64,000 nt of DNA from an uncultured Terracidiphilus sp. (GTDB taxonomy: Bacteria; Acidobacteriota; Terriglobia; Terriglobales; Acidobacteriaceae). Below are positions 1 to 64,000 of this stretch, piece by piece. Numbering within the stretch: position 1 is the stretch's first letter; each line of letters starts with the position of its first letter. The position numbers and the translations under genes are program-made. Location of the stretch: positions 42,641 through 106,640 of the forward strand of contig CAYTJN010000001.1 in the NCBI GenBank assembly GCA_964438125.1, read 5' to 3'. The notes beneath the pieces are model-generated. The model was given only the letters and a program-made list of their open reading frames with translations, was not told the origin of the DNA and did no database searches.

Positions 1-2675
1 AGTCGGTGACTATCAACGATTCGATGGCGGGCACAACAATCTACTACACAACCAACGGGACCACGCCCACCGTTTCTTCGACACCGTACACAGGTGCAAT
101 CTCGGTAAGTGCAACTGAGACGATCGAAGCTATCGCGGTGAAGACGGGCTACACGAACAGCCCGGCCGCGGCGGCAGCTTATATCATCGCTCCAGCGCTG
201 CCACTGCCTGTGTTCTCGCCCGCGCCCGGCACCTATACTGGACCCCTAGCGGTGACGATCACTGAAGCCACCGGAGGTGCAATGATTTACTACACCACGG
301 ACGGCTCCATTCCCACCACCTCTTCGACGCCGTATACCGGCGCGATCTGGCAGTGTGAGACGCAGACGCTGAAGGCCATAGCAGTCGAAACAAACTACAC
401 TACCAGCGCCGTAGCGATAGCGGCTTACACCATTGCCCCGGTGCTGCCCTCACCAACGTTCAGCCTGGCCGGCGGTCCCGCAGCTTATCCCACTCCACAG
501 ACGGTGACAATCAGCGACTCATCGGCTGGTGCCACCATCTACTACACCACCAACGGCACCACGCCAACGGCAGCTTCGACGAAGTACACCGGCGCGATTA
601 CCGTCAGCACGACAGAGACAATCGAAGCCATCGCGATTGAGACGAACTGTACCGATAGCGCTGTCAGTTCGGTGTTGTACACCATCGCTAATTCGACACT
701 GCCAGCGCCGTCGTTCTCGCCAGCGGCCGGTACGTATTCGGGCTCTCAGTCAGTGACTATCAGTGACTCGATCGCCGGCACGAACATCTACTACACCACG
801 AATGGAACGACGCCCACCACATCGTCAACAAAGTACAATGGCGCGATTACGGTGAGCGCAATCGAAACTTTGGAAGCTATTGCTGTCGAGACAGGCCAAA
901 CCAATAGCCCTGTCGCTACGGCTGCTTACGTGATCAATACAGGTATTCCGGCCCCGACTTTCTCGGTTGCAGCCGGCACTTACACCTCGTCGCAAACAGT
1001 GACCATCAGCGATGCGACGGCGGGCACGACCATCTACTACACCACGAACGGAACGACGCCTAGCACATCGTCAACAAAGTACAGTAGTGCGATTACGGTG
1101 AGCGCAACCGAAACTCTGGAAGCTATTGCCGTCGAGACAGGTCAAACCAATAGCCCGGTCGCTACGGCTGCTTACGTCATCAACCCAGGTCTTCCGGCTC
1201 CGACGTTCTCGGTTGCGGCAGGTACTTACACCTCGTCGCAAACGGTGAGCATCAGCGATGCGACTGCGGGCACGACGATCTACTACACCACGAACGGCTC
1301 CGCGCCTACAACCTCATCTTCGGTTTACGGTGGCGCGATTACGGTGAGCTCAACGGAGACCTTGGAAGCAATCGCGGCAGAAGCGGGTTATACCAACAGT
1401 GCGGTGACTTCAGCGCTGTATACAATCAGCTCTTCAACTCTTCCGGCGCCTTCATTCTCGCCCGCGGCGGGCTTGTACACATCTCCGCAAGGGGTCAAGA
1501 TCACTGACGCGAGCGCCGGGGCCACTATCTACTACACAACCAATGGCACCACGCCCACAACCTCGTCGACTGTCTACACGGGCACAATATGGCAAAGCTC
1601 CACTCAGACGCTAGAGGCCATCGCAGTTCAGACGGGCTACGCCAACAGCGCTGTAACGACGGCTGCTTACACCATCGCTCCGGTGTTACCGACACCGACG
1701 TTCAGTCTCGCAGGCGGCCAGACCCCTTATGCCACGGCGCAATCCGTGACCATCAGCGACCAAGCCGGGGCCACCATCTACTACACCACCAACGGCACCA
1801 CGCCCACAGCCTCGTCAACCAAGTACAGCGGCGCAATCACTGTGAGCGCGACCGAAACAATTGAAGCCATCGCTATCGAGACCGGCTATACCAACAGCGC
1901 CGTGGCTTCGGTCCTGTACACCATCGCCCCTCCGACAGTGGCGGCACCTACATTCTCACCCGCGCCTGGTTTTTACACGTCCCCGCAAGGAGTTCAGATC
2001 GCCGATACGACTGGCGGGGCCACCATTTACTACACCACCGATGGAACCACGCCCACAACTTCATCCATCCAATACCGGGGCGCGATCTGGCAAAGTCAGT
2101 CACAGACGCTTCGGGCTATCGCAGTCGAGACAGGTTACGCAACCAGTCCAGTAACGACAGCGGCTTACACCATCGCCCCGGTGCTGCCTACGCCTACGTT
2201 TAGCCTTGCAGGCGGTCAGACACCTTATACCACGCCCCAAATCGTGACTATCAGCGACCAAGCGGGGGCGACCATCTACTACACCACCAACGGTACCACG
2301 CCCACAACCGCATCGGCCGTGTACAGCGGCGCTATTACGGTAAGTTCCACGGAGACGATCGAGGCTATTGCCGTCGAGACCGGCTTTACTAACAGTGCCG
2401 TAGGTTCGGTGTTGTACACCATTGCTACTTCAACCCTTCCGGCCCCTATGTTTTCACCAGGGGCCGGCACGTACACTACCTCGCAGTCGGTTTCAATTGC
2501 AGACGCGACGGCTGGCGCAACCATTTATTACACGACGAACGGGGCTATGCCCACCACCTCGTCCTCCGTCTACAGCGGCGCGATCTCGGTGAGCGCGACA
2601 GAGACGGTTGAAGCCATCGCCGTGGAGACGGGCTACATCACCAGCCCGCCCTCCACGGGGGCATACACCATCACG
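1..2675 (+). repeat. in-frame tandem coding repeats, period about 240 bp (about 80 aa), 11 units
   Basis: The IYYTT motif recurs 11 times. Units near 720-1430 are nearly identical at the DNA level (for example 808-935 vs 1046-1175, and 951-1060 vs 1189-1300). Confidence 0.85.
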
Positions 2676-3236
2676 GGCAGCGGAAGCTCCAATGTCGTTG
2701 AAGACTTTACGATCAGTTCCTCGGGGACCTCGGCGGTCGTCTCGCCGGGAGGCTCTGTGTCATACGCGCTTACTGTTACGCCACTCTCTCCCGCGATAAC
2801 GTTCCCAACCGCGATCAACCTGTCGGCCAATGGATTACCGCAAGGCGCCACGTACAGCTTTTCGCCAGCCGCGGTAGCGGAGGGCGCGGGCGCAACTGCA
2901 GTCGCCTTGACTGTCCAATTACCTCGGGCCGCCTCGGCACAACAACCGGCGGGTGGCATTGGGAGCCAGTTTAGCCCCAAAATTGCCCCACTAGCGCTTG
3001 GGTTGCTGCTGCTACCTTTTGCGGGCAGGCTTCGTCGCTCCGGAAAGAGAATGGGACGTGCTATGCCAGTGGTGCTCTTGCTTGTCGCTGTCGCTTTTGC
3101 CGTCATCGGTCTCGGTGGGTGTGGATCCACTAACGCATTGATCAGACCAGCCCAACAAAGTTACGCGGTGACCGTGATTGGGACCTCGGGCTCATTATCA
3201 AAATCCACAATTGTGACGCTGATTGTTACCCAATGA
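1..3236 (+). CDS. giant secreted/cell-surface repeat protein, 5' end cut by the window edge; 11 CHB_HEX_C-like (chitobiase/hexosaminidase C-terminal, Fn3-associated) modules plus a C-terminal Ig-like domain
   Basis: The frame is open to base 1. The codon before the GTG at 6 reads Ser and continues the repeat consensus QSVTISD. There are eleven copies of G(A/T)TIYYTT(N/D)GTTPTxSSxxYxGAIxVSxTETIEAIAVETGYTNS. The tail has Ig-like strands (SYALTVTP..., YAVTVIGTSGSLSKSTIVTLIVTQ). Confidence 0.75.
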   Translation, partial: SVTINDSMAGTTIYYTTNGTTPTVSSTPYTGAISVSATETIEAIAVKTGYTNSPAAAAAYIIAPALPLPVFSPAPGTYTGPLAVTITEATGGAMIYYTTDGSIPTTSSTPYTGAIWQCETQTLKAIAVETNYTTSAVAIAAYTIAPVLPSPTFSLAGGPAAYPTPQTVTISDSSAGATIYYTTNGTTPTAASTKYTGAITVSTTETIEAIAIETNCTDSAVSSVLYTIANSTLPAPSFSPAAGTYSGSQSVTISDSIAGTNIYYTTNGTTPTTSSTKYNGAITVSAIETLEAIAVETGQTNSPVATAAYVINTGIPAPTFSVAAGTYTSSQTVTISDATAGTTIYYTTNGTTPSTSSTKYSSAITVSATETLEAIAVETGQTNSPVATAAYVINPGLPAPTFSVAAGTYTSSQTVSISDATAGTTIYYTTNGSAPTTSSSVYGGAITVSSTETLEAIAAEAGYTNSAVTSALYTISSSTLPAPSFSPAAGLYTSPQGVKITDASAGATIYYTTNGTTPTTSSTVYTGTIWQSSTQTLEAIAVQTGYANSAVTTAAYTIAPVLPTPTFSLAGGQTPYATAQSVTISDQAGATIYYTTNGTTPTASSTKYSGAITVSATETIEAIAIETGYTNSAVASVLYTIAPPTVAAPTFSPAPGFYTSPQGVQIADTTGGATIYYTTDGTTPTTSSIQYRGAIWQSQSQTLRAIAVETGYATSPVTTAAYTIAPVLPTPTFSLAGGQTPYTTPQIVTISDQAGATIYYTTNGTTPTTASAVYSGAITVSSTETIEAIAVETGFTNSAVGSVLYTIATSTLPAPMFSPGAGTYTTSQSVSIADATAGATIYYTTNGAMPTTSSSVYSGAISVSATETVEAIAVETGYITSPPSTGAYTITGSGSSNVVEDFTISSSGTSAVVSPGGSVSYALTVTPLSPAITFPTAINLSANGLPQGATYSFSPAAVAEGAGATAVALTVQLPRAASAQQPAGGIGSQFSPKIAPLALGLLLLPFAGRLRRSGKRMGRAMPVVLLLVAVAFAVIGLGGCGSTNALIRPAQQSYAVTVIGTSGSLSKSTIVTLIVTQ

Positions 3237-3497
3237 GGTTACCCGACAAGATTAGCCACATGAGTGGGTAGCAAAAACCTCGTTTTGAATCCAGCGATAT
3301 ATGGAACATCGACATATCGCTAAGTGAGGTGTGTCTACCGCCAGCCGGCAACAATTAGGATTTGATCGGAAAGGCCAAGAGAAGAATCGCAGCTACTTCC
3401 CACTTCATTAGCTTCAAGCTAAACGCTGTTTCGCCTTAAGCATCAGAGATTTAAGAATGGTGCGACGATCTGAAGCGGTTAGCCTCTCGGGTAAAGT

Positions 3498-4586
3498 TCA
3501 TCTGCGAGATATGTTTTTAGAGTGCAATGAATCTAGGTAAGGATTAATCGCCGACGCTATCCAAGGCGATATCTTGTCGATGCCGTACCGGTTGAAATGA
3601 CCACCGTCTGCATAGAATTCCGCATTATTGCTGAATTGTTGAGCGTCAAGCAACGGTCCGAGCCTCTCATATGCGGCGTGGTCGTACTGCCCCGGCCTGC
3701 TCGAATAGAAGGGCAGATGCACAAAGACCACAAGCGCCCCACTTTGTTTCGCCAAAGCGGAGATGCGTGCCGTGTAATCCGGCTCCAGGGGCTCATTCAG
3801 CGCGTACCATGCGGATGGCTGAACCCAATACCCATCCGCGTTGCCGAGACCAGCCTTCAATTCTGCGGCTTCTCGTGTTAGCTTCTGTTGAGGAGCGACT
3901 AAGCTACGGTCAATCAGCCTTCCACCCGGAATTCGAAAACTCCTGGTGCTATCGAAGTCCGTCCCGAGATAGTCCTTGCGAAATGCACTGCTCTTTCCGA
4001 ACCAGGCGGGAGCGATGCTTTGCACAAAGTAACTCATCTGCCGGTAAGGAAGGAATGCTGCATCCTCGGCGAAGTAGTGATTGATCACGAGTGGTGCACC
4101 TAGTATGTCTTTGGCATCCGCAATATAACGAAAAGCCGGATGACTGATATCCGCTCGTTCTACGACGGAGATCAAAATTAGCTTAGTTTCAGGATGGCAA
4201 GCCAATAACTCCTTGGCAACAATGTAATGCAGATTCCGTCCCTCGTAGGGTACGGCCAGATTGGCCACATGAATCGGACGCCCCAGTTTTGTGCTGAGAG
4301 CTGCCGCGAGGTCGGGTCCGCTCAGCGCAGCTTCAACACGGGAACTGCCGATAATTGCCACGTCAATTGGAGTTGGGTCGTTATGAATTCGCTCGTAATC
4401 CCAACGCAGCTTGAAGAGATCCGAATAGTCAAATTGTTGATATCGAATATAGCGATTGTGCGGCAGCAGAATAGATAAGAAGCAAAGGGCCGCAAAACTG
4501 CTTAATAGCACGCCCATCAGTCTCCATGCTCGACTCGTCTCAATCACAGCTTCTTCAGAAACAATATTCTCCATCTTCATTGTCAT
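3498..4586 (-). CDS. DltD/AlgJ-like SGNH-type membrane-anchored protein (putative extracytoplasmic O-acyltransferase partner of the MBOAT)
   Basis: It has an N-terminal TM helix (LMGVLLSSFAALCFLSILL), a block-I-like VAIIGSSRV and a C-terminal DGGHFN (DxxH-like). It lies 9 nt downstream of the MBOAT gene on the same strand. Confidence 0.5.
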   Translation of the reverse strand: MTMKMENIVSEEAVIETSRAWRLMGVLLSSFAALCFLSILLPHNRYIRYQQFDYSDLFKLRWDYERIHNDPTPIDVAIIGSSRVEAALSGPDLAAALSTKLGRPIHVANLAVPYEGRNLHYIVAKELLACHPETKLILISVVERADISHPAFRYIADAKDILGAPLVINHYFAEDAAFLPYRQMSYFVQSIAPAWFGKSSAFRKDYLGTDFDSTRSFRIPGGRLIDRSLVAPQQKLTREAAELKAGLGNADGYWVQPSAWYALNEPLEPDYTARISALAKQSGALVVFVHLPFYSSRPGQYDHAAYERLGPLLDAQQFSNNAEFYADGGHFNRYGIDKISPWIASAINPYLDSLHSKNISRR

Positions 4587-4595
4587 CGATCTCCG

Positions 4596-6146
4596 TTAGA
4601 ACTTGAAGTATATGAAGGATGTCGAACCACGTGACAGGAACGCGAACCCGAAGAACAGCACGACGCTCACTGCACCTACCCACACATAATTGAAGTTGAA
4701 CATGAAGCTGAATCGCGCCGGATCAACCTGGCGCCACTTATCCCACTCCAGAGCGGGCCGCACGCGATCCATGATCTGCTCTGTGTTAGGAAACAAGTAA
4801 ACGATGCAGAGCCCGACGGCAATAATGGGAATCATCATCGCATTTCCGCCGGAAGCCAAACTGGCAGACCGGTCGGACGAAATGCCAAGGCCATACAAGC
4901 CGGCCATGCCGGCAAAGATCCGCCACGCTGCGCTCATGCTGTCGGCACGGAATGGAACCTCTGCACTCACAAATGCAAGAAGAGTGAGCAATCCGAAGAC
5001 GAAAAGCGCGGGGCGAGTATCCTTCTTCCCGCGTCGCCTCTTTTTGGTGATCGCGTTATAAACTTCATTAATGCACATGAATGTGCCGTGCATGATGCCG
5101 AAAGCTACATAGGTCCAGCTTGGTCCATGCCACGTCCCAATGATCAGCATCGAAAGAAATGTCGGTAACAGCGCGGACACTGCGAGAGATGTCCATCGTC
5201 CATAACCTCGATCGGCGGACAAGCGCGTTAGCGGGATCGTCAACGGTTGGAAGATATACATGCGTACGAATCTGCTGAGCGTCATGTGCCACCGGCGCCA
5301 TAGCTCAGAGATGCTTGTGGACCTGAGGGGAGAAAAGAAGTTAAGTGGCAGCACAATCCCGAGCATCCGAGCGACTCCGATTGCCATGTCGGAGTAGCCT
5401 GAGAAGTCGAAATAGATCTGCAATGTGTAGGTGAAGGCCGCTCCCCAGGAGAGAAAAAAGCCGGGGTGAGCACCGCCTTGGGCGGCATTGAAGACTGGAT
5501 CGGCCCAGAGAGCGGCTGTATCGGCAAATACGGTTTTCTTAAAGAGTCCGAATGAGAAGATCACCAGGCCGATGAGCAGGTTTTGCGCGATGGACCGCCG
5601 GTCTGGACGCACGGCGAGTTGTGGCGCAACCTCCTGGTTAAGAGTGATGGGCCCGGAAAGGAGGGTGGGAAAGAAAGCTACAAACGCCATGTATTTCATC
5701 AGCCCGTCCGGAATTGCCCGGCCGCGCGCCACGTCCACCAGAAAGCCGATCTGCTGAAACGTATAAAAGGAAATCGCCAAGGGAGCCACAATATTAACAA
5801 AAGGACTGGTGGCTCCAAATACTCCGTACGCCGCGCCCGAAACAGCACTGAAGTACTTCAGATAAAGAAGAGTTCCGGCATTCGCAGTGACACCCAGAAT
5901 CAACCATATCTGTTTCGTCCGATGGTGATCCGTCCGGACAATCAACACGGCCAGAAGATAGTTGACAATAATGGACACGAGCAGAAGCGGAACATAACGC
6001 GGTTGAGCATGGGCATAAAACAACAGGGTCATCAAGACGAGAAATGGCAGACGCAGCGAATGGAGCCGCGTCAAAGATAGACAGTAATACACAATGAGAA
6101 CAAACGGCAGAAAGGCAAATAGAAAGACGAGGGAATTAAAACTCAT
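4596..6146 (-). CDS. MBOAT family membrane O-acyltransferase (DltB/AlgI-like)
   Basis: The 516-aa protein is polytopic. It carries the motifs FYTFQQIGFLVDV, YFDFSGYSDMAIG and the invariant-His region WRRWHMTLSRF. Confidence 0.85.
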   Translation of the reverse strand: MSFNSLVFLFAFLPFVLIVYYCLSLTRLHSLRLPFLVLMTLLFYAHAQPRYVPLLLVSIIVNYLLAVLIVRTDHHRTKQIWLILGVTANAGTLLYLKYFSAVSGAAYGVFGATSPFVNIVAPLAISFYTFQQIGFLVDVARGRAIPDGLMKYMAFVAFFPTLLSGPITLNQEVAPQLAVRPDRRSIAQNLLIGLVIFSFGLFKKTVFADTAALWADPVFNAAQGGAHPGFFLSWGAAFTYTLQIYFDFSGYSDMAIGVARMLGIVLPLNFFSPLRSTSISELWRRWHMTLSRFVRMYIFQPLTIPLTRLSADRGYGRWTSLAVSALLPTFLSMLIIGTWHGPSWTYVAFGIMHGTFMCINEVYNAITKKRRRGKKDTRPALFVFGLLTLLAFVSAEVPFRADSMSAAWRIFAGMAGLYGLGISSDRSASLASGGNAMMIPIIAVGLCIVYLFPNTEQIMDRVRPALEWDKWRQVDPARFSFMFNFNYVWVGAVSVVLFFGFAFLSRGSTSFIYFKF

Positions 6147-6193
6147 CCGTGGCTTCCTCCGGAGTTTAGATTGCTTTGAGTTAGTTAGTCAGG

Positions 6194-8122
6194 CTACACC
6201 GACTGGGGCTGTCGGGTACTTTCAACGAGAGTACCGAATACGACCACGCTTATGGGAAGTTCGGGTGGCTGGTATCCAACAAGATCAAGCGACCATTCTG
6301 TGCCGTCATCGGGCAAGTCAGAAATCTTTGTAAATCCGAGCTTTGCAAAATGATCGACAACTAGGGAGTTTTTCATGGTTGGCAGGTATACTCCCGTCAA
6401 ACGGAGAGCGCCGGCCCTCAGAGCGGCGGCTGCAACGTGCCCCAGCACGAGTTCTTCGACACGTCTCCCTAATACACGGCAACTCATTAGCCAGGTATCG
6501 CAATGCCACTCGAATTCTGCACAATCGAAGATCACCACAGAGATCATACCGTTGTCTCCGAAGCGATCCGCCAACCGGACCTGAATGCAAAATTTGCTGG
6601 GGTCGGTCTCGAAGCGCGCAATTTCATTTTCTGAATATCGCCGCGTTGTCAGATTAAACTGATTCGACTTGTTGATCAGTTGTGCGATGCGCACGCGGCC
6701 CACCGCGTCGAATGGCGCTATGGTTGCAACCATCTCAAGCGAGGCGAGGTAGTCTTCAAGATTGCCGATCTTCATGAGCGATGCGCGTTCTGCATTGGCA
6801 CCGTAATAATCGGCGCGTTTGAGATCCTCACTCGACAATCCAACGGCCTCAAAGTACCCCGCACGAGAGAGAATTCCTGCATAATCTGCCGGATCTTCAG
6901 TTAATTCAGGCACGGCCACTTCGGGAAGTAATTCGCGCACCAAGCCGCGCTCGACAGGATTATCGTCGAGAAAGACAATGGCGTCGATGCCGATGTTCAA
7001 GGTAGCCGCGATCTCACGAATGTTGTTGGCTTTGTCGTCCCAATTGGCGACGAACACGGCGATATGCTCTTCTCTGAGCAGCATCTCCGGATGTTTACGG
7101 AAGGGGAGGCGTGCGTTTTGCTCGTCATTTTTTGAGCAGACAGCCAGAACGATTCCCCTCTGTCGCAAGTTGAGAGCATAGCGCTGCAAAGCAAGATGAG
7201 CTTCCCCGGTGCTGCTGCCCTGGCCGAGCTGAATTCCATTGAGGCCGTCATCTCCAATCACACCTCCCCAAAGAGTGTTATCGAGATCCATGACCAGGCA
7301 CTTACGCGACTTGCCGCGCGCTGCAGCTAGAACGCGACACAGATGCTCGGCATGGAGCGGCGTGGCATCCATTGCCGCAGGAAGTTTCGCCTTGTGCCAG
7401 TCGCGCGCATCGTTCCACGCGGCAAGCCCGGTGAGGGCCGCAAGAGAGGCGGTATCCAAAATTAGGTCGGTGTCGCCTGCGATCTCGAAAAGCAATCGGT
7501 GATTGAATCGCTCAATCATCGCGCGAGCAGATCCTGGAAACTTTGCATCGTAGTTGCCGAAGAGCGACTCTGAAGGAGGAACAAGAGTTTGCAGCAGGCA
7601 GCATGTTCCGATTGTGTTGCGCACTCCTTCAGCCAAACCAGCAGCGTAACTGACAGCGGCATCCACCGCCGACTCGGCATCCGTTGTTGTGAGGCGTGCT
7701 TCGCTCAAACCGAGCGCACGATGATCCAAAGCAATCAGGATCGCGTCGAGGTGCGCACGGCCAAAGTCGGAGCCACGGTCCAGAAGTTGCTGTGCCGCCT
7801 GGCCGAACTCTGCCATGACAACGTCGAGCACCAGACCGTGGCGCAGGGCCGTCCCCGGTAGGGCCTGGGCGAGATAATCCACGGTATGAGAGGAAACGAT
7901 GCCGAGACGAAAAGGAGTCAAACCGACCTTTTCGGTCAGCCATTCGCGCTTCGCCTTGACTAACTTACGCAGCGCGTCCAATCCGGTGAGGTCCAAATCG
8001 AAGGCCGCCAGACGCTGAATCTCCGCGATGTCGGGAGACTCAGCCCTAAGCAGCGTCGACACACGGGCACGAAAGTTGGCCGGCTGCGGCAGATTCCACG
8101 AGAGTGAAAAGGGGCAATTCAT
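6194..8122 (-). CDS. FkbH-like HAD-superfamily IIIC protein (carrier-protein loading enzyme) with C-terminal GNAT-like fold
   Basis: It has the HAD motif I LVMDLDNTLWGGVIGDDG, then FLDDNP, and a C-terminal NQFNLTTRRY...LMSCRVLGRRVE with a conserved Cys. Its start overlaps the ACP stop by ATGA (8119-8122). Confidence 0.85.
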   Translation of the reverse strand: MNCPFSLSWNLPQPANFRARVSTLLRAESPDIAEIQRLAAFDLDLTGLDALRKLVKAKREWLTEKVGLTPFRLGIVSSHTVDYLAQALPGTALRHGLVLDVVMAEFGQAAQQLLDRGSDFGRAHLDAILIALDHRALGLSEARLTTTDAESAVDAAVSYAAGLAEGVRNTIGTCCLLQTLVPPSESLFGNYDAKFPGSARAMIERFNHRLLFEIAGDTDLILDTASLAALTGLAAWNDARDWHKAKLPAAMDATPLHAEHLCRVLAAARGKSRKCLVMDLDNTLWGGVIGDDGLNGIQLGQGSSTGEAHLALQRYALNLRQRGIVLAVCSKNDEQNARLPFRKHPEMLLREEHIAVFVANWDDKANNIREIAATLNIGIDAIVFLDDNPVERGLVRELLPEVAVPELTEDPADYAGILSRAGYFEAVGLSSEDLKRADYYGANAERASLMKIGNLEDYLASLEMVATIAPFDAVGRVRIAQLINKSNQFNLTTRRYSENEIARFETDPSKFCIQVRLADRFGDNGMISVVIFDCAEFEWHCDTWLMSCRVLGRRVEELVLGHVAAAALRAGALRLTGVYLPTMKNSLVVDHFAKLGFTKISDLPDDGTEWSLDLVGYQPPELPISVVVFGTLVESTRQPQSV

Positions 8123-8364
8123 TGCGTAGCCCTCCTGACAATAATGTCGAGCGCCTCTCCAATGTTCTTTAGTCCATCAATTTCACCGCTCGTGAAGCGG
8201 AACGAAAACTCTTTTTCCACGGCAACCAGAAAGCGAACATGGCTGAGACTGTCCCATCCCTCAACATTATCCGCAGTGAGGCTGTCATCGTACTGTAGGT
8301 CGTCCTCGTCGAATACGTCACGCATGATTTCGATTAATCGCGCAGCAGCTTCATCTCGGGTCAT
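8119..8364 (-). CDS. acyl carrier protein
   Basis: The 81-aa protein is acidic and has a phosphopantetheine-site-like GWDSLSHVRF. Confidence 0.8.
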   Translation of the reverse strand: MTRDEAAARLIEIMRDVFDEDDLQYDDSLTADNVEGWDSLSHVRFLVAVEKEFSFRFTSGEIDGLKNIGEALDIIVRRATQ

Positions 8365-8434
8365 CGTGTGCTTGCTCTCCTATGGACTGAAAGACGTAGG
8401 ATTTCTGTTCAGTGGGATATTGCCTGACTGTACA

Positions 8435-9910
8435 TTACCAGCCTCCCACCAACTCGGCGTTGCGAATTCTCGGCCGATAAACGATAAGGCGATCGATCTT
8501 GCCGAGATCCTCGGTCGAGTCCTTGAGATCGATCGAGTGCTCGGTATCGGTCAGCCCGGTCGCAAGCACATAGCGATACTCGGTTGTCCCGTCGCCGCGA
8601 TCGAGAACCTCGGGCTTTCCCCCGCACACGTAATCTACCGACCAGTTAACGCGGAAGGAACTGTGCAGTGGAACCTTAGAGTGCTCCCAGGCTCGCTCGA
8701 CCATCCAATCACCGGGTTCAATCTGAAGCTTTCCGGAACTGGAAACAAAAGTACCTTCAGAGCTGCCAGTTCCCTGCGGTCCGGACTTGTCTCCTTGAAC
8801 CGCGAAGTTGAATTCCTTCTGATCAGAAGAAAAGTCTGAGAGCGTCGCAGTCCAGTTCTCTGCTACACGATCGTGCATAAGGACAATGCGCCGAATAGCG
8901 GGCCAGTCTGGCACGGTCTCTATTGAAGATGTCCGGCTTACCTGATAGCATCCATCGAGATTTGTTGGCGACTGCCCGTCCACGCTGACGGCCGGCCATG
9001 CGGTCAAAGGTCGATCACTTACAAGTTCCAGGCGCGTTCCCTCAATGCGTACATTCGCACTGCCGGAATCGCGCTCCTGCTCCGTCAGATGAAGCGAGTC
9101 AACATCGTGGGCCATCTCGCCGTTGTATTGACTTACCAATCCATCGAAATACTTGTTAAAGAACTCGGCGATCAATTCTTTGCCGCGAGCATTAGGGTGA
9201 ATCTCGTCGCTTAGCAGATCGCTTGGACTCGATCCGGTACGGAGAAGATACCCTCGCCACCAGTCCCGTTGCGGTTCGACGGCAAGCGCATACTTTCGGG
9301 CCATCGCGGGGATCTTGTGGTAGGACATTTCGTCATTCCACATTCGCTGGTGATACCAAAGCAAACCAGCGCAACCCGCCGGGCGGGAGAGTGTCAGATG
9401 AATCCCCTCGTCGCAACGCGGATCCGGCATCACATCCCCGTGATCTGTCTGCACGATGATGTCAGCCGCGGTACGCGATCGAAACAGCCGGATGATCTTC
9501 TCATAATCGCGGTGATCGCCATACACGTGAAAAATAATCAGGTCCGGATAGAACGCCGCAATGTCCTGTTCCGTTGTACGAACCAAGGCTTGCGACGGAA
9601 ATCCTCCAAGCGCACGATTCTCTACGACAAAGACTGTATTCGGATAGATCTGACGCCAATGCTCTACGACAGCTTCGTGCCATCCGCTGCGGGTGATCGA
9701 CTGGCCATAAAACAAAACCTTGAGAACCTTACGGTCGTTCGGTGAGCTGCCGCGGATGATCGACAGCGTGCGCGCGATTTTCTGTACATCTGGAACACTA
9801 TCGTGTTCCCGGAAGCGAACTAGCATGGTGGCAGCGAACACACCAAGAGTTGCTGCGACGCAGAGAACCAAAGCCACACGTAACCATATCTTGCGCATGG
9901 ATGAATTCAT
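8435..9910 (-). CDS. SGNH/GDSL-type hydrolase or acyltransferase with N-terminal signal/anchor and an extra C-terminal beta-rich domain
   Basis: It has an N-terminal hydrophobic segment, block I VLFYGQSITRSGW, block II ALGGF and block V SDEIHPNARG. About 250 aa at the C-terminus carry no motif I recognise. Confidence 0.6.
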   Translation of the reverse strand: MNSSMRKIWLRVALVLCVAATLGVFAATMLVRFREHDSVPDVQKIARTLSIIRGSSPNDRKVLKVLFYGQSITRSGWHEAVVEHWRQIYPNTVFVVENRALGGFPSQALVRTTEQDIAAFYPDLIIFHVYGDHRDYEKIIRLFRSRTAADIIVQTDHGDVMPDPRCDEGIHLTLSRPAGCAGLLWYHQRMWNDEMSYHKIPAMARKYALAVEPQRDWWRGYLLRTGSSPSDLLSDEIHPNARGKELIAEFFNKYFDGLVSQYNGEMAHDVDSLHLTEQERDSGSANVRIEGTRLELVSDRPLTAWPAVSVDGQSPTNLDGCYQVSRTSSIETVPDWPAIRRIVLMHDRVAENWTATLSDFSSDQKEFNFAVQGDKSGPQGTGSSEGTFVSSSGKLQIEPGDWMVERAWEHSKVPLHSSFRVNWSVDYVCGGKPEVLDRGDGTTEYRYVLATGLTDTEHSIDLKDSTEDLGKIDRLIVYRPRIRNAELVGGW

Positions 9911-9981
9911 TATTGGACCTTGCTCTTGCTTTTGGTTTGATCGTTGTGCGGTGGACGATGCGTATCGAAATTGCTCTTGCT

Positions 9982-11034
9982 TCAGTCTGCGCCACTCTGC
10001 TTGTACTCGATGAGTTTGCGCGCTTTTCTCTGTCTCTTTCCCAGTTCATATTGCAGTTGCCCTGCGAGAATTGGAATCTGCTGGAGATGCGAATGAACCC
10101 CGTACAGCAGTAGAGTTCCGAGGCTCGCATTCTTCCGGCGGGCCTTCCACGCTGAGCGCACCGACAATCCCATGAGCAGGCCAAGCCAGAGCAAGATGGG
10201 GAGGAACCCAAAGAATAAACTGACAAGGATAACAATGGTCAACGAGACAAGCCAGAAGCCTCCGCGCATCAGATTGCGTCTTCGGTCTGTGCTCCAGAAT
10301 GGATCCTCAGTGTTTCGGAAGCGCTCCGATACTTCGGCATAGGCATGGCCGGCGCGCGTGGCGCGCTTCCAATACTGGCTCCAGCGCGTGATTTGCAAAT
10401 CGTGTCCTGTCATTGGGCAATCGATGTGCAATATCGCATAGCCTTGAGATCTTATGCGCCGGCAAAGCTCCGGTTCCTCTCCGGCAATGAGCCGCTCGTC
10501 GAAGCCTCCCGTCCCGACCAGAACCTGGCGGCGCATCAGCACGTCGCCGCCGCAGAACTCCGTGAACCCAGGAGGATACACCCAATCGAGGTCGAGGATG
10601 CGGTTATAGATTGAGGCCTCAGGCTGGATCTCGCGGCGATGCCCCCAGACTGCGCCAACTGAAGGCCCTTGCTCCATTGCCTTACATGCCGCCAAGGCAA
10701 AGTCCGGATCGAGCACGGTATCTCCATCGAGAAAAAGAATCAACTCCGATGTTGCGCACTGCCAGCCGGCGTTTCGTCCGATGGCAGCAGTAGGCCTCTC
10801 CGGATGGACCGCGATTACCTTTGCGCCAGACCGCGCTGCCAACTCCGGGCTGCCATCGGTTGATGAGGAATCAACATAGATCAACTCCTTCACAACAACG
10901 CCTCGAACCCGACCGATGGAGTCGAGGCACGCAGTTAGGCGCTGGCCCTCATTGCGGCCGATCACGACAACCGAGATTGCCGGCGGCGCCGCATCGGATT
11001 CGTTCTCCACGTGATTCTTAGCGACTGGTTGCAT
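9982..11034 (-). CDS. family 2 glycosyltransferase with C-terminal TM helices
   Basis: Motifs are ISVVVIGRNEG, YVDSSSTDGS and FLDGDTVL (DxD), with hydrophobic C-terminal helices. The ORF extends to 11154, but I chose ATG 11034 (MQPVAKN...) to limit overlap with the upstream gene. The start is uncertain. Confidence 0.75.
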   Translation of the reverse strand: MQPVAKNHVENESDAAPPAISVVVIGRNEGQRLTACLDSIGRVRGVVVKELIYVDSSSTDGSPELAARSGAKVIAVHPERPTAAIGRNAGWQCATSELILFLDGDTVLDPDFALAACKAMEQGPSVGAVWGHRREIQPEASIYNRILDLDWVYPPGFTEFCGGDVLMRRQVLVGTGGFDERLIAGEEPELCRRIRSQGYAILHIDCPMTGHDLQITRWSQYWKRATRAGHAYAEVSERFRNTEDPFWSTDRRRNLMRGGFWLVSLTIVILVSLFFGFLPILLWLGLLMGLSVRSAWKARRKNASLGTLLLYGVHSHLQQIPILAGQLQYELGKRQRKARKLIEYKQSGAD

Positions 11035-11608
11035 GCACACTCCGCTCTTCAGCCGCGTTTGCATTGACCTTCTCAACATTTGTTGCAATGGACGGCGTCT
11101 TTCGCGGAAGCACTCGCGCCGGAACTCCGACTGCGACGGAATTAGAGGGAACATCGATAAGAACCACTGCGTTGGCTCCGATTACAACGTCATCCCCTAT
11201 TCGGATCGCGCCAAGGATCTTGGCGCCCGCGCCTATGTCCACACGGTTCCCGAGGATGGGTGCTCCGCGCTGACCGGTGTACTTCAGTCCCACGGTGACG
11301 CCGTTGCGGATCACGCAGTCGTCCCCGAAGACTGCGTCTCCGCTGATGACAATCCCGCCGAAATGGTCGATTCTAAATCGCCGCCCAAGCGTTGCTTCAC
11401 AAGGAAGCTCGATCCCCGTAAGGACTTCGGAAATAGGCTTCAGCACCTTATAGACAAAAGAGAAGGGAACTCGCAGCCAGCGCCAGCGAATCGTATAGCG
11501 CCAGCGCCCATAGCGGTAAACTGCCATTGCCCAAAGACCCTGGCGGGAGATTTGGCGGTCGTGCGTTTGCCAGTCTTCGCGGATGCTGTCGAACAAATCC
11601 AGCCTCAA
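11018..11608 (-). CDS. left-handed beta-helix (hexapeptide) acetyltransferase, serine-acetyltransferase/WcaB-like
   Basis: Hexapeptide repeats are visible: GGIVISGDAVFGDDCVIRNGVTVG...RVDIGAGAKILGAIRIGDDVVIGANAVV. Confidence 0.75.
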   Translation of the reverse strand: MRLDLFDSIREDWQTHDRQISRQGLWAMAVYRYGRWRYTIRWRWLRVPFSFVYKVLKPISEVLTGIELPCEATLGRRFRIDHFGGIVISGDAVFGDDCVIRNGVTVGLKYTGQRGAPILGNRVDIGAGAKILGAIRIGDDVVIGANAVVLIDVPSNSVAVGVPARVLPRKTPSIATNVEKVNANAAEERSVHATSR

Positions 11609-11653
11609 TCCTTTCAGAGCGTTTGCTCAAATCAAGTGCTGTTTTACGGATCG

Positions 11654-12745
11654 TTAGACAGAGAGCGGCACGCCGAGTTCTCGAAGAATCCGCTTGAAGC
11701 CCAATAAAGCGTGAGACTCGGTGCAGTGCTCGGCGGCGAAAGCGCGGCCCGCCTCGCCAAGCTGTGCGCAAAGTTCCGATTCGTACCACATCCGGCGCAA
11801 TACGCTCGTCATTTCATCTACGCTTTTGGCTGAGAACATCAGCGCGTTGTCCCCCTCGCGAACGTAGTCTACAACACCTACTGAGCGTGTGATCGCGAAA
11901 GCTTTGCCCAGATGCATCGCGTTGACCAGCGTAACGTGTCCGCAGGGAACTCGCGCGCCATCCAAAGGAAGTGCCATAAACCTGGAGAACGCAAGTACAT
12001 TCATGGCCTGACCGAAAGGAATATCGGTCATGACTTTGACGTTGGGAGGAATATCAATGCCGACGACATTCTCAGGCCGGACCACCATCACCACCCTGAT
12101 CTCCGGGAGGCGCTTCACCGATTCAATAAATGTCCGGTAGTCGCGCGAGTTTCCCCCAATGGCGCAAAGGTAATCGCCCTCCACGATAGGCTTGCCGGGC
12201 GAATCGATGTGAGGAGGAGCGACACCCCAATGCGTAAACTCCAGAAGCTCCAAGGGAATATTGAAATGCTCGTGATAAAGTTCACGCTCTATCGTTGAAT
12301 AAACCACAAATCTGTCGATCCCCTTAAATCCGAGGCGATGCAGGCGGCTCTTCAATCCGGAGGGCAGCCATGGATAGTTGAAAGAGAAAGCCAAATGCGG
12401 ACCACGATAACTATACAGCTTCAAGAAATGCTGGACAGCAAAGGATATTCGCGGGTCATGCGTAACCACAATGCTCGCGCCCAAGTCTTGTGCCGCGCGC
12501 GCTGCTCTAAGGCAAGCGGAGAACCGTCGCAGGTTGCCGTTGTTTCGAAACAGGGGAGTGTGCAGCGAATCTTTTGCGGAGAAATGCCGCCAGCGTAGCG
12601 TATCTTCGGTGTGGGGTTCAAAAAAATCTCCCTTTTGCGTTGTGTGGGAGCAGTTGATGACCAGCGGTTTCTCTTGAACGACCTGGTCGCTCGCGTCCGC
12701 AACGGATGAAATGGAGATCTCTTCCAGTTGGTTCATTGTGGCCAC
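11654..12745 (-). CDS. GT-B fold glycosyltransferase (GT4-like)
   Basis: The call rests on a 363-aa size, a C-terminal E-x7-E-like region (VVDYVREGDNALMF) and the locus context. This is a weaker motif match than for the other GTs. Confidence 0.55.
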   Translation of the reverse strand: MATMNQLEEISISSVADASDQVVQEKPLVINCSHTTQKGDFFEPHTEDTLRWRHFSAKDSLHTPLFRNNGNLRRFSACLRAARAAQDLGASIVVTHDPRISFAVQHFLKLYSYRGPHLAFSFNYPWLPSGLKSRLHRLGFKGIDRFVVYSTIERELYHEHFNIPLELLEFTHWGVAPPHIDSPGKPIVEGDYLCAIGGNSRDYRTFIESVKRLPEIRVVMVVRPENVVGIDIPPNVKVMTDIPFGQAMNVLAFSRFMALPLDGARVPCGHVTLVNAMHLGKAFAITRSVGVVDYVREGDNALMFSAKSVDEMTSVLRRMWYESELCAQLGEAGRAFAAEHCTESHALLGFKRILRELGVPLSV

Positions 12746-12851
12746 GATCCTTTGTGATTGGATTCAAAAGTAGACTGGGCGGCTCAATCCAAATGAGACT
12801 TCCTGCGGGTCAAACGCCGATTCATTCTTCCGTCCGCCGCTCATTCAAGGA

Positions 12852-13454
12852 CTATCGTTCGCGTATTCCGGCCGATGCGCTAACTGCGCGCGCAGGCACT
12901 CCCACGACCGTCGCTCCCGGCGGCACATCGCGGGTGACCACCGCGTTGGCGCCTACGGTCGCTCCGTCTCCGATCGTAACTCCGCCTAGTACAGTCACGC
13001 CACGACCAATCCACACCTCATTGCCGATGTCGATGGGTTGCGCGATGTGGCCAGACTCGCGAATTGTCAATCCCGGTAGTCGGACATGATTTGCGTCGCG
13101 TATGCTTGAGTACTCGCCAATCATGGTGCCATCGCCGATGGTTATACTTTCGTGTGAAACGATGTGCACTCCGCGCGAAAGCACGACTTCGTTGCCGAGG
13201 TGAATGTATCCGCTGTCCTCTGTTTCAAAATAGACTGCCGGATACAGGAGCACATCCTGCCCGATGCGGATCATGCCGGTGCCGTGCACTTCTGCAGGAC
13301 CCAGTACGAGCACCGACGCATGGAGCGAATGCGAAAGCTTGGACGACAGTAGGGCGTGGTTGCGGATGTTCCCGATGCTTCGACGCAGTCCAAAGGTCGT
13401 TCGGTAAAACAACGACAGCAGCGATGTTAGCAATGATTTCAGTTTGCGGCGCAT
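12852..13454 (-). CDS. hexapeptide-repeat acetyltransferase
   Basis: Motif: NEVWIGRGVTVLGGVTIGDGATVGANAVVTRDVPPGATVVGVPAR. I chose the start at ATG 13454 (MRRKLKS) because the longer ORF overlaps the upstream GT2. Confidence 0.8.
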   Translation of the reverse strand: MRRKLKSLLTSLLSLFYRTTFGLRRSIGNIRNHALLSSKLSHSLHASVLVLGPAEVHGTGMIRIGQDVLLYPAVYFETEDSGYIHLGNEVVLSRGVHIVSHESITIGDGTMIGEYSSIRDANHVRLPGLTIRESGHIAQPIDIGNEVWIGRGVTVLGGVTIGDGATVGANAVVTRDVPPGATVVGVPARAVSASAGIRER

Positions 13455-13498
13455 AGAGTTTCCTGGCAGATCGATGTGGGCTTCATGGCGCAGGTTAT

Positions 13499-14503
13499 TT
13501 ACCACGGCTGTTGAGGAGAGAAGCGTCCACCCCTTGTATCGCGCCAGGCCTCGCTCATGATCGTGATCATGAATCGATCCGTTTTGGCACTCTCGCGGCG
13601 ATCTGGATTTCTGCTCCATCGCCTCCGATGCGAGCGCAGCCAATACCAGCTAGCTTCGATTACCATAGCCAGCCATACGGACAATCCATGATGTTTTCGA
13701 TAGTAGAGCAGCATACTCCTCATGCGCCATAGAGTGAGTTGTGCCCCGGTGCGGGAGAACTGGAGCGATCGCACCTGCCGGGAGGACTCTCCACCGATAT
13801 GAACGATGGCGATATCCGGCCAATACCAGATGGAGTATCCATGTTCCTTGATACGTTTGCAAAAGTCGACCTCTTCGAAGTAAAGGAAGAAGCGCGGGTC
13901 GAAGGGGCCTACCGCTGCAAGCACTTCGGCGCGTACGATCGAATACGCGCCGGGAACCCAGTCGACCTCCGCTGCTTCCATTGGATTGGCCCAGGTGCGG
14001 TCGGCACGCCCAAAGAAACGCGATCTTGGAAACTGCGCCGCAAGCCCAGAAAGAACCAGCAGGTCGCTGAATGCGGTCGGAAACATACGCGCCGATGGCT
14101 GCCATGAGCCATCCCGTCCTGTTAGGCGTCCGCCGCCCAGCCCCGCATCGGGAGTCTGGTCCATATGTGCAACTGACCTTTCGAGCGATCCTTCAGTTAG
14201 AAATGCATCCGAGTTAAGAAGAACAATGTACCGACCACGTGCAAATTGGAAGCCGCGATTGTTCGCAGGGCCAAAACCAAGATTGATCTCACTCCGGACC
14301 AAGAAAACATCCGGAAACTCTTGCTCGATCATAGCGGGAGAGCCGTCCGTCGAAGCGTTATCGACCACAATGACCTGGACCCGTAGCGACCCCCTTTCGC
14401 GAAAAACTGCACGAAGACATTCTCGTAAAACGTCTCTAGTATTGAAGGACACAATCACGATGGAAACGTCGAATCGAAAGACAATCGAGCTCTGAGTATG
14501 CAT
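13499..14503 (-). CDS. family 2 glycosyltransferase (rhamnosyltransferase-like)
   Basis: Motifs are VSIVIVSFNTRD, VVDNASTDGS and LLNSDAF. ATG 14503 is preceded by AAGAGGG and lies 7 nt after the upstream stop. Confidence 0.8.
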   Translation of the reverse strand: MHTQSSIVFRFDVSIVIVSFNTRDVLRECLRAVFRERGSLRVQVIVVDNASTDGSPAMIEQEFPDVFLVRSEINLGFGPANNRGFQFARGRYIVLLNSDAFLTEGSLERSVAHMDQTPDAGLGGGRLTGRDGSWQPSARMFPTAFSDLLVLSGLAAQFPRSRFFGRADRTWANPMEAAEVDWVPGAYSIVRAEVLAAVGPFDPRFFLYFEEVDFCKRIKEHGYSIWYWPDIAIVHIGGESSRQVRSLQFSRTGAQLTLWRMRSMLLYYRKHHGLSVWLAMVIEASWYWLRSHRRRWSRNPDRRESAKTDRFMITIMSEAWRDTRGGRFSPQQPW

Positions 14504-14510
14504 AGCCCTC

Positions 14511-15863
14511 TTAGATGCTATTGGGCGCATGCTCCCGAAAAACACGCGCCAGCAAGCCAACGTTTAACGGCAGGTTGTAAAGATCGAGCACTCGCTTGCA
14601 AGCTGCCGCTCCAAGACTGCGCCGCAAGGATGGATCTTCGATAAGCCGTTCGATTGCCGACGCCAAGGCTTCGATCGAGGAGGCGGGAACGAGCAATCCG
14701 TCGAGACCATCGCGAATCAGTTCGGGGATACCCGCAATGCGTGTGCTCACGCAAGGAACCTCCATGGCCATCGCCTCCATCAGTGCGACCGGCACGCCTT
14801 CGGCAAAACTGGCCAAGGCGAAGATATCCGCGGAGTCAAGCAAGCGCCGCGTCTCGTCGTGGCTTTTTGCTCCCTCGAAGACCACGGGGATCTTCTCCTG
14901 CTCCGCGTAGACTTGCAAATGTTCAAGGTCAGGCCCAGCGCCCACGAGACGCACCCGAAATGAATGGCCGGAGGCAAGCAAGATAGCGCAAGCCCTCAAG
15001 AGGATGAGCTGTCCTTTCGATGGTACAAGCCGGCCTACGCATAGGATCTCGAGCGGGCCTCCTTCGGGCTCAAACTGTTTCCGCGACGGACGAAAGACAT
15101 TTGGATCGATTCCCAGTCTCACTACATGCATCTTGTCCCAGTGGACCGGAGCCGCGATGCGCATCAACTGGCTTCGGCAAAAGTCGCTGATGCAGAGGAT
15201 AAACTTTGCGTGCTCGATCTTCTGAGGGAGATAGAATTTCTCCACATCGTAGAATTCGTCCGGGCCGTGTACAGTCAGCGAATAAGAGAAACCCCACGCC
15301 GCCGATGCCAACATGCCCACAGTCGCCACCGGGCCGCAAAAGTGAATGTGAAGATGATGAAGACCGCGCAAACGCATCCAGTCGCCCAGAATGAGAGCCT
15401 CGGCAAAATAGAAGAGAGAATAAAGAGTCGCGGTCGGATTCCACTGCCCCAATCGCAGTGCGCCCGCCAGCCCCCGGGCAAAGACCATGGGCCTCAGAAG
15501 CAGCGTCTTCGCGGCAATCGCCGTGGCGCGCGCAGTTCCCTTTGACTTGATGTAAAACGTCCTGTCGGCCTCTTCCACTTCCGCCACCGGCATCGAAGTA
15601 CGTGGCCGGTCGGGCGGATTGATCGATGCTACTTCAACATTGCAGCCGTGTTTCCTGAGCTCTTTGATTTCGTTTAGAAAGAATGTGTGCGAGACGGCAG
15701 GATAGCGACTCAGAAGATAGACAAGCCGCCAAGGAGTTGCCCCGTTCCGATCCTTCGCCGCGCGGAGTTCGTCGGTGAGCGCGGAATCTGTGTGTGTTTC
15801 TGTATTCAAAATCATCGCTGCACTGCCGGCTCGCTGCCTTAGATTCTCAGAGCTCGTGTCCAT
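14511..15863 (-). CDS. group 1 (GT4) glycosyltransferase, WcaL-like
   Basis: The N-terminus reads LVYLLSRYPAVSHTFFLNEI. The C-terminus reads SFAEGVPVALMEAMAMEVPCVSTRIAGIPELI (EX7E). Confidence 0.8.
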   Translation of the reverse strand: MDTSSENLRQRAGSAAMILNTETHTDSALTDELRAAKDRNGATPWRLVYLLSRYPAVSHTFFLNEIKELRKHGCNVEVASINPPDRPRTSMPVAEVEEADRTFYIKSKGTARATAIAAKTLLLRPMVFARGLAGALRLGQWNPTATLYSLFYFAEALILGDWMRLRGLHHLHIHFCGPVATVGMLASAAWGFSYSLTVHGPDEFYDVEKFYLPQKIEHAKFILCISDFCRSQLMRIAAPVHWDKMHVVRLGIDPNVFRPSRKQFEPEGGPLEILCVGRLVPSKGQLILLRACAILLASGHSFRVRLVGAGPDLEHLQVYAEQEKIPVVFEGAKSHDETRRLLDSADIFALASFAEGVPVALMEAMAMEVPCVSTRIAGIPELIRDGLDGLLVPASSIEALASAIERLIEDPSLRRSLGAAACKRVLDLYNLPLNVGLLARVFREHAPNSI

Positions 15864-15874
15864 GCGTGACCACC

Positions 15875-17161
15875 TCAGTTTTGCTGGGAAATCGTGGCGG
15901 ATGAAACCAGTGTGTCTTGGAATTCCGCTGGAACCTTAGGCTTCGCTGCAAGCGAGTTATAGATGTCAATGATCTGGTCGATCTTTCGCTGCCAGTCAAA
16001 ATCGCGAACCGCTCGTTCGCGCCCGGCGGCGCCCATGGATTCTGCCAGTACGGGCGAGTCGATCATCTTCTGCATCGCTTCAGCAAATCCGGCCACTAGC
16101 GCAGCGTAGCCTTCGGGCGACACAAGCATTCCACAAGAGGAGTCGAGATAGTCTGCGGGTCCGCCCCAGTTGGTGGCAACGACAGGCTTGCCCATGGCCA
16201 TGGCCTCCAGGACTACGGCTCCCCCGCATTCATATATGCTGGGTAAAACCAGCGCAACGGCGGTGCGAAGGCGGGCAGCACAATCCTGCTGCGGCAGCCA
16301 TCCAACAAAATCGACGCGGTCCTTCAAGCATAGTTCACTCGCCAGCGATCGCCAGGTTTCCAGCATGGGCCCGTCACCAATGATCTCCAAGCATGCCGCT
16401 GGAACGCTCAGAAGCGCCCGAATTGCAATGTCTACAGCCTTCCAATCCACGAGCCGCCCAATGAAGACGAAGCGAGGAACCTTGCTCACAGCGTTGTTGG
16501 ACGCTTCTTGCCAGATGTCGAAGTCGATGCCGTTCTCCACCAGTTCAATCACGCGGCCGCGAACTCCCGATGGCAGAGCACGCCGCGTGCGTTCATTCGC
16601 AACAAGCACGACCTCCGCCTCCTTCTTGCCCGGAAGCAGTGCGTTGCCGGCGTTTGAAAACAGCCGGGCTACAACGATGGCCGCGCGGCTCATCCAAGAC
16701 TCGGTGCGGCGAAAAGACGGTGGGTATTCCATTCCCCCATTCAGGGGTCCAATTATCACCGGCGCACCCAAGCCGAAGATCGCTGAAGGAAAGCGCGGCG
16801 CAACAGGAATCGGTTGGTGAATCACGTCGATCTGGTGTTCGCGAATTAGCCGGCGCACAATTGCGCGCTGACAGAATTGCGTAATGAGTTGGTTGAGAAG
16901 GCCGAATGTGGATTCCGAAACTCGCCTGGGCAGATAGCGGCTGAGATGAAAGAAAAGCTTTTGTATCCACATGTCCGGAATAAATACCATCCTGTCGATC
17001 TGCTCCGGGAATAATTCCTCCACTTCGCTCCGTGTTCGCGAGTGCACAACCAGCCAGCTTTCGATCCCGCGAGACCGCAGCAGGCGAAAATAATGTACCG
17101 GAAGGATGGCCTCACCGCCGAAGCGTGTCGAGGCGTGTTCGGCAACAATGCATATTCGCAT
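15875..17161 (-). CDS. group 1 (GT4) glycosyltransferase
   Basis: Motifs are MRICIVAEHASTRFGGEA and ECGGAVVLEAMAMGKPVVATNWGGPADY. Confidence 0.8.
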   Translation of the reverse strand: MRICIVAEHASTRFGGEAILPVHYFRLLRSRGIESWLVVHSRTRSEVEELFPEQIDRMVFIPDMWIQKLFFHLSRYLPRRVSESTFGLLNQLITQFCQRAIVRRLIREHQIDVIHQPIPVAPRFPSAIFGLGAPVIIGPLNGGMEYPPSFRRTESWMSRAAIVVARLFSNAGNALLPGKKEAEVVLVANERTRRALPSGVRGRVIELVENGIDFDIWQEASNNAVSKVPRFVFIGRLVDWKAVDIAIRALLSVPAACLEIIGDGPMLETWRSLASELCLKDRVDFVGWLPQQDCAARLRTAVALVLPSIYECGGAVVLEAMAMGKPVVATNWGGPADYLDSSCGMLVSPEGYAALVAGFAEAMQKMIDSPVLAESMGAAGRERAVRDFDWQRKIDQIIDIYNSLAAKPKVPAEFQDTLVSSATISQQN

Positions 17162-17167
17162 AGGCGC

Positions 17168-18124
17168 TCACGCAGTACGGAAGATTTGGTAGTATCCCAA
17201 GGCTGCGAGCACTCGCTTGAATGCAAGTTCACGCGCATAATGTTTCGGAGTCAATTCTTCAAATGGAATCGTGCGACCCGGCTGAGTCAGCGTGGCTCGC
17301 CCGTCTACCAATCCGGTCTCGCGGGCTGCATGCAACCACCACTTTGCCTCGCCTCCGGCGTGGAAGCATTTCAGGCTCGCCCAAGATTCCGATCGCAGAA
17401 TGCTCTGCCCGCTCACGCCAAGTTTCGTCATCACGCGCTTTGCCGGCGAACGGCGCCAGCATCTCCAGAATGCGGGATCAAGATGGCCTCCACCCTCGCG
17501 CATGGCCAGCGCCGCCCACACGATCGCTTCTACGTGCATGATGCGCGGCAGATTATCGCCGCCCAGTTTGCCCACCAGCCAGTCCAGCCAATCCAGATCT
17601 GTCGATGCGCGCCAGTGCGCGACTCCGATATCCACATGGTGCGCGAGCCGGATTCCGCTGCCGAGAGCTGTCCTGACTACCTCGGGGGGGAAAAGGCAGT
17701 TCGGCTGTTGCCACATCAGCAATAGTCCGGTTGCGGGTGTTTTCTCAAACTGAAATCGATTGGGGAAATAAAGATCTGGATCCAGGAGCACCATCTCCGC
17801 ATCAGGTTCGCTCACTAGAAGTGGATCGGTGATCTTGCGCCAGCACGGGTGCCCGCGGCGAAACTTGCGCAGGTTGTTATATCTCGCGAAGACAGCATCC
17901 TCACGCGCCTTCAAATTGTCCTCGGAATAGACCGTCCACTTGTGAGACCTGACATCAAGAGCCGTCAAAACCTCTGAGAGTTCCTCGCTGTCCTGCCTCG
18001 AGTCGGTGATCAGACGCAGGTGTATCGATTCAAGAGAATTCGAAAACAAACTTTCTAACGCATCTTTGGCATAGCTTAGAGAGCGCGGCGAGAGCACCAT
18101 ATACACTTCGCGCATTGTAGACAT
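17168..18124 (-). CDS. hypothetical protein, possible GT-A-like nucleotide-sugar transferase (DxD-like LLDPDLYF)
   Basis: The 318-aa ORF is tightly packed: 13 nt after the C-T-TE gene and 6 nt before the next GT4. Only a DPD motif is recognisable. Confidence 0.4.
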   Translation of the reverse strand: MSTMREVYMVLSPRSLSYAKDALESLFSNSLESIHLRLITDSRQDSEELSEVLTALDVRSHKWTVYSEDNLKAREDAVFARYNNLRKFRRGHPCWRKITDPLLVSEPDAEMVLLDPDLYFPNRFQFEKTPATGLLLMWQQPNCLFPPEVVRTALGSGIRLAHHVDIGVAHWRASTDLDWLDWLVGKLGGDNLPRIMHVEAIVWAALAMREGGGHLDPAFWRCWRRSPAKRVMTKLGVSGQSILRSESWASLKCFHAGGEAKWWLHAARETGLVDGRATLTQPGRTIPFEELTPKHYARELAFKRVLAALGYYQIFRTA

Positions 18125-18137
18125 AGGGGGCTCCTGT

Positions 18138-20777
18138 TTATTTCAAAACTGCTGCGGGTTCACGCAAGCGAACCTCGGCAACGCCGGAGCGCTCCAGATC
18201 GGATCGTTCGGCTTCGGATCGTTCAAGACAGGCGCGAAGTTGCGCCGCCAAAACCTGGATGTTCGGTTCGCGGAAGACTAGGTCGTGATCGCCAGGCAGT
18301 TCAAACACCTCAACTCCACCTTCCGCGAAGGGAGTCCATCCCAGATCCAGCGGCAGCCGCGGATCCGGCTGGACGGAAGCTCGGAAGAGCGTCACCTTTC
18401 CTGACCAGGGTTGCGCACGATACTTCATCGCCGCCACCCAGGTTATGTCGTCGGTGCTTTTCATAAACGATGGTACGGTGCGAAAACCGAGCACGACCGC
18501 AAGCGAGTAGATCCGGCGCAAGGTTCTTGTAAAAAACTTCTGCCACAGATACTCGATCTTTTCTGTCATCGATAGATCGGAGAGATTTCCTAGAAAGCGC
18601 TCGATTCGGCGACTGAGTTGAAGCCTCACGGAATCGTTCCGTTGCGCGACGCCGATGCAGTCACGCTGGCGGCTATCGAGCATGCCGAGTAGTTTCACCT
18701 GTTCCCCTAGTGTGCGCAACTGATGTGCGATTTCAAGGGCAATCGTGCCCCCGAATGAATATCCGAGGAAATAGTACGGACCCGTTGGTTGGATCTCCCT
18801 CATTTCCTTCAGATAGAACGCTGCCTGATCTTCTAAGCGCAGAAGTGCCGGCTGCTCAGCCAGCAGCGACTGAGCTTGAATGCCATAAATAGGGTGTTTG
18901 GTACCCACCAGCATAGCGAGTTGGTAAAAGCGAATTACGTTTCCACCAGCGCCGTGAATGATAAACAGAGGAGCTGCCGTTCCCTCCGGCTGCATCGGTA
19001 CGATTGAGGAACTGCCGTTTGCGGAAAGACGCTGCGTGACTAACTGCGCCATCCGTTCAACCGTGTGCCCTGAGAACAAAGAAGCTAGACCAAAACTGAG
19101 CGAGTAAGTCTTATTGATTCGGGAGACGATTTGCATTGCGGCCAGTGACCGCCCGCCGAGGTCAAAGAAACTGTCTCGAACGCTCAGATTTGTCGTCCCT
19201 ATTGCCGTCTCCCATATTCTGGCGATCTGTGCCTCAAGCGCGTCGCGGGGAGCCACGTGGAGTTCTCTCTGCTTTGCGGCGACATCTGTTCCCTCGATGG
19301 CGCCTGCGTTCCGATGTCCATTCGGACGGATGACTCGTTCCTGGGCTGCGCCCTCAGAAGCCCCGTCTGAAACCGCAATGAGCTGCTGGCTGCTTTCGCC
19401 TTTCGCCGCTTCCCCCGCCAGACTTTCCGCGCTCGATAGAATGGTGTCAAGAATCTGCACATAAAGCTTGAGAATCCGTTGAATCGTCGAAACGCGAAAG
19501 AATGCTGGATTGAATTCCAACTGGAGGCGGGGACCTTCAGTACGCTCCACGATGCTCAGCATCAGGTCGAACATCGTTCCTGGACTGACGGAGCGCAGGG
19601 GAAAGATCTCCAAAGAAGGCGTCTTCTGGGCCTGCATGAAGGCCTTCTGATAAATGAAGTACACCTGCAGTGAGATTTGATTTTGATCACGGCAAAAAAA
19701 CTCGTCATCGATCAGATCCTCGAAAGGTAGGTCCTGGTGAGCCAGAGCACCAAGTGTCCAGTTACGAACGCTTTCTACGATCGAGTCAAGAGTATCTTCT
19801 TTTCCGATCTTAACGCGAATGACCTGAGGGTTTGAAAAGGGACCGATCAGGTCCTCCGTTTGTTGACGGCGATTGGCGCAGGGCGTGCCGATAAGGATGT
19901 CTCCCTGCTCCGTCAGCCTGTGCAGAGTCGCGGCGTAGGCCGCGAGCAGCAACATATAAAGTGTGACCCCGCGAAGCGCGCAGAAATCCCGAGCCTGCCG
20001 AACCAGATCGGGAGCCAGCAAAAGAGTCTCGATATCGCCGTGTTCTTCGACTCCTCCTCCGTGAATATCTCGGGGGATTCGAAGAGGAGTGAAGTTCCCA
20101 CCGAGAGTTAGACGCCAGTAGGCCAAAGACTCGGTCGACTGTTCTCCCTTTCTCCATTGGTCGAGCCAGACGGCGAAATCGCCAAACTGAATGGGCAACT
20201 CCGGGAGGCAAGGGGGAAGGTTTCGCATCAGGCCGTCATAGATTGCAGCAAAGTCCCTGAGCACTACGCCGTTCGACCATCCGTCGCACACGCTGTGATG
20301 AATCGTGATCAGGAGTATGTGCTGGTCGGCTCCCATCTGTATTGCCCGAGCACAAAGCAGTGGTCCCTTCTCCATATCGATCTTGATACGGGCTTGCTCA
20401 CGAATGATTGCTTCGGCCTGGCGTTGACGGGCATCATTCGGTAGATATTGCAGGTCATCTAAATGCAGGGGCACTTCGATGGGCGAATGAATGATCTGAG
20501 ATAACTGGCCATCTACTACTTCGAAAGTCGTGCGCAGCGACTCGTGTCGACGCACCAGTTCCGTAAGCGCGGCTGCCGCTAGATCCGTAGAGAATGTTCC
20601 TCGGCAGGTCCATGCGAGGGGCATATTCAGTGAGTGGTTGCCGGGGTACATTCGATGCAGCAACCAAAAACGTGTTTGGCACGGTGTCGCCGGCATCACA
20701 AAGTCGTCCGTTGGCGTCGGTATCGCGGGGCGCTCAACTTCGTGAGGAGGAATCGACTTGTCCGGTGAGCTCTTCAT
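18138..20777 (-). CDS. NRPS terminal module C-T-TE with no adenylation domain
   Basis: The C domain has HHSVCDGWS (aa 159-167). The T domain has FFDLGGRSL (Ser544, about nt 19146-19148). The TE has GYSFGG (Ser674) and GDHD (His831). Its ATG shares one base with the upstream TGA at 20777. Confidence 0.9.
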   Translation of the reverse strand: MKSSPDKSIPPHEVERPAIPTPTDDFVMPATPCQTRFWLLHRMYPGNHSLNMPLAWTCRGTFSTDLAAAALTELVRRHESLRTTFEVVDGQLSQIIHSPIEVPLHLDDLQYLPNDARQRQAEAIIREQARIKIDMEKGPLLCARAIQMGADQHILLITIHHSVCDGWSNGVVLRDFAAIYDGLMRNLPPCLPELPIQFGDFAVWLDQWRKGEQSTESLAYWRLTLGGNFTPLRIPRDIHGGGVEEHGDIETLLLAPDLVRQARDFCALRGVTLYMLLLAAYAATLHRLTEQGDILIGTPCANRRQQTEDLIGPFSNPQVIRVKIGKEDTLDSIVESVRNWTLGALAHQDLPFEDLIDDEFFCRDQNQISLQVYFIYQKAFMQAQKTPSLEIFPLRSVSPGTMFDLMLSIVERTEGPRLQLEFNPAFFRVSTIQRILKLYVQILDTILSSAESLAGEAAKGESSQQLIAVSDGASEGAAQERVIRPNGHRNAGAIEGTDVAAKQRELHVAPRDALEAQIARIWETAIGTTNLSVRDSFFDLGGRSLAAMQIVSRINKTYSLSFGLASLFSGHTVERMAQLVTQRLSANGSSSIVPMQPEGTAAPLFIIHGAGGNVIRFYQLAMLVGTKHPIYGIQAQSLLAEQPALLRLEDQAAFYLKEMREIQPTGPYYFLGYSFGGTIALEIAHQLRTLGEQVKLLGMLDSRQRDCIGVAQRNDSVRLQLSRRIERFLGNLSDLSMTEKIEYLWQKFFTRTLRRIYSLAVVLGFRTVPSFMKSTDDITWVAAMKYRAQPWSGKVTLFRASVQPDPRLPLDLGWTPFAEGGVEVFELPGDHDLVFREPNIQVLAAQLRACLERSEAERSDLERSGVAEVRLREPAAVLK

Positions 20778-23700
20778 CAGGCATTGGTTCTCCGAAACTT
20801 TTCCCTTGAAACAGGCGCAATGACGGGTCCCGCGGGAGGCTTTTCAGTGCTTGAGATATTGGCTTCAACAAGAGCATTCGACAGACTGGCGATGGTGCGA
20901 TGCTGAAAAATCTGCGCGGGTTGGATCGGTAGTCCTTCATGCCCGGCACGGGCTGAAATCCTGAAAATAAGAAGCGAGTCAGCTCCCAACTCAAAGATGC
21001 TATCGGTGATGCTGACTCGATCGAGATTCAAAACATCAGCCCAGATTGCCACCAGCTTTTGCTGCTCAGGCGTTGTCGCAGGGGTAAACTCCCGCGTTTT
21101 AGTATGGGTTCCAAAGGTCGGTTCTGGCAAAGACCTGCGGTCGATCTTACCGTTAGCAGTGCGCGGCAAGGCGGGCAGCAAGGAGATGACAGTCGGATGC
21201 ATATACTCAGGCAGTTTCGCAGCCAGCAGGGAGTGCAGTTGCGCGTCTAGATCTATTGGCGGGGTGACCATCGCCGACTCCACCCAGGCCGCCAGCCTCA
21301 CGTCACCGGGCCTGACTTGGACTGCGGTCACCACCGCATCTCGTACCGATGGATGACTCGCAAGAGCTGCCTCTATTTCGCCCAGTTCAATCCTGAAGCC
21401 GCGTACCTTCACCTGGAAATCGGTCCGTCCCTGCAGTTCAATGTGACCGTTCTGGAGCCAGCGCGCCTGATCGCCTGTGCGGTAGATTCGTCCCTGGCCG
21501 AATGGGTTCGGCAGAAATTTTGCGGCAGTCAAATCGGGTCTCTTCCAGTAGCATCGAGCCAACCCGACCCCACCAATGTATAGCTCGCCGGTTACTCCCA
21601 ACGGTACTGGTTGCAGGCGCTCGTCAAGCACATAGAACTGGGTGTTGGCGATGGGCGGTCCAATCGGCACCGGGCCTGTCCGTTTTTCGAGCCGGGTTGC
21701 CGAAGACCAGATGGTGGTCTCCGTCGGCCCGTAAACGTTCCATACATCGTCACTGCAATCCATCAGCGAATCGGCAAGTTCGCGGGCCAGAGCCTCGCCG
21801 CCGCAGAGCACTTTGAGCCGCGGAAGCCCCTTCCAGCCTGCCTCTAGCAGAATCCGCCAACCTGCCGGCGTCGCCTGCATCACTGTGGCCTGGGTCTGCT
21901 CCAGCAGGTTGAGCAATTGGTACCCATCGACAACCTGTTCTTTGGTAGCAATTACCAGCCTGCCCCCAGTTACGAGAGGCAGAAAGAGTTCAAGCGCGGC
22001 AATGTCGAACGAAAGAGTTGTGACCGAAACTAGCGTGTCCGTAGCGTTCAAGCCAGGTTCCCGCTCCATGCTCCGAAGCAGGTTGGTCAGTGCTCCATGT
22101 TCGATGGCTACGCCCTTGGGCTGTCCCGTGGAGCCGGAGGTATAAATCACATACGCCAAAGAATCGGGCTCATTTTTCGTGACAAGGTCCGTGGTACCTT
22201 CCCTCGCCCATAATGTCCGCTCGCTGTCAAGGCAAACGACCCGCGCGCTGGCGTGCAGCCTTGAGGCCAAGTGTTCCTGGGTAAGCAGCAGGGCTACGTG
22301 CGCGTCAGAAAGTACCCATTCCAGGCGGCTGATAGGGTGGCTGGGGTCGAGGGGTAGATATGCCGCGCCCGCCTTGAGTACTCCCAATACCGCGCCCAGC
22401 ATCTGGAAGGAGCGCTCAAGGCATACGCCCACAAGAGAGCCTTCGCCAATTCCCTGGCGGCGGAGATGTCGGGCCAACCGATTACTGTATTCGTTAAGTT
22501 GTCCGTAGGTCCACCGCGCTCCGTCGCAGATTACCGCAACACGATCGGGTGAATATGTGGCTTGTTTCTCAATGGCTCGATGGACCGGTTCAAACGGCCC
22601 GAAATCCACCGCCGTGCGGTTCCACTCGTCGAGCACCAGCCTTCGTTCGCTTTCATCCAAAACCTCGAGATCCTCGACCTCGCGGCCTGCGTCCGCAGCT
22701 ATTCCGCGCAGAATCGTTGCGTACGAGGCCAGCCAGCGTTTGAGTGTTTCGCTGTCGATCAGGTCGGTATTGTAATCGCAATTCATCAGAAGATCGTCGT
22801 CGGTTTCAACGATATTCAAGAAGAGGTCCGTGTTCACGAATCTCTTCGGATTGGCATGCACTTCTGTAGCAAGCCCCTCGAAGTGGAGATTTGTTCCCAG
22901 TTTCTCCAAGTTGAACTGGACTTCAATCAATGGCAGGCGGCTTGAATCCCGCTGAATCGGCAGCTTGCGCAACAGCGTGCCGTAGGTGAATTCCTGATGG
23001 TCATAAGCATCGAGAAGTTGTCCGCGCGTGGTGGCCATGTGTTCTTTGACTGTGATGGCCCTCGATAGAACGCTCAGAATCGGGAGGAAATGCACGCAGT
23101 GTCCTACGAGGCTCGCGTCTTCATATAAGGCTTGTCCGGCAGATGAAATGCCGACCACCACTTCGGACTGCCGCGTCAGTCGATGCAGCAGAATCTGAAA
23201 CGCCGAAAGCAGGGTCACATACAGCGTGCAGCCAAGTCTGGAGCTGATTTTTTTAAGCTCCCCGGATAGCTCCGCACCCAAAGATGATTGCAGTGTCGCT
23301 CCCTTGTAGGACTTCATCGCTGGGCGCGGCCGATCGGTGGGCAGGTCCAGCACCGGTGTGTGTCCAGTGAAAACCTCTATCCAGTAACGCTCGTTTTCGG
23401 CATAAGTGCCCGCTTGAGTTTCTTCGAACTCCTTCAGCGCATAACTGCTAAAGGGAACCAGCGGCGCCAGAGCCGGTTTGGAATGGGTCTTTGATGCACT
23501 GTAGATCTTGCTCATATCCTCAAGCAGTTGGTTCGATGACCACCCGTCGAGTACGATATGATGCCCAGTCGCAAGTAGCAGTAACTCTTCGGGGGCTGTG
23601 CGGAAGAGCGTTGCCCGGAAAAGCGGGCCACGAGCCAAATCGAAGGGCTTGCATCCTTCTTCCGCGATACGCGCGTTGATGAATGCCTTACGCTCTTCGG

Positions 23701-26700
23701 CGGAAATCGCGCTCAAGTCAACGAACGCGATCTGGCCTGTGAACGCGGGTGCGATCCTCATGCATTCCTCGTCGGGATCGACCGTCGAACGAAGAGCGTC
23801 GTGGCGTGCGATGGCCGCTTCGAGCGCATGCAGCGTTTGATCCTCGCGCGCCGGACCTCGCAGGCTCAGCGTCAGCGATTCGTTAAAGGCGCAGTTGGCC
23901 TCGCTGCCTCGCGTGGCTGCCAGCCAGATCTCGCGCTGCGATTCGGTGAGGGGAACTTTGGCTGGAGCCTCGTAGGCGCTTGATGTGACGCGTGAGGCTT
24001 GATGAAATTCCGGCAACATGGCCGTGGCAGGCGCGGGGACCTCTAGAACTGCCGGAGCCGGCAACATGCCGCCACGGCGCATCTCTAGGACTGATTCGCG
24101 GAAGCCCTCAACAACGTGCGCAAAATCCTCATCGGAGTGCGCAGTGGTAAAGAAGCAGGGGTAGTTCTCGAGGATGTGAATACCCTTCTCGCGCATGTGG
24201 TAATACAGAAGGCTGCCGAAGCGGGCTTCCGTGGGCAAGTTGAATGAGAACCACGCGCCGCATGGGTGCACGCCAACATCGAGCGCGGCATCTTTAAAAA
24301 TCTCTGCCACGGCCTGCGCTGCGGAGGCCACCTTCCGACTGAGGGTTTCTTGGAGTTGCGGTCCCGCTTCCTTTAGATGGCGCAGGATGGCCTTGGCTGC
24401 TGCGAGAGCCAGCGGATGGCGCACAAACGTTCCAGCAAAGAACGTCATCCCAACCTCGGGAGCCGAGTCATCGCCGTATTGCCACGCACCGCCATCGAGC
24501 GTGTCAAGGAACTCCGCTCGTCCCGCTACCACGCCGATCGGATAGCCACCGCCCATCACTTTACCATAGGTGGCCAAATCGGCGCGAATCCCGTAGTACT
24601 CCTGTGCCCCGCCGAGAGCCACGCGGAAACCAGTCACCACTTCATCGAAGATCAGCGCTGTTCCAGATAGAGCGGTGATTCTGCGCAGTTCGCTCAGAAA
24701 CTCACGCGGCTGCACTTCTGGATGACGGCTTTGAATGGGCTCGACCAGAACTGCGGCGATCTCATTGCCATGTGCACGAACGTACTCCAGTGATGCTTGC
24801 GCTCCGTATTCCAACACCACAGTGTTGTTCGAGCCTCCCGCCATGATGCCGGGAGCAATCGGCGCGGCGCCGTGCGGTGTGGCTCGTAGCAGAACTTCGT
24901 CGAAAGTCCCGTGATAGTCACCCGTGAAGTAAACGATTTTGTCGCGAGCAGTCACCGTGCGTGCCACGCGCAGCGCCGCCATCACCGCTTCAGATCCCGT
25001 ATTGCAAAACGCGGCGCGCTCCATGCCTGTTAGCTCGCAGATCAGAGCCGCAACTTCACCTGACAGCGAACTCTGCGGGCCGATCTCAACGCCCAGATCG
25101 ATTTGGTTGTGCACGGCTTCATTCACAAAATCCGGTCCGTGCCCGAACATGATCGCGCCAAAACCGTTGACGATGTCGATGTATTCGTTGCCGTCAAGAT
25201 CCACGATCCGCGAGCCTTTTGAGCGGCAGGTCACCAACGGGTAGACCATTTCCTTCCACAAGGACCGAAAACCTGCGACGGCCCGCGGATCGGAAAGATG
25301 TGGCCGATACGCTTGCGTATACTCCTTTGACTTACCGGTGCGGCTCGTGTAGCGAGAGATGAGTGACTGAATGTACTCGCTCTGCTTCTCTGTCAGCCCG
25401 TCTTTGGTCCCCGCCTGCACTGGTTTGAATGGCCCATGCGTCTTAAGTCCGCCAGATGGTGCGACGGAAACTGCTGCGCTCCCGACGGCGTTCTTCGCAG
25501 CGGCCGGCAGAGAACTGCCTGACTGTGCGCAGGCTTGCTGCGTTTTGATGTCAGGCGCTGCTCCGCGGACCGCCGCGAGTTGCTGTTCAAAAAGCCTGGA
25601 CATTGCCTGCATCTGCGCTCGCAACAGCTCTTCGAGAGCCGAACCTGTCTCGGCGGAAAGTGGAGCGTCTGCCGCAGGAGCAACCCCGGCGATAGCTGCG
25701 GTAGGCTGCGCCTGTTCTTGAGGGAAAGCATCTGCGGGAAGAATCGCGTCCAGTCGTTCGGCGAGCATGCGAATGCTTGAGTACTGTTCCACGATCTGAC
25801 GGAAGGTCACCTTCACGCCGAAGCGGCGCTGCACCGCCTGCGTCGCCTGGGTCAGAAAAAGAGAATCGAATCCCAGCTCCAGAAACGATGTGTCGAAGTA
25901 TTCCGAGCCGATGGCAATCCCGCTTAATTCCTCAAAGAGCCTTGCAACAACAGGCTGAAGCCTAAGACTGCGTTCAACTGCGATTCCAACTACATCAAGG
26001 GTCATCTTTCCTTCTCCCCCAATTTGTACTTCAGTCTCTCGGGTCGCAATGTTCGATTGGAGGGGAGCGTTGGCCGCAATCGCGCCGGCCGCCACGTATG
26101 CGGGTGGCTCGATCCAATGCTTCTTGCGTTCGAATGGATAAGTGGGAAGTGAAATGCGGCGCCTACGTTCGTGGTTCCAAACACGCTCCCAATCCGGCTG
26201 AATACCGGTTGTCCATAGCCGGCCCAGGGCCTCCAGCATGGTTCCCGAATCACCCGCTTCCCCGGTACGCTCCGGCATGGATGCCACGATCGGCACGGCG
26301 CGATTGCCGCGCTGCTGTCGCGCAAGGGTCGTCAGCGACTGCCCCGGCCCCACTTCCAGCAGCACAGCTTCGGGCAGGCCGAGCAAGAGCTTCACGGCGT
26401 CGGCGAAACGCACAGGCTTCCGGCAATGATCCCGCCAATAACGCGGCGTGATCGCTTCTTCCGGTTTGATCCAAGTACCAGTCACTCCGGAGACGTATGG
26501 AATCGTGGGCGCATGAAGAGCGACTCGCCGAACTTCATCCTCGAAGGCATCGAGCATCGGGTCCATCATTGCGGAATGGAAGGCGTGCGAAGTTCGCAAG
26601 CGTTTGCATTCGACCTGCTCCTCTCGCAACAGCTTCTCCAATTCCTCAATGGCTTCCAGCGGTCCCGACGCGACACTCAGTGACGAGCTGTTTACTGCTG

Positions 26701-28777
26701 CAATCGAAAGCTGTTCGCCGATAAAAGACCTGATCTGCTCATCGCCTAAGCGCACCGAGAGCATCGCCCCGCGCTCCATCTGCTGCATTAACCTGCCGCG
26801 CACTGCGACCAGCCTAAGCCCATCTTCTCGCGACATCACATCTGCAGCGACGGCGGCAACAAATTCCCCGATGCTATGCCCAGTCATGGCCTTCGGCGTG
26901 ACGCCCCACGCCATCCATTGCCTGACCATCGCGAGTTCAGTGATGAATAGTGCAGGTTGCGCCAATCGCGTTTCAGTTAATGCCTCCGCGCAGGCATTTG
27001 AGTCCGCACCTGCCGGAAAAAGAATGTTGCGCAGGTCGAGATCCAGCAATGGGCGCAGGATTTCTGCGCATTCATCGATTTCTTTCCGATAAACGGCCTC
27101 AGTCTCATAGAGTGCGCGACCCATCCCTGGATACTGCGCGCCCTGCCCGGTGAAAAGAAAGATCGGTTGGGGCCTGGCGAGTACGCTCGCGGACCTCTGA
27201 ATCCGCCGGTTCGCAGGGTCTGCAAGCGTCCGCGCAGCTTCGTCCACACTCGAGCATACGACCGATGCGCGATAATCGAATCCGTGTCGGCCTGTCTGGA
27301 GCGTATAGGAAACGTCCGCTAGATTCGATTTGGGATGTTCTTGCAGATAGCGGCCGAGGTTACCAAGCGCCGCATCAATCGCGGTCTCAGAACGCGCGGA
27401 CACCGTGAGCAACTGGGTTGGGCGCACGGAAGGTTCCAGTGAAACATGTGGCCCTTCTTCGAGCACCACATGTGCGTTCACGCCTCCGACGCCAAAGGCG
27501 CTCACGCCGGCCATGCGCGGGCCATCGGACTTCCATGGCGAAGCTTCGCCGCTCACAAGAAAAGGTGTGTTCGCAAAATCGATCCGCGGGTTTGGGCGGC
27601 GGAAATTGGCCACCGGCGGGATAGTTTTATGCCGCATAGCGAGCACGGTTTTGATCAACCCGCTGACTCCTGCCGCTGCGTCTAGGTGGCCGATGTTTGC
27701 TTTGGTGCTGCCCAGTGCGCAGAAACCATTTTGCTGCGTCGTTTGGCGAAAGGCCCTAGTCAGCGCGGCAACCTCGACGGGATCGCCCAGCGGCGTTGCG
27801 GTGCCGTGCGCTTCAACAAACGTAATGGCGTCCGCGCTGATTCCTGCCATTGCGTGGGCGGCTGCGATAGCCGCAGCTTGTCCATCCACGCCGGGGGCCA
27901 TGTAGCTGACCTTCGCTGCGCCATCGTTGGAGACCGCAAAGCCGCGAATGACGGCGTCGATGCGGTCGCCGTCGTTAAGCGCATCTTCCAGTCGCTTCAG
28001 CAGCACCACCCCCACACCGTGTCCAAACACAGTGCCTGTCGCGTCGGCGTCGAATGGGCGGCAATGACCGTCGCGCGATCCCATGCTGCCTTCCTGAAAG
28101 ACATGGCCGCGATGTTGTGGGAACGTCACCGACACGCCGCCGGCAAGCGCCATGTCGCACTGGTACGTTAAAAGATTCTGGCACGCCTGACAGATCGCGA
28201 CCAGCGATGTTGCGCACGCGCCTTGTACCGTCATGCATGGCCCACGCAGGTTCAGCTTGTAGGCCACGCGGGAACAGAGAAAGTCCTTATCGTTGCCCAG
28301 CGTCGTCTGAAGTTCGCCGACCTGGTAGTTGCCCGTGAGTTCGTCGATAAACTCCCGGGTTGCGCTCAGGTTTGCCAGCAAATAGGTGTTCAGGCTGCAT
28401 CCGCCAAAGATGCCGATCTGCCCAGCAAATTGCGCCGGATCATATCCGCCATCTTCGAGCGCATTCCAGCAAGTCTCCAGAAACAACCGGTGCTGCGGGT
28501 CTAGAACATCAGCCTCACGCGGTGGTATGCCGAAGAAGCCGGCATCGAACATCTCGGCACCTTCGAGAACACCGTGAGCTGCCACGTAGTCGGCGCCGAA
28601 CTCCAAAGACGCATGGTTTTTGGCTTCCAATTCCTCGCGAGAGAATTGTGTGATCGTATCTTTGCCTGCCGCGACATTTGCCCAAAAGATATCGAGATTC
28701 GGCGCGCCGGGAAACTTGCCCGACATGCCGATGATTGCAACGCCTTCGAGACGGTTTTCGTTTTCAGGAGTGCTCAT
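20777..28777 (-). CDS. hybrid PKS-NRPS: KS-AT-ACP-aminotransferase(class III PLP)-C-A-T
   Basis: The true start is ATG 28777 (MSTPENENRLEGVAIIGMSGKFPGA). Approximate domain coordinates follow. KS is at 27458-28750 (GACATS Cys, EAHGTAT, NIGHLD). AT is at 26273-27166 (GHSIGE, HAFH). ACP is at 25748-26005 (LGFDSL). AMT is at 24083-25405 (GSEAVMAALRVAR, FDEVVTGFR, ATYGKVMGGG). C is at 22658-23965 (HHIVLDGWS). A is at 21128-22600 (YTSGSTGQPKGV, NVYGPTETT, YRTGD, GKIDRR). T is at 20858-21085 (LGADSL). Confidence 0.95.
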   Translation of the reverse strand: MSTPENENRLEGVAIIGMSGKFPGAPNLDIFWANVAAGKDTITQFSREELEAKNHASLEFGADYVAAHGVLEGAEMFDAGFFGIPPREADVLDPQHRLFLETCWNALEDGGYDPAQFAGQIGIFGGCSLNTYLLANLSATREFIDELTGNYQVGELQTTLGNDKDFLCSRVAYKLNLRGPCMTVQGACATSLVAICQACQNLLTYQCDMALAGGVSVTFPQHRGHVFQEGSMGSRDGHCRPFDADATGTVFGHGVGVVLLKRLEDALNDGDRIDAVIRGFAVSNDGAAKVSYMAPGVDGQAAAIAAAHAMAGISADAITFVEAHGTATPLGDPVEVAALTRAFRQTTQQNGFCALGSTKANIGHLDAAAGVSGLIKTVLAMRHKTIPPVANFRRPNPRIDFANTPFLVSGEASPWKSDGPRMAGVSAFGVGGVNAHVVLEEGPHVSLEPSVRPTQLLTVSARSETAIDAALGNLGRYLQEHPKSNLADVSYTLQTGRHGFDYRASVVCSSVDEAARTLADPANRRIQRSASVLARPQPIFLFTGQGAQYPGMGRALYETEAVYRKEIDECAEILRPLLDLDLRNILFPAGADSNACAEALTETRLAQPALFITELAMVRQWMAWGVTPKAMTGHSIGEFVAAVAADVMSREDGLRLVAVRGRLMQQMERGAMLSVRLGDEQIRSFIGEQLSIAAVNSSSLSVASGPLEAIEELEKLLREEQVECKRLRTSHAFHSAMMDPMLDAFEDEVRRVALHAPTIPYVSGVTGTWIKPEEAITPRYWRDHCRKPVRFADAVKLLLGLPEAVLLEVGPGQSLTTLARQQRGNRAVPIVASMPERTGEAGDSGTMLEALGRLWTTGIQPDWERVWNHERRRRISLPTYPFERKKHWIEPPAYVAAGAIAANAPLQSNIATRETEVQIGGEGKMTLDVVGIAVERSLRLQPVVARLFEELSGIAIGSEYFDTSFLELGFDSLFLTQATQAVQRRFGVKVTFRQIVEQYSSIRMLAERLDAILPADAFPQEQAQPTAAIAGVAPAADAPLSAETGSALEELLRAQMQAMSRLFEQQLAAVRGAAPDIKTQQACAQSGSSLPAAAKNAVGSAAVSVAPSGGLKTHGPFKPVQAGTKDGLTEKQSEYIQSLISRYTSRTGKSKEYTQAYRPHLSDPRAVAGFRSLWKEMVYPLVTCRSKGSRIVDLDGNEYIDIVNGFGAIMFGHGPDFVNEAVHNQIDLGVEIGPQSSLSGEVAALICELTGMERAAFCNTGSEAVMAALRVARTVTARDKIVYFTGDYHGTFDEVLLRATPHGAAPIAPGIMAGGSNNTVVLEYGAQASLEYVRAHGNEIAAVLVEPIQSRHPEVQPREFLSELRRITALSGTALIFDEVVTGFRVALGGAQEYYGIRADLATYGKVMGGGYPIGVVAGRAEFLDTLDGGAWQYGDDSAPEVGMTFFAGTFVRHPLALAAAKAILRHLKEAGPQLQETLSRKVASAAQAVAEIFKDAALDVGVHPCGAWFSFNLPTEARFGSLLYYHMREKGIHILENYPCFFTTAHSDEDFAHVVEGFRESVLEMRRGGMLPAPAVLEVPAPATAMLPEFHQASRVTSSAYEAPAKVPLTESQREIWLAATRGSEANCAFNESLTLSLRGPAREDQTLHALEAAIARHDALRSTVDPDEECMRIAPAFTGQIAFVDLSAISAEERKAFINARIAEEGCKPFDLARGPLFRATLFRTAPEELLLLATGHHIVLDGWSSNQLLEDMSKIYSASKTHSKPALAPLVPFSSYALKEFEETQAGTYAENERYWIEVFTGHTPVLDLPTDRPRPAMKSYKGATLQSSLGAELSGELKKISSRLGCTLYVTLLSAFQILLHRLTRQSEVVVGISSAGQALYEDASLVGHCVHFLPILSVLSRAITVKEHMATTRGQLLDAYDHQEFTYGTLLRKLPIQRDSSRLPLIEVQFNLEKLGTNLHFEGLATEVHANPKRFVNTDLFLNIVETDDDLLMNCDYNTDLIDSETLKRWLASYATILRGIAADAGREVEDLEVLDESERRLVLDEWNRTAVDFGPFEPVHRAIEKQATYSPDRVAVICDGARWTYGQLNEYSNRLARHLRRQGIGEGSLVGVCLERSFQMLGAVLGVLKAGAAYLPLDPSHPISRLEWVLSDAHVALLLTQEHLASRLHASARVVCLDSERTLWAREGTTDLVTKNEPDSLAYVIYTSGSTGQPKGVAIEHGALTNLLRSMEREPGLNATDTLVSVTTLSFDIAALELFLPLVTGGRLVIATKEQVVDGYQLLNLLEQTQATVMQATPAGWRILLEAGWKGLPRLKVLCGGEALARELADSLMDCSDDVWNVYGPTETTIWSSATRLEKRTGPVPIGPPIANTQFYVLDERLQPVPLGVTGELYIGGVGLARCYWKRPDLTAAKFLPNPFGQGRIYRTGDQARWLQNGHIELQGRTDFQVKVRGFRIELGEIEAALASHPSVRDAVVTAVQVRPGDVRLAAWVESAMVTPPIDLDAQLHSLLAAKLPEYMHPTVISLLPALPRTANGKIDRRSLPEPTFGTHTKTREFTPATTPEQQKLVAIWADVLNLDRVSITDSIFELGADSLLIFRISARAGHEGLPIQPAQIFQHRTIASLSNALVEANISSTEKPPAGPVIAPVSREKFRRTNA

Positions 28778-30765
28778 CAGATTGCCTTCCTGACCGCGCG
28801 GGCTTGTGCAAACGCCGCTCGCTGCTTCTGCGCCTGATCCTGTGTTCGATCTTGCGTTGAATGCACCGACTCGTGATCCGGGTCCAAACGTCCAAGCTTT
28901 TCTGAAAGAGCGCGGACCGTAGTGTAGGCAAATAGATCCGCGACGGGAATGCTTTTGCCGAGCATGGTTTGCAGTTTCGCGTGCAGCGATACCAGAAGCA
29001 CCGAGTTGCCACCAATGTCGAAGAAGTTGTCGTCCAGTCCGACATAATCCGCGCCCAGCACGCTTCGCCAGGCGCCGGCCACTTCCTGTTGCAGATCCGT
29101 GCCTGAAGTCTGCGCTCCCGTGCGAGCCGATCCGGCAGTCGGTGACGGTAGCCGCGCATAATCGACTTTGCCGTGAGGGGTCAGCGGAAAAGCCGCGACC
29201 GATAGATACACGGACGGCATCATCCATGGTGGAAGTTTCTGGCGCAGATGCTCGCTCAACTCGCGTACAGAAAGTGCAGCGTCCTCATGCGCCACGTAGT
29301 ACGCTGCCAGCCTCTTCATTCCTGCGTCATCTTTGTGAGCAACCACTCGCGCCTCTCGGATCTGCGGGTGCCCCGCCAGGGCGGCTTCGATCTCGCCCAG
29401 TTCAATTCGAAAACCTTGAATCTTCACCTGATCGTCGCCCCGTCCCAGATACTCCACTTCACCATCGGGCAGCAGGCGAGCCAAGTCACCGGATCTGTAC
29501 ATCCGCTCATTCGGAATTCTGGAAAATGGATCGGGAACAAAACGCTCGGCGTTCAGTTCGGGCCGGTTCAAGTATCCGCGCGCCACGCCCGCCCCGCCTA
29601 CACAGATCTCGCCTGTTTCGCCCGTCCGCACAGGTTGCCGGTCGTCGCCGAGAAGGTAAAGCCGCATATCGGGGATCGGCAAGCCAATCACGCTGCGCAC
29701 GCCGTCGGCGGCATCGGCCGCGGTGACCTCCCGATAGGTTACGTGCACAGTTGTTTCTGTAATTCCGTACATGTTCACCAATAGTGGATGCTGGTCGCCG
29801 TGCGTTTCAAACCATGGCCGCAGGGTTTTGAAGTTCAACGCCTCGCCGCCAAAAATCACTAGCCGGAGAGACAGTTCCGGCGAACTGGGCGCCTGGTCGA
29901 CAGCCATAAGCTGATAGAAAGCCGAAGGAGTCTGGTTCAGCACCGTAACCTGTTCCTTCGCCAATAACTCACGAAATCCCTCAGGCGAGCGCGAAACAGT
30001 GAAGGGAACGATTACCAGCCTTCCGCCGTGCAGCAGACAACCCCATATCTCCCATACTGAGAAGTCGAATGCAAGAGAATGGAAGAGTGTCCAAACATCG
30101 AGTTCGTTGAAGTGAAACCATTCCGCAGTCGCACTAAACAAGCGCGCAACGTTGCTCTGCGTCACCATCACGCCCTTGGGTTTTCCAGTCGATCCTGATG
30201 TGTAGATCACGTACGCCAGATTATCAACGCCCCATTCGGAGTTGATTGCGGGAAATTCTGAATAAGAGTTCCCTGTCGTCTCCCGATCGAGGCAAATCAC
30301 GCGGGCATCATGCCGAGGCAAACCATCGAGAAGATGCTTTTCGGTCAGCAATACCAGTGGCTGGGCATCATCGAGGATCAGGGCGACGCGCTCGCTCGGA
30401 TAGGCCGGATCCAGAGGCAGATATGCTCCTCCGGCCTTGAGAACGGCGACCAGGGCGACAATCGCAAGCGCAGATCTCTCCAGATAAACTCCAACCAGTG
30501 AATCGGGACCGACGCCCAATTTCCGCAGTCGGAGCGCCAACTGGTTGGCCTGCGATTGAAGCTCGCGGTAAGTCATCTGCTGATCGCCAAAAGTCACTGC
30601 CGTTCGGCTGGCGTGTCTCGCTGCGACTTCATCGAAGATTTGCGATAGTGGTTTCAGAGCGGCAGAACCGGCGCGCTCAACTGCTCCGGGTGTTGCTGCC
30701 GGAGCGGTGTCGCACGGAAAATAGGCTGTAGGCATTACGTTCATAGGCAACGCGCATTCGAACAA
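28777..30765 (-). CDS. stand-alone NRPS A-T didomain, predicted Thr-activating
   Basis: Motifs are LAYVIYTSGSTGKPKGV, FDFSVWE, NMYGITETTVHV, YRSGD, GRGDDQVKIQGFRIELGEIE and HGKVDY, with T-domain FFDIGGNSV. The by-eye Stachelhaus code is DFWNIGMVHK. The start is uncertain: TTG 30765, or ATG 30744 or 30735. Confidence 0.9.
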   Translation of the reverse strand: MFECALPMNVMPTAYFPCDTAPAATPGAVERAGSAALKPLSQIFDEVAARHASRTAVTFGDQQMTYRELQSQANQLALRLRKLGVGPDSLVGVYLERSALAIVALVAVLKAGGAYLPLDPAYPSERVALILDDAQPLVLLTEKHLLDGLPRHDARVICLDRETTGNSYSEFPAINSEWGVDNLAYVIYTSGSTGKPKGVMVTQSNVARLFSATAEWFHFNELDVWTLFHSLAFDFSVWEIWGCLLHGGRLVIVPFTVSRSPEGFRELLAKEQVTVLNQTPSAFYQLMAVDQAPSSPELSLRLVIFGGEALNFKTLRPWFETHGDQHPLLVNMYGITETTVHVTYREVTAADAADGVRSVIGLPIPDMRLYLLGDDRQPVRTGETGEICVGGAGVARGYLNRPELNAERFVPDPFSRIPNERMYRSGDLARLLPDGEVEYLGRGDDQVKIQGFRIELGEIEAALAGHPQIREARVVAHKDDAGMKRLAAYYVAHEDAALSVRELSEHLRQKLPPWMMPSVYLSVAAFPLTPHGKVDYARLPSPTAGSARTGAQTSGTDLQQEVAGAWRSVLGADYVGLDDNFFDIGGNSVLLVSLHAKLQTMLGKSIPVADLFAYTTVRALSEKLGRLDPDHESVHSTQDRTQDQAQKQRAAFAQARAVRKAI

Positions 30766-30824
30766 GAGCTTAAGTGGTTATTGGATTGGAGTGCGACGGA
30801 CGCAAACCCCGGTAAGGATGAATA

Positions 30825-32234
30825 CTAGCTGACGATCGACACTCGCAGAGCCATGCCGAATCCCAGGAGAACCAGAAAAAACCCAGTGGCCAGCAGATCC
30901 TGCCGCCATGTTGATATGCCTTCGCGGCTGGCTCCTGTAACGGTCACGAAATAGAGTGGCAGGTCGCCGGCAGCTACTGCAATCACCGCGCCGAACATTC
31001 CAAAGAAATGAAAGGCAAGCGGGATGGCAATAATTACTGCGATGCAGTAGGACGCATTGCCGATCGCCGCGTACTGCGACTTGCCGAGAGAAAACAGCGC
31101 GGGCATGGTCGTCGCATACATTAGTGTGTGCCACAATCCAAGAGCTAAAATCGGCACCATCCACGCGGCAGCATGATAGCGGCGGTCGTACATGTGAGTA
31201 ACCAGGAAGCCGCCGAGATGCACCATCAGGCACAGCATCGCCGCTCCCGCCAGAAGCGTGTAAATGCGGTACCGCAAAAACACTCCACGGAATTCAGCGA
31301 TCGGCAAATGGGACATCTTCGCGATGAATGGATAACCGACTCTCTGTGCGAATGCATTGATGATCGATCGCGGCATCTCGGAAACTGAAAATGCGATGCC
31401 GTACACACCAAGCAGGCTGAAACTGATCAGCTTTCCAAGAATCAGCCGGTCTGCCTGTGACGCAAAGAAGTAGAACGCGGTCGCAAGCAAAATCCATTTG
31501 CCAAAGTGAACCAGGCCATGCACGCTCTCCTTGTCCCACCGGAAGGAATTCCGAATGCCTGGAATCAACCGCTGGTAAAAGCTGAGCGCCAGTCGGTATG
31601 CCGTACTCAATGCCGCTCCCAGTACCAGCGCCCACACCGACCTGTAAACCAGCGCGCATCCGACCGTGACCAGGAGCGAGACCCCCTGCGTCGTGATGTC
31701 GAGAAGGAAGAGCCTGCGCACGCCCATGTGCCGCGACATCGAAAGAAGATTCGTACTGTTGAAAGCGCCAATGATGGTATTGATGCCAAGCGCCGGCAAT
31801 AATAATAAAAGTCGCGGTTCATGGTACATCAGCGACATGGGCCACGCTAAAGCGAGTGAAACGACAAAAATCCCCAGGCCGCGAAGCACCTGCAAAGTCC
31901 ACGCAGTGTTCAGAAGGACGGGATCATCTCCACGCGGGCTTTGAATCACGCTGGGTCCCAACCCAATATCGGAGATAAGACTAATTCCGACGATGAGCGT
32001 CGAGACAAGCGTCATCAGCCCGAAGGCTTCCGGCATCAACAGGCGGGTAAGAACCATGCTGTTGACGACGCGTAGCGCCATCGAACACCCGTAGTCGGTC
32101 ACAGTCCAGAACGTCGCCCGCACTGCCGTCGATTCCAGCGCTTTTCGGGCGTGCTTCTCCGCTCCGGCACTATCTTCAGGCGACAACTCCGGTTCCTCGA
32201 CATCGGGCATTGATAATATCGTGTCTATTGGCAT
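30825..32234 (-). CDS. Wzx-type oligosaccharide flippase (MOP/PST family)
   Basis: The 469-aa protein has about 12 TM segments. Its N-terminal region RATFWTVTDYGCSMALRVVNSMVLTRLLMPEAFGLM is typical of polysaccharide flippases. Confidence 0.8.
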   Translation of the reverse strand: MPIDTILSMPDVEEPELSPEDSAGAEKHARKALESTAVRATFWTVTDYGCSMALRVVNSMVLTRLLMPEAFGLMTLVSTLIVGISLISDIGLGPSVIQSPRGDDPVLLNTAWTLQVLRGLGIFVVSLALAWPMSLMYHEPRLLLLLPALGINTIIGAFNSTNLLSMSRHMGVRRLFLLDITTQGVSLLVTVGCALVYRSVWALVLGAALSTAYRLALSFYQRLIPGIRNSFRWDKESVHGLVHFGKWILLATAFYFFASQADRLILGKLISFSLLGVYGIAFSVSEMPRSIINAFAQRVGYPFIAKMSHLPIAEFRGVFLRYRIYTLLAGAAMLCLMVHLGGFLVTHMYDRRYHAAAWMVPILALGLWHTLMYATTMPALFSLGKSQYAAIGNASYCIAVIIAIPLAFHFFGMFGAVIAVAAGDLPLYFVTVTGASREGISTWRQDLLATGFFLVLLGFGMALRVSIVS

Positions 32235-32357
32235 AGTCTTCTTTCGGTATGGGTATCTTGTAGCCCTGGTGGATTGAATCGAAACAGTAGAGGTTCACCC
32301 GCGCAACGCTCGAGTCTTCACTCCCAGCGCGGACCTTGAGAAGTTAGAGGACAGCGG

Positions 32358-33092
32358 TTAACTCGCACTGTTTTCTAATGGCCTCTCCGCTCCCGCAGGA
32401 GGAATATTGCTGCGATTCGCCGGCTGCGTCGCGCTGCTCGATCCGTAGAAATGCTCGACCCGGCGCCGAACAAGTTCCTTTTCCATCCCCGTGTCGAGGT
32501 CCACACCCCGCTGTCGAATCATCTCTCCCCAAGGCAATGAATCTGTCTTTGCCTGAAGCCTGGCGACAAGGTCATCGACTCTTCCTATAGTCTTCGCCGG
32601 AACTCCTCCCACGATGTCTCCTGGTGCAACATCGCGGTTGACAACAGCGCCCGCGGCGACGATCGCGTTGGGGCCGATAGTCACATCGGGTAACACGATC
32701 GCGCCGTAGCCGATAAAGACGTTATCCCGAATCTCGATCTTGCCCACTGAGTCAAGCCTTACATCGTATGCACGATTCAACATGGCCACTGCGCCGTCGT
32801 GGCCAACCAGTGTGCAATTTGAGAAATGCACATTGTTCCCCAGTTTCACGTAGGCAGGATCGGTAAAGTTCGTACTTGGAAGAATGCTGCAGTTCTCCCC
32901 GATTGCATTGAAACCACCATACAGCTTCATAAATCGTGTGTACTCCTGCGCACCCGGACTGCAAATGCGCAGGTACAGACCCTTGAAGCGGCCCGTTCGA
33001 AAGGCGACACTGCGCACGATTGAACTGATCAGATTACGCAATCTCCCCCTCCAGGAATGCCTAAGACGATATCCGCTGTCGCACTCTTTCAT
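32358..33092 (-). CDS. hexapeptide-repeat acyl/acetyltransferase
   Basis: Motif: NVFIGYGAIVLPDVTIGPNAIVAAGAVVNRDVAPGDIVGGVPAK. Confidence 0.8.
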   Translation of the reverse strand: MKECDSGYRLRHSWRGRLRNLISSIVRSVAFRTGRFKGLYLRICSPGAQEYTRFMKLYGGFNAIGENCSILPSTNFTDPAYVKLGNNVHFSNCTLVGHDGAVAMLNRAYDVRLDSVGKIEIRDNVFIGYGAIVLPDVTIGPNAIVAAGAVVNRDVAPGDIVGGVPAKTIGRVDDLVARLQAKTDSLPWGEMIRQRGVDLDTGMEKELVRRRVEHFYGSSSATQPANRSNIPPAGAERPLENSAS

Positions 33093-33110
33093 GCGGCGAA
33101 AGATGGGTGA

Positions 33111-34928
33111 TCAGAGACGATAGACCCACACCGGCAAATTTCCCATGCGTTCCCATCCAGGCGCCGTGGAAGAGTCCGGCCTATACCACGCCACAACAGC
33201 GGTTGCGCCAGTAAGGCGAAACCTTTCGATCACTTGCTGCTGCGTCTCCGCCGTAAGACTCCAGAACTGTTTCCAGTCATTGGCCGTGGCAATCTCGCCC
33301 GTGATATCCAACCTTGCGATGTAAGCCCAGTCGCAATGTAAGCTCGGTTCCCATGAAATCGTGCCGATATTCGTGCCTGGCTTCAATCCCGCGCGAGTCA
33401 TCAATTCAGCAGCCTTCCACTCAAGATTCTCCGCGTATGAGTCTCCTCTGGCAATGCGACGAAGAACGACCCATTCAGATATCGCGCCTTCGAGCACGGC
33501 TCCAATCAAGAAGATCGTGAGGACGGCGATTCGACCGCGACTGGAAATCTCCGCACCTTGTCCCATGATTCCAACAAGCGTAGTAATCGCCAGCACAGCC
33601 AGGGCCGGTGCAATATAGCGCCCTTCAAGATGAACGGGAAGATATAACGCAATCATCGCCAGGGCCAGGAGCCAAACTGGCCACTGCTGCGCCGTCCACC
33701 CGCTCCACGCATTCTTGCGTGACATAGCGAGGAGTACAACCGCAATCGCCGCCGCATAGAGCAATGGATGGGTTAGAAGCACCTTTGCAAGCTCCAATGA
33801 GTTATACCCGATGGCGACGACCTGATATCGCCAGTTCCAAAAATGCCGGTAACCCTCATACCACCAAGGTGGATTGTAGAAAGGCGGATAGGTAACTGAG
33901 AATGGGATACCAAACGCGAAGATCGTCGGATTGGCGCTCACTATTTGCGAAGGATGGATCGGCTTTCCGAAATCAGGGGGATGATTCGTCCAATCTACGA
34001 AGCGGGCGATAGCGGCCTGCGGAATGGCCTTCTCCGCTGGAAGCGTGCCACCCTCCCAGTGCGCCCACTTCTCCAGGCGATTCACGTTCACTGCATAGTT
34101 CAGCACCCCGGCTTCTGCCAGTGTCGGACGCCCAAATGCAACGGTGAGACCAAAGGCGTACAAGCTTGCAATCGCTGCGAACACAATGGCACAGACTGCC
34201 ACGTGTCGAAGTGGAAGCGTCCTTCGCCGTAGAACCAGACAAAGTTCTATCAAAACAAAACATCCCAGTGGAAGAAACGCCTGCTTTGTGACATATCCAA
34301 ATCCCATCACCAGGCCACACAGGATAGAAAGACTTACCGCACCCTTCCGTACCATGCGCACCACCAATCCGCATGTCAAAAAGAATAGACAAGCCACAAG
34401 CTGATCTGGACCAAACCTCGATACGCAGTCAATGCAGAGTTGCGTGCCAGCAAAGATTGAGGCGCCTCCAAACAGCAATACCCACCGCCCCTTACCGCCC
34501 CAGCTTCGCTCCTGCGAGCCTGCCTCTAAGAGAAGTCCTTTTACCAGATAGCAAAAGCTCAGGCCGGACGCAGCAAAAATGGCTAGATTGAGAAACCGCG
34601 CCACAAAAAGATCATTGACCGGCCCTGACGGAAACAGAGGGCGAATGACCGCCAAAAGCATCGGATATCCAAAGCCCCAATAGGGGTTCATAGCCTGCTT
34701 CCAGTTCCCCGCATCCAATGCCCTTGACATATCCAAGTACTGCACCGCATCGGAGCCGTACAAGCCTCCTTGGACAGTTCGACCGTACACGCATTCAACC
34801 ACTCCTGCGAGCAGTGCTGCGGTCACGACCAAACCCGGCAGCAGAATAGCCGGCAGCGGGCGACCCCGTTCGGTCTTTGATACCGATTTGTCGCGGCGTT
34901 CCGAACCTTCTGTCAAGGCTGCTTTCAT
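33111..34928 (-). CDS. polytopic membrane protein, GT-C fold glycosyltransferase-like (ArnT/PMT-like) or polymerase
   Basis: The 605-aa protein has many TM helices, a first periplasmic loop with acidic SDAVQYLDMSRAL and a C-terminal soluble domain. No motif here is decisive. Confidence 0.45.
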   Translation of the reverse strand: MKAALTEGSERRDKSVSKTERGRPLPAILLPGLVVTAALLAGVVECVYGRTVQGGLYGSDAVQYLDMSRALDAGNWKQAMNPYWGFGYPMLLAVIRPLFPSGPVNDLFVARFLNLAIFAASGLSFCYLVKGLLLEAGSQERSWGGKGRWVLLFGGASIFAGTQLCIDCVSRFGPDQLVACLFFLTCGLVVRMVRKGAVSLSILCGLVMGFGYVTKQAFLPLGCFVLIELCLVLRRRTLPLRHVAVCAIVFAAIASLYAFGLTVAFGRPTLAEAGVLNYAVNVNRLEKWAHWEGGTLPAEKAIPQAAIARFVDWTNHPPDFGKPIHPSQIVSANPTIFAFGIPFSVTYPPFYNPPWWYEGYRHFWNWRYQVVAIGYNSLELAKVLLTHPLLYAAAIAVVLLAMSRKNAWSGWTAQQWPVWLLALAMIALYLPVHLEGRYIAPALAVLAITTLVGIMGQGAEISSRGRIAVLTIFLIGAVLEGAISEWVVLRRIARGDSYAENLEWKAAELMTRAGLKPGTNIGTISWEPSLHCDWAYIARLDITGEIATANDWKQFWSLTAETQQQVIERFRLTGATAVVAWYRPDSSTAPGWERMGNLPVWVYRL

Positions 34929-34997
34929 GGTCGGTGTCTTTGGCAGGAAATTTGCTCGAGATGTTTGTCGTCAATCTCGACGTGGAGGGGCGGCTCT

Positions 34998-35912
34998 CTA
35001 AATTCCGTAGCGCGAGCGCAGCCCCTTTCGTGCCGCGTGCGCAGCCTCGTACGGCCTGCCGAATGCAAGGTTTTTCAGGCGATCGAGGGCTGGTGATCGA
35101 CCAGGCTCGGTCGGATGCAAACCGAACTTCCGCGCGTAGTAATTGGCTCGGAACGCCCCAATGCTTTCGTTCCGTACCCGTTTGAAGTTGATGCTAACGG
35201 AAACTGAAACATTGTTTGAATTTTTTACCCAATGAGGAAAAGTCGCCGGGTTAAAGACGCCCAACCCCGGAGATAGCTCGTAGCGCCACTGCCCTTCTGA
35301 TAATTCTTCGTGCCATCTGGGCGCCCGCAGATTCCCCGTCCAGTATCGTTCCATCTCTTCAGCAGTGAGGATTTCAGGATCGCGAGCATTGTAAAGGTAT
35401 ATCAATTTGCTCCCCTGTACTTGCGCCAGAAAATTGGCTTCCCCATCAAGATGGTAAGGTGTGACACGGTTGGGCGAGGTAATGAAGATAGTGAGAATGG
35501 GATCGTGATAATGCCGGCGCAAATCGATTCCCGTTAGCTCCGAAAGCTCCGAAATGAAGCTCTCAAGAGCAGCGCGATACTCCGGCTCCTCGTGAATGCG
35601 CTTGAGAATAATCCAGTTCTTGTCCTCCCCGATCCGTTCTAAGGCCTGCACCAGGTTCATGTCAGTTGGCTTGTTGCCGAAGTAGCCGTTTACAACCGGT
35701 TCGCCGCTTTCATAATGGCTCTTATGTTCGCGCTTCTTCATGCAGCGGTCGGCCAACTTCAGAAGAGCCCGCATTTCAAAGATCTCCATCGTATGCAGCG
35801 AGTGGCGGAACTGAAAAGGGAGGGAGTCGAAGCTCGCGGCGAATAGTTTGCATGTCTTCGCGTCGCGGGGAAAAATCTCCGCCTTCGCGACTGGGTGGAA
35901 TGCTGTAGCCAT
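34998..35912 (-). CDS. JmjC/cupin_8 (FIH-like) Fe(II)/2-oxoglutarate oxygenase, paralog 1
   Basis: The HxD core is VTPYHLDGEANFLAQVQGSK. The distal His region is FPHWVKNSNNVSVSVSINF. ATG 35912 is preceded by GGAGGAAACC, whereas the longer ORF would overlap rfbB. Confidence 0.7.
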   Translation of the reverse strand: MATAFHPVAKAEIFPRDAKTCKLFAASFDSLPFQFRHSLHTMEIFEMRALLKLADRCMKKREHKSHYESGEPVVNGYFGNKPTDMNLVQALERIGEDKNWIILKRIHEEPEYRAALESFISELSELTGIDLRRHYHDPILTIFITSPNRVTPYHLDGEANFLAQVQGSKLIYLYNARDPEILTAEEMERYWTGNLRAPRWHEELSEGQWRYELSPGLGVFNPATFPHWVKNSNNVSVSVSINFKRVRNESIGAFRANYYARKFGLHPTEPGRSPALDRLKNLAFGRPYEAAHAARKGLRSRYGI

Positions 35913-35976
35913 GGTTTCCTCCGTCTCTACCCATCGAAGTAGTTTCGAATCTCCCAGACGTTGTCCGTGCGCACCT

Positions 35977-37071
35977 TTATAGGCTTGCGGAGCCTGCCAG
36001 GCCGGACGGAGCATACTGCAGTTTCATCCATTCCAGGTGAGAGCCGCTCGTCGCTCGTTCCACCCACTCGACGTTGTTCAGATACCACTGAACTGTCTTG
36101 CGCAACCCGTCGATAAAGTTCCCTTGCGGTTGCCAGCCGAGCTCCCGCTCTATCTTTGAACAATCGATGGCATAACGGCGGTCGTGACCTTGCCGATCCT
36201 TAACGAACGAAATCAGATTCGCATAGGGCTTTCGCGATGGCCTGACTTCGTCCAGGATGGCGCAAAGCTGCCGCACCAAATCGAGATTGGACATCTCCTG
36301 GCGACCACCGATATTGTAGGTCTGCCCCGGAACCCCAGCCGCTAACACAGTACGCAGACCTTCGCAGTGGTCGTCAACGTAAAGCCAGTCGCGAACATTC
36401 AATCCATCGCCATACACCGGCAAAGGTAGGCCTTGGAGAGCTCTTAGTATCATCAGGGGAATCAGTTTCTCCGGCATCTGGCGCGGGCCATAGTTATTGG
36501 AGCAATTGGTGGTCAGCACCGGGAGGCCGTAGGTGTGGAAGTAGGCCCGTGCCAAATGGTCCGAGGAGGCCTTAGAGGCCGAATATGGACTGTTCGGGGC
36601 ATAAGGAGTCTCTTCGGTGAATGGCGGTGACGTAGGAGAAAGCGAGCCATAGACCTCATCGGTGGAAACATGCAGGAAGCGAAACTCGCTCTGCTCGACG
36701 GACGTCAGGGTACGCCAATATTCACGAGCCCCTTCAAGCAACTGGAAGGTTCCCTCAATGTTGGTACGTACGAATTCCGCAGGTCCGTGTATCGATCGGT
36801 CCACATGGCTCTCCGCTGCCAAATGCACTATCGCTCGCGGCCGCTGTTCCTGGAGGACGCGGCGAACGAGCGCACCGTCCAAAATATCCCCGCGCACGAA
36901 GCTAAAGTGGAGATCCTTTTCGCCGTGCCTCAGATTCTCTAGACTCCCAGCATAAGTCAATTTGTCCAGAACTGTCACCGGCGTTCGTTGACCGGCCAGC
37001 CACTGTAATACAAAGTTGGAACCGATGAAACCGGCTCCGCCCGTCACGATAATTGGCGAATTCGAGAGCAT
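35977..37071 (-). CDS. rfbB: dTDP-glucose 4,6-dehydratase
   Basis: Motifs are IIVTGGAGFIGSNFV, HLAAESHVDRS, STDEVYG, YSASKASSDHL and NCSNNYGPRQMPEKLIP. Confidence 0.95.
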   Translation of the reverse strand: MLSNSPIIVTGGAGFIGSNFVLQWLAGQRTPVTVLDKLTYAGSLENLRHGEKDLHFSFVRGDILDGALVRRVLQEQRPRAIVHLAAESHVDRSIHGPAEFVRTNIEGTFQLLEGAREYWRTLTSVEQSEFRFLHVSTDEVYGSLSPTSPPFTEETPYAPNSPYSASKASSDHLARAYFHTYGLPVLTTNCSNNYGPRQMPEKLIPLMILRALQGLPLPVYGDGLNVRDWLYVDDHCEGLRTVLAAGVPGQTYNIGGRQEMSNLDLVRQLCAILDEVRPSRKPYANLISFVKDRQGHDRRYAIDCSKIERELGWQPQGNFIDGLRKTVQWYLNNVEWVERATSGSHLEWMKLQYAPSGLAGSASL

Positions 37072-37227
37072 CCGTTATCACCTCGTTCCACGGCGCAAGC
37101 TCTGTGTCGTGGATGGTCAACATGATCGTTAAAACCTTAGTCGATGGCCATGAAGTTGCTTGACAATGAGCGGCGCCCCGCGCGCAGTCTGAGTCCCACG
37201 ATGCACAGTGTTGAAATGTAAACTTCT

Positions 37228-38775
37228 CTAAGAACCAGTTCCAGCAATCACCACGCCAATTGTGCGTAAAATGATCCTGAAGTCAAGCCAGATACTCCAG
37301 TTCTCGATATAAGTCACATCCAGTGAGATGTAGCTATCGAAGGAGGGATCCTGGCGCGACTGCACCTGCCAAAGGCCGGTAATCCCGGGTGTCACGTCGA
37401 GACGACGAAGATGATTGAGTTTGTACTCCTGCACCTCGCTGGCGAGCGGTGGACGCGGACCGACGATGCTCATGTCACCGTGCAGAACATTGAGGAACTG
37501 CGGCAGTTCATCAAGCGAATATTTGCGCAGGAAGCGGCCGAGCCGGGTAATGCGGGGGTCGTCGGTAATTTTGAACAGAACCCCGTCGCGTTCGTTCATG
37601 TGCAAAATGTTAGCGCGCAGTTTCTCCGCATTGCTCACCATGGTGCGAAACTTGATGCAGCCGAAGACACGCCCTTTCTTGCCGATCCGTTCAGATAAAT
37701 AGAAAACGGGACCAGGCGAATCCATCTTGATTGCGATGGCGATGGCCAGCAACACCGGTGAAATGGCGATCAAGATCAAACTGGAGATGATGATATCGAT
37801 CCATCTCTTGAAGAGTAGAGCAATCTCCGGCACGCTGCCGTGTTGCAGCGGAATGGTCGGGAACTGTCCGATATACTCGATGGGGCTGTCCCAAACCAGC
37901 CCATCGTACATGTCGGGAACCACGCGCACGTCCACGCCATTAGCACGGGACTGCTCCAGCATGTCCTTGACGACGCCGCGCTGCTCGCAAGGTGCGGTGA
38001 AGAATACCTCATCCACAAAGTGCTTACGAGTATGTTGAAACAGCGTGTCGAGCGTGCCCACCACATCTGTGGAGAGGTCGTCAGCACGGGAGCAGCCGCC
38101 TGGAAACGCGATGAAACCCTTGAAGTTGTAGCCAAGATGCCGGATGCGATCCAGATGATTACGGAGCGCGTGAGCCTCAGTTCCAGTTCCGACGATGAAT
38201 ACGTTGCGGCTGCCTATGCCGCGCTCGAATCGGTGATAAAGCAGAAAGCGGTAACCGAACCTGCGGAGACTCAGCCCAAAGGTGACCAGTAAAATCGTGA
38301 TGACCACAATACTGCGCGGAATGTATTCAGCATGAAGTAGGAAGAGAGCGCCAGTTAGTAGCAACCCTGAGATCAAACAGGCCTGAATGCTGAGAGTTTG
38401 CTCATGCAGAAAACTGTTAAGGCGCTTCGGGGTATACAAATGCATACGTCGGCTGGTTATGATGAGTGACAAGGCGTACCCGCACAGGGCAGCCAGCAGG
38501 ATTTCCATCGAACTACCGTGCATAAGACCGCCATGCCCGAGGCTTCTGATACCGGCAATGTGCCCGGTGTGCCGCTCATAGAGCGTGACGAGCGCTGCGG
38601 ACGCCAAGATCGTGATCCCATCCAGGATCATCCACAGCGTAACCATGCCGTGCGAACTGTGCGACGAACCTGCCGTAGGCCTTTCCGCCCATGGTTGGGA
38701 GGAAGACATGTTTGCGGTAACTCTTTGCCAAAAGCCTGTTGTCGCCATATTTATTCCGAAGACCTCGCGTTTCAA
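37228..38775 (-). CDS. priming polyprenyl-phosphate hexose-1-phosphate transferase (WcaJ/CpsE-type bacterial sugar transferase)
   Basis: It has N-terminal TM helices and a C-terminal core: KRWIDIIISS...SPGPVFYLSERIGKKGRVFGCIKFRTM...DELPQFLNVLHGDMSIVGPRP. The start is uncertain. Confidence 0.9.
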   Translation of the reverse strand: MKREVFGINMATTGFWQRVTANMSSSQPWAERPTAGSSHSSHGMVTLWMILDGITILASAALVTLYERHTGHIAGIRSLGHGGLMHGSSMEILLAALCGYALSLIITSRRMHLYTPKRLNSFLHEQTLSIQACLISGLLLTGALFLLHAEYIPRSIVVITILLVTFGLSLRRFGYRFLLYHRFERGIGSRNVFIVGTGTEAHALRNHLDRIRHLGYNFKGFIAFPGGCSRADDLSTDVVGTLDTLFQHTRKHFVDEVFFTAPCEQRGVVKDMLEQSRANGVDVRVVPDMYDGLVWDSPIEYIGQFPTIPLQHGSVPEIALLFKRWIDIIISSLILIAISPVLLAIAIAIKMDSPGPVFYLSERIGKKGRVFGCIKFRTMVSNAEKLRANILHMNERDGVLFKITDDPRITRLGRFLRKYSLDELPQFLNVLHGDMSIVGPRPPLASEVQEYKLNHLRRLDVTPGITGLWQVQSRQDPSFDSYISLDVTYIENWSIWLDFRIILRTIGVVIAGTGS

Positions 38776-38982
38776 AGATTCAGGGGAAGATTTGTAATTC
38801 GGATTTCTAGCATCGGGGAAAGAGCCAAAGCTGCCTCCAATGGGGACCCGGACCTCCGCATCGTTTCAAAGTAATTCCATGCACACTTCAGGATTTTCCT
38901 GGACTAAGGGCGATTCCTCATAGTTCGCTTCCAAATATTGTGACGCGTTCATCAAGTAGAATCTAACCCGGGAGAACGCCGC

Positions 38983-39735
38983 TTGAATCGAACTACGTCC
39001 TGGCTTCAGTTCCGCTCAGCGAAGGGGACTTCACGTTTGCGCTTGTTCTGTTTTCCCCATGCGGGAGGTGGGGCAACGGCATATCGCTCATGGCTCGCCG
39101 AACTGCCGCCCTTCGTGGAGTTATGTCCGGTTCTTCTGCCCGGCCGGGAGACGCGCCTTTCAGAGTCTCCTTACCTCCAATTCGATTCACTGGTGGAGGA
39201 TTTGGATCGAGAACTACGACCATGGATCGACATTCCCTACGCCATCTTCGGGCACAGCATGGGAGCGTTGCTGGCGTTCGAGTGGGCGCGTCGATTGAAG
39301 CGGTATGCATCTTCCCAACCTGTCTGGCTCTTTGTCTCCGGCCGTCGCGCACCGGATTTACCGGGCGATAGTGCACTTTTGCATCCGCTCCCCGATCGTG
39401 AATTCATTAACGAACTGACTCGCGTCTACAACGGAATACCTCAGGAGCTACTGCAGAGCGATGAACTCATGGAAGTTCTTCTGCCGATTTTGCGCGCCGA
39501 TATTGCGGTGGTCGAGAGTTATCGTTTTTTGGAGGATGAGCCGCTCAACTGCCCTATTACGGTCTTCTCAGGAATAGAGGACTCAAGCGTCAGTTGGGAT
39601 CAGTTGATAGCCTGGAAACGTCATACGAAACGTCGCTTCGCGATGCACGTCTTTCCCGGAGGCCATTTCTTTCCCCACGGACCTATGTTGCAATCGGTCT
39701 CCGCAAACCTTGAAGAGTGGGATCACCTGCACTGA
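38983..39735 (+). CDS. type II (editing) thioesterase
   Basis: The 250-aa protein has LFCFPHAGGGA, GHSMGALLAFEWA and a C-terminal FPGGHFF. It starts at TTG and is the only plus-strand gene inside the locus. Confidence 0.85.
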   Translation: MNRTTSWLQFRSAKGTSRLRLFCFPHAGGGATAYRSWLAELPPFVELCPVLLPGRETRLSESPYLQFDSLVEDLDRELRPWIDIPYAIFGHSMGALLAFEWARRLKRYASSQPVWLFVSGRRAPDLPGDSALLHPLPDREFINELTRVYNGIPQELLQSDELMEVLLPILRADIAVVESYRFLEDEPLNCPITVFSGIEDSSVSWDQLIAWKRHTKRRFAMHVFPGGHFFPHGPMLQSVSANLEEWDHLH

Positions 39736-39805
39736 CGAAGACTTGAACCCCGCGCCGATGTTGCGAGCATTTGCAACTATTTGCAGGTGGCCTGTCTCTT
39801 GCCTT

Positions 39806-40813
39806 TCACGACTGTTCAGTCACGGGGGCGTAGTCGTCGTCTGCGCTCTGACCGCTTAGTGGTTGGCGCAGCCCCGCCAGTTGTGCGATTCTTCTGTTTT
39901 GCTCGCGTGCTTCCGCAGGGATGTGGGGTCGACCTTTCACCACCTCCTTTCCCCGCTGAAGGACGGTAAAAGCCGCGCTCTTCAGACGGTCGGTTAAAGG
40001 GTGGCTCCCAGGTGGATGCGGTATGATACCCGCCCGGCGCAGGTGGTAATTCGCCCTGTAAACATTTGCCCAATGCCGGTCGTGAAATTGAAAATTAACA
40101 TTCAGAGTTACTGAAATATTGTTTTTGTTTCGTAGCCAGTGCGGAGAGTTGATAGGAATATGAACTCCGGAGCCGGGGCGCATCTGATAAATCATCGCTC
40201 TGGATTCGTATTCCGGCTTATAACGCGCTGCGCGATTGTCGGCGGTCCAGTAAACCTCTAGTTCATGGTCGGGAACAATGTCTTTGTCGGCACGATCGAA
40301 CACATGAATCTCTTTGTCGCCCTGCAGCTGAAGAATCCAGGAGACCTCGCGATCTAAGTGATACTCCGTAACACGATTTGGCGAAGTGATGAAGAGAATT
40401 GCCTCGAACCATTTGATTTTGCGCAGAAGCTGCGGTCCGGAAAATTGAAGGATATCGCGTATGCAGTTTTCCAACACTTGGCGATAGGCAGGTTCGCGCT
40501 CTACATGCTTGAGGATGATCCATGCCTGTGCGGTATCGATTTTGCGTATAAAGTCGACAGCTGCCGTTCGTGGAAGGTTCGGCGATAACGGCTTTTCGTC
40601 TGGCTCAATGATCCCATCATTGAAATACACGTCCCCCCCGGTCAAGTGCGGAGCGCTGCGGGTCGCGACTTTCTCGGCAAGGTCCACCAACCGGGAGAGT
40701 TCGAACAGCGGATTGCCGGCAAGAGTATGAGCGAACTCGTAGGGAAGCCGGTTGAAGTTCTGTTTAAACATGCCGGGTTCGCACTGGATTACGCGATCAG
40801 AGGCATCGGGCAT
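39806..40813 (-). CDS. JmjC/cupin_8 (FIH-like) Fe(II)/2-oxoglutarate oxygenase, paralog 2
   Basis: Motifs are VTEYHLDREVSWILQLQGDK and SPHWLRNKNNISVTLNVNF. It aligns with paralog 1 along its whole length (WIILKHVEREPAYR vs WIILKRIHEEPEYR). Confidence 0.7.
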   Translation of the reverse strand: MPDASDRVIQCEPGMFKQNFNRLPYEFAHTLAGNPLFELSRLVDLAEKVATRSAPHLTGGDVYFNDGIIEPDEKPLSPNLPRTAAVDFIRKIDTAQAWIILKHVEREPAYRQVLENCIRDILQFSGPQLLRKIKWFEAILFITSPNRVTEYHLDREVSWILQLQGDKEIHVFDRADKDIVPDHELEVYWTADNRAARYKPEYESRAMIYQMRPGSGVHIPINSPHWLRNKNNISVTLNVNFQFHDRHWANVYRANYHLRRAGIIPHPPGSHPLTDRLKSAAFTVLQRGKEVVKGRPHIPAEAREQNRRIAQLAGLRQPLSGQSADDDYAPVTEQS

Positions 40814-40928
40814 ATGGCCCTCCTGTGAGGGGCTAAATGATTGGTTGCGAGTCTGAGACTCTTGCGGTCGGGTCCGCCACTGGGCTGGACGAAACCGGCG
40901 TCGGTTAAGTTCGGTCTACTCTGGCGTC

Positions 40929-42362
40929 TCATTGGCCGTCGGAATTGAGCGAAGTCACAATCCTTTTTTTGCCTACCGGCTGTACGTCCAACGCAGCTTC
41001 GGCATATGGGCCAAAGCGCGTTCTGAGGATATCCGGATCCTCGTCTCGTAACGTCATACCAAAAAACGCCACTACGTAGCTTCGCACGATGTTCTGAATC
41101 TGCCGGGCGGGGAGCGCGCCCCGATGCGCTATCGAGCGCAGCGGAGAAGTTAGCGGCTGATCGGTGAAGTCGTCGTGCGCAGCGCCCTTCACTGACAACA
41201 TGTATCCGCCGAACTCGTGCAACGATCTCTCCACTTCCGCGAAGTCCGTCGCGTCAAGAGTCGCTTCCACCTTTTTGGCCGGATCGGAAGTCTCGCCAGG
41301 CCTTACGTTGTAAGCGTCCATCACAAGCAGGGGCTGGTTCGGACCTCGAGCGCGGATCGCGCCGAAGAACCATCCATCCATGTTTACCGCTGCACGAACC
41401 CTGCGATCCTCCGCGCACACTGCGGTGGCTGCTGCTCCACCAAATGAGTGACCGATGGATCCAGTTACGTTGGTGTTCAGCCGCCCAAACCATGGTGAGC
41501 CGTTCATGCTGTTCATAATCTCAAGGCGATCGAGGATGAAGCGTTGATCAGCTACCGACTTCGCGAGTTCCTGGTCCCAGGTTGCTCTGACATGCTCCGC
41601 AGTGCTGGACTCCGGATCATTGACCGCGTTTGCCGCGGTCCCACGCACAACTCGCCCATTCGGAAATACAACGAGCCGCGCATTGTAGGTGTGATCGATA
41701 CTAACCACGGCATAGCCACGACTCGCCAACTCTTCAGTAAGGAACGTGTCGTTTGTCCGCCTGCCCCCCCATGCATGGTTAAAAAGGATAACCGGAAACG
41801 GCGCGCCCATGAACGCAACTGGAGCATCGAGCCGCGAATGGGTGAGAATCAAGCTCTGGTAGGAACTAAGAGCGTTGGTTTCCCGAGGTTCACGGTAAGG
41901 GGCGAAGCGATTGTGCGATGGCTGGGCCGGATACCAAATCTGCACCATCAATTCTCGTGGCAAACCTGCGGCGGGTACTGCATCCTCGATGCGAGAGGTG
42001 TCCTTCAGGTACAGGATCGACGTGCCGACTGGATAAGGACCAGTGGGTTCGGGCAGCCTGAACACGGGTAGAAGAAGACACAATAAAACACTGGCGGAAG
42101 CGAGCAACAACGCGGACCATGCTGTGAATCTTTTGAATTGAATCCGAGGGCTGGCCGTTCCCCAGATTGCCAAGCAGAGAATACCCACGGCTGCGTACGC
42201 GGGAGCCATCTGCCAGTGAGCCCCTTCAAGAGCCCCATGCGCGATCGTGGTCAACAGGCTACCCGCGATGAGCAGATTGCCTGTTCGCGGCCAGTGGTTC
42301 ATGAGCAAGCAAACAGCCGCTCCGGCGACTATCAAAACAAGGACGATCTCAAGTGGGCGCAT
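40929..42362 (-). CDS. membrane-anchored alpha/beta hydrolase, PAF-acetylhydrolase/lipase-like
   Basis: It has four N-terminal TM helices, then VILFNHAWGGRRTNDTFLTEELASRGYAVVSIDH and the nucleophile elbow GHSFGGAAA. I chose the start at ATG 42362 (MRPLEIV) because the longer ORF overlaps the Wzc-like gene. Confidence 0.65.
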   Translation of the reverse strand: MRPLEIVLVLIVAGAAVCLLMNHWPRTGNLLIAGSLLTTIAHGALEGAHWQMAPAYAAVGILCLAIWGTASPRIQFKRFTAWSALLLASASVLLCLLLPVFRLPEPTGPYPVGTSILYLKDTSRIEDAVPAAGLPRELMVQIWYPAQPSHNRFAPYREPRETNALSSYQSLILTHSRLDAPVAFMGAPFPVILFNHAWGGRRTNDTFLTEELASRGYAVVSIDHTYNARLVVFPNGRVVRGTAANAVNDPESSTAEHVRATWDQELAKSVADQRFILDRLEIMNSMNGSPWFGRLNTNVTGSIGHSFGGAAATAVCAEDRRVRAAVNMDGWFFGAIRARGPNQPLLVMDAYNVRPGETSDPAKKVEATLDATDFAEVERSLHEFGGYMLSVKGAAHDDFTDQPLTSPLRSIAHRGALPARQIQNIVRSYVVAFFGMTLRDEDPDILRTRFGPYAEAALDVQPVGKKRIVTSLNSDGQ

Positions 42363-42441
42363 CGATTGACAACGTCCTTTGCCCGGGATAGCCTTCCTCC
42401 CGAAGTTATCCTCATGAAGCGGGTTTGTTTTGATCTCGAAG

Positions 42442-44628
42442 TCAAGCGCGAACCCTTTCTCGCCTTGCCGGGTCCTTCGCCGGCGTTGAACGACGTTGCC
42501 TGAACGATTGCTCATACCTGTTGAGTTCTGTTTTCAAGGCCCGATCCGCTCGCTCCAGACGAATCTTGTTCAAAACCACTGCCACTCCGGAGACCTCCAG
42601 ACGCTCGAGCAGCCTTGCCGCGCGATCCAGTTCCTGCTTAGTCGTGGTGCTCGACATCACTACAAGCACGGTCACATCTGACACCCTAGCAAGATACTCG
42701 GTATGCGCGGAGATAGGCAACGGAGTCGCATCGATCAGAATTACGTCGTATTGTTCGCTCGCGTGATGCAAGCCCTGCATTACTGGATTGAGCGTTGAAG
42801 CCTCATGTCCCATTCCGTATTCCGGGCGACTATGAGTAGCCGCGATCGGTGCGAGGGCGGCGAGTCGGATTTCGTCGTTCTTGTTCCGCTTTTGCAATAG
42901 GAATTGAGAACGCCAGGTGTTGTTACCGGGGGTGATTTCCGCTCCTTCGGATGCCGACGCCACGATCGTATGTGTTCTAAGATCGAGGCTGCGCAGCTTT
43001 TCGCTCACCTCCCTCACAACAGTGCTTGTACCGCTGCCATGCGATGGAGCCGTAAACAGAAAGACTCGCGCCCCCGCATTCCTGACCGCATGGTCGATGC
43101 CTGCCGCCAATCGCAGATAGTATTCGCCGGCAACTTCGCGGCGGAATTCCCGATTGTCAAGTAGAACTCCGAGCGGATAGAAGCCCATGACTCGCTCGAC
43201 GTCGTTTGCGGTGAATATTCTATTGTCCAGCAGATCGATTGAGACTGGAGTGCCAACGACGAAGGCTAGACTCAACAGAAAAAGACCAAGAAAGTAGATT
43301 CGCTCCCGGCTTGTCTCCGGGTTGAGCGGAGTGAGCGCTTTTGTGGATACATGGATTGACCCAGGAGAACTGCTTTCAAGTTCGAGGTCGCGGATGCGGT
43401 CGTCGACTGCGCTATACGCCTTTTGCAGACTATCAATCTCTGGCCCAAGTGCCGCGGCTCTTTGAAATTTCGGAGCTGCAGATGTAGCCGTGTGCGTCTT
43501 TTGCGCCAGTTCCTGGGTCAATTGAAGTTCAATCATGCGCGTGCGCGCTACTTCCTGGCGCATCCTGTCTTGAAGGTGTTCGCCGGCCTCGCGTCGCAGG
43601 TTGTTCATCATACCGTCGATTGAAGTCAATTCTTCCTTGTCTTTCTGGTAGATTGGATGATCCGGCCGCATCCCGCTCATTTCTTCCATCAAGGCAGTTC
43701 TCCGATTGTTCAGGGAAGTCCTCACTCCAGACAATCCTGAGTCGGTGGCGATCGCCTGATCTTCGTCCGCCTCCATCGCATTCGGTCCCCCAGTACTGCT
43801 TCCTTTCAATACGGCTGCCAATTGCGCCTCTGCCGCTTCGCGCTGCATGCGTGCGTTAACCTGCTCCTCGTTCAACTTTTGCAGCGTCGAATCATAGACA
43901 TTGCTTCCGCCATCCTGGCCCGAAAGCGTGGCAACGCCGAGCTGCTGCATCAGCTGCGCTTGTTCCGACAGACCGTCATCCATCTGCTTCTGGAGCCGGA
44001 CCTTTTCCTGCCGAAGAGTATTCAAGCGATCGTCCAGCCCATAAAACTCCTCGTTCTTCATTCGCTCTACATAGGTGTCGGTTACAGTATTTACAACCTC
44101 AGCGAGATCGTTTGGCGTCGTGCCATGCAGGATGATTTCCATCTCATACGTGGCGCCGAGTCTCTTAACTTCAAGCTCCGATTGCAAGACCTCAATCTCG
44201 TATGGCAATGCGGGACCCTGGTAGGACCGCGGCAAACCTCTCCGGTATCGCACTGCATAGGGAAGTCTGGAGATGGAATCCGCAATGATGTCGTGCCGTG
44301 TCACCGTCGAGATCTGGTCCTGAACATACGAATCGTACGGAAGTTCAACCTCAGTGTCTCCTACCAGCATCTTCGGAAACTTCGGCGACAGATAAACCAC
44401 GCTGTGTGATTCATAATTAGGTTTCGCCTTTTTCCAGATAGCAAAAGTCCCGCAGCCGCCCAAGACAAGAAACAGTGCCGCCGCGACGTACCAGTGACGG
44501 CGAAGACTGCCAAACACGTCGATAACTGGACGCGACCCTTCACTTGAACCGCCGGTCCGGCGCAGAGGTGCCGATGGCAGGCTCTTGGAGCTTCCGGGAA
44601 GCGAGTTGTCGGATGTTGTATTGATCAT
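42442..44628 (-). CDS. polysaccharide co-polymerase (PCP-2a/Wzc/GumC-like) with degenerate C-terminal P-loop domain
   Basis: It has two TM segments around a long coiled-coil periplasmic region. The C-terminal ATPase-like domain has Walker A APSHGSGTST (Lys replaced) and a VILIDATP segment. ATG 44628 is preceded by GGAAAGG. Confidence 0.8.
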   Translation of the reverse strand: MINTTSDNSLPGSSKSLPSAPLRRTGGSSEGSRPVIDVFGSLRRHWYVAAALFLVLGGCGTFAIWKKAKPNYESHSVVYLSPKFPKMLVGDTEVELPYDSYVQDQISTVTRHDIIADSISRLPYAVRYRRGLPRSYQGPALPYEIEVLQSELEVKRLGATYEMEIILHGTTPNDLAEVVNTVTDTYVERMKNEEFYGLDDRLNTLRQEKVRLQKQMDDGLSEQAQLMQQLGVATLSGQDGGSNVYDSTLQKLNEEQVNARMQREAAEAQLAAVLKGSSTGGPNAMEADEDQAIATDSGLSGVRTSLNNRRTALMEEMSGMRPDHPIYQKDKEELTSIDGMMNNLRREAGEHLQDRMRQEVARTRMIELQLTQELAQKTHTATSAAPKFQRAAALGPEIDSLQKAYSAVDDRIRDLELESSSPGSIHVSTKALTPLNPETSRERIYFLGLFLLSLAFVVGTPVSIDLLDNRIFTANDVERVMGFYPLGVLLDNREFRREVAGEYYLRLAAGIDHAVRNAGARVFLFTAPSHGSGTSTVVREVSEKLRSLDLRTHTIVASASEGAEITPGNNTWRSQFLLQKRNKNDEIRLAALAPIAATHSRPEYGMGHEASTLNPVMQGLHHASEQYDVILIDATPLPISAHTEYLARVSDVTVLVVMSSTTTKQELDRAARLLERLEVSGVAVVLNKIRLERADRALKTELNRYEQSFRQRRSTPAKDPARRERVRA

Positions 44629-44644
44629 GATCAGCCTTTCCAAC

Positions 44645-45814
44645 TCAGTGAACAGCCAGGGCCGCAAAACTTGCCATGGTCACGAATGGCGCTAACTGTT
44701 GCATCACGAAGCCCACTTTGGCCATTCCACTCTTGGGCACGTAGACGATGTCGCCGGGATAAAGCGAGACTTCCATGCCGCCATTTGGCTTCAAAAGATC
44801 TTTGAAACGGACATATTGAGTCTTGTCCCCCTTTGAACGGTGGACGACCTGAATCTCCGGATTTCCACCTGCGGAATCGTTCACCCCACCTGCCTCGCCC
44901 AAAACCGAAGCGACAGTTGAATCGTGCTTTAAGGCCACCGGCCCAGGATGCTGCACCTGCCCCATAATGGTTATGGTTCTTGTCGACAACGCGGGCACAA
45001 ATACTACGTCGTTGCGTCGTAATCGCAGATCTGCGAGCGGACTGCCCGATGTCAGCAGTTGTTGTAATTCAACCCAGTACACTTGATCCCCGCGGTAAAT
45101 CACACACTGCTCTGGCATGCTGCCATCGGGGCGTGCTTGTATGCCGCCTCTGGAGAGCACTTCCAGCAGAGTGGGCGTTTGTTCAAAGCTCACCATGCCG
45201 GGATTCTTCACGTCTCCTAGTAAAGTGACATGATTTGAGCCATATTTCTCCACCTCGACGGTCGCGGCGAGCTTTGTGTAGTAAGGGGACATCGCCTCCA
45301 CAATCGTCTGCCCCGCTTGCTCGCGAGTCAGGTCAGCAAGCTTGATCGGCCCGACGAGCGGGAGCGTCACCCGACCGTCTGGACCAATCACATCTTTGCT
45401 TGCCAAATCGGTCCTGCCAGGATACTGAATGGATATTTCATCCCCCGGTCCCAGCGTGTACTCCTCATCCACTGAAGGCTCGAACTTGCGTAGGGCCTCG
45501 ATGGGGCTCAGTTTCAGTTGTGGGTCAGGCAGATTCTCCTGGTTCGAACCTCCAGTTGACTGATCGCTGCGGGGCGAGTCCTTGGCCGACGTCTGACCGT
45601 CTGCTCCCTTGGCTTCAGCCGGCTGCGTGCAGACCGCGCCAAGTGCAAAGAGAGTGATGCCGCATAGCTTAAGCGCTTGACGTTGAATCGGCAGATTCAC
45701 AGATAACTCCTTCAGCAAACGCTTGGCGGATTGCTTAGAGACGCGGCCGGCAAGCGCTGCCACAACAGCATAAATTGGATTCGACGCTGCACGCCGAATG
45801 CTGCGCTCGTTCAT
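44645..45814 (-). CDS. Wza-like outer-membrane polysaccharide export protein (Poly_export + SLBB)
   Basis: The Poly_export motif is YTLGPGDEISIQYPGRTDL. The SLBB-like repeats are RGDQVYWV...RRNDVVFVP and YPGDIVYVP. It has a 4-nt ATGA overlap with the upstream GT2. Confidence 0.85.
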   Translation of the reverse strand: MNERSIRRAASNPIYAVVAALAGRVSKQSAKRLLKELSVNLPIQRQALKLCGITLFALGAVCTQPAEAKGADGQTSAKDSPRSDQSTGGSNQENLPDPQLKLSPIEALRKFEPSVDEEYTLGPGDEISIQYPGRTDLASKDVIGPDGRVTLPLVGPIKLADLTREQAGQTIVEAMSPYYTKLAATVEVEKYGSNHVTLLGDVKNPGMVSFEQTPTLLEVLSRGGIQARPDGSMPEQCVIYRGDQVYWVELQQLLTSGSPLADLRLRRNDVVFVPALSTRTITIMGQVQHPGPVALKHDSTVASVLGEAGGVNDSAGGNPEIQVVHRSKGDKTQYVRFKDLLKPNGGMEVSLYPGDIVYVPKSGMAKVGFVMQQLAPFVTMASFAALAVH

Positions 45815-47064
45815 TGGCTATCTCCCGGAGTGTCTCTAGCAGTTCGTACCCATGATGAATCGGCGCGGGAAGCACGCCAGACCTCGGGGATAATTCGTAA
45901 CTTCCAGAAGATATAGGCTGGCGCCTCTGCTAGAACTCTTATCGTTCCCCGCCAACCGGAACCACAAGCGGCGGCAGCCGTTACGTGCAATGTGAGGACG
46001 AGAAACCCTACCGACGCATACAGCCTGAGCCACGGAACAGGCAGGCAGGCAGCAAGAAACAGCAGACAAACTTCGGTTGCGATCGGCAACGTCAGCAGAT
46101 CGAGCAGTGGCTCCAGAAGCCGAACTCGTCCGCCCAGTAAGTCTCCCATAAGCCGAGGAACCCACTGTCTCGTCATTCTCCGCCGGCCTCCTTCCCAGCG
46201 TGCGCGTTGTGTGCATGCCCCTTGATCCGACTGCGGCATCTCGCCGCTTACTGCGGCAGTGTCAACAAACTCCACCCGGATGCCGGCTCGTACGAGAGCG
46301 AGATGATATTCAAGATCCTCAACGACGGAATAGGCACAGTACGGAATTCGCGTCAGCACTTCGCGGCGCAATGCGAAACCATTGCCCAGGATCCCCGCCG
46401 AAAGACCTAAGCGGTCGCGTCCACGCGGGCGAATCACATTGAATGCTTGAAAGGCGAGAGTCATCAACCGTGTGCGATCGCTTTGCTCACTGTTATAAAC
46501 TTCATAACGGCATTGCACGGCTTGCGCGCCACACAGAAATTTCTCTCGAACAGCATCAATCAGGCCCGGGCTTACGACAGAGTCCGCATCAATGACCATC
46601 ACGGCCTTTGAGGGCCCAGCTAGAGCTTCAGCGAAGCCAAAACTGAGCGCACTGCCCTTACCCTTTTGTTCGGGATCGTTCAACATCAAAACTCTTGCTC
46701 CAGCGGCTTCGGCTTCGGATGCAGTCCTATCTGTGCAGTTATGGGCGATCGCTAAAAGGTCCACGCCAGGACCCACCGAGGAAGCGAAACTGCGAATGCA
46801 GCGCCCGATGAGAGCCTCCTCGTTATGGGCCGGAACCAGGATTGTTATCGCAAAATCCTCCGTTGAGCCCACCTGTTTTGCTTTTTTCCGCGCGTGTGGC
46901 AGCAAAGATGCAGTGGTCAGCACGAGCAGTTCCGCAAGCAAAGGAGCCGTGCCCAGTACCAGTGCGATCCCAATGACGTCAAGCGCTCGCGATAAAAACA
47001 TAGGATTGATCTCCGATTGTCCGGGCAGTGACGAAGCCATTTTGTGAGGAGGTACTGCTGGCAA
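45811..47064 (-). CDS. membrane-embedded family 2 glycosyltransferase with processive-synthase-type QxxRW motif
   Basis: Motifs are ITILVPAHNEE, VIDADSVV and QRARWEGG, with flanking TM helices. Confidence 0.8.
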   Translation of the reverse strand: MPAVPPHKMASSLPGQSEINPMFLSRALDVIGIALVLGTAPLLAELLVLTTASLLPHARKKAKQVGSTEDFAITILVPAHNEEALIGRCIRSFASSVGPGVDLLAIAHNCTDRTASEAEAAGARVLMLNDPEQKGKGSALSFGFAEALAGPSKAVMVIDADSVVSPGLIDAVREKFLCGAQAVQCRYEVYNSEQSDRTRLMTLAFQAFNVIRPRGRDRLGLSAGILGNGFALRREVLTRIPYCAYSVVEDLEYHLALVRAGIRVEFVDTAAVSGEMPQSDQGACTQRARWEGGRRRMTRQWVPRLMGDLLGGRVRLLEPLLDLLTLPIATEVCLLFLAACLPVPWLRLYASVGFLVLTLHVTAAAACGSGWRGTIRVLAEAPAYIFWKLRIIPEVWRASRADSSWVRTARDTPGDSQ

Positions 47065-47122
47065 TCATCCGCCGATAGTAGTTGAGTGTCTTAAGCCTGT
47101 AGGCGGTCGCGGTATTTGGTTT

Positions 47123-48457
47123 CTATGCCGCGTCGGCCGGTGTCAAACTTTGTATCAGTCCATCGAGGTCGCGTCCGCTTTGGGGCATCGCCGGCACAGA
47201 ATCGACAGCAAATCCCCGGCTAAGCAGTTGCTGTACCTGACGGTATACAGACGGGACCTCCTGGGCGTGAATCGGAACCAGTTGGCCGCCAATCCGGCAG
47301 TACGCCCAGTCCTTCCCGAACTGCGAAACCGGAACCGTCTCCGGCTGGATGCGCCGCAATGCCCCCGCGACTTTTGGCGCCGTGCGAAAGAAAAGACGCA
47401 GCCGTGAAGCCTCCAGCACATTTGCCAGAAGACGATCAAGCCCTGCCAACCATAGTTCGCGTTTCCAGCATCGAGCAACGTTCATGACATAGATGAGCGA
47501 GGCGAGCGCGTCCGCACCAATGTACGCCGTGTTGCCCATATCCAGAACCACATGGAAACCTGCAAGAACCGCGCTGCGGACGTCGGATTCAAATTGCGGC
47601 AAGATTGCGCCCGTGAAATCACCATCGATGCGGATCACGAGAGCCGAGCCTGACATCTGTTGCGAAATCCGCGCCTCTTTGCGCCGCTTCCCCTGCATCG
47701 CCATCGCGGCAAGTTGGACCGGGAGATAACGCAACAGACCGATGGCATTGCCGACATAGCGCTTGGCCAACCGCGATGGCTCCTGCATTGTGCGGTAGAG
47801 CCACTCCATTCCGGTCTGCTGCATCCATAACGGCGCGCGGGAAACTTTGCCGCTGAGAAAATCGAATGATGCGCCGACTCCAACACAAACGGGCACCTCG
47901 AGCCGGTGCCGATGCATGGCCAACCATTTTTCCTGCTTGGGGTTTCCAAAGGCAACCAGAAGAATGTCCGGACGGGCGGCTTCGATCCTATCAAGGATAC
48001 CCTCGTGATCCATCTCTTCCAGTGGTTGATGCTTCGGACAATATCGTCCCACAATGCAGACGCCAGGATAGTTCTTCTCCATCCACGCTGCTGCGCCAGC
48101 AGAACTCTCTTCCTCCGCCCCGAGCAGGAAGAGTCGATAGCCCTGTTCGGCCGACAATTTCGCGAGCTGCGGAACGAGATCCGCACCAGCCACCCGTTCC
48201 TTCAGCCCCGCACCCAGGAGCCGCGATGCCCACACGAGTGGTGCTCCATCAGCCAAAACCAGATCACAACCGGCAAGCGTCTCGTAGAGTTCCTCATCGT
48301 GGATTGACTTCATCAGGAAGTCGACGTTTGCGGTCGCAATTTGATGGAAGCCGCCCTCTGCGATGTTGGCCTCCACTGCGTCGAGAACTTCTTCCATCGT
48401 CAGGTTGTCAACAGCAACACCCAGGATGGCAACACGGGGATCTTTGCATTCTGCCAT
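47123..48457 (-). CDS. WecG/TagA/CpsF (GT26) glycosyltransferase fused to a C-terminal STAS domain
   Basis: The GT26 part reads ILGVAVDNLTMEEVL...LADGAPLVWASRLLG...LLVAFGNPKQEKW. The STAS part reads LVIRIDGDFTGAILPQFESDV...VVLDMGNTAYIGADALASL. ATG 48457 is preceded by GGAGCG. Confidence 0.8.
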   Translation of the reverse strand: MAECKDPRVAILGVAVDNLTMEEVLDAVEANIAEGGFHQIATANVDFLMKSIHDEELYETLAGCDLVLADGAPLVWASRLLGAGLKERVAGADLVPQLAKLSAEQGYRLFLLGAEEESSAGAAAWMEKNYPGVCIVGRYCPKHQPLEEMDHEGILDRIEAARPDILLVAFGNPKQEKWLAMHRHRLEVPVCVGVGASFDFLSGKVSRAPLWMQQTGMEWLYRTMQEPSRLAKRYVGNAIGLLRYLPVQLAAMAMQGKRRKEARISQQMSGSALVIRIDGDFTGAILPQFESDVRSAVLAGFHVVLDMGNTAYIGADALASLIYVMNVARCWKRELWLAGLDRLLANVLEASRLRLFFRTAPKVAGALRRIQPETVPVSQFGKDWAYCRIGGQLVPIHAQEVPSVYRQVQQLLSRGFAVDSVPAMPQSGRDLDGLIQSLTPADAA

Positions 48458-48654
48458 GGTGATCGCTCCACAGTGCTTCTGCTTGCGACGGGTCCTGCCT
48501 ACTGTTCTCAATTTGATCTGTAGACCAATCGAACCCGTGGAAGGGAAGAAACGAGGTTACGGCGGTCTCATGACCGGTAAAGATGAAAAGGGAAGCTTAC
48601 GTAGACGCGTTCCTCAGGAAGGCGCCCGAATTGCGGTGGTTATGGCGGTTCTCG

Positions 48655-48690
48655 GTAAAAAATACACCCCCTCACATGGACGGTGAGGGC
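48655..48690 (-). terminator. candidate intrinsic terminator/attenuator hairpin in the leader between the NusG paralog and the first biosynthetic gene
   Basis: On the minus strand, a 7-bp GC-rich stem (48683-48689 pairs with 48669-48675) has a 7-nt loop and is followed by GGTGTATTTTTT. The U-tract is offset from the stem by about 6 nt. Confidence 0.3.
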
Positions 48691-48859
48691 ATTCCTGTTA
48701 GAGAATCGCACGACATTTCTGGGAAGTTTGAACGAAGAGCGACTCACAACAGCTTATGATTCCGGCATGACGGGATAAGTTAGCATTCCCCGGTTTTCTG
48801 GTTGCTTTCTGTTCTGTTTCCATAGTGCGACTTTACTTAGTTGCGTTTCATGGTTGAGG

Positions 48860-49456
48860 TTAATTGTTTCGGTCGATACTATTTGATCCGGATCGCTCAT
48901 GAACGGCCTCTACATCACTCAAGGCAAGCTCGGCCGAAATAGCTTGCGAGAATACTGAGATGGTAACGATGAGACGAAGGTTGTTCTTGATTCGCGCCAG
49001 GCGCCCCTTTATTCCCGCCAGGGGACCTCGAGTAACCTGCACCAGCGTCCCGGCAGTCAATGCATCGCAGCGATTACAGGGAATGTTGCTACCGAGGGTT
49101 CGGTGAACAGCCTCTATTTCGACTTCGGAAATCTGGCTTGGTGTGTGGTTTCCGCCCAGCAGACGAACAATGCCGTTCGTCTCCAGCACCTTCACCCGGT
49201 TACGTAAACTCGGTTCATAGTGAATAAAAAGGTAGCCGCTGAATGCGGGCACCTCAATAACCTTGCGGCGATCCTTCCATTGATGTATCTCTCGCAGCAA
49301 TGGAAGATAAGTCCGAAATCCTTTCGCGGTTAAACCGGAAGCAACGCGCTGCTCGCAGCGGTAACCGGTCTGCACTGCGTACCAGGCTTGGTCAGTATTA
49401 TCCCGTAAGGGCAACTTTCCGATTCCGGTTTCGACGCTAAAGCAGGCTTCGCCCAT
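48860..49456 (-). CDS. NusG-family specialised antiterminator paralog (RfaH/UpxY/TaA-like)
   Basis: The NGN region reads WYAVQTGYRCEQRVASGLTAKGFRTYLPLL...VPAFSGYLFI. The KOW region reads GTLVQVTRGPLAGIKGRLARI. I chose the start at ATG 49456. Confidence 0.8.
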   Translation of the reverse strand: MGEACFSVETGIGKLPLRDNTDQAWYAVQTGYRCEQRVASGLTAKGFRTYLPLLREIHQWKDRRKVIEVPAFSGYLFIHYEPSLRNRVKVLETNGIVRLLGGNHTPSQISEVEIEAVHRTLGSNIPCNRCDALTAGTLVQVTRGPLAGIKGRLARIKNNLRLIVTISVFSQAISAELALSDVEAVHERSGSNSIDRNN

Positions 49457-49675
49457 GTCACCCCCATCTGAGTGCTGACAATTCTGTTTTTTCTTTGTCG
49501 ATCGAATCAGGACAGGTGCAAGAGCGAGTAGCTCCCGACACCAAAGCAACAACAGCAAAGTGAAGCCAATGGAACAATTCTCGGTTCTGAGCGCTGAAAA
49601 AATCTGTTCTGTTTTGTCCGGTGGAAAAAGGGAAGGTGCTAGAGCGCATCGCTCCGAGCACTACAGTTACACCAA

Positions 49676-49846
49676 CAGGTGACGCAATCAATCAGTTAAA
49701 AACAACCAGTGAGGCAATCGATCAATTAATTGGTTTTGAGCGCTTACAGTTACATTTCTGTTTGTTCAGTCGAAACAAAGAAGGTGGAGAAGCGAAACAC
49801 TTCTGGCACTAAACAACAACATCCAGTGACGCCAAATCATCAATTA
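49676..49846. promoter_or_regulatory. three imperfect direct repeats (about 23 bp), candidate operator sites upstream of the NusG-paralog gene
   Basis: The three copies are 49676-49698 CAGGTGACGCAATCAATCAGTTA, 49706-49728 CCAGTGAGGCAATCGATCAATTA and 49823-49846 CCAGTGACGCCAAATCATCAATTA. Each is preceded by an AACAAC-like run. Copy 2 runs into the perfect palindrome CAATTAATTG (49724-49733). Confidence 0.4.
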
Positions 49847-50070
49847 CTGGTGATGAAGTTTTCACCCACCGTCACTCCTGCCTTAATAGTGTCGGTTTCC
49901 TTCATAACCGTTTCAAAAAGCCAATCCGCATCGCACCCCAAAACCCAAGCAATCTCTTGTCGCATTTGCTGCCGGGGCACACGGACTCCGTTGATGATGC
50001 GGCTAAGATAGGCCTCATCGATCCCCACCAGTTTCGCCAGTCGATTTTGACGCATGCCGGTCGTGTACAT
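49840..50070 (-). CDS. XRE-family helix-turn-helix transcriptional regulator
   Basis: The 76-aa protein has the HTH RQNRLAKLVGIDEAYLSRIINGVRVP. Confidence 0.7.
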   Translation of the reverse strand: MYTTGMRQNRLAKLVGIDEAYLSRIINGVRVPRQQMRQEIAWVLGCDADWLFETVMKETDTIKAGVTVGENFITSN

Positions 50071-50572
50071 TCGCAGCTTGAGATTCGGGTAGATACTTCT
50101 CTCCTTTTTGCTTGATGGCGGTCAGTTACTTAGTGAATGCCGTGACAACTTATGTGTCGGCCGTCACAGCGAGCCACATTTCGCCGCCGCTAAACTCGCA
50201 GTAAGCCAAGAGTATGCCAAACGACAAGTTTTTGCCACAAAACTTTGGTAACTTTGATGTGTCTCTTCTGCGCGACCAACAGGCATTTTCTGGTAGGGGT
50301 TCAATCATAAATAGCATAAATAGAATAACTTATAGGAGTGGACATTTCATTACACACAACAGTGTGCATAATTAAATCTGTATAACTTGGAGGAGAGTCT
50401 TGCTGCTTCGGAATAGAGGAGCATTCGATGTCCTTTTGGTGCGCCGGCATCCTGATCTGAACAATGATGCGAGCTACAACGACCGGGCAAAGCCAGCGAT
50501 TGCCTCTTCACATCCAATCAAAAGCACCACATGTGTTCTAAGACCCTGCAAGGAGGCTTTCTCGAGAACGCC

Positions 50573-51967
50573 ATGCACATCTCCCCGCTCGCCGTCCTTC
50601 TCGCTTGGATACCCTTCAGCGTGTATCTCTTCCGCCGCTATCCCGTCCGCATTGCAATTCTAGCCAACTTTATTGGTGGGTGGGCAATCCTACCGGGGGC
50701 CCATTACCAGGCAACGGGCGACTCCTTTCCCTATTGGGTTCTCGGCGTTTGCCTACCAACTGATCCTTTTGTCACCAAGGCTATGGCCACTGGACTGGCC
50801 GCGTTGGCGGGAATTCTTCTTTTTTATTTCTCGGATTTGAAGAAGTTCAGGCCGCGCATCTGCGATCTTCCCATGTTTATATGGTGCTGTGTTCCTCTGC
50901 TCTCGGCGGCTGCACATTGGAACACATTTCCTGAAGCTATTAGGGGGTCAATTTACCAGACAGTCTCCTGGGGCGTTCCCTGGTTCCTGGGCCGCATTTA
51001 CTTTTCCGACGACGCCTCGCTGCTGCTCGCCGCCAAAGCGTGCGTAATCGCGGGCATCTGTTATGTGCCGATCTGTCTGTTCGAAATCTGCGTGGGACCT
51101 CAGCTCTACGCATTTTTTTACGGTTATCAACCTTATCGCTGGATCGGCGCCGCACGCTATATAGGCTTCCGTCCCATCGGCTTTATGGAGGACGGCAATC
51201 AACTGGGAATTTGGATGGGAGCTGCGACCTTGGTTGCCGTTTTCCTTTCCCTTCATCGGCTGACGAGCCGCCTTTTAGGTTTGCCAATCGGATGGATCGC
51301 AACAGGCCTGGCATGTGTGACCCTGCTCTGCCAGTCCGCAGGCAGTATTCTTTTGCTCCTCTTCCTACTCCCTTTAGCGCTATTGAAGCGGCGCTCGTTC
51401 CTGCGGGTCTTCGTCGCAGTTGTGGTTGTGAGCATCTTGGCACTCACAGTCTTCCGGATGACGAATCTCGTTTCCTTGCGCGCGTTGGCGCAGCGCACCG
51501 GGGTAGTACATTCGCTTTCGGGCGTCCTGACAAGCGTGGGGCGGCACTCACTCGTCTGGCGCTTGGCCAGAGACGAAGGCCATATCAAAGTGGCGCTCGA
51601 GCGGCCTCTGCTTGGGTCTGGGGAATGGAATTGGTGGCGGAACGGCGATTCCCGGCCTTGGAGCCTCTGGCTGCTTGTCTTTGGAATGTACGGATTGGTC
51701 GGCCTCGCGTCATTCGGACTCATACTGCTTTGGCCGGTCGAACGCGCAATGTGGCCGCCCGCGCGAGCGAGCGCCCAAAACGAGCCGAATCTTCGCCTGG
51801 CCATGGCCGCACTTATCCTGATGGTGGCCATTGACAACCTGCTCAACGGTGCAATGATTCTGCCCTATCTGCTCATCATGGGGGGCTTGGCAGCCGCACC
51901 ATTGAAACGCTCATCTGTCTCGTCAATTCTGAGAACTCCTGTCTCGATCAGGGCAAAGCATCCGTAA
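50573..51967 (+). CDS. O-antigen ligase/polymerase-like (Wzy_C-type) polytopic membrane protein
   Basis: It has about 10-12 TM helices and a large loop (RLARDEGHIKVALERPLLGSGEWNWW) typical of the O-antigen ligase family. The start is ambiguous: ATG 50531 or ATG 50573, with AGGAGG at 50551. Confidence 0.55.
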   Translation: MHISPLAVLLAWIPFSVYLFRRYPVRIAILANFIGGWAILPGAHYQATGDSFPYWVLGVCLPTDPFVTKAMATGLAALAGILLFYFSDLKKFRPRICDLPMFIWCCVPLLSAAAHWNTFPEAIRGSIYQTVSWGVPWFLGRIYFSDDASLLLAAKACVIAGICYVPICLFEICVGPQLYAFFYGYQPYRWIGAARYIGFRPIGFMEDGNQLGIWMGAATLVAVFLSLHRLTSRLLGLPIGWIATGLACVTLLCQSAGSILLLLFLLPLALLKRRSFLRVFVAVVVVSILALTVFRMTNLVSLRALAQRTGVVHSLSGVLTSVGRHSLVWRLARDEGHIKVALERPLLGSGEWNWWRNGDSRPWSLWLLVFGMYGLVGLASFGLILLWPVERAMWPPARASAQNEPNLRLAMAALILMVAIDNLLNGAMILPYLLIMGGLAAAPLKRSSVSSILRTPVSIRAKHP

Positions 51968-52223
51968 CAAAGATCGAGAGCGCAGTAGACCGAAGGCTGT
52001 TTTTCCGCAGTCACTCCTCCAGATCTATTTGGAAATGTCCGCAAATAAACCGTTTCAGCCTCTGGTGTGGAACAGATTGCCTTCGCAGAACGTCCAGGTG
52101 AAACCCCGTTCAGGCGAAGCCCAATCGAGGCGTAGACTCGGTACTCGTTTCCTTGTAGAATTACGCTCAAATGGACCTTAGTACACTTCCCCAACTGTTC
52201 TTGGCCGTCTGCCGAATGAACAA

Positions 52224-54518
52224 TTGAATACACCCTTGGATACCCCCTCCAAATTCGCTCGGATAGCGTTGGAGAACCTGTTCGAGATTTCTCCGGACGC
52301 TATTTTTGTCACCGATCGCGATGGGATGATTCGCGACGCAAACCCTCGTGCGACGGAGCTCTTTGGTTACACTCACGGAGAACTGTCCGGCATGAAGGTC
52401 GACGAGTTGGTCCCGGAGCGCCTGAGAGCGCGTCACCCAGGCCATCGTGAGAACTACAATGCCCACCCGCGGGAACGCCAGATGGGCGCGGCGATGGAAT
52501 TGTCGGGTCTGCGCAAGGATGGGACCGAGTTTCCAGTGGATATCATGCTCAAACCGCTGGAAACCGAAGATGGTCCTGCCGTCCTCAGCTTTGTTCGCGA
52601 CGCAACCGAGCAGCGGGCAGCCCAGGACGCGATGCGACGCCAAGACCAGCAGATGCGCTCGATTATTGATAGCGTACGCGACTATGCCATCTACCTGCTG
52701 GACAGCGAGGGTTATGTCCTCACATGGAGCCCCGGCGGCGAACGCATCAAGGGTTATACGCCGGACGACATCATTGGCAAGCATTTTTCGCGGTTTTTCA
52801 CTCGCGAGGATTTGGAGCGAGACCATCCGGCGGAGCTGATGCGTCTGGCAGGGGCGCATGGAAGATTTGAAGAAGAAGGCTGGCGACTGCGAAAGGATGG
52901 ATCGCGCTTCTGGGCAAACAGCATCCTTACCGCGATCCGGGATACCGCCGGCACGGTGACCGGCTATGCCAAGGTGACTCGGGACTTTACCGATCGCAAG
53001 CGCGCGGAAGAAGCAGTGATGATGCAGTTGACCAGTGCCCTGCTAGCCAATGTGGATGTACGCAAACTTCTGGGAGCGATTTCGGCGAGTCTCCATGAAG
53101 TGATCCCTCACGATGCTGCGACGCTGGGCCTATATGACGCGGCTGCTGATTTGATGTTAGTGCAGTTCCTGGGCCTTGAGGAAGGTGATTATCGCCGCGC
53201 TGAGATACGCTTGCCCGTTGAAGGCTCGCCGGCCGGCGAGGTATTTCGCACCCGACAGCCCGTCTTGCAGGACAAGATCAAGGGCTCCCCCTTTGCTGAA
53301 GCGTCCGTGCGCCATTTCACAGAACTGGGAATGCAATCCGGTTGCTGGGTTCCATTAATTTACCGGGGCGAGCTAATAGGTACATTGGCGGTTGCCAGCC
53401 GGCTTGAATCTGCTTTTGTCCAACGCGACGCAGAAATGCTGACTCAGGTTGCAGTCCAAGTGGCAATCGCCGTGAACAACGCAATGACGTTCCGACAGAT
53501 TGCCGAGTTGCGCGATCGTCTGACGCAAGAAAAACGATACCTCGAAGAGGAGATCAACGTCGAGAATCGATTCGAGGACATCGTGGGAGAGAGTTCCGGG
53601 CTTCGACAAGTGCTGCGGGATGTCGAGACCGTGGCGCCCACCGGCGCGACCGTATTGATCCAAGGCGAGACGGGTACCGGCAAGGAGCTTCTGGCGCGCG
53701 CAATTCACAAGCTCAGCCCGCGCAATGAACGCACTTTCATCAAGGTGAATTGCGCCGCCATCCCCGCGGGGCTGCTGGAAAGCGAGCTGTTTGGCCACGA
53801 GAAAGGGGCCTTCACCGGCGCCATTGCTCGCAAAATGGGCCGTCTAGAGCTGGCTCATGAAGGGACTCTCTTCCTGGATGAAGTCGGAGAATTGCCGCTC
53901 GAACTACAGCCAAAGCTGTTACGCGCAATACAGGAAAGAGAGATCGAGCGGTTGGGCGGAACCAGGCCCATCAAGATAGACGTGCGCCTCATCGCAGCAT
54001 CCAATCGCGATCTGGCTAAGATGGTTGCCGAAAAAGAATTCCGTGCGGATCTTTTCTATCGACTAAAAGTCTTCCCCATTCAATCCCCCCCTTTGCGTGA
54101 ACGAATCGACGACATCCCCATTCTGGTGCGACACTTCGTTAGCCTGCACAGCCGGCGGATGGGCAAGACCATTGAGAACATTTCAGAAGCGACAATGGCA
54201 GCATTGACCAAGTGGAAATGGCCTGGCAATATTCGCGAATTGGAGAATTTTCTTGAACGGGCGGTGATTCTCACCCGCGGTTCAACGCTTTACATCCCGG
54301 TGGCAGAACTGGAAATCGAAGCGGAGCCGGAAGAGAACGCCACGGTTGAAAGCTCAACCTATGAAGCAGCCGAGAGAGAGCACATCTTACGAGTGCTTCG
54401 CGCCACCAAAGGCACGATCGCGGGCGACGATGGTGCGGCGGCGCGTTTGGGCCTCAAACGAACTACATTGAATTCCAAAATGAAGAAGCTCGGCATCCTG
54501 CGCAGTGACTATATTTAG
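52224..54518 (+). CDS. sigma54-dependent transcriptional activator with PAS-PAS-GAF sensor domains, an AAA+ domain and a Fis-type HTH
   Basis: AAA+ motifs are [30 protein letters not shown] (GAFTGA) and [10 protein letters not shown]. The C-terminal HTH is [21 protein letters not shown]. It starts at TTG. Confidence 0.9.
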
Positions 54519-54650
54519 TCCCAGTGACGAAATCTCGTCTTCGTCAGTCCGTCAATTTTTTTGTAAGGTTCAAACATAAATCGAGATTGATTTTAACTAA
54601 ATCATTTCCTATCATAAAGCTGGTCATATACGAACAAAACCTCAAGCGGT

Positions 54651-54667
54651 TTGGCATAGCCCGTGCA
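54651..54667 (+). promoter_or_regulatory. candidate sigma54 (-24/-12) promoter
   Basis: The sequence TTGGCAT-AGCCC-GTGCA has GG (54653-54654) and GC (54665-54666) at the canonical spacing of TGGCAC-N5-TTGCW. It lies directly upstream of the STAS-like ORF, which would leave almost no 5' leader. Confidence 0.3.
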
Positions 54668-54678
54668 CATAGGTGTGC

Positions 54679-54966
54679 ATGTCGCTAAGGATTACCGTTC
54701 ACGAGGATGAAAGATTGGTGAAGCTAACCCTGGAAGGACGGCTCGCTGGGCCGTGGGTGGCTGAACTCGACAAGGCGTGGAGAGAAACCGCTCAACGCCT
54801 TGGGAGCAAGAAATTGCTCTTGAACCTGCACGATTTGACCTTCTCGAATGAGGAAGGCAAGCAAGCGCTGAGAGAAATTGTCCTGCAAACAAACGCAGAG
54901 ATCTCTTCCAGCACACCCTTAACGAAGTATCTCGCCCAGGAAATCAGTTCCCCCAAAACAAACTGA
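54679..54966 (+). CDS. small STAS-like (anti-sigma-antagonist fold) protein
   Basis: The sequence reads MSLRITVHEDERLVKLTLEGRLAGPWVAELDKAW...LLLNLHDLTFSNEEGKQAL. This is pattern resemblance only. Confidence 0.45.
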   Translation: MSLRITVHEDERLVKLTLEGRLAGPWVAELDKAWRETAQRLGSKKLLLNLHDLTFSNEEGKQALREIVLQTNAEISSSTPLTKYLAQEISSPKTN

Positions 54967-54985
54967 GTTCAACCGGAGGCCGTTC

Positions 54986-55702
54986 ATGGAATCGACACGC
55001 GAAGGAAATTGCAGGAGCCAGTTCAATCGTACCGGAGAGTTTTTCAGCAAGCTACCGAATTCGGCATTGGAAAGTTTTCGCGCTATGGAGCGCCCGGCGC
55101 CCTATGCGGCTAATGTGGTGCTTTTCGCAGAGGGAGATCCGGTAAGGGCACTGTTTGTTGTTCTTTCCGGCGAGGTTCGCCTTTCGATCAACTCGAGCGA
55201 AGGAAAGCGTCTGAGCCTGCGCATCGCAAGGGAAGGCGACATCATCGGTTTGTCGTCAACACTCACTGGCACCTCGTACGATATGACAGCCGAAACACTC
55301 TACCCCTCAAAGATTGCCACCATCGAGCGCCGTGAGTTCCTGAGCTTTCTGGCGCGCCACCCAGAAGCCTACCAGGCTGTGACTGAAGAGCTTGGACGTC
55401 ACATGTCCGAGGCTTGTTCGCAGTTGCGCACCCTGGGGCTGTGCTCTACCGCACCCGAGAAACTCGCGCGTCTGTTGCTGGAGTGGAGCGATCGCGGGCA
55501 GACAAAAGAGGCCGGAAGCCGCCTGCGTTTTTCCTTGACCCATGAAGAAATTGGGGATTTCATCGGCACTTCGCGCGAAACCGTGACACGCACGCTCAAC
55601 AACTTCAAAAACCGGCGTCTGGTGGCTTTCCAAGGTTCCATGATGACAATTCCAAGCCGCGCGGCACTGGCAAATTATGCCCACGGACAGGCTTACAACT
55701 AA
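54986..55702 (+). CDS. Crp/Fnr family transcriptional regulator
   Basis: It has a cNMP-binding-like beta-roll (LFAEGDPVRALFVVLSGEVRLS) and a C-terminal HTH (IGTSRETVTRTLNNFKNRRLV). Confidence 0.85.
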   Translation: MESTREGNCRSQFNRTGEFFSKLPNSALESFRAMERPAPYAANVVLFAEGDPVRALFVVLSGEVRLSINSSEGKRLSLRIAREGDIIGLSSTLTGTSYDMTAETLYPSKIATIERREFLSFLARHPEAYQAVTEELGRHMSEACSQLRTLGLCSTAPEKLARLLLEWSDRGQTKEAGSRLRFSLTHEEIGDFIGTSRETVTRTLNNFKNRRLVAFQGSMMTIPSRAALANYAHGQAYN

Positions 55703-55748
55703 GGTTCATCCCAAATATTCATAAACTAATACTTATTCATAAAACCAA

Positions 55749-55785
55749 TCCCACTCGGCGGCGTTCGCTGGACCGTCGAGTGGGA
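55749..55785 (+). terminator. long hairpin downstream of the Crp-family gene (possible terminator, weak U-tract)
   Basis: A 13-bp stem with one G-U pair (55749-55761 pairs with 55773-55785) has an 11-nt loop and is followed by ATTACTCT. Confidence 0.3.
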
Positions 55786-55956
55786 ATTACTCTCCAAACG
55801 CACTGCACCAGAGATTTGAGATTCGAGCGCCGTGACCCGAACAAGGGAACGGACGGCGAGCACTCCGTCGAGTTGCTTATTGCGCATGCGAACGCCGCGC
55901 GGCCTCGATCCGGTAAACTGCTGAGAATCCCGGATCGCCGGCGAGGAAGCCCGTAA

Positions 55957-57429
55957 ATGTCTCTGCTTTATGTTGTTGTTTTGGCCATCATTGTAGTTGT
56001 GCTGCTGGCGGTCGCGCTTTATCGCTCCACCCAAGTCAAGACCAAAGCCGACTACCTTGTCGCCGGGCGGTCGCTGCCGGCGGCCGTGCTGGTTTTGACG
56101 CTGCTGACCTCATGGATCGGCGCAGGCAGCCTCTTTGCTGGGGCTGAGAACGCATACAAGAATGGCTTTGCCGCGCTCTGGCAGCCGGCCGGTGGCTGGC
56201 TTGGCCTGTTGCTTATCTACTTCCTCGCGCCCCGAGCGCGCAAATTTGCGCAGTTCACACTGCCGGATCTGCTTGAGGTCCGCTACAACCAGACGGCGCG
56301 GGTGCTAGGCACGATCGCTATCCTCTTCGCCTATATCGGCATTACCAGTTACCAGTTTCGCGGCGGCGGCGACGTGCTGCACCTGATCTTTCCCGAGACG
56401 GTGACACCGCTGCTGGGCACGTACATTATTGCCGTCTTTGTCATTGTGACTACCTCCCTGGCCGGTATGTCGTCGGTGGTCCACATGGACACGGTCATTG
56501 GCTCGCTGGTGACCGGAATCTGCATCATCGCCGCGCCTTATCTTTTCTTGCAGGCCGGCGGCTGGGCCGGGCTACACGCTGCGCTGCCGCCCCAATACTT
56601 CGAAGTGTTGGGCAACTATCGGCTCAGCCCCGAACATGTGCGGCAATCGGCAGGAATGGGCGTGGTTCGCGCGCTCGAATTCCTGGTGCCCACGATGCTG
56701 CTGATGCTGGGCAACCAGGTGATGTACCAGAAGTTCTTCTCGGCAAAGTCGGAGAAGGACGCTCGCATATCAGTCGTAGGTTGGATTCTCGGCACGATGC
56801 TGCTCGAGACACTGATCGTGGCCATCGCGGTCTTCGGTCGAGCGCTTTATCCCACCGGCGAAGTGGCTCTGCATCCCCGCGAGATCATTCCCTATACGGC
56901 GCGCCACGGGCTACCCGCATTCATGGGCGCGGTGCTGCTGGGCGCGGTCTTTGCCAAGGTCATTTCTACGGCCTCGAATTATCTGTTCTCGCCGGCGACT
57001 AATTTGGTGGAGGACGTTTTTGTTCGTTACATCTCTCCAGGAGCTTCGAACAAGCGGATTCTGATTGCCTCGCGGCTGGCTGTGGTGCTGCTGGGCTGCT
57101 GGGCGCTCTACCAGGCTGTCTATGCGGAGAGCATCCTCAAAAAAATGTTGTGGGCTTACACCATCTACTCCGCCGCGCTGACGCCTGTGGTGCTGGCGGC
57201 GTTCTTTTCAAAGCGGGTCACGGCCTGGGGCGCAGTGGCGGCTATCGGAACCGGCACGGTGGTTACCCTGGCCTGGGATCTGCCCGGTGTGAAGGGCCTT
57301 TTTCCGCACCTTCTGGCCGACAGAGACGCAATCTTTCCCGCGCTCTTTGGAGCCGTTGCGGCGATGATCGTGGTCAGCCTGTTTACCGCCAAGCCGTCGG
57401 CGAAGCAGTTGGAACAGTTCGCAGATTGA
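55957..57429 (+). CDS. sodium:solute symporter (SSS) family transporter
   Basis: The 490-aa protein has about 13 TM segments. Its N-terminal region reads DYLVAGRSLPAAVLVLTLLTSWIGAGSLFAGAENAY. Confidence 0.85.
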   Translation: MSLLYVVVLAIIVVVLLAVALYRSTQVKTKADYLVAGRSLPAAVLVLTLLTSWIGAGSLFAGAENAYKNGFAALWQPAGGWLGLLLIYFLAPRARKFAQFTLPDLLEVRYNQTARVLGTIAILFAYIGITSYQFRGGGDVLHLIFPETVTPLLGTYIIAVFVIVTTSLAGMSSVVHMDTVIGSLVTGICIIAAPYLFLQAGGWAGLHAALPPQYFEVLGNYRLSPEHVRQSAGMGVVRALEFLVPTMLLMLGNQVMYQKFFSAKSEKDARISVVGWILGTMLLETLIVAIAVFGRALYPTGEVALHPREIIPYTARHGLPAFMGAVLLGAVFAKVISTASNYLFSPATNLVEDVFVRYISPGASNKRILIASRLAVVLLGCWALYQAVYAESILKKMLWAYTIYSAALTPVVLAAFFSKRVTAWGAVAAIGTGTVVTLAWDLPGVKGLFPHLLADRDAIFPALFGAVAAMIVVSLFTAKPSAKQLEQFAD

Positions 57430-57500
57430 GGCGCTCGGGCCGCTCAGAATAAAATCTTTTCGCACGCCACAACCCGACCTACACTATCGGTGTAACCTGT

Positions 57501-57833
57501 GTGATGCCAATGCCGGTGGCCTACTTGACGCTCGAAATCCGCATTGAGCACGCCCAGTCGCTCAAGGACCGGCGGCAGGTGGTGCGCTCGATGAAAGATC
57601 AACTACGCCAGGGCTTCAATATCTCCGTGGCCGAATTGGATGAGGCGGTGACCTGGCAGTCGGCAACCATCGGAGTGGTTGCTGTTTCGCGGTCGCGCGA
57701 TTATCTTCACGGGCTCATTGAAGAGGTAGAGCGAGCGGCCCGGCGCATGACCAATGAACTCGGAGCCGAACTCATCGATTCGTTCTGGGATTACCTCGAA
57801 TTGGACCCAGATCCACCGAGCGACGAACCATAA
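57501..57833 (+). CDS. DUF503 (YlxP-like) protein
   Basis: The sequence LEIRIEHAQSLKDRRQVVRSMKDQLRQGFNISVAELD is typical of DUF503. Confidence 0.7.
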   Translation: MMPMPVAYLTLEIRIEHAQSLKDRRQVVRSMKDQLRQGFNISVAELDEAVTWQSATIGVVAVSRSRDYLHGLIEEVERAARRMTNELGAELIDSFWDYLELDPDPPSDEP

Positions 57834-58105
57834 CCATTTAATTACCTGCAAGCTTTCGAAAATATGGGAGGGGGGGTGGGGGTAGGCCCTCCGGAATTGG
57901 GAAATGGAGCCCGGCCACGCCGACTTCACCTGACTTATTCTCATTGTGCGCCTGCGGAGGTTAATGATCGGCAAAACTGCGGGAGACACGCCGGCGGCGG
58001 CATGGCGACCGTGAACCGGCCGCTCAACCGACTCGCGTTTTGCGGTGACCGGATGTCTAACTGGGGCGGAAGGCCGACAGGCAAATGAAAACAAAGGAGG
58101 CGTTC

Positions 58106-58576
58106 ATGAGCACACTTGAAAACTTTCCCCGCATCACGCCGTTTCTTTGGTTCGACTCGAACGCAGAAGAGGCGGTTGATTTTTACTTGACGGTATTCAA
58201 GAACTCACGCCGTCTCGACGAAGTGCGCAATACCGGCGATGCGCCCGGACCCAAAGGAGGCATCCTGACGATTGCGTTTGAACTCGACGGCCAGAAATTC
58301 ACCGCTCTCAATGGCGGACCTGCCTTCAAATTCACCGAGGCAATCTCGTTTACAGTCCGGTGCGACACGCAGGAGGAGATCGACGAGTACTGGTCGAAAC
58401 TCACCGCGGGCGGCAGCGAGGTCCAGTGTGGATGGCTCAAGGACAAATTCGGTCTTAGCTGGCAGATTGTGCCGGCGCGGCTGCCTGAGCTGATCAAGAG
58501 TCCTCGGGGGATGCAGGCCATGATGAAGATGGTCAAGTTCGACATTGCGGAACTTGAACGCGCTGCAAAGTCATGA
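58106..58576 (+). CDS. VOC/PhnB-like (3-demethylubiquinone-9 3-methyltransferase-domain) protein
   Basis: Motifs are ITPFLWFDSNAEEAVDFYLTVFKNS and KFGLSWQIVP. ATG 58106 is preceded by AAGGAGG. Confidence 0.8.
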   Translation: MSTLENFPRITPFLWFDSNAEEAVDFYLTVFKNSRRLDEVRNTGDAPGPKGGILTIAFELDGQKFTALNGGPAFKFTEAISFTVRCDTQEEIDEYWSKLTAGGSEVQCGWLKDKFGLSWQIVPARLPELIKSPRGMQAMMKMVKFDIAELERAAKS

Positions 58577-58610
58577 TCGGTCAGGCCGTTGGCCGCGACC
58601 AATCCAGCTT

Positions 58611-60323
58611 TTATCCCTTCCGCGATGCGATCAGCTCCAGCAGGGCCGTTCGCACTCTGTCGATGACTGGGCGCCAATCGCCGTCGCGCCTCTGGCGGAA
58701 AAGCCGCGCGGTGGGATACCAAGGGCTGTCTTCGCGATCCATCAGCCAGCGCCAGTCGGGAGTGTGGCCTAAAAGAACCCAGACGGGACGGGCCAAGGCT
58801 CCGGCAAGGTGGGCCATGGAGGTATCGATGGTGACGATCAGGTCGAGATTCGCCATTTGCGCCGCCGTATCGGCCATATCCCCGGTGAAGGGGGCAAGGT
58901 CGGTAATGGGCAGCTTGCGGGCGGCAAGGTCGGCGGCGGCGGGCCCCATCTGGAGGGAGTAAAAGTGCACGTTTGGGAGATCGAGCAGCGACTCAAGAAT
59001 CTCAAGAGGCACGGAACGGAAGCGATTCTTGGGGTGATCCGGATTGCCCGTCCATGCCAGCCCGACCTTGAGCCCCGAGGCCGGCAAGGGTAGGGTTGCC
59101 GCAGCTTGGAGGGCCTCGGGCGGAGCGGATAGATAGGGCACGCGCGCGGGAACGGTCTCAAGAGTGGTCCCGAAGGCCAGCGGAAGGCTCATCAATGGGC
59201 AATGGCAGTCGAAGTAAGGCAAAGGGCCGCCGGTCTTGATCAAGGCCAGGATGCCGGGGAATCCGTTGACAAGCCGATGGAGCTTGGCAGGAAGGTCAAG
59301 CATGACTTTGCCACCGGCAGCCTGTACAAGTGGCACATAACGCAGGAATTGAAGTGAGTCGCCTAATCCCTGCTCGGCGTGGAGCAGGATGCGCGCACCT
59401 TTGAGGGGCGCACCGAGCCACAGGGGTTGGGAAAAGGTGCGGGGCGTGTAGACCTCCCAACGCACCTCGTAGTTGCGCCAGCCGTTTACATAGTCGCCTT
59501 GAAGCAGTTGCAGCAGGCACTGGTTCATTCGAGCGTCGCCGAAATGGGGATTCAAGGCCAGGCAGCGCTCGCCCCAAGCCATGGATTGCACAAGGTCGCC
59601 CTTGTCAAAATAGCCATTGCAGAGGCAGTTACAGGCCTTGCTGTGCTTCGGGTCAAGCTCCAGTGTCCGCGTGTACCAGAAGATGGCCTCATCGACCTTG
59701 CCCTGGGCATGGAGAGCATCGCCCAGGTTGCAGCAGAGATCGGCGTGCTCTGGCGCCATGATCATGGCGCGCTCAAAACAGTCGATCGCTTCGTCGAGTT
59801 TTTTCTGCTGTCGATAGGCGGCGCCCAAATTGCACAATGCGTCGAGGAAGCGGGGATTGATCTCGAGCGCGCGCTTGTAGGCAGCCACAGCCTCTTCGAG
59901 CTTCTTCTGGATCAAGAGGGTGTTTCCCAGGTTGTAAAAGGACTCCTCGTGAACGGGGTTGATCTTTATCGCCCGGTCAAAACAGGACACGGCCTCATCG
60001 AGCTTGTTTTGCGCCTTAAGCGCGTTCCCGAGATTGGAATGATAGAAAGCCTGACGCGGGTTTGCGGCGATGGCCCGGCGAATCATCCGCTCGGCCATCT
60101 CGTAGCGCTGGGTCTTCAAGCCGGCCAATCCGAGCAGATAGAGAGCGTCCGCGTGACGGACGTCAAAAGCCAGAATCTGGAGGCAAAGCCGCTCGACATC
60201 GGCGATGTGATCCAATTCATACTCGCGTAGAGCGAGCGTGAATAACATCCGAATCTTTTCGGTGGTTTCGTTCCTCAGTGTTCTTTCGGGCTGACGGGCG
60301 ACGGAATATGATGCGCATCTCAT
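58611..60323 (-). CDS. TPR-repeat protein with C-terminal GT9 (heptosyltransferase)-like domain
   Basis: It has multiple 34-aa TPR units (...AIxxYxxALxxxPxxxxAxxNLG...) and a C-terminal region GLGDSLQFLRYVPL...DLIVTIDTSMAHLAGALARPVWVLL. Confidence 0.7.
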   Translation of the reverse strand: MRCASYSVARQPERTLRNETTEKIRMLFTLALREYELDHIADVERLCLQILAFDVRHADALYLLGLAGLKTQRYEMAERMIRRAIAANPRQAFYHSNLGNALKAQNKLDEAVSCFDRAIKINPVHEESFYNLGNTLLIQKKLEEAVAAYKRALEINPRFLDALCNLGAAYRQQKKLDEAIDCFERAMIMAPEHADLCCNLGDALHAQGKVDEAIFWYTRTLELDPKHSKACNCLCNGYFDKGDLVQSMAWGERCLALNPHFGDARMNQCLLQLLQGDYVNGWRNYEVRWEVYTPRTFSQPLWLGAPLKGARILLHAEQGLGDSLQFLRYVPLVQAAGGKVMLDLPAKLHRLVNGFPGILALIKTGGPLPYFDCHCPLMSLPLAFGTTLETVPARVPYLSAPPEALQAAATLPLPASGLKVGLAWTGNPDHPKNRFRSVPLEILESLLDLPNVHFYSLQMGPAAADLAARKLPITDLAPFTGDMADTAAQMANLDLIVTIDTSMAHLAGALARPVWVLLGHTPDWRWLMDREDSPWYPTARLFRQRRDGDWRPVIDRVRTALLELIASRKG

Positions 60324-60558
60324 CGTTTGACAGGAACCTTTCCCAAGAGATGAACGTCGACAGCTCTTAAATGATTGAGAGGATTATGGAACTGTCCTCC
60401 CCCGACCATCTCGGCCGGAGAATCTCGTACGGAACTTTGCAATTTAACGACCCGCACTGGACAGCCAAGGTTAGAAAGGACTGAAATGAGACTCTCAGCG
60501 GAAAGGCGGTTGGCGACCTCTGGTATGCTGAAGGGTTTAGGCGGGTCGGGAGGGATTC

Positions 60559-60999
60559 ATGCCGGAGCACAGAGGGCGCAAGCACCATCAGGATCGGGTC
60601 GCGGAGACGCTGCGAGAGGAGATCGGCGTTCTGATTGAGGGCGAACTGGTTGATCCGCGCATCGATCTGTGCTACGTGACCGAGGTGGCGTTGAATCCTG
60701 GGGGCAAGTCGGCGCGAGTGTATGTGGCGATCGACAGCGCGGTGAAGGATATTGCCAAAGCCGAAGAGGATACGGTGGCGGGTCTTGAGGCTGCGAAGGG
60801 ATTTATCCGCTATGAGCTGAAGGAACGGATGGGCGTGCGTCACGTGCCCGAGTTGAGCTTTCTTGCCGACCGCTCGGGCCGCTTTCAATCGCGCATTGAG
60901 GAGTTGATGGAGAGGCACCGTAAACGGCAGAAGCCGGCCGCCGAGGTGAGCGCCGCTGGGCAGAGTCCAGCAGGTGAGCAAAAGATAACGCAGGAGTAG
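60559..60999 (+). CDS. rbfA: ribosome-binding factor A
   Basis: Motifs are RVAETLREEIGVLIEGELVDPRI and HVPELSF, with a long C-terminal tail. Confidence 0.85.
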   Translation: MPEHRGRKHHQDRVAETLREEIGVLIEGELVDPRIDLCYVTEVALNPGGKSARVYVAIDSAVKDIAKAEEDTVAGLEAAKGFIRYELKERMGVRHVPELSFLADRSGRFQSRIEELMERHRKRQKPAAEVSAAGQSPAGEQKITQE

Positions 61000-61006
61000 C
61001 CCAAGC

Positions 61007-62077
61007 ATGGATCATGCGAGCCGCAGCATTTCGTTCCAACCGATGGATGGGGCCTCAGGCGTTGGAGCGGCTGCAAGTTCGGGGTCGGCACCGAGGTGCG
61101 AGACCGTCGACCGGATGGAAGCGATCCTCGATATCCTGCGCTGCGGCGAGCGGTTCCTGGTTTGTTCCCATATGCGACCGGATGGCGATGCAGTGGGGTC
61201 GGTGCTGGCGATGGGATTGCTGCTGAAACAGTTGGGCAAGCGGGCGGACCTGGTGACGGCGGATCGAATTCCAAGGGTTCATCGGGTGCTGCCAGGCGCA
61301 GAAGAGATTCGGACGGTGGAGCGGGTGGAGGGGGAGTATGACGCGGCGATTCTGCTCGAATGCGACGGGCTGGAACGGACCCGACTGCTCGGCTTGGAGC
61401 GCTTCTTCCTGATCAACATCGATCATCACACGACCGGTTGCGAGTATGCGGATTTGAATTGGATTGACCGGGGAGCGGCCAGCGTGGGGGAGTTGGTCTA
61501 CCGACTGGCCAAGGCCGCAGGGATCGCGATTACGCCTGAGATGGCCACCTGCCTTTACACCACGGTGCTGACCGACACGGGCGGTTTTTGCTACGGCTCG
61601 ACGCAGGCATCGACATTCGGGCTGGCGCAGGAGCTGGTGCTGGCGGGGGCCGACCCGATTCGCATCGCGCATAACGTGTATTTTTCGACGCCCACCTCGA
61701 AGTTGCTGCTGTTGGGCGCGGCGCTCAGCAATCTGAATTGCGAGGACCGGTTGGCGTGGCTGTGGGTGACCGGGGAGGATCTAGCGCGGACCCATGCCAC
61801 TGAGGAGGATTGCGAGGGCATTGTGAACTTTGCATTGTGCGCCTCGGGTGTGGAGGCCGCTGTTTTTTTGCGCGAGATGCCGAATCAGCGCGTCCAGTTA
61901 AGCCTGCGAAGCAAGGGGCGGATCAACGTGGCCGCGATCGCTGAGAGGCTGGGCGGAGGAGGACATGAAAGCGCGGCCGGTTGCGCAGTGTTGGGACCAC
62001 TGGAGCGCGCGCTCAAGGAGATCCTCAGCCAACTGCGCCCCAGCGTGGATGCGCTGCGAGAGCAAGCAGGGTTATAG
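61007..62077 (+). CDS. DHH/DHHA1 phosphoesterase (NrnA-like)
   Basis: Motifs are FLVCSHMRPDGDAVGS, INIDHH and GGGGHESAAG. The true start may be ATG 61115 (MEAILDIL). Confidence 0.85.
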   Translation: MDHASRSISFQPMDGASGVGAAASSGSAPRCETVDRMEAILDILRCGERFLVCSHMRPDGDAVGSVLAMGLLLKQLGKRADLVTADRIPRVHRVLPGAEEIRTVERVEGEYDAAILLECDGLERTRLLGLERFFLINIDHHTTGCEYADLNWIDRGAASVGELVYRLAKAAGIAITPEMATCLYTTVLTDTGGFCYGSTQASTFGLAQELVLAGADPIRIAHNVYFSTPTSKLLLLGAALSNLNCEDRLAWLWVTGEDLARTHATEEDCEGIVNFALCASGVEAAVFLREMPNQRVQLSLRSKGRINVAAIAERLGGGGHESAAGCAVLGPLERALKEILSQLRPSVDALREQAGL

Positions 62078-62339
62078 AATACGTCAAGTTCTACTCGAAT
62101 CTGATAGCCTTTACCCTGTCGAACCACGGCACAAACTTCGCGGCTTAAACGAGCGCGGACCCTGGGCGAAGTCTGCCAGCTCTCCCCCAGAGCAAACCAG
62201 GGATGGTGTAGCCTGATTTGCACCGCCGCAGGGCGCGGTTCCCTGTGGGTCGCGTCGGCTGCTTGGGCGCACCGGGATTGAAGCCGGCATCGCTGGCCTG
62301 CAGAAGGCAAGCGAGAGCCCGTTTGGAGAAACGCTGTAA

Positions 62340-64000
62340 GTGGAAAAGATTGAGCAACCATCCGGTCTTGATTCGCCTGAAGGCTGGCGCATACGGCTGC
62401 CTCGGTGGACAACTGTTCGGGAGGCGGCTGTCTTCCTTGCCTTCACCCTTTTTTTTCTTCTGTATGGACAGACGCCCCTGGTGGGCGGCGATGGCCTGGG
62501 ACTGGTTGGCGCCGATGAACCCCGCTATGCGCAGATCGCGCATGAGATGCTGGACCGGTTCGACTCGGCGCACACACTCAAAGGAAAACTGATCGCGTGC
62601 GTCACGCCTTATCTTTATGGTCACCCGTGGCTGGAGAAGCCGGCGCTCTATTATTGGCGGGCAATGTTCGTCTTCCAGGAGTTCGGCATGCACGACTGGA
62701 CGGCGCGCCTGCCCGCAGCCAGCTTTGCTTTCCTGATGGTGGCTTTGATCTACCTGCACATGCGGCGTTTCCGCCCCGGCGGGCACCTCGACGCGGCTCT
62801 GATTACTGTGGCCTGCGCGGGGATCATGGGCTTTGCCCGCGGCGCCTCGACCGATATGCAGATGGCGGCGCCCCTGGCGATCGGCCTGCTGGGCTGGTAT
62901 GCCTGGTATGAGACCGGCTCCAAGTTCTGGCTCTTCGACATCTATTTCTTCACCGGCGTGGCAACGCTGGCCAAGGGGCCAGTGGCGCCGTTTCTGGCCA
63001 TCGTGATTGTGACCGCATTCGCAGCCCTGCGACGCGAGTGGTCGATTCTGAGGCGGTCGTTCTGGTGGCCGGGAGCGTTGCTCTACTTTGCCATTGTGCT
63101 GCCGTGGTTCATCGCCGTGCAGCACCAGAATCCCGACTTCTTCCGCGTGTTCTTCCTGGAACATAATCTGGAGCGCTTTGCCACCAATCGCTACGAACAC
63201 CAGCAGCCCTTCTGGTACTACCTGGTTGTGGTGCTGCTGGCGGTGATGCCGTGGACGGTGATCGCGGTGCGTGCGTTAATCGACGGCATCCAGACCTCGG
63301 TCTGCGAATGGCGTGCACGCCACTTCAGCAGTTGCAAGCGCTGCCCAGGCGGGCCCGGCGATGCCTTCCCGGAGTTCCTGGTGCTGTGGGCGCTGATTCC
63401 CATCCTCTTCTTCTCCCTGTCGCAATCGAAGCTCCCCGGTTACATCCTGCCCTCGATTCCGCCGATTACCATTCTCACCGGGGATTATCTCTTCCGGCGC
63501 CGGCAGCCGGGACTGAATCGCTGGGTTCTGCTGGGCCATGCTGTGCTATGCGGCGTGACGACTATCGCAGCTCTGCTCGTGCCCTGGTTTGTGGCGCACG
63601 GCGCGCAGATGCCGCCCCTGCATGCGCTGGTAGCAGCCCTGCTGGCCTCCTGCGGCGCGGCGCTGCTGATCTTGATCGTTGTCAAGGGCTTCGGCGTGGC
63701 CCGGCTACGGCTGGTCACCTCCGGGGTGCTGGTCGTCCTCGTCTTGTTTCTCTATGGCGTGGGCCCGTTCTTTGGCATTCCGGCCATCGAGCGGACCAAG
63801 CGGGTGATTCACTTGCTCGACCGCTCCTACTCGGCACGCCCGCTGGCCGAGCAGTTGGCTGCGCAGGCGCCCGGCATCGAGACGGTCGCGGTCTTTCGCG
63901 TGCGGCGCGACGTGGAATACGGACTCTCGTTCTACAGAAACCGCGCCGTGGTGAATTACGAGGAGAGCGGAGTACCGGATGAACAGCATCTTCTGGTGAT
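62340..64000 (+). CDS. ArnT/PMT-like GT-C glycosyltransferase (family 39/83-like), 3' end beyond the window
   Basis: I translated this by hand, since it is not in the ORF track. The frame is open from GTG 62340 (GGAGAA lies 9 nt upstream, and an in-frame TAA is at 62337) to base 64000. It reads ...LVGADEPRYAQIAHEM...LAKGPVAPFLA...FFSLSQSKLPGYILP..., with many TM helices. Confidence 0.8.
   Translation, partial: MEKIEQPSGLDSPEGWRIRLPRWTTVREAAVFLAFTLFFLLYGQTPLVGGDGLGLVGADEPRYAQIAHEMLDRFDSAHTLKGKLIACVTPYLYGHPWLEKPALYYWRAMFVFQEFGMHDWTARLPAASFAFLMVALIYLHMRRFRPGGHLDAALITVACAGIMGFARGASTDMQMAAPLAIGLLGWYAWYETGSKFWLFDIYFFTGVATLAKGPVAPFLAIVIVTAFAALRREWSILRRSFWWPGALLYFAIVLPWFIAVQHQNPDFFRVFFLEHNLERFATNRYEHQQPFWYYLVVVLLAVMPWTVIAVRALIDGIQTSVCEWRARHFSSCKRCPGGPGDAFPEFLVLWALIPILFFSLSQSKLPGYILPSIPPITILTGDYLFRRRQPGLNRWVLLGHAVLCGVTTIAALLVPWFVAHGAQMPPLHALVAALLASCGAALLILIVVKGFGVARLRLVTSGVLVVLVLFLYGVGPFFGIPAIERTKRVIHLLDRSYSARPLAEQLAAQAPGIETVAVFRVRRDVEYGLSFYRNRAVVNYEESGVPDEQHLLV

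Follow-up and report, generated by a model that had tools for sequence, protein, structure and literature searches.

The last gene of a short nonribosomal peptide synthetase (NRPS) line in the window, the whole 64,000-nucleotide stretch of Terracidiphilus DNA analyzed here, encodes a condensation domain, a carrier domain and a thioesterase (C3-T3-TE) and no adenylation (A) domain. What loads this carrier, and with which amino acid? The original prediction was that the carrier is loaded in trans, possibly by a syringomycin-like route in which Thr is the last residue to enter.

The terminal module is A-less but intact

The terminal gene (18138..20777, minus strand) starts with ATG and encodes 879 aa. 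Pfam identified three domains, all on the minus strand: C3 at aa 28-453 (19419..20696; PF00668, E 2.5e-80), T3 at aa 517-580 (19038..19229; PF00550, PP-binding, E 1.9e-10) and TE at aa 603-860 (18198..18971; PF00975, Thioesterase, E 1.8e-24). The C, T and TE motifs named in the original prediction are all present in the translation. C3 carries HHSVCDGWS at aa 160-168 (HHSVCDG at 160-166), T3 carries FFDLGGRSL at aa 537-545, and the TE has GYSFGG at aa 672-677 and GDHD at aa 829-832, of which GYSFGG and GDH are conserved among orthologues. The putative phosphopantetheine-bearing residue is Ser544 (codon 19146-19148). Judged by these motifs, the protein would have the HHxxxDG-bearing C domain, the carrier Ser and the TE triad of a canonical NRPS termination module, but it lacks the A domain that such a module has between C and T.

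A Pfam rescan at E ≤ 10, run on the whole 879-aa protein and on the isolated 81-aa linker, returned zero matches to AMP-binding or AMP-binding_C. This rules out a cryptic A domain and agrees with the earlier statement that none lies between C and T. The C-T linker (19230..19418, minus strand), described before as a low-complexity spacer of about 40 residues, is 63 aa long by Pfam boundaries, with about 40 of these residues of low complexity, and has no Pfam match. In alignments with the A3-bearing orthologues, including P0078/L001, the A-less protein shows a gap of ~500 aa and the linker fills the place of the ~515-aa A3 of the C-A-T-TE form. It retains a conserved PNG, which may be what is left of A-domain core A10 (PNGKIDR) and is too short to count as a cryptic A domain.

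The rest of the module has been kept. HHxxxDG, the carrier Ser and GxSxG are intact in every A-less orthologue read that has an intact reading frame. Within the conserved cluster described below, the HHxxxDG of C3 and the Ser of T3 are kept in A-less orthologues down to ~43% identity, the T3 Ser is invariant in the orthologue alignment, and in the closest relatives T3 is 92-97% identical compared with 77-88% for C3. The kept motifs and the T3 identity are those expected of an A-less module that remains under purifying selection. Because the module is A-less and yet intact, T3 must be served from outside its own protein, and the proposal of loading in trans is supported.

The Arg before the carrier Ser, noted earlier as unusual, is real. 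As a mark of the A-less state it fails, however, as it is restricted to the Terracidiphilus clade: T3 reads GGRS or GGQS in this clade and GVSS or GAGS in other A-less clades, and the Arg is therefore no general sign of a missing A domain.

In a PDB sequence search the nearest solved homologues of C3 were ordinary elongation C domains (Txo1/Txo2, TycC6 and PvdL), plus that of the A-less protein CmnI. The best match of the TE was the AB3403 TE (4ZXH; E 4e-21, full length), and the TE of Pks13 likewise gave a full-length alignment.

The neighboring modules of the assembly line

The gene preceding the terminal gene (20777..28777, minus strand) encodes a hybrid PKS-NRPS of 2666 aa with the order KS-AT-ACP-aminotransferase-C2-A2-T2, as assigned from Pfam, the start codon, the junctions and motifs. 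It overlaps the C3-T3-TE gene in the sequence TGATG, which holds the stop of the first and the start of the second. The KS has the active site GACATS, and the AT has the HAFH motif of the malonyl type. A2 (21146..22570, minus strand) has the code DILQLGVIWK, predicting Gly, and T2 (20870..21061, minus strand) was recognized by Pfam and by its motif FELGADSL. A2 lies ~1.5 kb upstream of the terminal module, on its docking partner.

The stand-alone Thr-coded A-T postulated at 28777..30765 (minus strand) is real, with Pfam A and T domains and the code DFWNIGMVHK; we refer to it as A1-T1. The sequence TGATG joins it to the KS gene, its stop codon overlapping the KS start, and the two are translationally coupled. 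No other starter module precedes the KS. A1 and A2 are the sole A domains within the window. A motif search of the window, which gives weak evidence on this point, found no MbtH-like gene.

Codes were read with the PheA reference numbering, which was verified against 1AMU. Specificity codes predict a substrate and do not prove it. DILQLGMIWK has been reported as a Gly signature (PMC12283262).

Related Acidobacteriaceae carry the module in A-bearing and A-less forms

The order A1-T1 / KS-AT-ACP-aminotransferase-C2-A2-T2 / C3-[A3]-T3-TE was found in ~60 loci of Acidobacteriaceae from peat, tundra and lichen samples, in the genera Terracidiphilus, Tunturiibacter, Edaphobacter, Granulicella, Bryocella and Terriglobus. 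No account of this acidobacterial cluster was found in a literature search. Its terminal gene comes in two forms: one of ~870 aa that is A-less, as in Tunturiibacter species (T. lichenicola MP8S11 among them), Bryocella elongata DSM 22489 and the complete genome NZ_CP132944.1, and one of ~1355 aa with the order C-A-T-TE, as in Granulicella rosea DSM 18704. The A-T gene belongs to this order in clusters of both forms.

The A1 code is DFWN[IV]GMVHK (Thr) in nearly all loci, and the A2 code across loci is DILQLG[VML]IWK (Gly). Where A3 could be read, its code was DILQLG[LMV][IV]WK (Gly) in 16 of 17 loci, the sole exception being L056 with the degenerate EILSLDLICK; no readable locus has a Thr-coded A3. 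The closest A3-bearing relative (L001, 66% identity) has an A3 that is a 1576-nt copy of A2, 99.4% identical to it, while the A3 of Granulicella is an older A2 paralogue (53-61% identity). Going by code and identity, the A domain that evolution has placed in the terminal module is always an A2-type, presumptive Gly domain.

A bootstrapped neighbor-joining tree indicates that A3 presence and absence has switched 6-8 times. In this tree A-less L048 is nested within A3-bearing forms in 100% of bootstrap replicates, while L039 and L056 group together in 99%. The C-T junction differs from one A-less clade to another. Six to eight switches and clade-specific junctions fit a dispensable A3. No change in the flanking genes was seen to accompany A3 loss; L048, for example, matches its sisters L050 and L054, and in the Granulicella group downstream synteny is the same in loci with and without A3. 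The deeper relatives L072 and L046/L047 are A-less as well, and the Terriglobus loci are drastically truncated, to a C-remnant-A-T-TE only. In L001, A3 could have been re-inserted recently; in the clade of the window a Gly-specific A3 was either deleted or never re-acquired.

A2 is the likely source of Gly for T3

We conclude, with a probability of roughly 0.6, that both T2 and T3 receive their Gly from A2. The line has another A domain with the specificity that T3 would need, as judged from the orthologous A3. Since the A3-bearing relatives use a Gly-type, A2-like copy in this position, the neighboring A2 most likely supplies the Gly here. We infer A2 as the loader of T3, Gly as the substrate and the fate of the product.

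According to this model, A1-T1 would load Thr, KS-AT-ACP would extend it with malonate, the aminotransferase domain would convert the beta-keto group to a beta-amine, C2-A2-T2 would add Gly, and C3-T3-TE would add a second Gly and release the chain. For the last step A2, located C-terminally in the PKS-NRPS protein, would glycylate Ser544 of T3 and would thereby serve two carriers, T2 and T3. C3 would then condense the chain on T2 with Gly-S-T3, and the product would be released by the TE, with a sugar from the surrounding glycan pathway as a possible acceptor. The predicted product is a Thr-derived diaminoacyl-Gly-Gly, which would correspond to 3,4-diamino-5-hydroxyhexanoyl-Gly-Gly, either free or bound to a sugar. 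Because donor and acceptor would both be Gly, the subtype of C3 (LCL, DCL or starter) is of little consequence.

T3 is 25% identical to T2 in A-less loci compared with 27% in A3-bearing loci, so the sequence of T3 gives no hint of adaptation to A2. A crude column scan for convergent substitutions following A loss, which might point to a changed acceptor, yielded 4 candidate columns for C3 and 8 for T3; as its filter was loose, it carries no evidential weight.

Other routes to T3

It could be argued that loading by A2 (or A1) stops at its own carrier, from which a type II thioesterase passes the aminoacyl group to T3. The precedent is LgnA, a canonical GHSxG type II TE that was shown experimentally to carry Thr from the T0 of LgnB to the A-less C-T of LgnD (PMC8748450). 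The operon includes a canonical type II TE (38983..39735, plus strand; Pfam, E 1e-45) with the motif GHSMG, and it is conserved in Terracidiphilus-type clusters. However, it is equally present in an A3-bearing cluster (L163), enzymes of this kind commonly serve in NRPS/PKS editing, and in Tunturiibacter-type A-less clusters none was seen closer than 10 kb to the NRPS. The enzyme probably has an editing role, an LgnA-like shuttle role being possible, and we regard delivery to T3 by this route as unlikely.

Another explanation is that T3 is never aminoacylated. The module would be skipped or passed through, from T2 to the TE or by C3 acting with a free nucleophile, and the product would be one Gly shorter. 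Module skipping is known in NRPS systems, and the truncation in Terriglobus suggests that the pathway tolerates drastic loss. On the other hand, a C-T without function should decay or be lost along with A3, whereas the catalytic motif of C3 and the Ser of T3 are kept in all A-less orthologues read and T3 is among the best-conserved parts of the protein in close relatives. We therefore give this explanation little credence.

Alternatively, an A domain or ligase encoded beyond the window might load T3, as trans-acting A domains encoded apart from the main NRPS genes are known (PMC8949500). Such a loader would be needed at each of the 6-8 independent gains or losses of A3, it would be at odds with A3 loss without any change in flanking genes, and a Gly-specific A2 is already at hand on the docking partner. 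This makes an external loader very unlikely, and A2 remains the preferred source.

The original prediction also assigned a role to a hydrolase encoded at 40929..42362 (minus strand). This ORF exists, and the start at 42362 given for it is likely because homologues begin at the equivalent Met. Three membrane segments are predicted near the N terminus of the protein, its nucleophile is the Ser of a GHSFG motif, and its catalytic domain matches the esterase 5YAE and PAF acetylhydrolases. SyrC and CmaE, by contrast, are reportedly soluble transferases with a Cys nucleophile (Singh et al. 2007, cited in PMC8748450). Going by this description of the pair, the membrane-anchored, esterase-like candidate would differ in location and nucleophile. 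It is genuinely linked to the NRPS: it directly adjoins the C-T-TE gene in Tunturiibacter and Edaphobacter, and lies between T-TE and A1 in L138. As a marker of the A-less state it was ruled out, since the A3-bearing cluster L163 has A1-T1, the type II TE and the hydrolase together; L163 belongs to the L001 lineage, so an older shuttle system could have persisted there.

In the syringomycin-like route this hydrolase would shuttle Thr from A1-T1 to T3, Thr would enter last, and the KS would be primed otherwise, for example by the FkbH-loaded ACP. The Thr code of A1, the varied linkage of the hydrolase family to NRPS genes and the resemblance of A1-T1 and the terminal C-T-TE to SyrB1 and the end of SyrE (PMC8949500) speak for it. 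However, A1-T1 is in place in every A3 cluster with a readable upstream region, in the same position, and is therefore a loading module and not a dedicated supplier of T3. With A1-T1 also coupled to a KS that has no other starter before it, the orthologous A3 Gly-coded and never Thr-coded, the hydrolase esterase-like and found beside A3 too, and the FkbH/ACP/MBOAT cassette missing at most related loci, late delivery of Thr, a dedicated A-T and an FkbH-primed KS are not supported, and we consider this route highly improbable.

A peptide line within a polysaccharide operon

The NRPS cluster sits within a polysaccharide operon. A conserved protein, p318 (17168..18124, minus strand), was recognized by synteny over 53 loci, and its gene follows the TE gene in most lineages. 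It had no family match by Pfam, NCBIfam or PDB phmmer. An AlphaFold2 model (mean pLDDT 63) searched with Foldseek suggests, with moderate confidence, a GT-A/GT8-like glycosyltransferase with DPD at aa 115-117. The TE of Pks13, with which our TE aligns, transfers its product to trehalose.

It could be speculated that the Thr-(beta-aminated C2)-Gly-Gly line is integral to a Wzx/Wzy-type glycan pathway. The TE or p318 would attach the peptide to a sugar, and the outcome would be an exopolysaccharide decorated with cationic peptide, or a glycopeptide, with a wide distribution among peat and tundra Acidobacteriaceae. We hold this larger picture to be doubtful. If it is true, the repeated loss and re-insertion of A3 would be a natural experiment showing that adjacent modules can share an A domain at no cost.

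Comparison with known systems

AB3403 of Acinetobacter baumannii (4ZXH) has the C-A-T-TE layout of the A3-bearing orthologues; compared with the A-less protein it has its own A domain and a different pathway context. The upstream part of the line resembles MycA (mycosubtilin/iturin) and McyE (microcystin), in which KS-AT-ACP-aminotransferase-C-A-T builds a beta-amino acyl unit before amino acids are added. In those systems the starter is a fatty acid or polyketide, whereas here it would be Thr from a stand-alone A-T, and the line here has three modules and lies inside a polysaccharide operon.

Loading in trans by the A domain of a neighbor is a known mechanism, of which our model would make this locus a further example. 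In yersiniabactin biosynthesis HMWP2 has one A domain, which supplies Cys to three carriers; one of these is the PCP of HMWP1, a protein that ends in a terminal, A-less Cy-MT-PCP-TE. The likeness lies in a terminal A-less T-TE of a PKS/NRPS hybrid to which a neighbor's A domain supplies the same amino acid in trans; the difference is that yersiniabactin uses Cy and Cys while an ordinary C domain and Gly are predicted here.

Module 9 of syringomycin SyrE is likewise a terminal C-T-TE, and is served by SyrB1 and SyrC (PMC8949500). There too a stand-alone Thr A-T is nearby. In contrast to syringomycin, however, the Thr A-T here appears as a loading module before the KS, is kept where A3 is present, and accompanies orthologous A3 domains of the Gly type. 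Neither a Cys-type aminoacyltransferase nor a SyrB2-like halogenase was found here.

A direct precedent for the proposed mechanism is capreomycin/viomycin, where CmnA-A1 is a "trans-iterative" A domain that loads the A-less CmnI (PMC12400406). Direct proof of A-domain sharing in bacteria, from CmnA-A1 and CmnI, is recent. As in CmnI/VioI, the A-less module here is on a separate polypeptide and an A domain elsewhere in the line would activate the amino acid it needs and serve two carriers; CmnI is also a PDB sequence match of C3 (9UAY, E 4e-36). CmnI is an internal T-C protein that takes L-Dap, while the protein described here is a terminal C-T-TE predicted to take Gly. Furthermore, A-bearing close relatives exist here and have not been reported for CmnI. 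This is the unusual part of the present system: close relatives have the same module either with its A domain or without it, with 6-8 switches and, in one lineage, an A3 that is a 99.4% identical copy of the neighboring A domain. The matched natural pairs, some of them culturable (Granulicella rosea versus Tunturiibacter species or Bryocella elongata), bear on when one A domain serves two carriers and should be useful for NRPS engineering.

Domain content and integrity of the terminal gene

The terminal NRPS gene was originally predicted to encode a C-T-TE module that lacks an A domain and is loaded in trans. The coordinates (18138-20777, minus strand) and length (879 aa, ATG start) of this ORF are exact, and all of the quoted motifs are present in its translation. 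Pfam recovered Condensation (aa 28-453, E = 2.5e-80), PP-binding (aa 517-580, E = 1.9e-10), and Thioesterase (from aa 603, E = 1.8e-24), with no other domain above threshold. A rescan at E<=10 of the full-length protein, and of the 81-aa C-T linker on its own, gave no AMP-binding or AMP-binding_C signal; the module thus genuinely lacks an A domain.

Every A-less orthologue from the conserved cluster that was read with an intact frame retains HHxxxDG, the carrier Ser, and GxSxG in the TE, H160, D165, G166, and S544 being invariant (alignment A1). Identity among the closest relatives is 92-97% for T3, compared to 77-88% for C3. Judged by this conservation the terminal module appears to be functional, and the retention of its motifs despite the missing A domain supports loading of T3 in trans. 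The Arg before the carrier Ser, previously described as unusual, is real but confined to the Terracidiphilus clade (GGRS). The motif is GGHS in L001, the A3-bearing sister of that clade, and GVGS, GVSS, or GAGS elsewhere, in A3-bearing and A-less forms alike.

Two forms of the terminal gene

More than 1000 homologues of the 879-aa protein were found. Named records come from the acidobacteriaceal genera Terracidiphilus (up to 86% identity), Tunturiibacter, Edaphobacter, Granulicella, Bryocella, and Terriglobus. The contig L084, from a peat metagenome, matches the window at 98-100% identity. The core order A1-T1 / KS-AT-ACP-AmT-C2-A2-T2 / C3-[A3]-T3-TE recurs in about 60 loci, and in most lineages it is followed by genes for a 318-aa protein, itself conserved, and for the same glycosyltransferases. 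The terminal gene occurs in two lengths: about 870 aa (C-T-TE, as in the window) and about 1355 aa (C-A-T-TE, as in P0078 of L001, 66% identity, and Granulicella rosea L058). Two loci of another acidobacterial lineage (L046 and L047, 9908-13813 in the latter) encode C-C-T-TE, still without an A domain. In Terriglobus (L076 and L078, 8975-13294 in the latter) a C3 remnant comprising the last 70 profile positions is fused to A-T-TE with the code DIMELGMVWK, sited between the flippase and p318 plus glycosyltransferases. These loci have no Thr A-T and no PKS, and they are a minimal version of the pathway. Four MAG records labelled Victivallales and Rhodanobacteraceae (L015, L055, L067, and L069) carry the cluster, elsewhere acidobacterial, at 43-73% identity, which probably reflects binning errors.

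Repeated gain and loss of A3

In a neighbor-joining tree built on C3 and T3-TE, leaving out the A region (65 sequences, 765 columns), A-less forms occupy at least six places among the A3-bearing forms: the Terracidiphilus clade to which the window belongs, sister to L001 (100% of 100 bootstraps); a Tunturiibacter/Edaphobacter clade near G. rosea; L039, paired with L056 (99% of 100); Bryocella L035; L048, nested inside L050/L054 (100% of 100); and a five-member Granulicella-type clade. The Fitch count of state changes was 6-8 (median 8, 100 bootstrap replicates). The junctions also differ from clade to clade. In L039 one clean gap of 523 aa is bounded by conserved flanks, in L048 about 16 residues from the N-terminus of the A domain remain, and the window clade breaks directly after the C domain, keeping only a conserved PNG where L001 has PNGKIDR. 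The changes in A3 presence are independent events, and the nested A-less cases have a clear direction, being losses. The window clade is compatible with either loss or gain, because its deeper relatives (Bryobacterales L072 and the C-C-T-TE loci L046/L047) are A-less too and L001 may have had its A3 re-inserted.

Specificity codes and origin of A3

The ten Stachelhaus residues were extracted from 150 A domains in GrsA-PheA numbering, using a PheA reference fragment verified as identical to 1AMU residues 231-526. In nearly every locus the A1 code is DFWN[IV]GMVHK, which belongs to the Thr family (PMC12283262). The A2 code is DILQLG[VML]IWK, for Gly; DILQLGMIWK is reported to be Gly-activating (PMC12283262). 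A3 reads DILQLG[LMV][IV]WK in 16 of the 17 readable loci, the sole exception being the degenerate code of L056 (EILSLDLICK). Since the A3 codes are Gly-type, the terminal module of the orthologous clusters is predicted to install Gly, as module 2 does, and never Thr.

In a neighbor-joining tree of A domains, A3 of the Granulicella group forms a clade that branches among A2 domains, with 53-61% identity between A3 and A2 within a locus, while A3 of L055 and L058 groups with its own A2 (76% and 65%, respectively). In L001, A2 and A3 share 97% protein identity and lie within a direct repeat of 1576 nt (8074-9649 and 11346-12921, 99.4% identical) that extends from the C-A linker to just beyond core A10, spanning the A domain. 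This repeat results from a recent event, either gene conversion or the re-insertion of an A domain in the terminal module. A3 is derived from A2 and was homogenised with it or re-copied from it more than once. Whether A3 was lost or gained, module 3 would need what an A2-type Gly domain provides.

Assembly line and operon

In the window the C-T-TE gene comes third and last in a translationally coupled set, with TGATG stop/start overlaps at 28777 and 20777. The first encodes the stand-alone A-T (A1-T1, 28777-30765) and the second a 2666-aa hybrid, KS-AT-ACP-aminotransferase-C-A-T, with the KS active-site Cys in GACATS, a malonyl-type AT (HAFH), and a C domain with HHIVLDG. The 64 kb encode no A domain besides A1 and A2. 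The three genes lie in the middle of a minus-strand operon of roughly 46 kb (about 49558 to 3498), the remainder of which is a polysaccharide locus: WecG-STAS, several GT2 and GT4 glycosyltransferases, Poly_export/SLBB, a Wzc-like 741-aa protein (p741), Bac_transf, a GDP-mannose-dehydratase-like enzyme, hexapeptide acyltransferases, a MOP-type flippase, and a GT-C-like 10-TM protein. At its head is a NusG-family paralogue (48860-49558, minus strand), possibly a processive antiterminator for the long polysaccharide/NRPS transcript; its position is conserved in the related contigs L084-L140 and L163.

At the other end is a Dlt-like cassette (3498-8364, minus strand) of a small ACP (8119-8364), an FkbH-like loader (6194-8122, TIGR01686, E = 9e-89), an MBOAT (4596-6146), and a 362-aa protein with one TM segment. 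By its make-up it would add a glyceryl-type acyl group to an extracytoplasmic polymer. The cassette is variable: among related loci the ACP plus p491 occurs in L021 only, and it is absent from L001 and L002. A large plus-strand protein with 11 CHB_HEX_C_1/Fn3_assoc repeats (6-3236) is cut by the window start, and a similar repeat protein flanks the L001 cluster.

Proposed loading of the terminal carrier domain

We propose that T1 would be loaded with Thr, that malonate would extend the Thr chain, and that the beta-keto group would be converted to an amine. Gly would then be added by C2 and a second Gly, held on T3, by C3, before release of the product by TE. The Gly on T3 would be supplied by A2 of the upstream protein; docking of the C-terminal T2 of this protein on C3 is required anyway. 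We place the probability that A2 of the preceding protein loads T3 with Gly at roughly 0.6. T3 is no more T2-like in A-less lineages (25% identity) than in A3-bearing loci (27%), and the assignment therefore draws on specificity logic and comparative genomics.

A rival to direct loading by A2 is aminoacyl transfer to T3 by the canonical TEII (38983-39735, GHSMG), because LgnA shows that a TEII of this type is able to deliver Thr to the carrier of an A-less C-T (PMC8748450). On the other hand, the A3-bearing L001 contig carries the hydrolase (P0203, 53% identity), TEII, flippase, and Thr A-T in the same order, and Granulicella-group loci with and without A3 have the same downstream genes. None of these genes therefore tracks the A-less state in the loci compared, although L001 may have regained A3 recently.

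The SyrC-like route of the original prediction, in which Thr would enter last through the hydrolase at 40929-42362, is not supported: the orthologous A3 domains are Gly-coded, the hydrolase has an esterase-like profile, and, decisively, both it and the Thr A-T occur in A3-bearing L001. SyrC and CmaE are soluble Cys-dependent aminoacyltransferases. The profile of the hydrolase is not that of these two proteins, whose role is cited in PMC8748450. Three membrane segments are predicted at its N-terminus, its one nucleophile motif is GHSFG, with Ser, and it matches PAF-AH_p_II in Pfam; the sequence matches of the catalytic domain are esterase 5YAE (E = 8e-36), PAF acetylhydrolases, and PET hydrolases. 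The family is linked to the NRPS. It adjoins the C-T-TE gene in Tunturiibacter and Edaphobacter together with a homologue of the cupin-like p335 (L025-L033 and L045, about 12500-15300), and in the Terracidiphilus type it always lies within the block p741-hydrolase-p335-TEII (p335, 39806-40813).

A possible link to the glycan pathway

The 318-aa protein (p318; 17168-18124, minus strand), which follows the TE gene in most lineages, is 70-86% conserved and had no sequence-family match in Pfam, NCBIfam, or a PDB sequence search. Its AlphaFold2 model (mean pLDDT 63; N-terminal half 75-93) matches only GT-A/GT8-type retaining glycosyltransferases (XXYLT1, LARGE1, glycogenin, and SetA), and a DPD motif (aa 115-117) follows the fourth strand. 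The TE of the 879-aa protein aligns over its full length with those of AB3403 and Pks13. Taken together with the Terriglobus loci, these data suggest, as a lead, that the C-terminal Gly end of the peptide is passed to the glycan pathway.

Comparison with known systems

Loading of HMWP1 by HMWP2 follows the same mechanism as that proposed for A2 and T3. It has been demonstrated for the loading of CmnI by CmnA-A1 (PMC12400406), while SyrB1/SyrE (PMC8949500) resembles the C-T-TE locus in architecture only. A-domain sharing is an already known mechanism of which this locus, as we read it, is a further case; the added interest is modest and lies in the recurrent gain and loss of an A domain and in an unexplored acidobacterial glycan-linked pathway.
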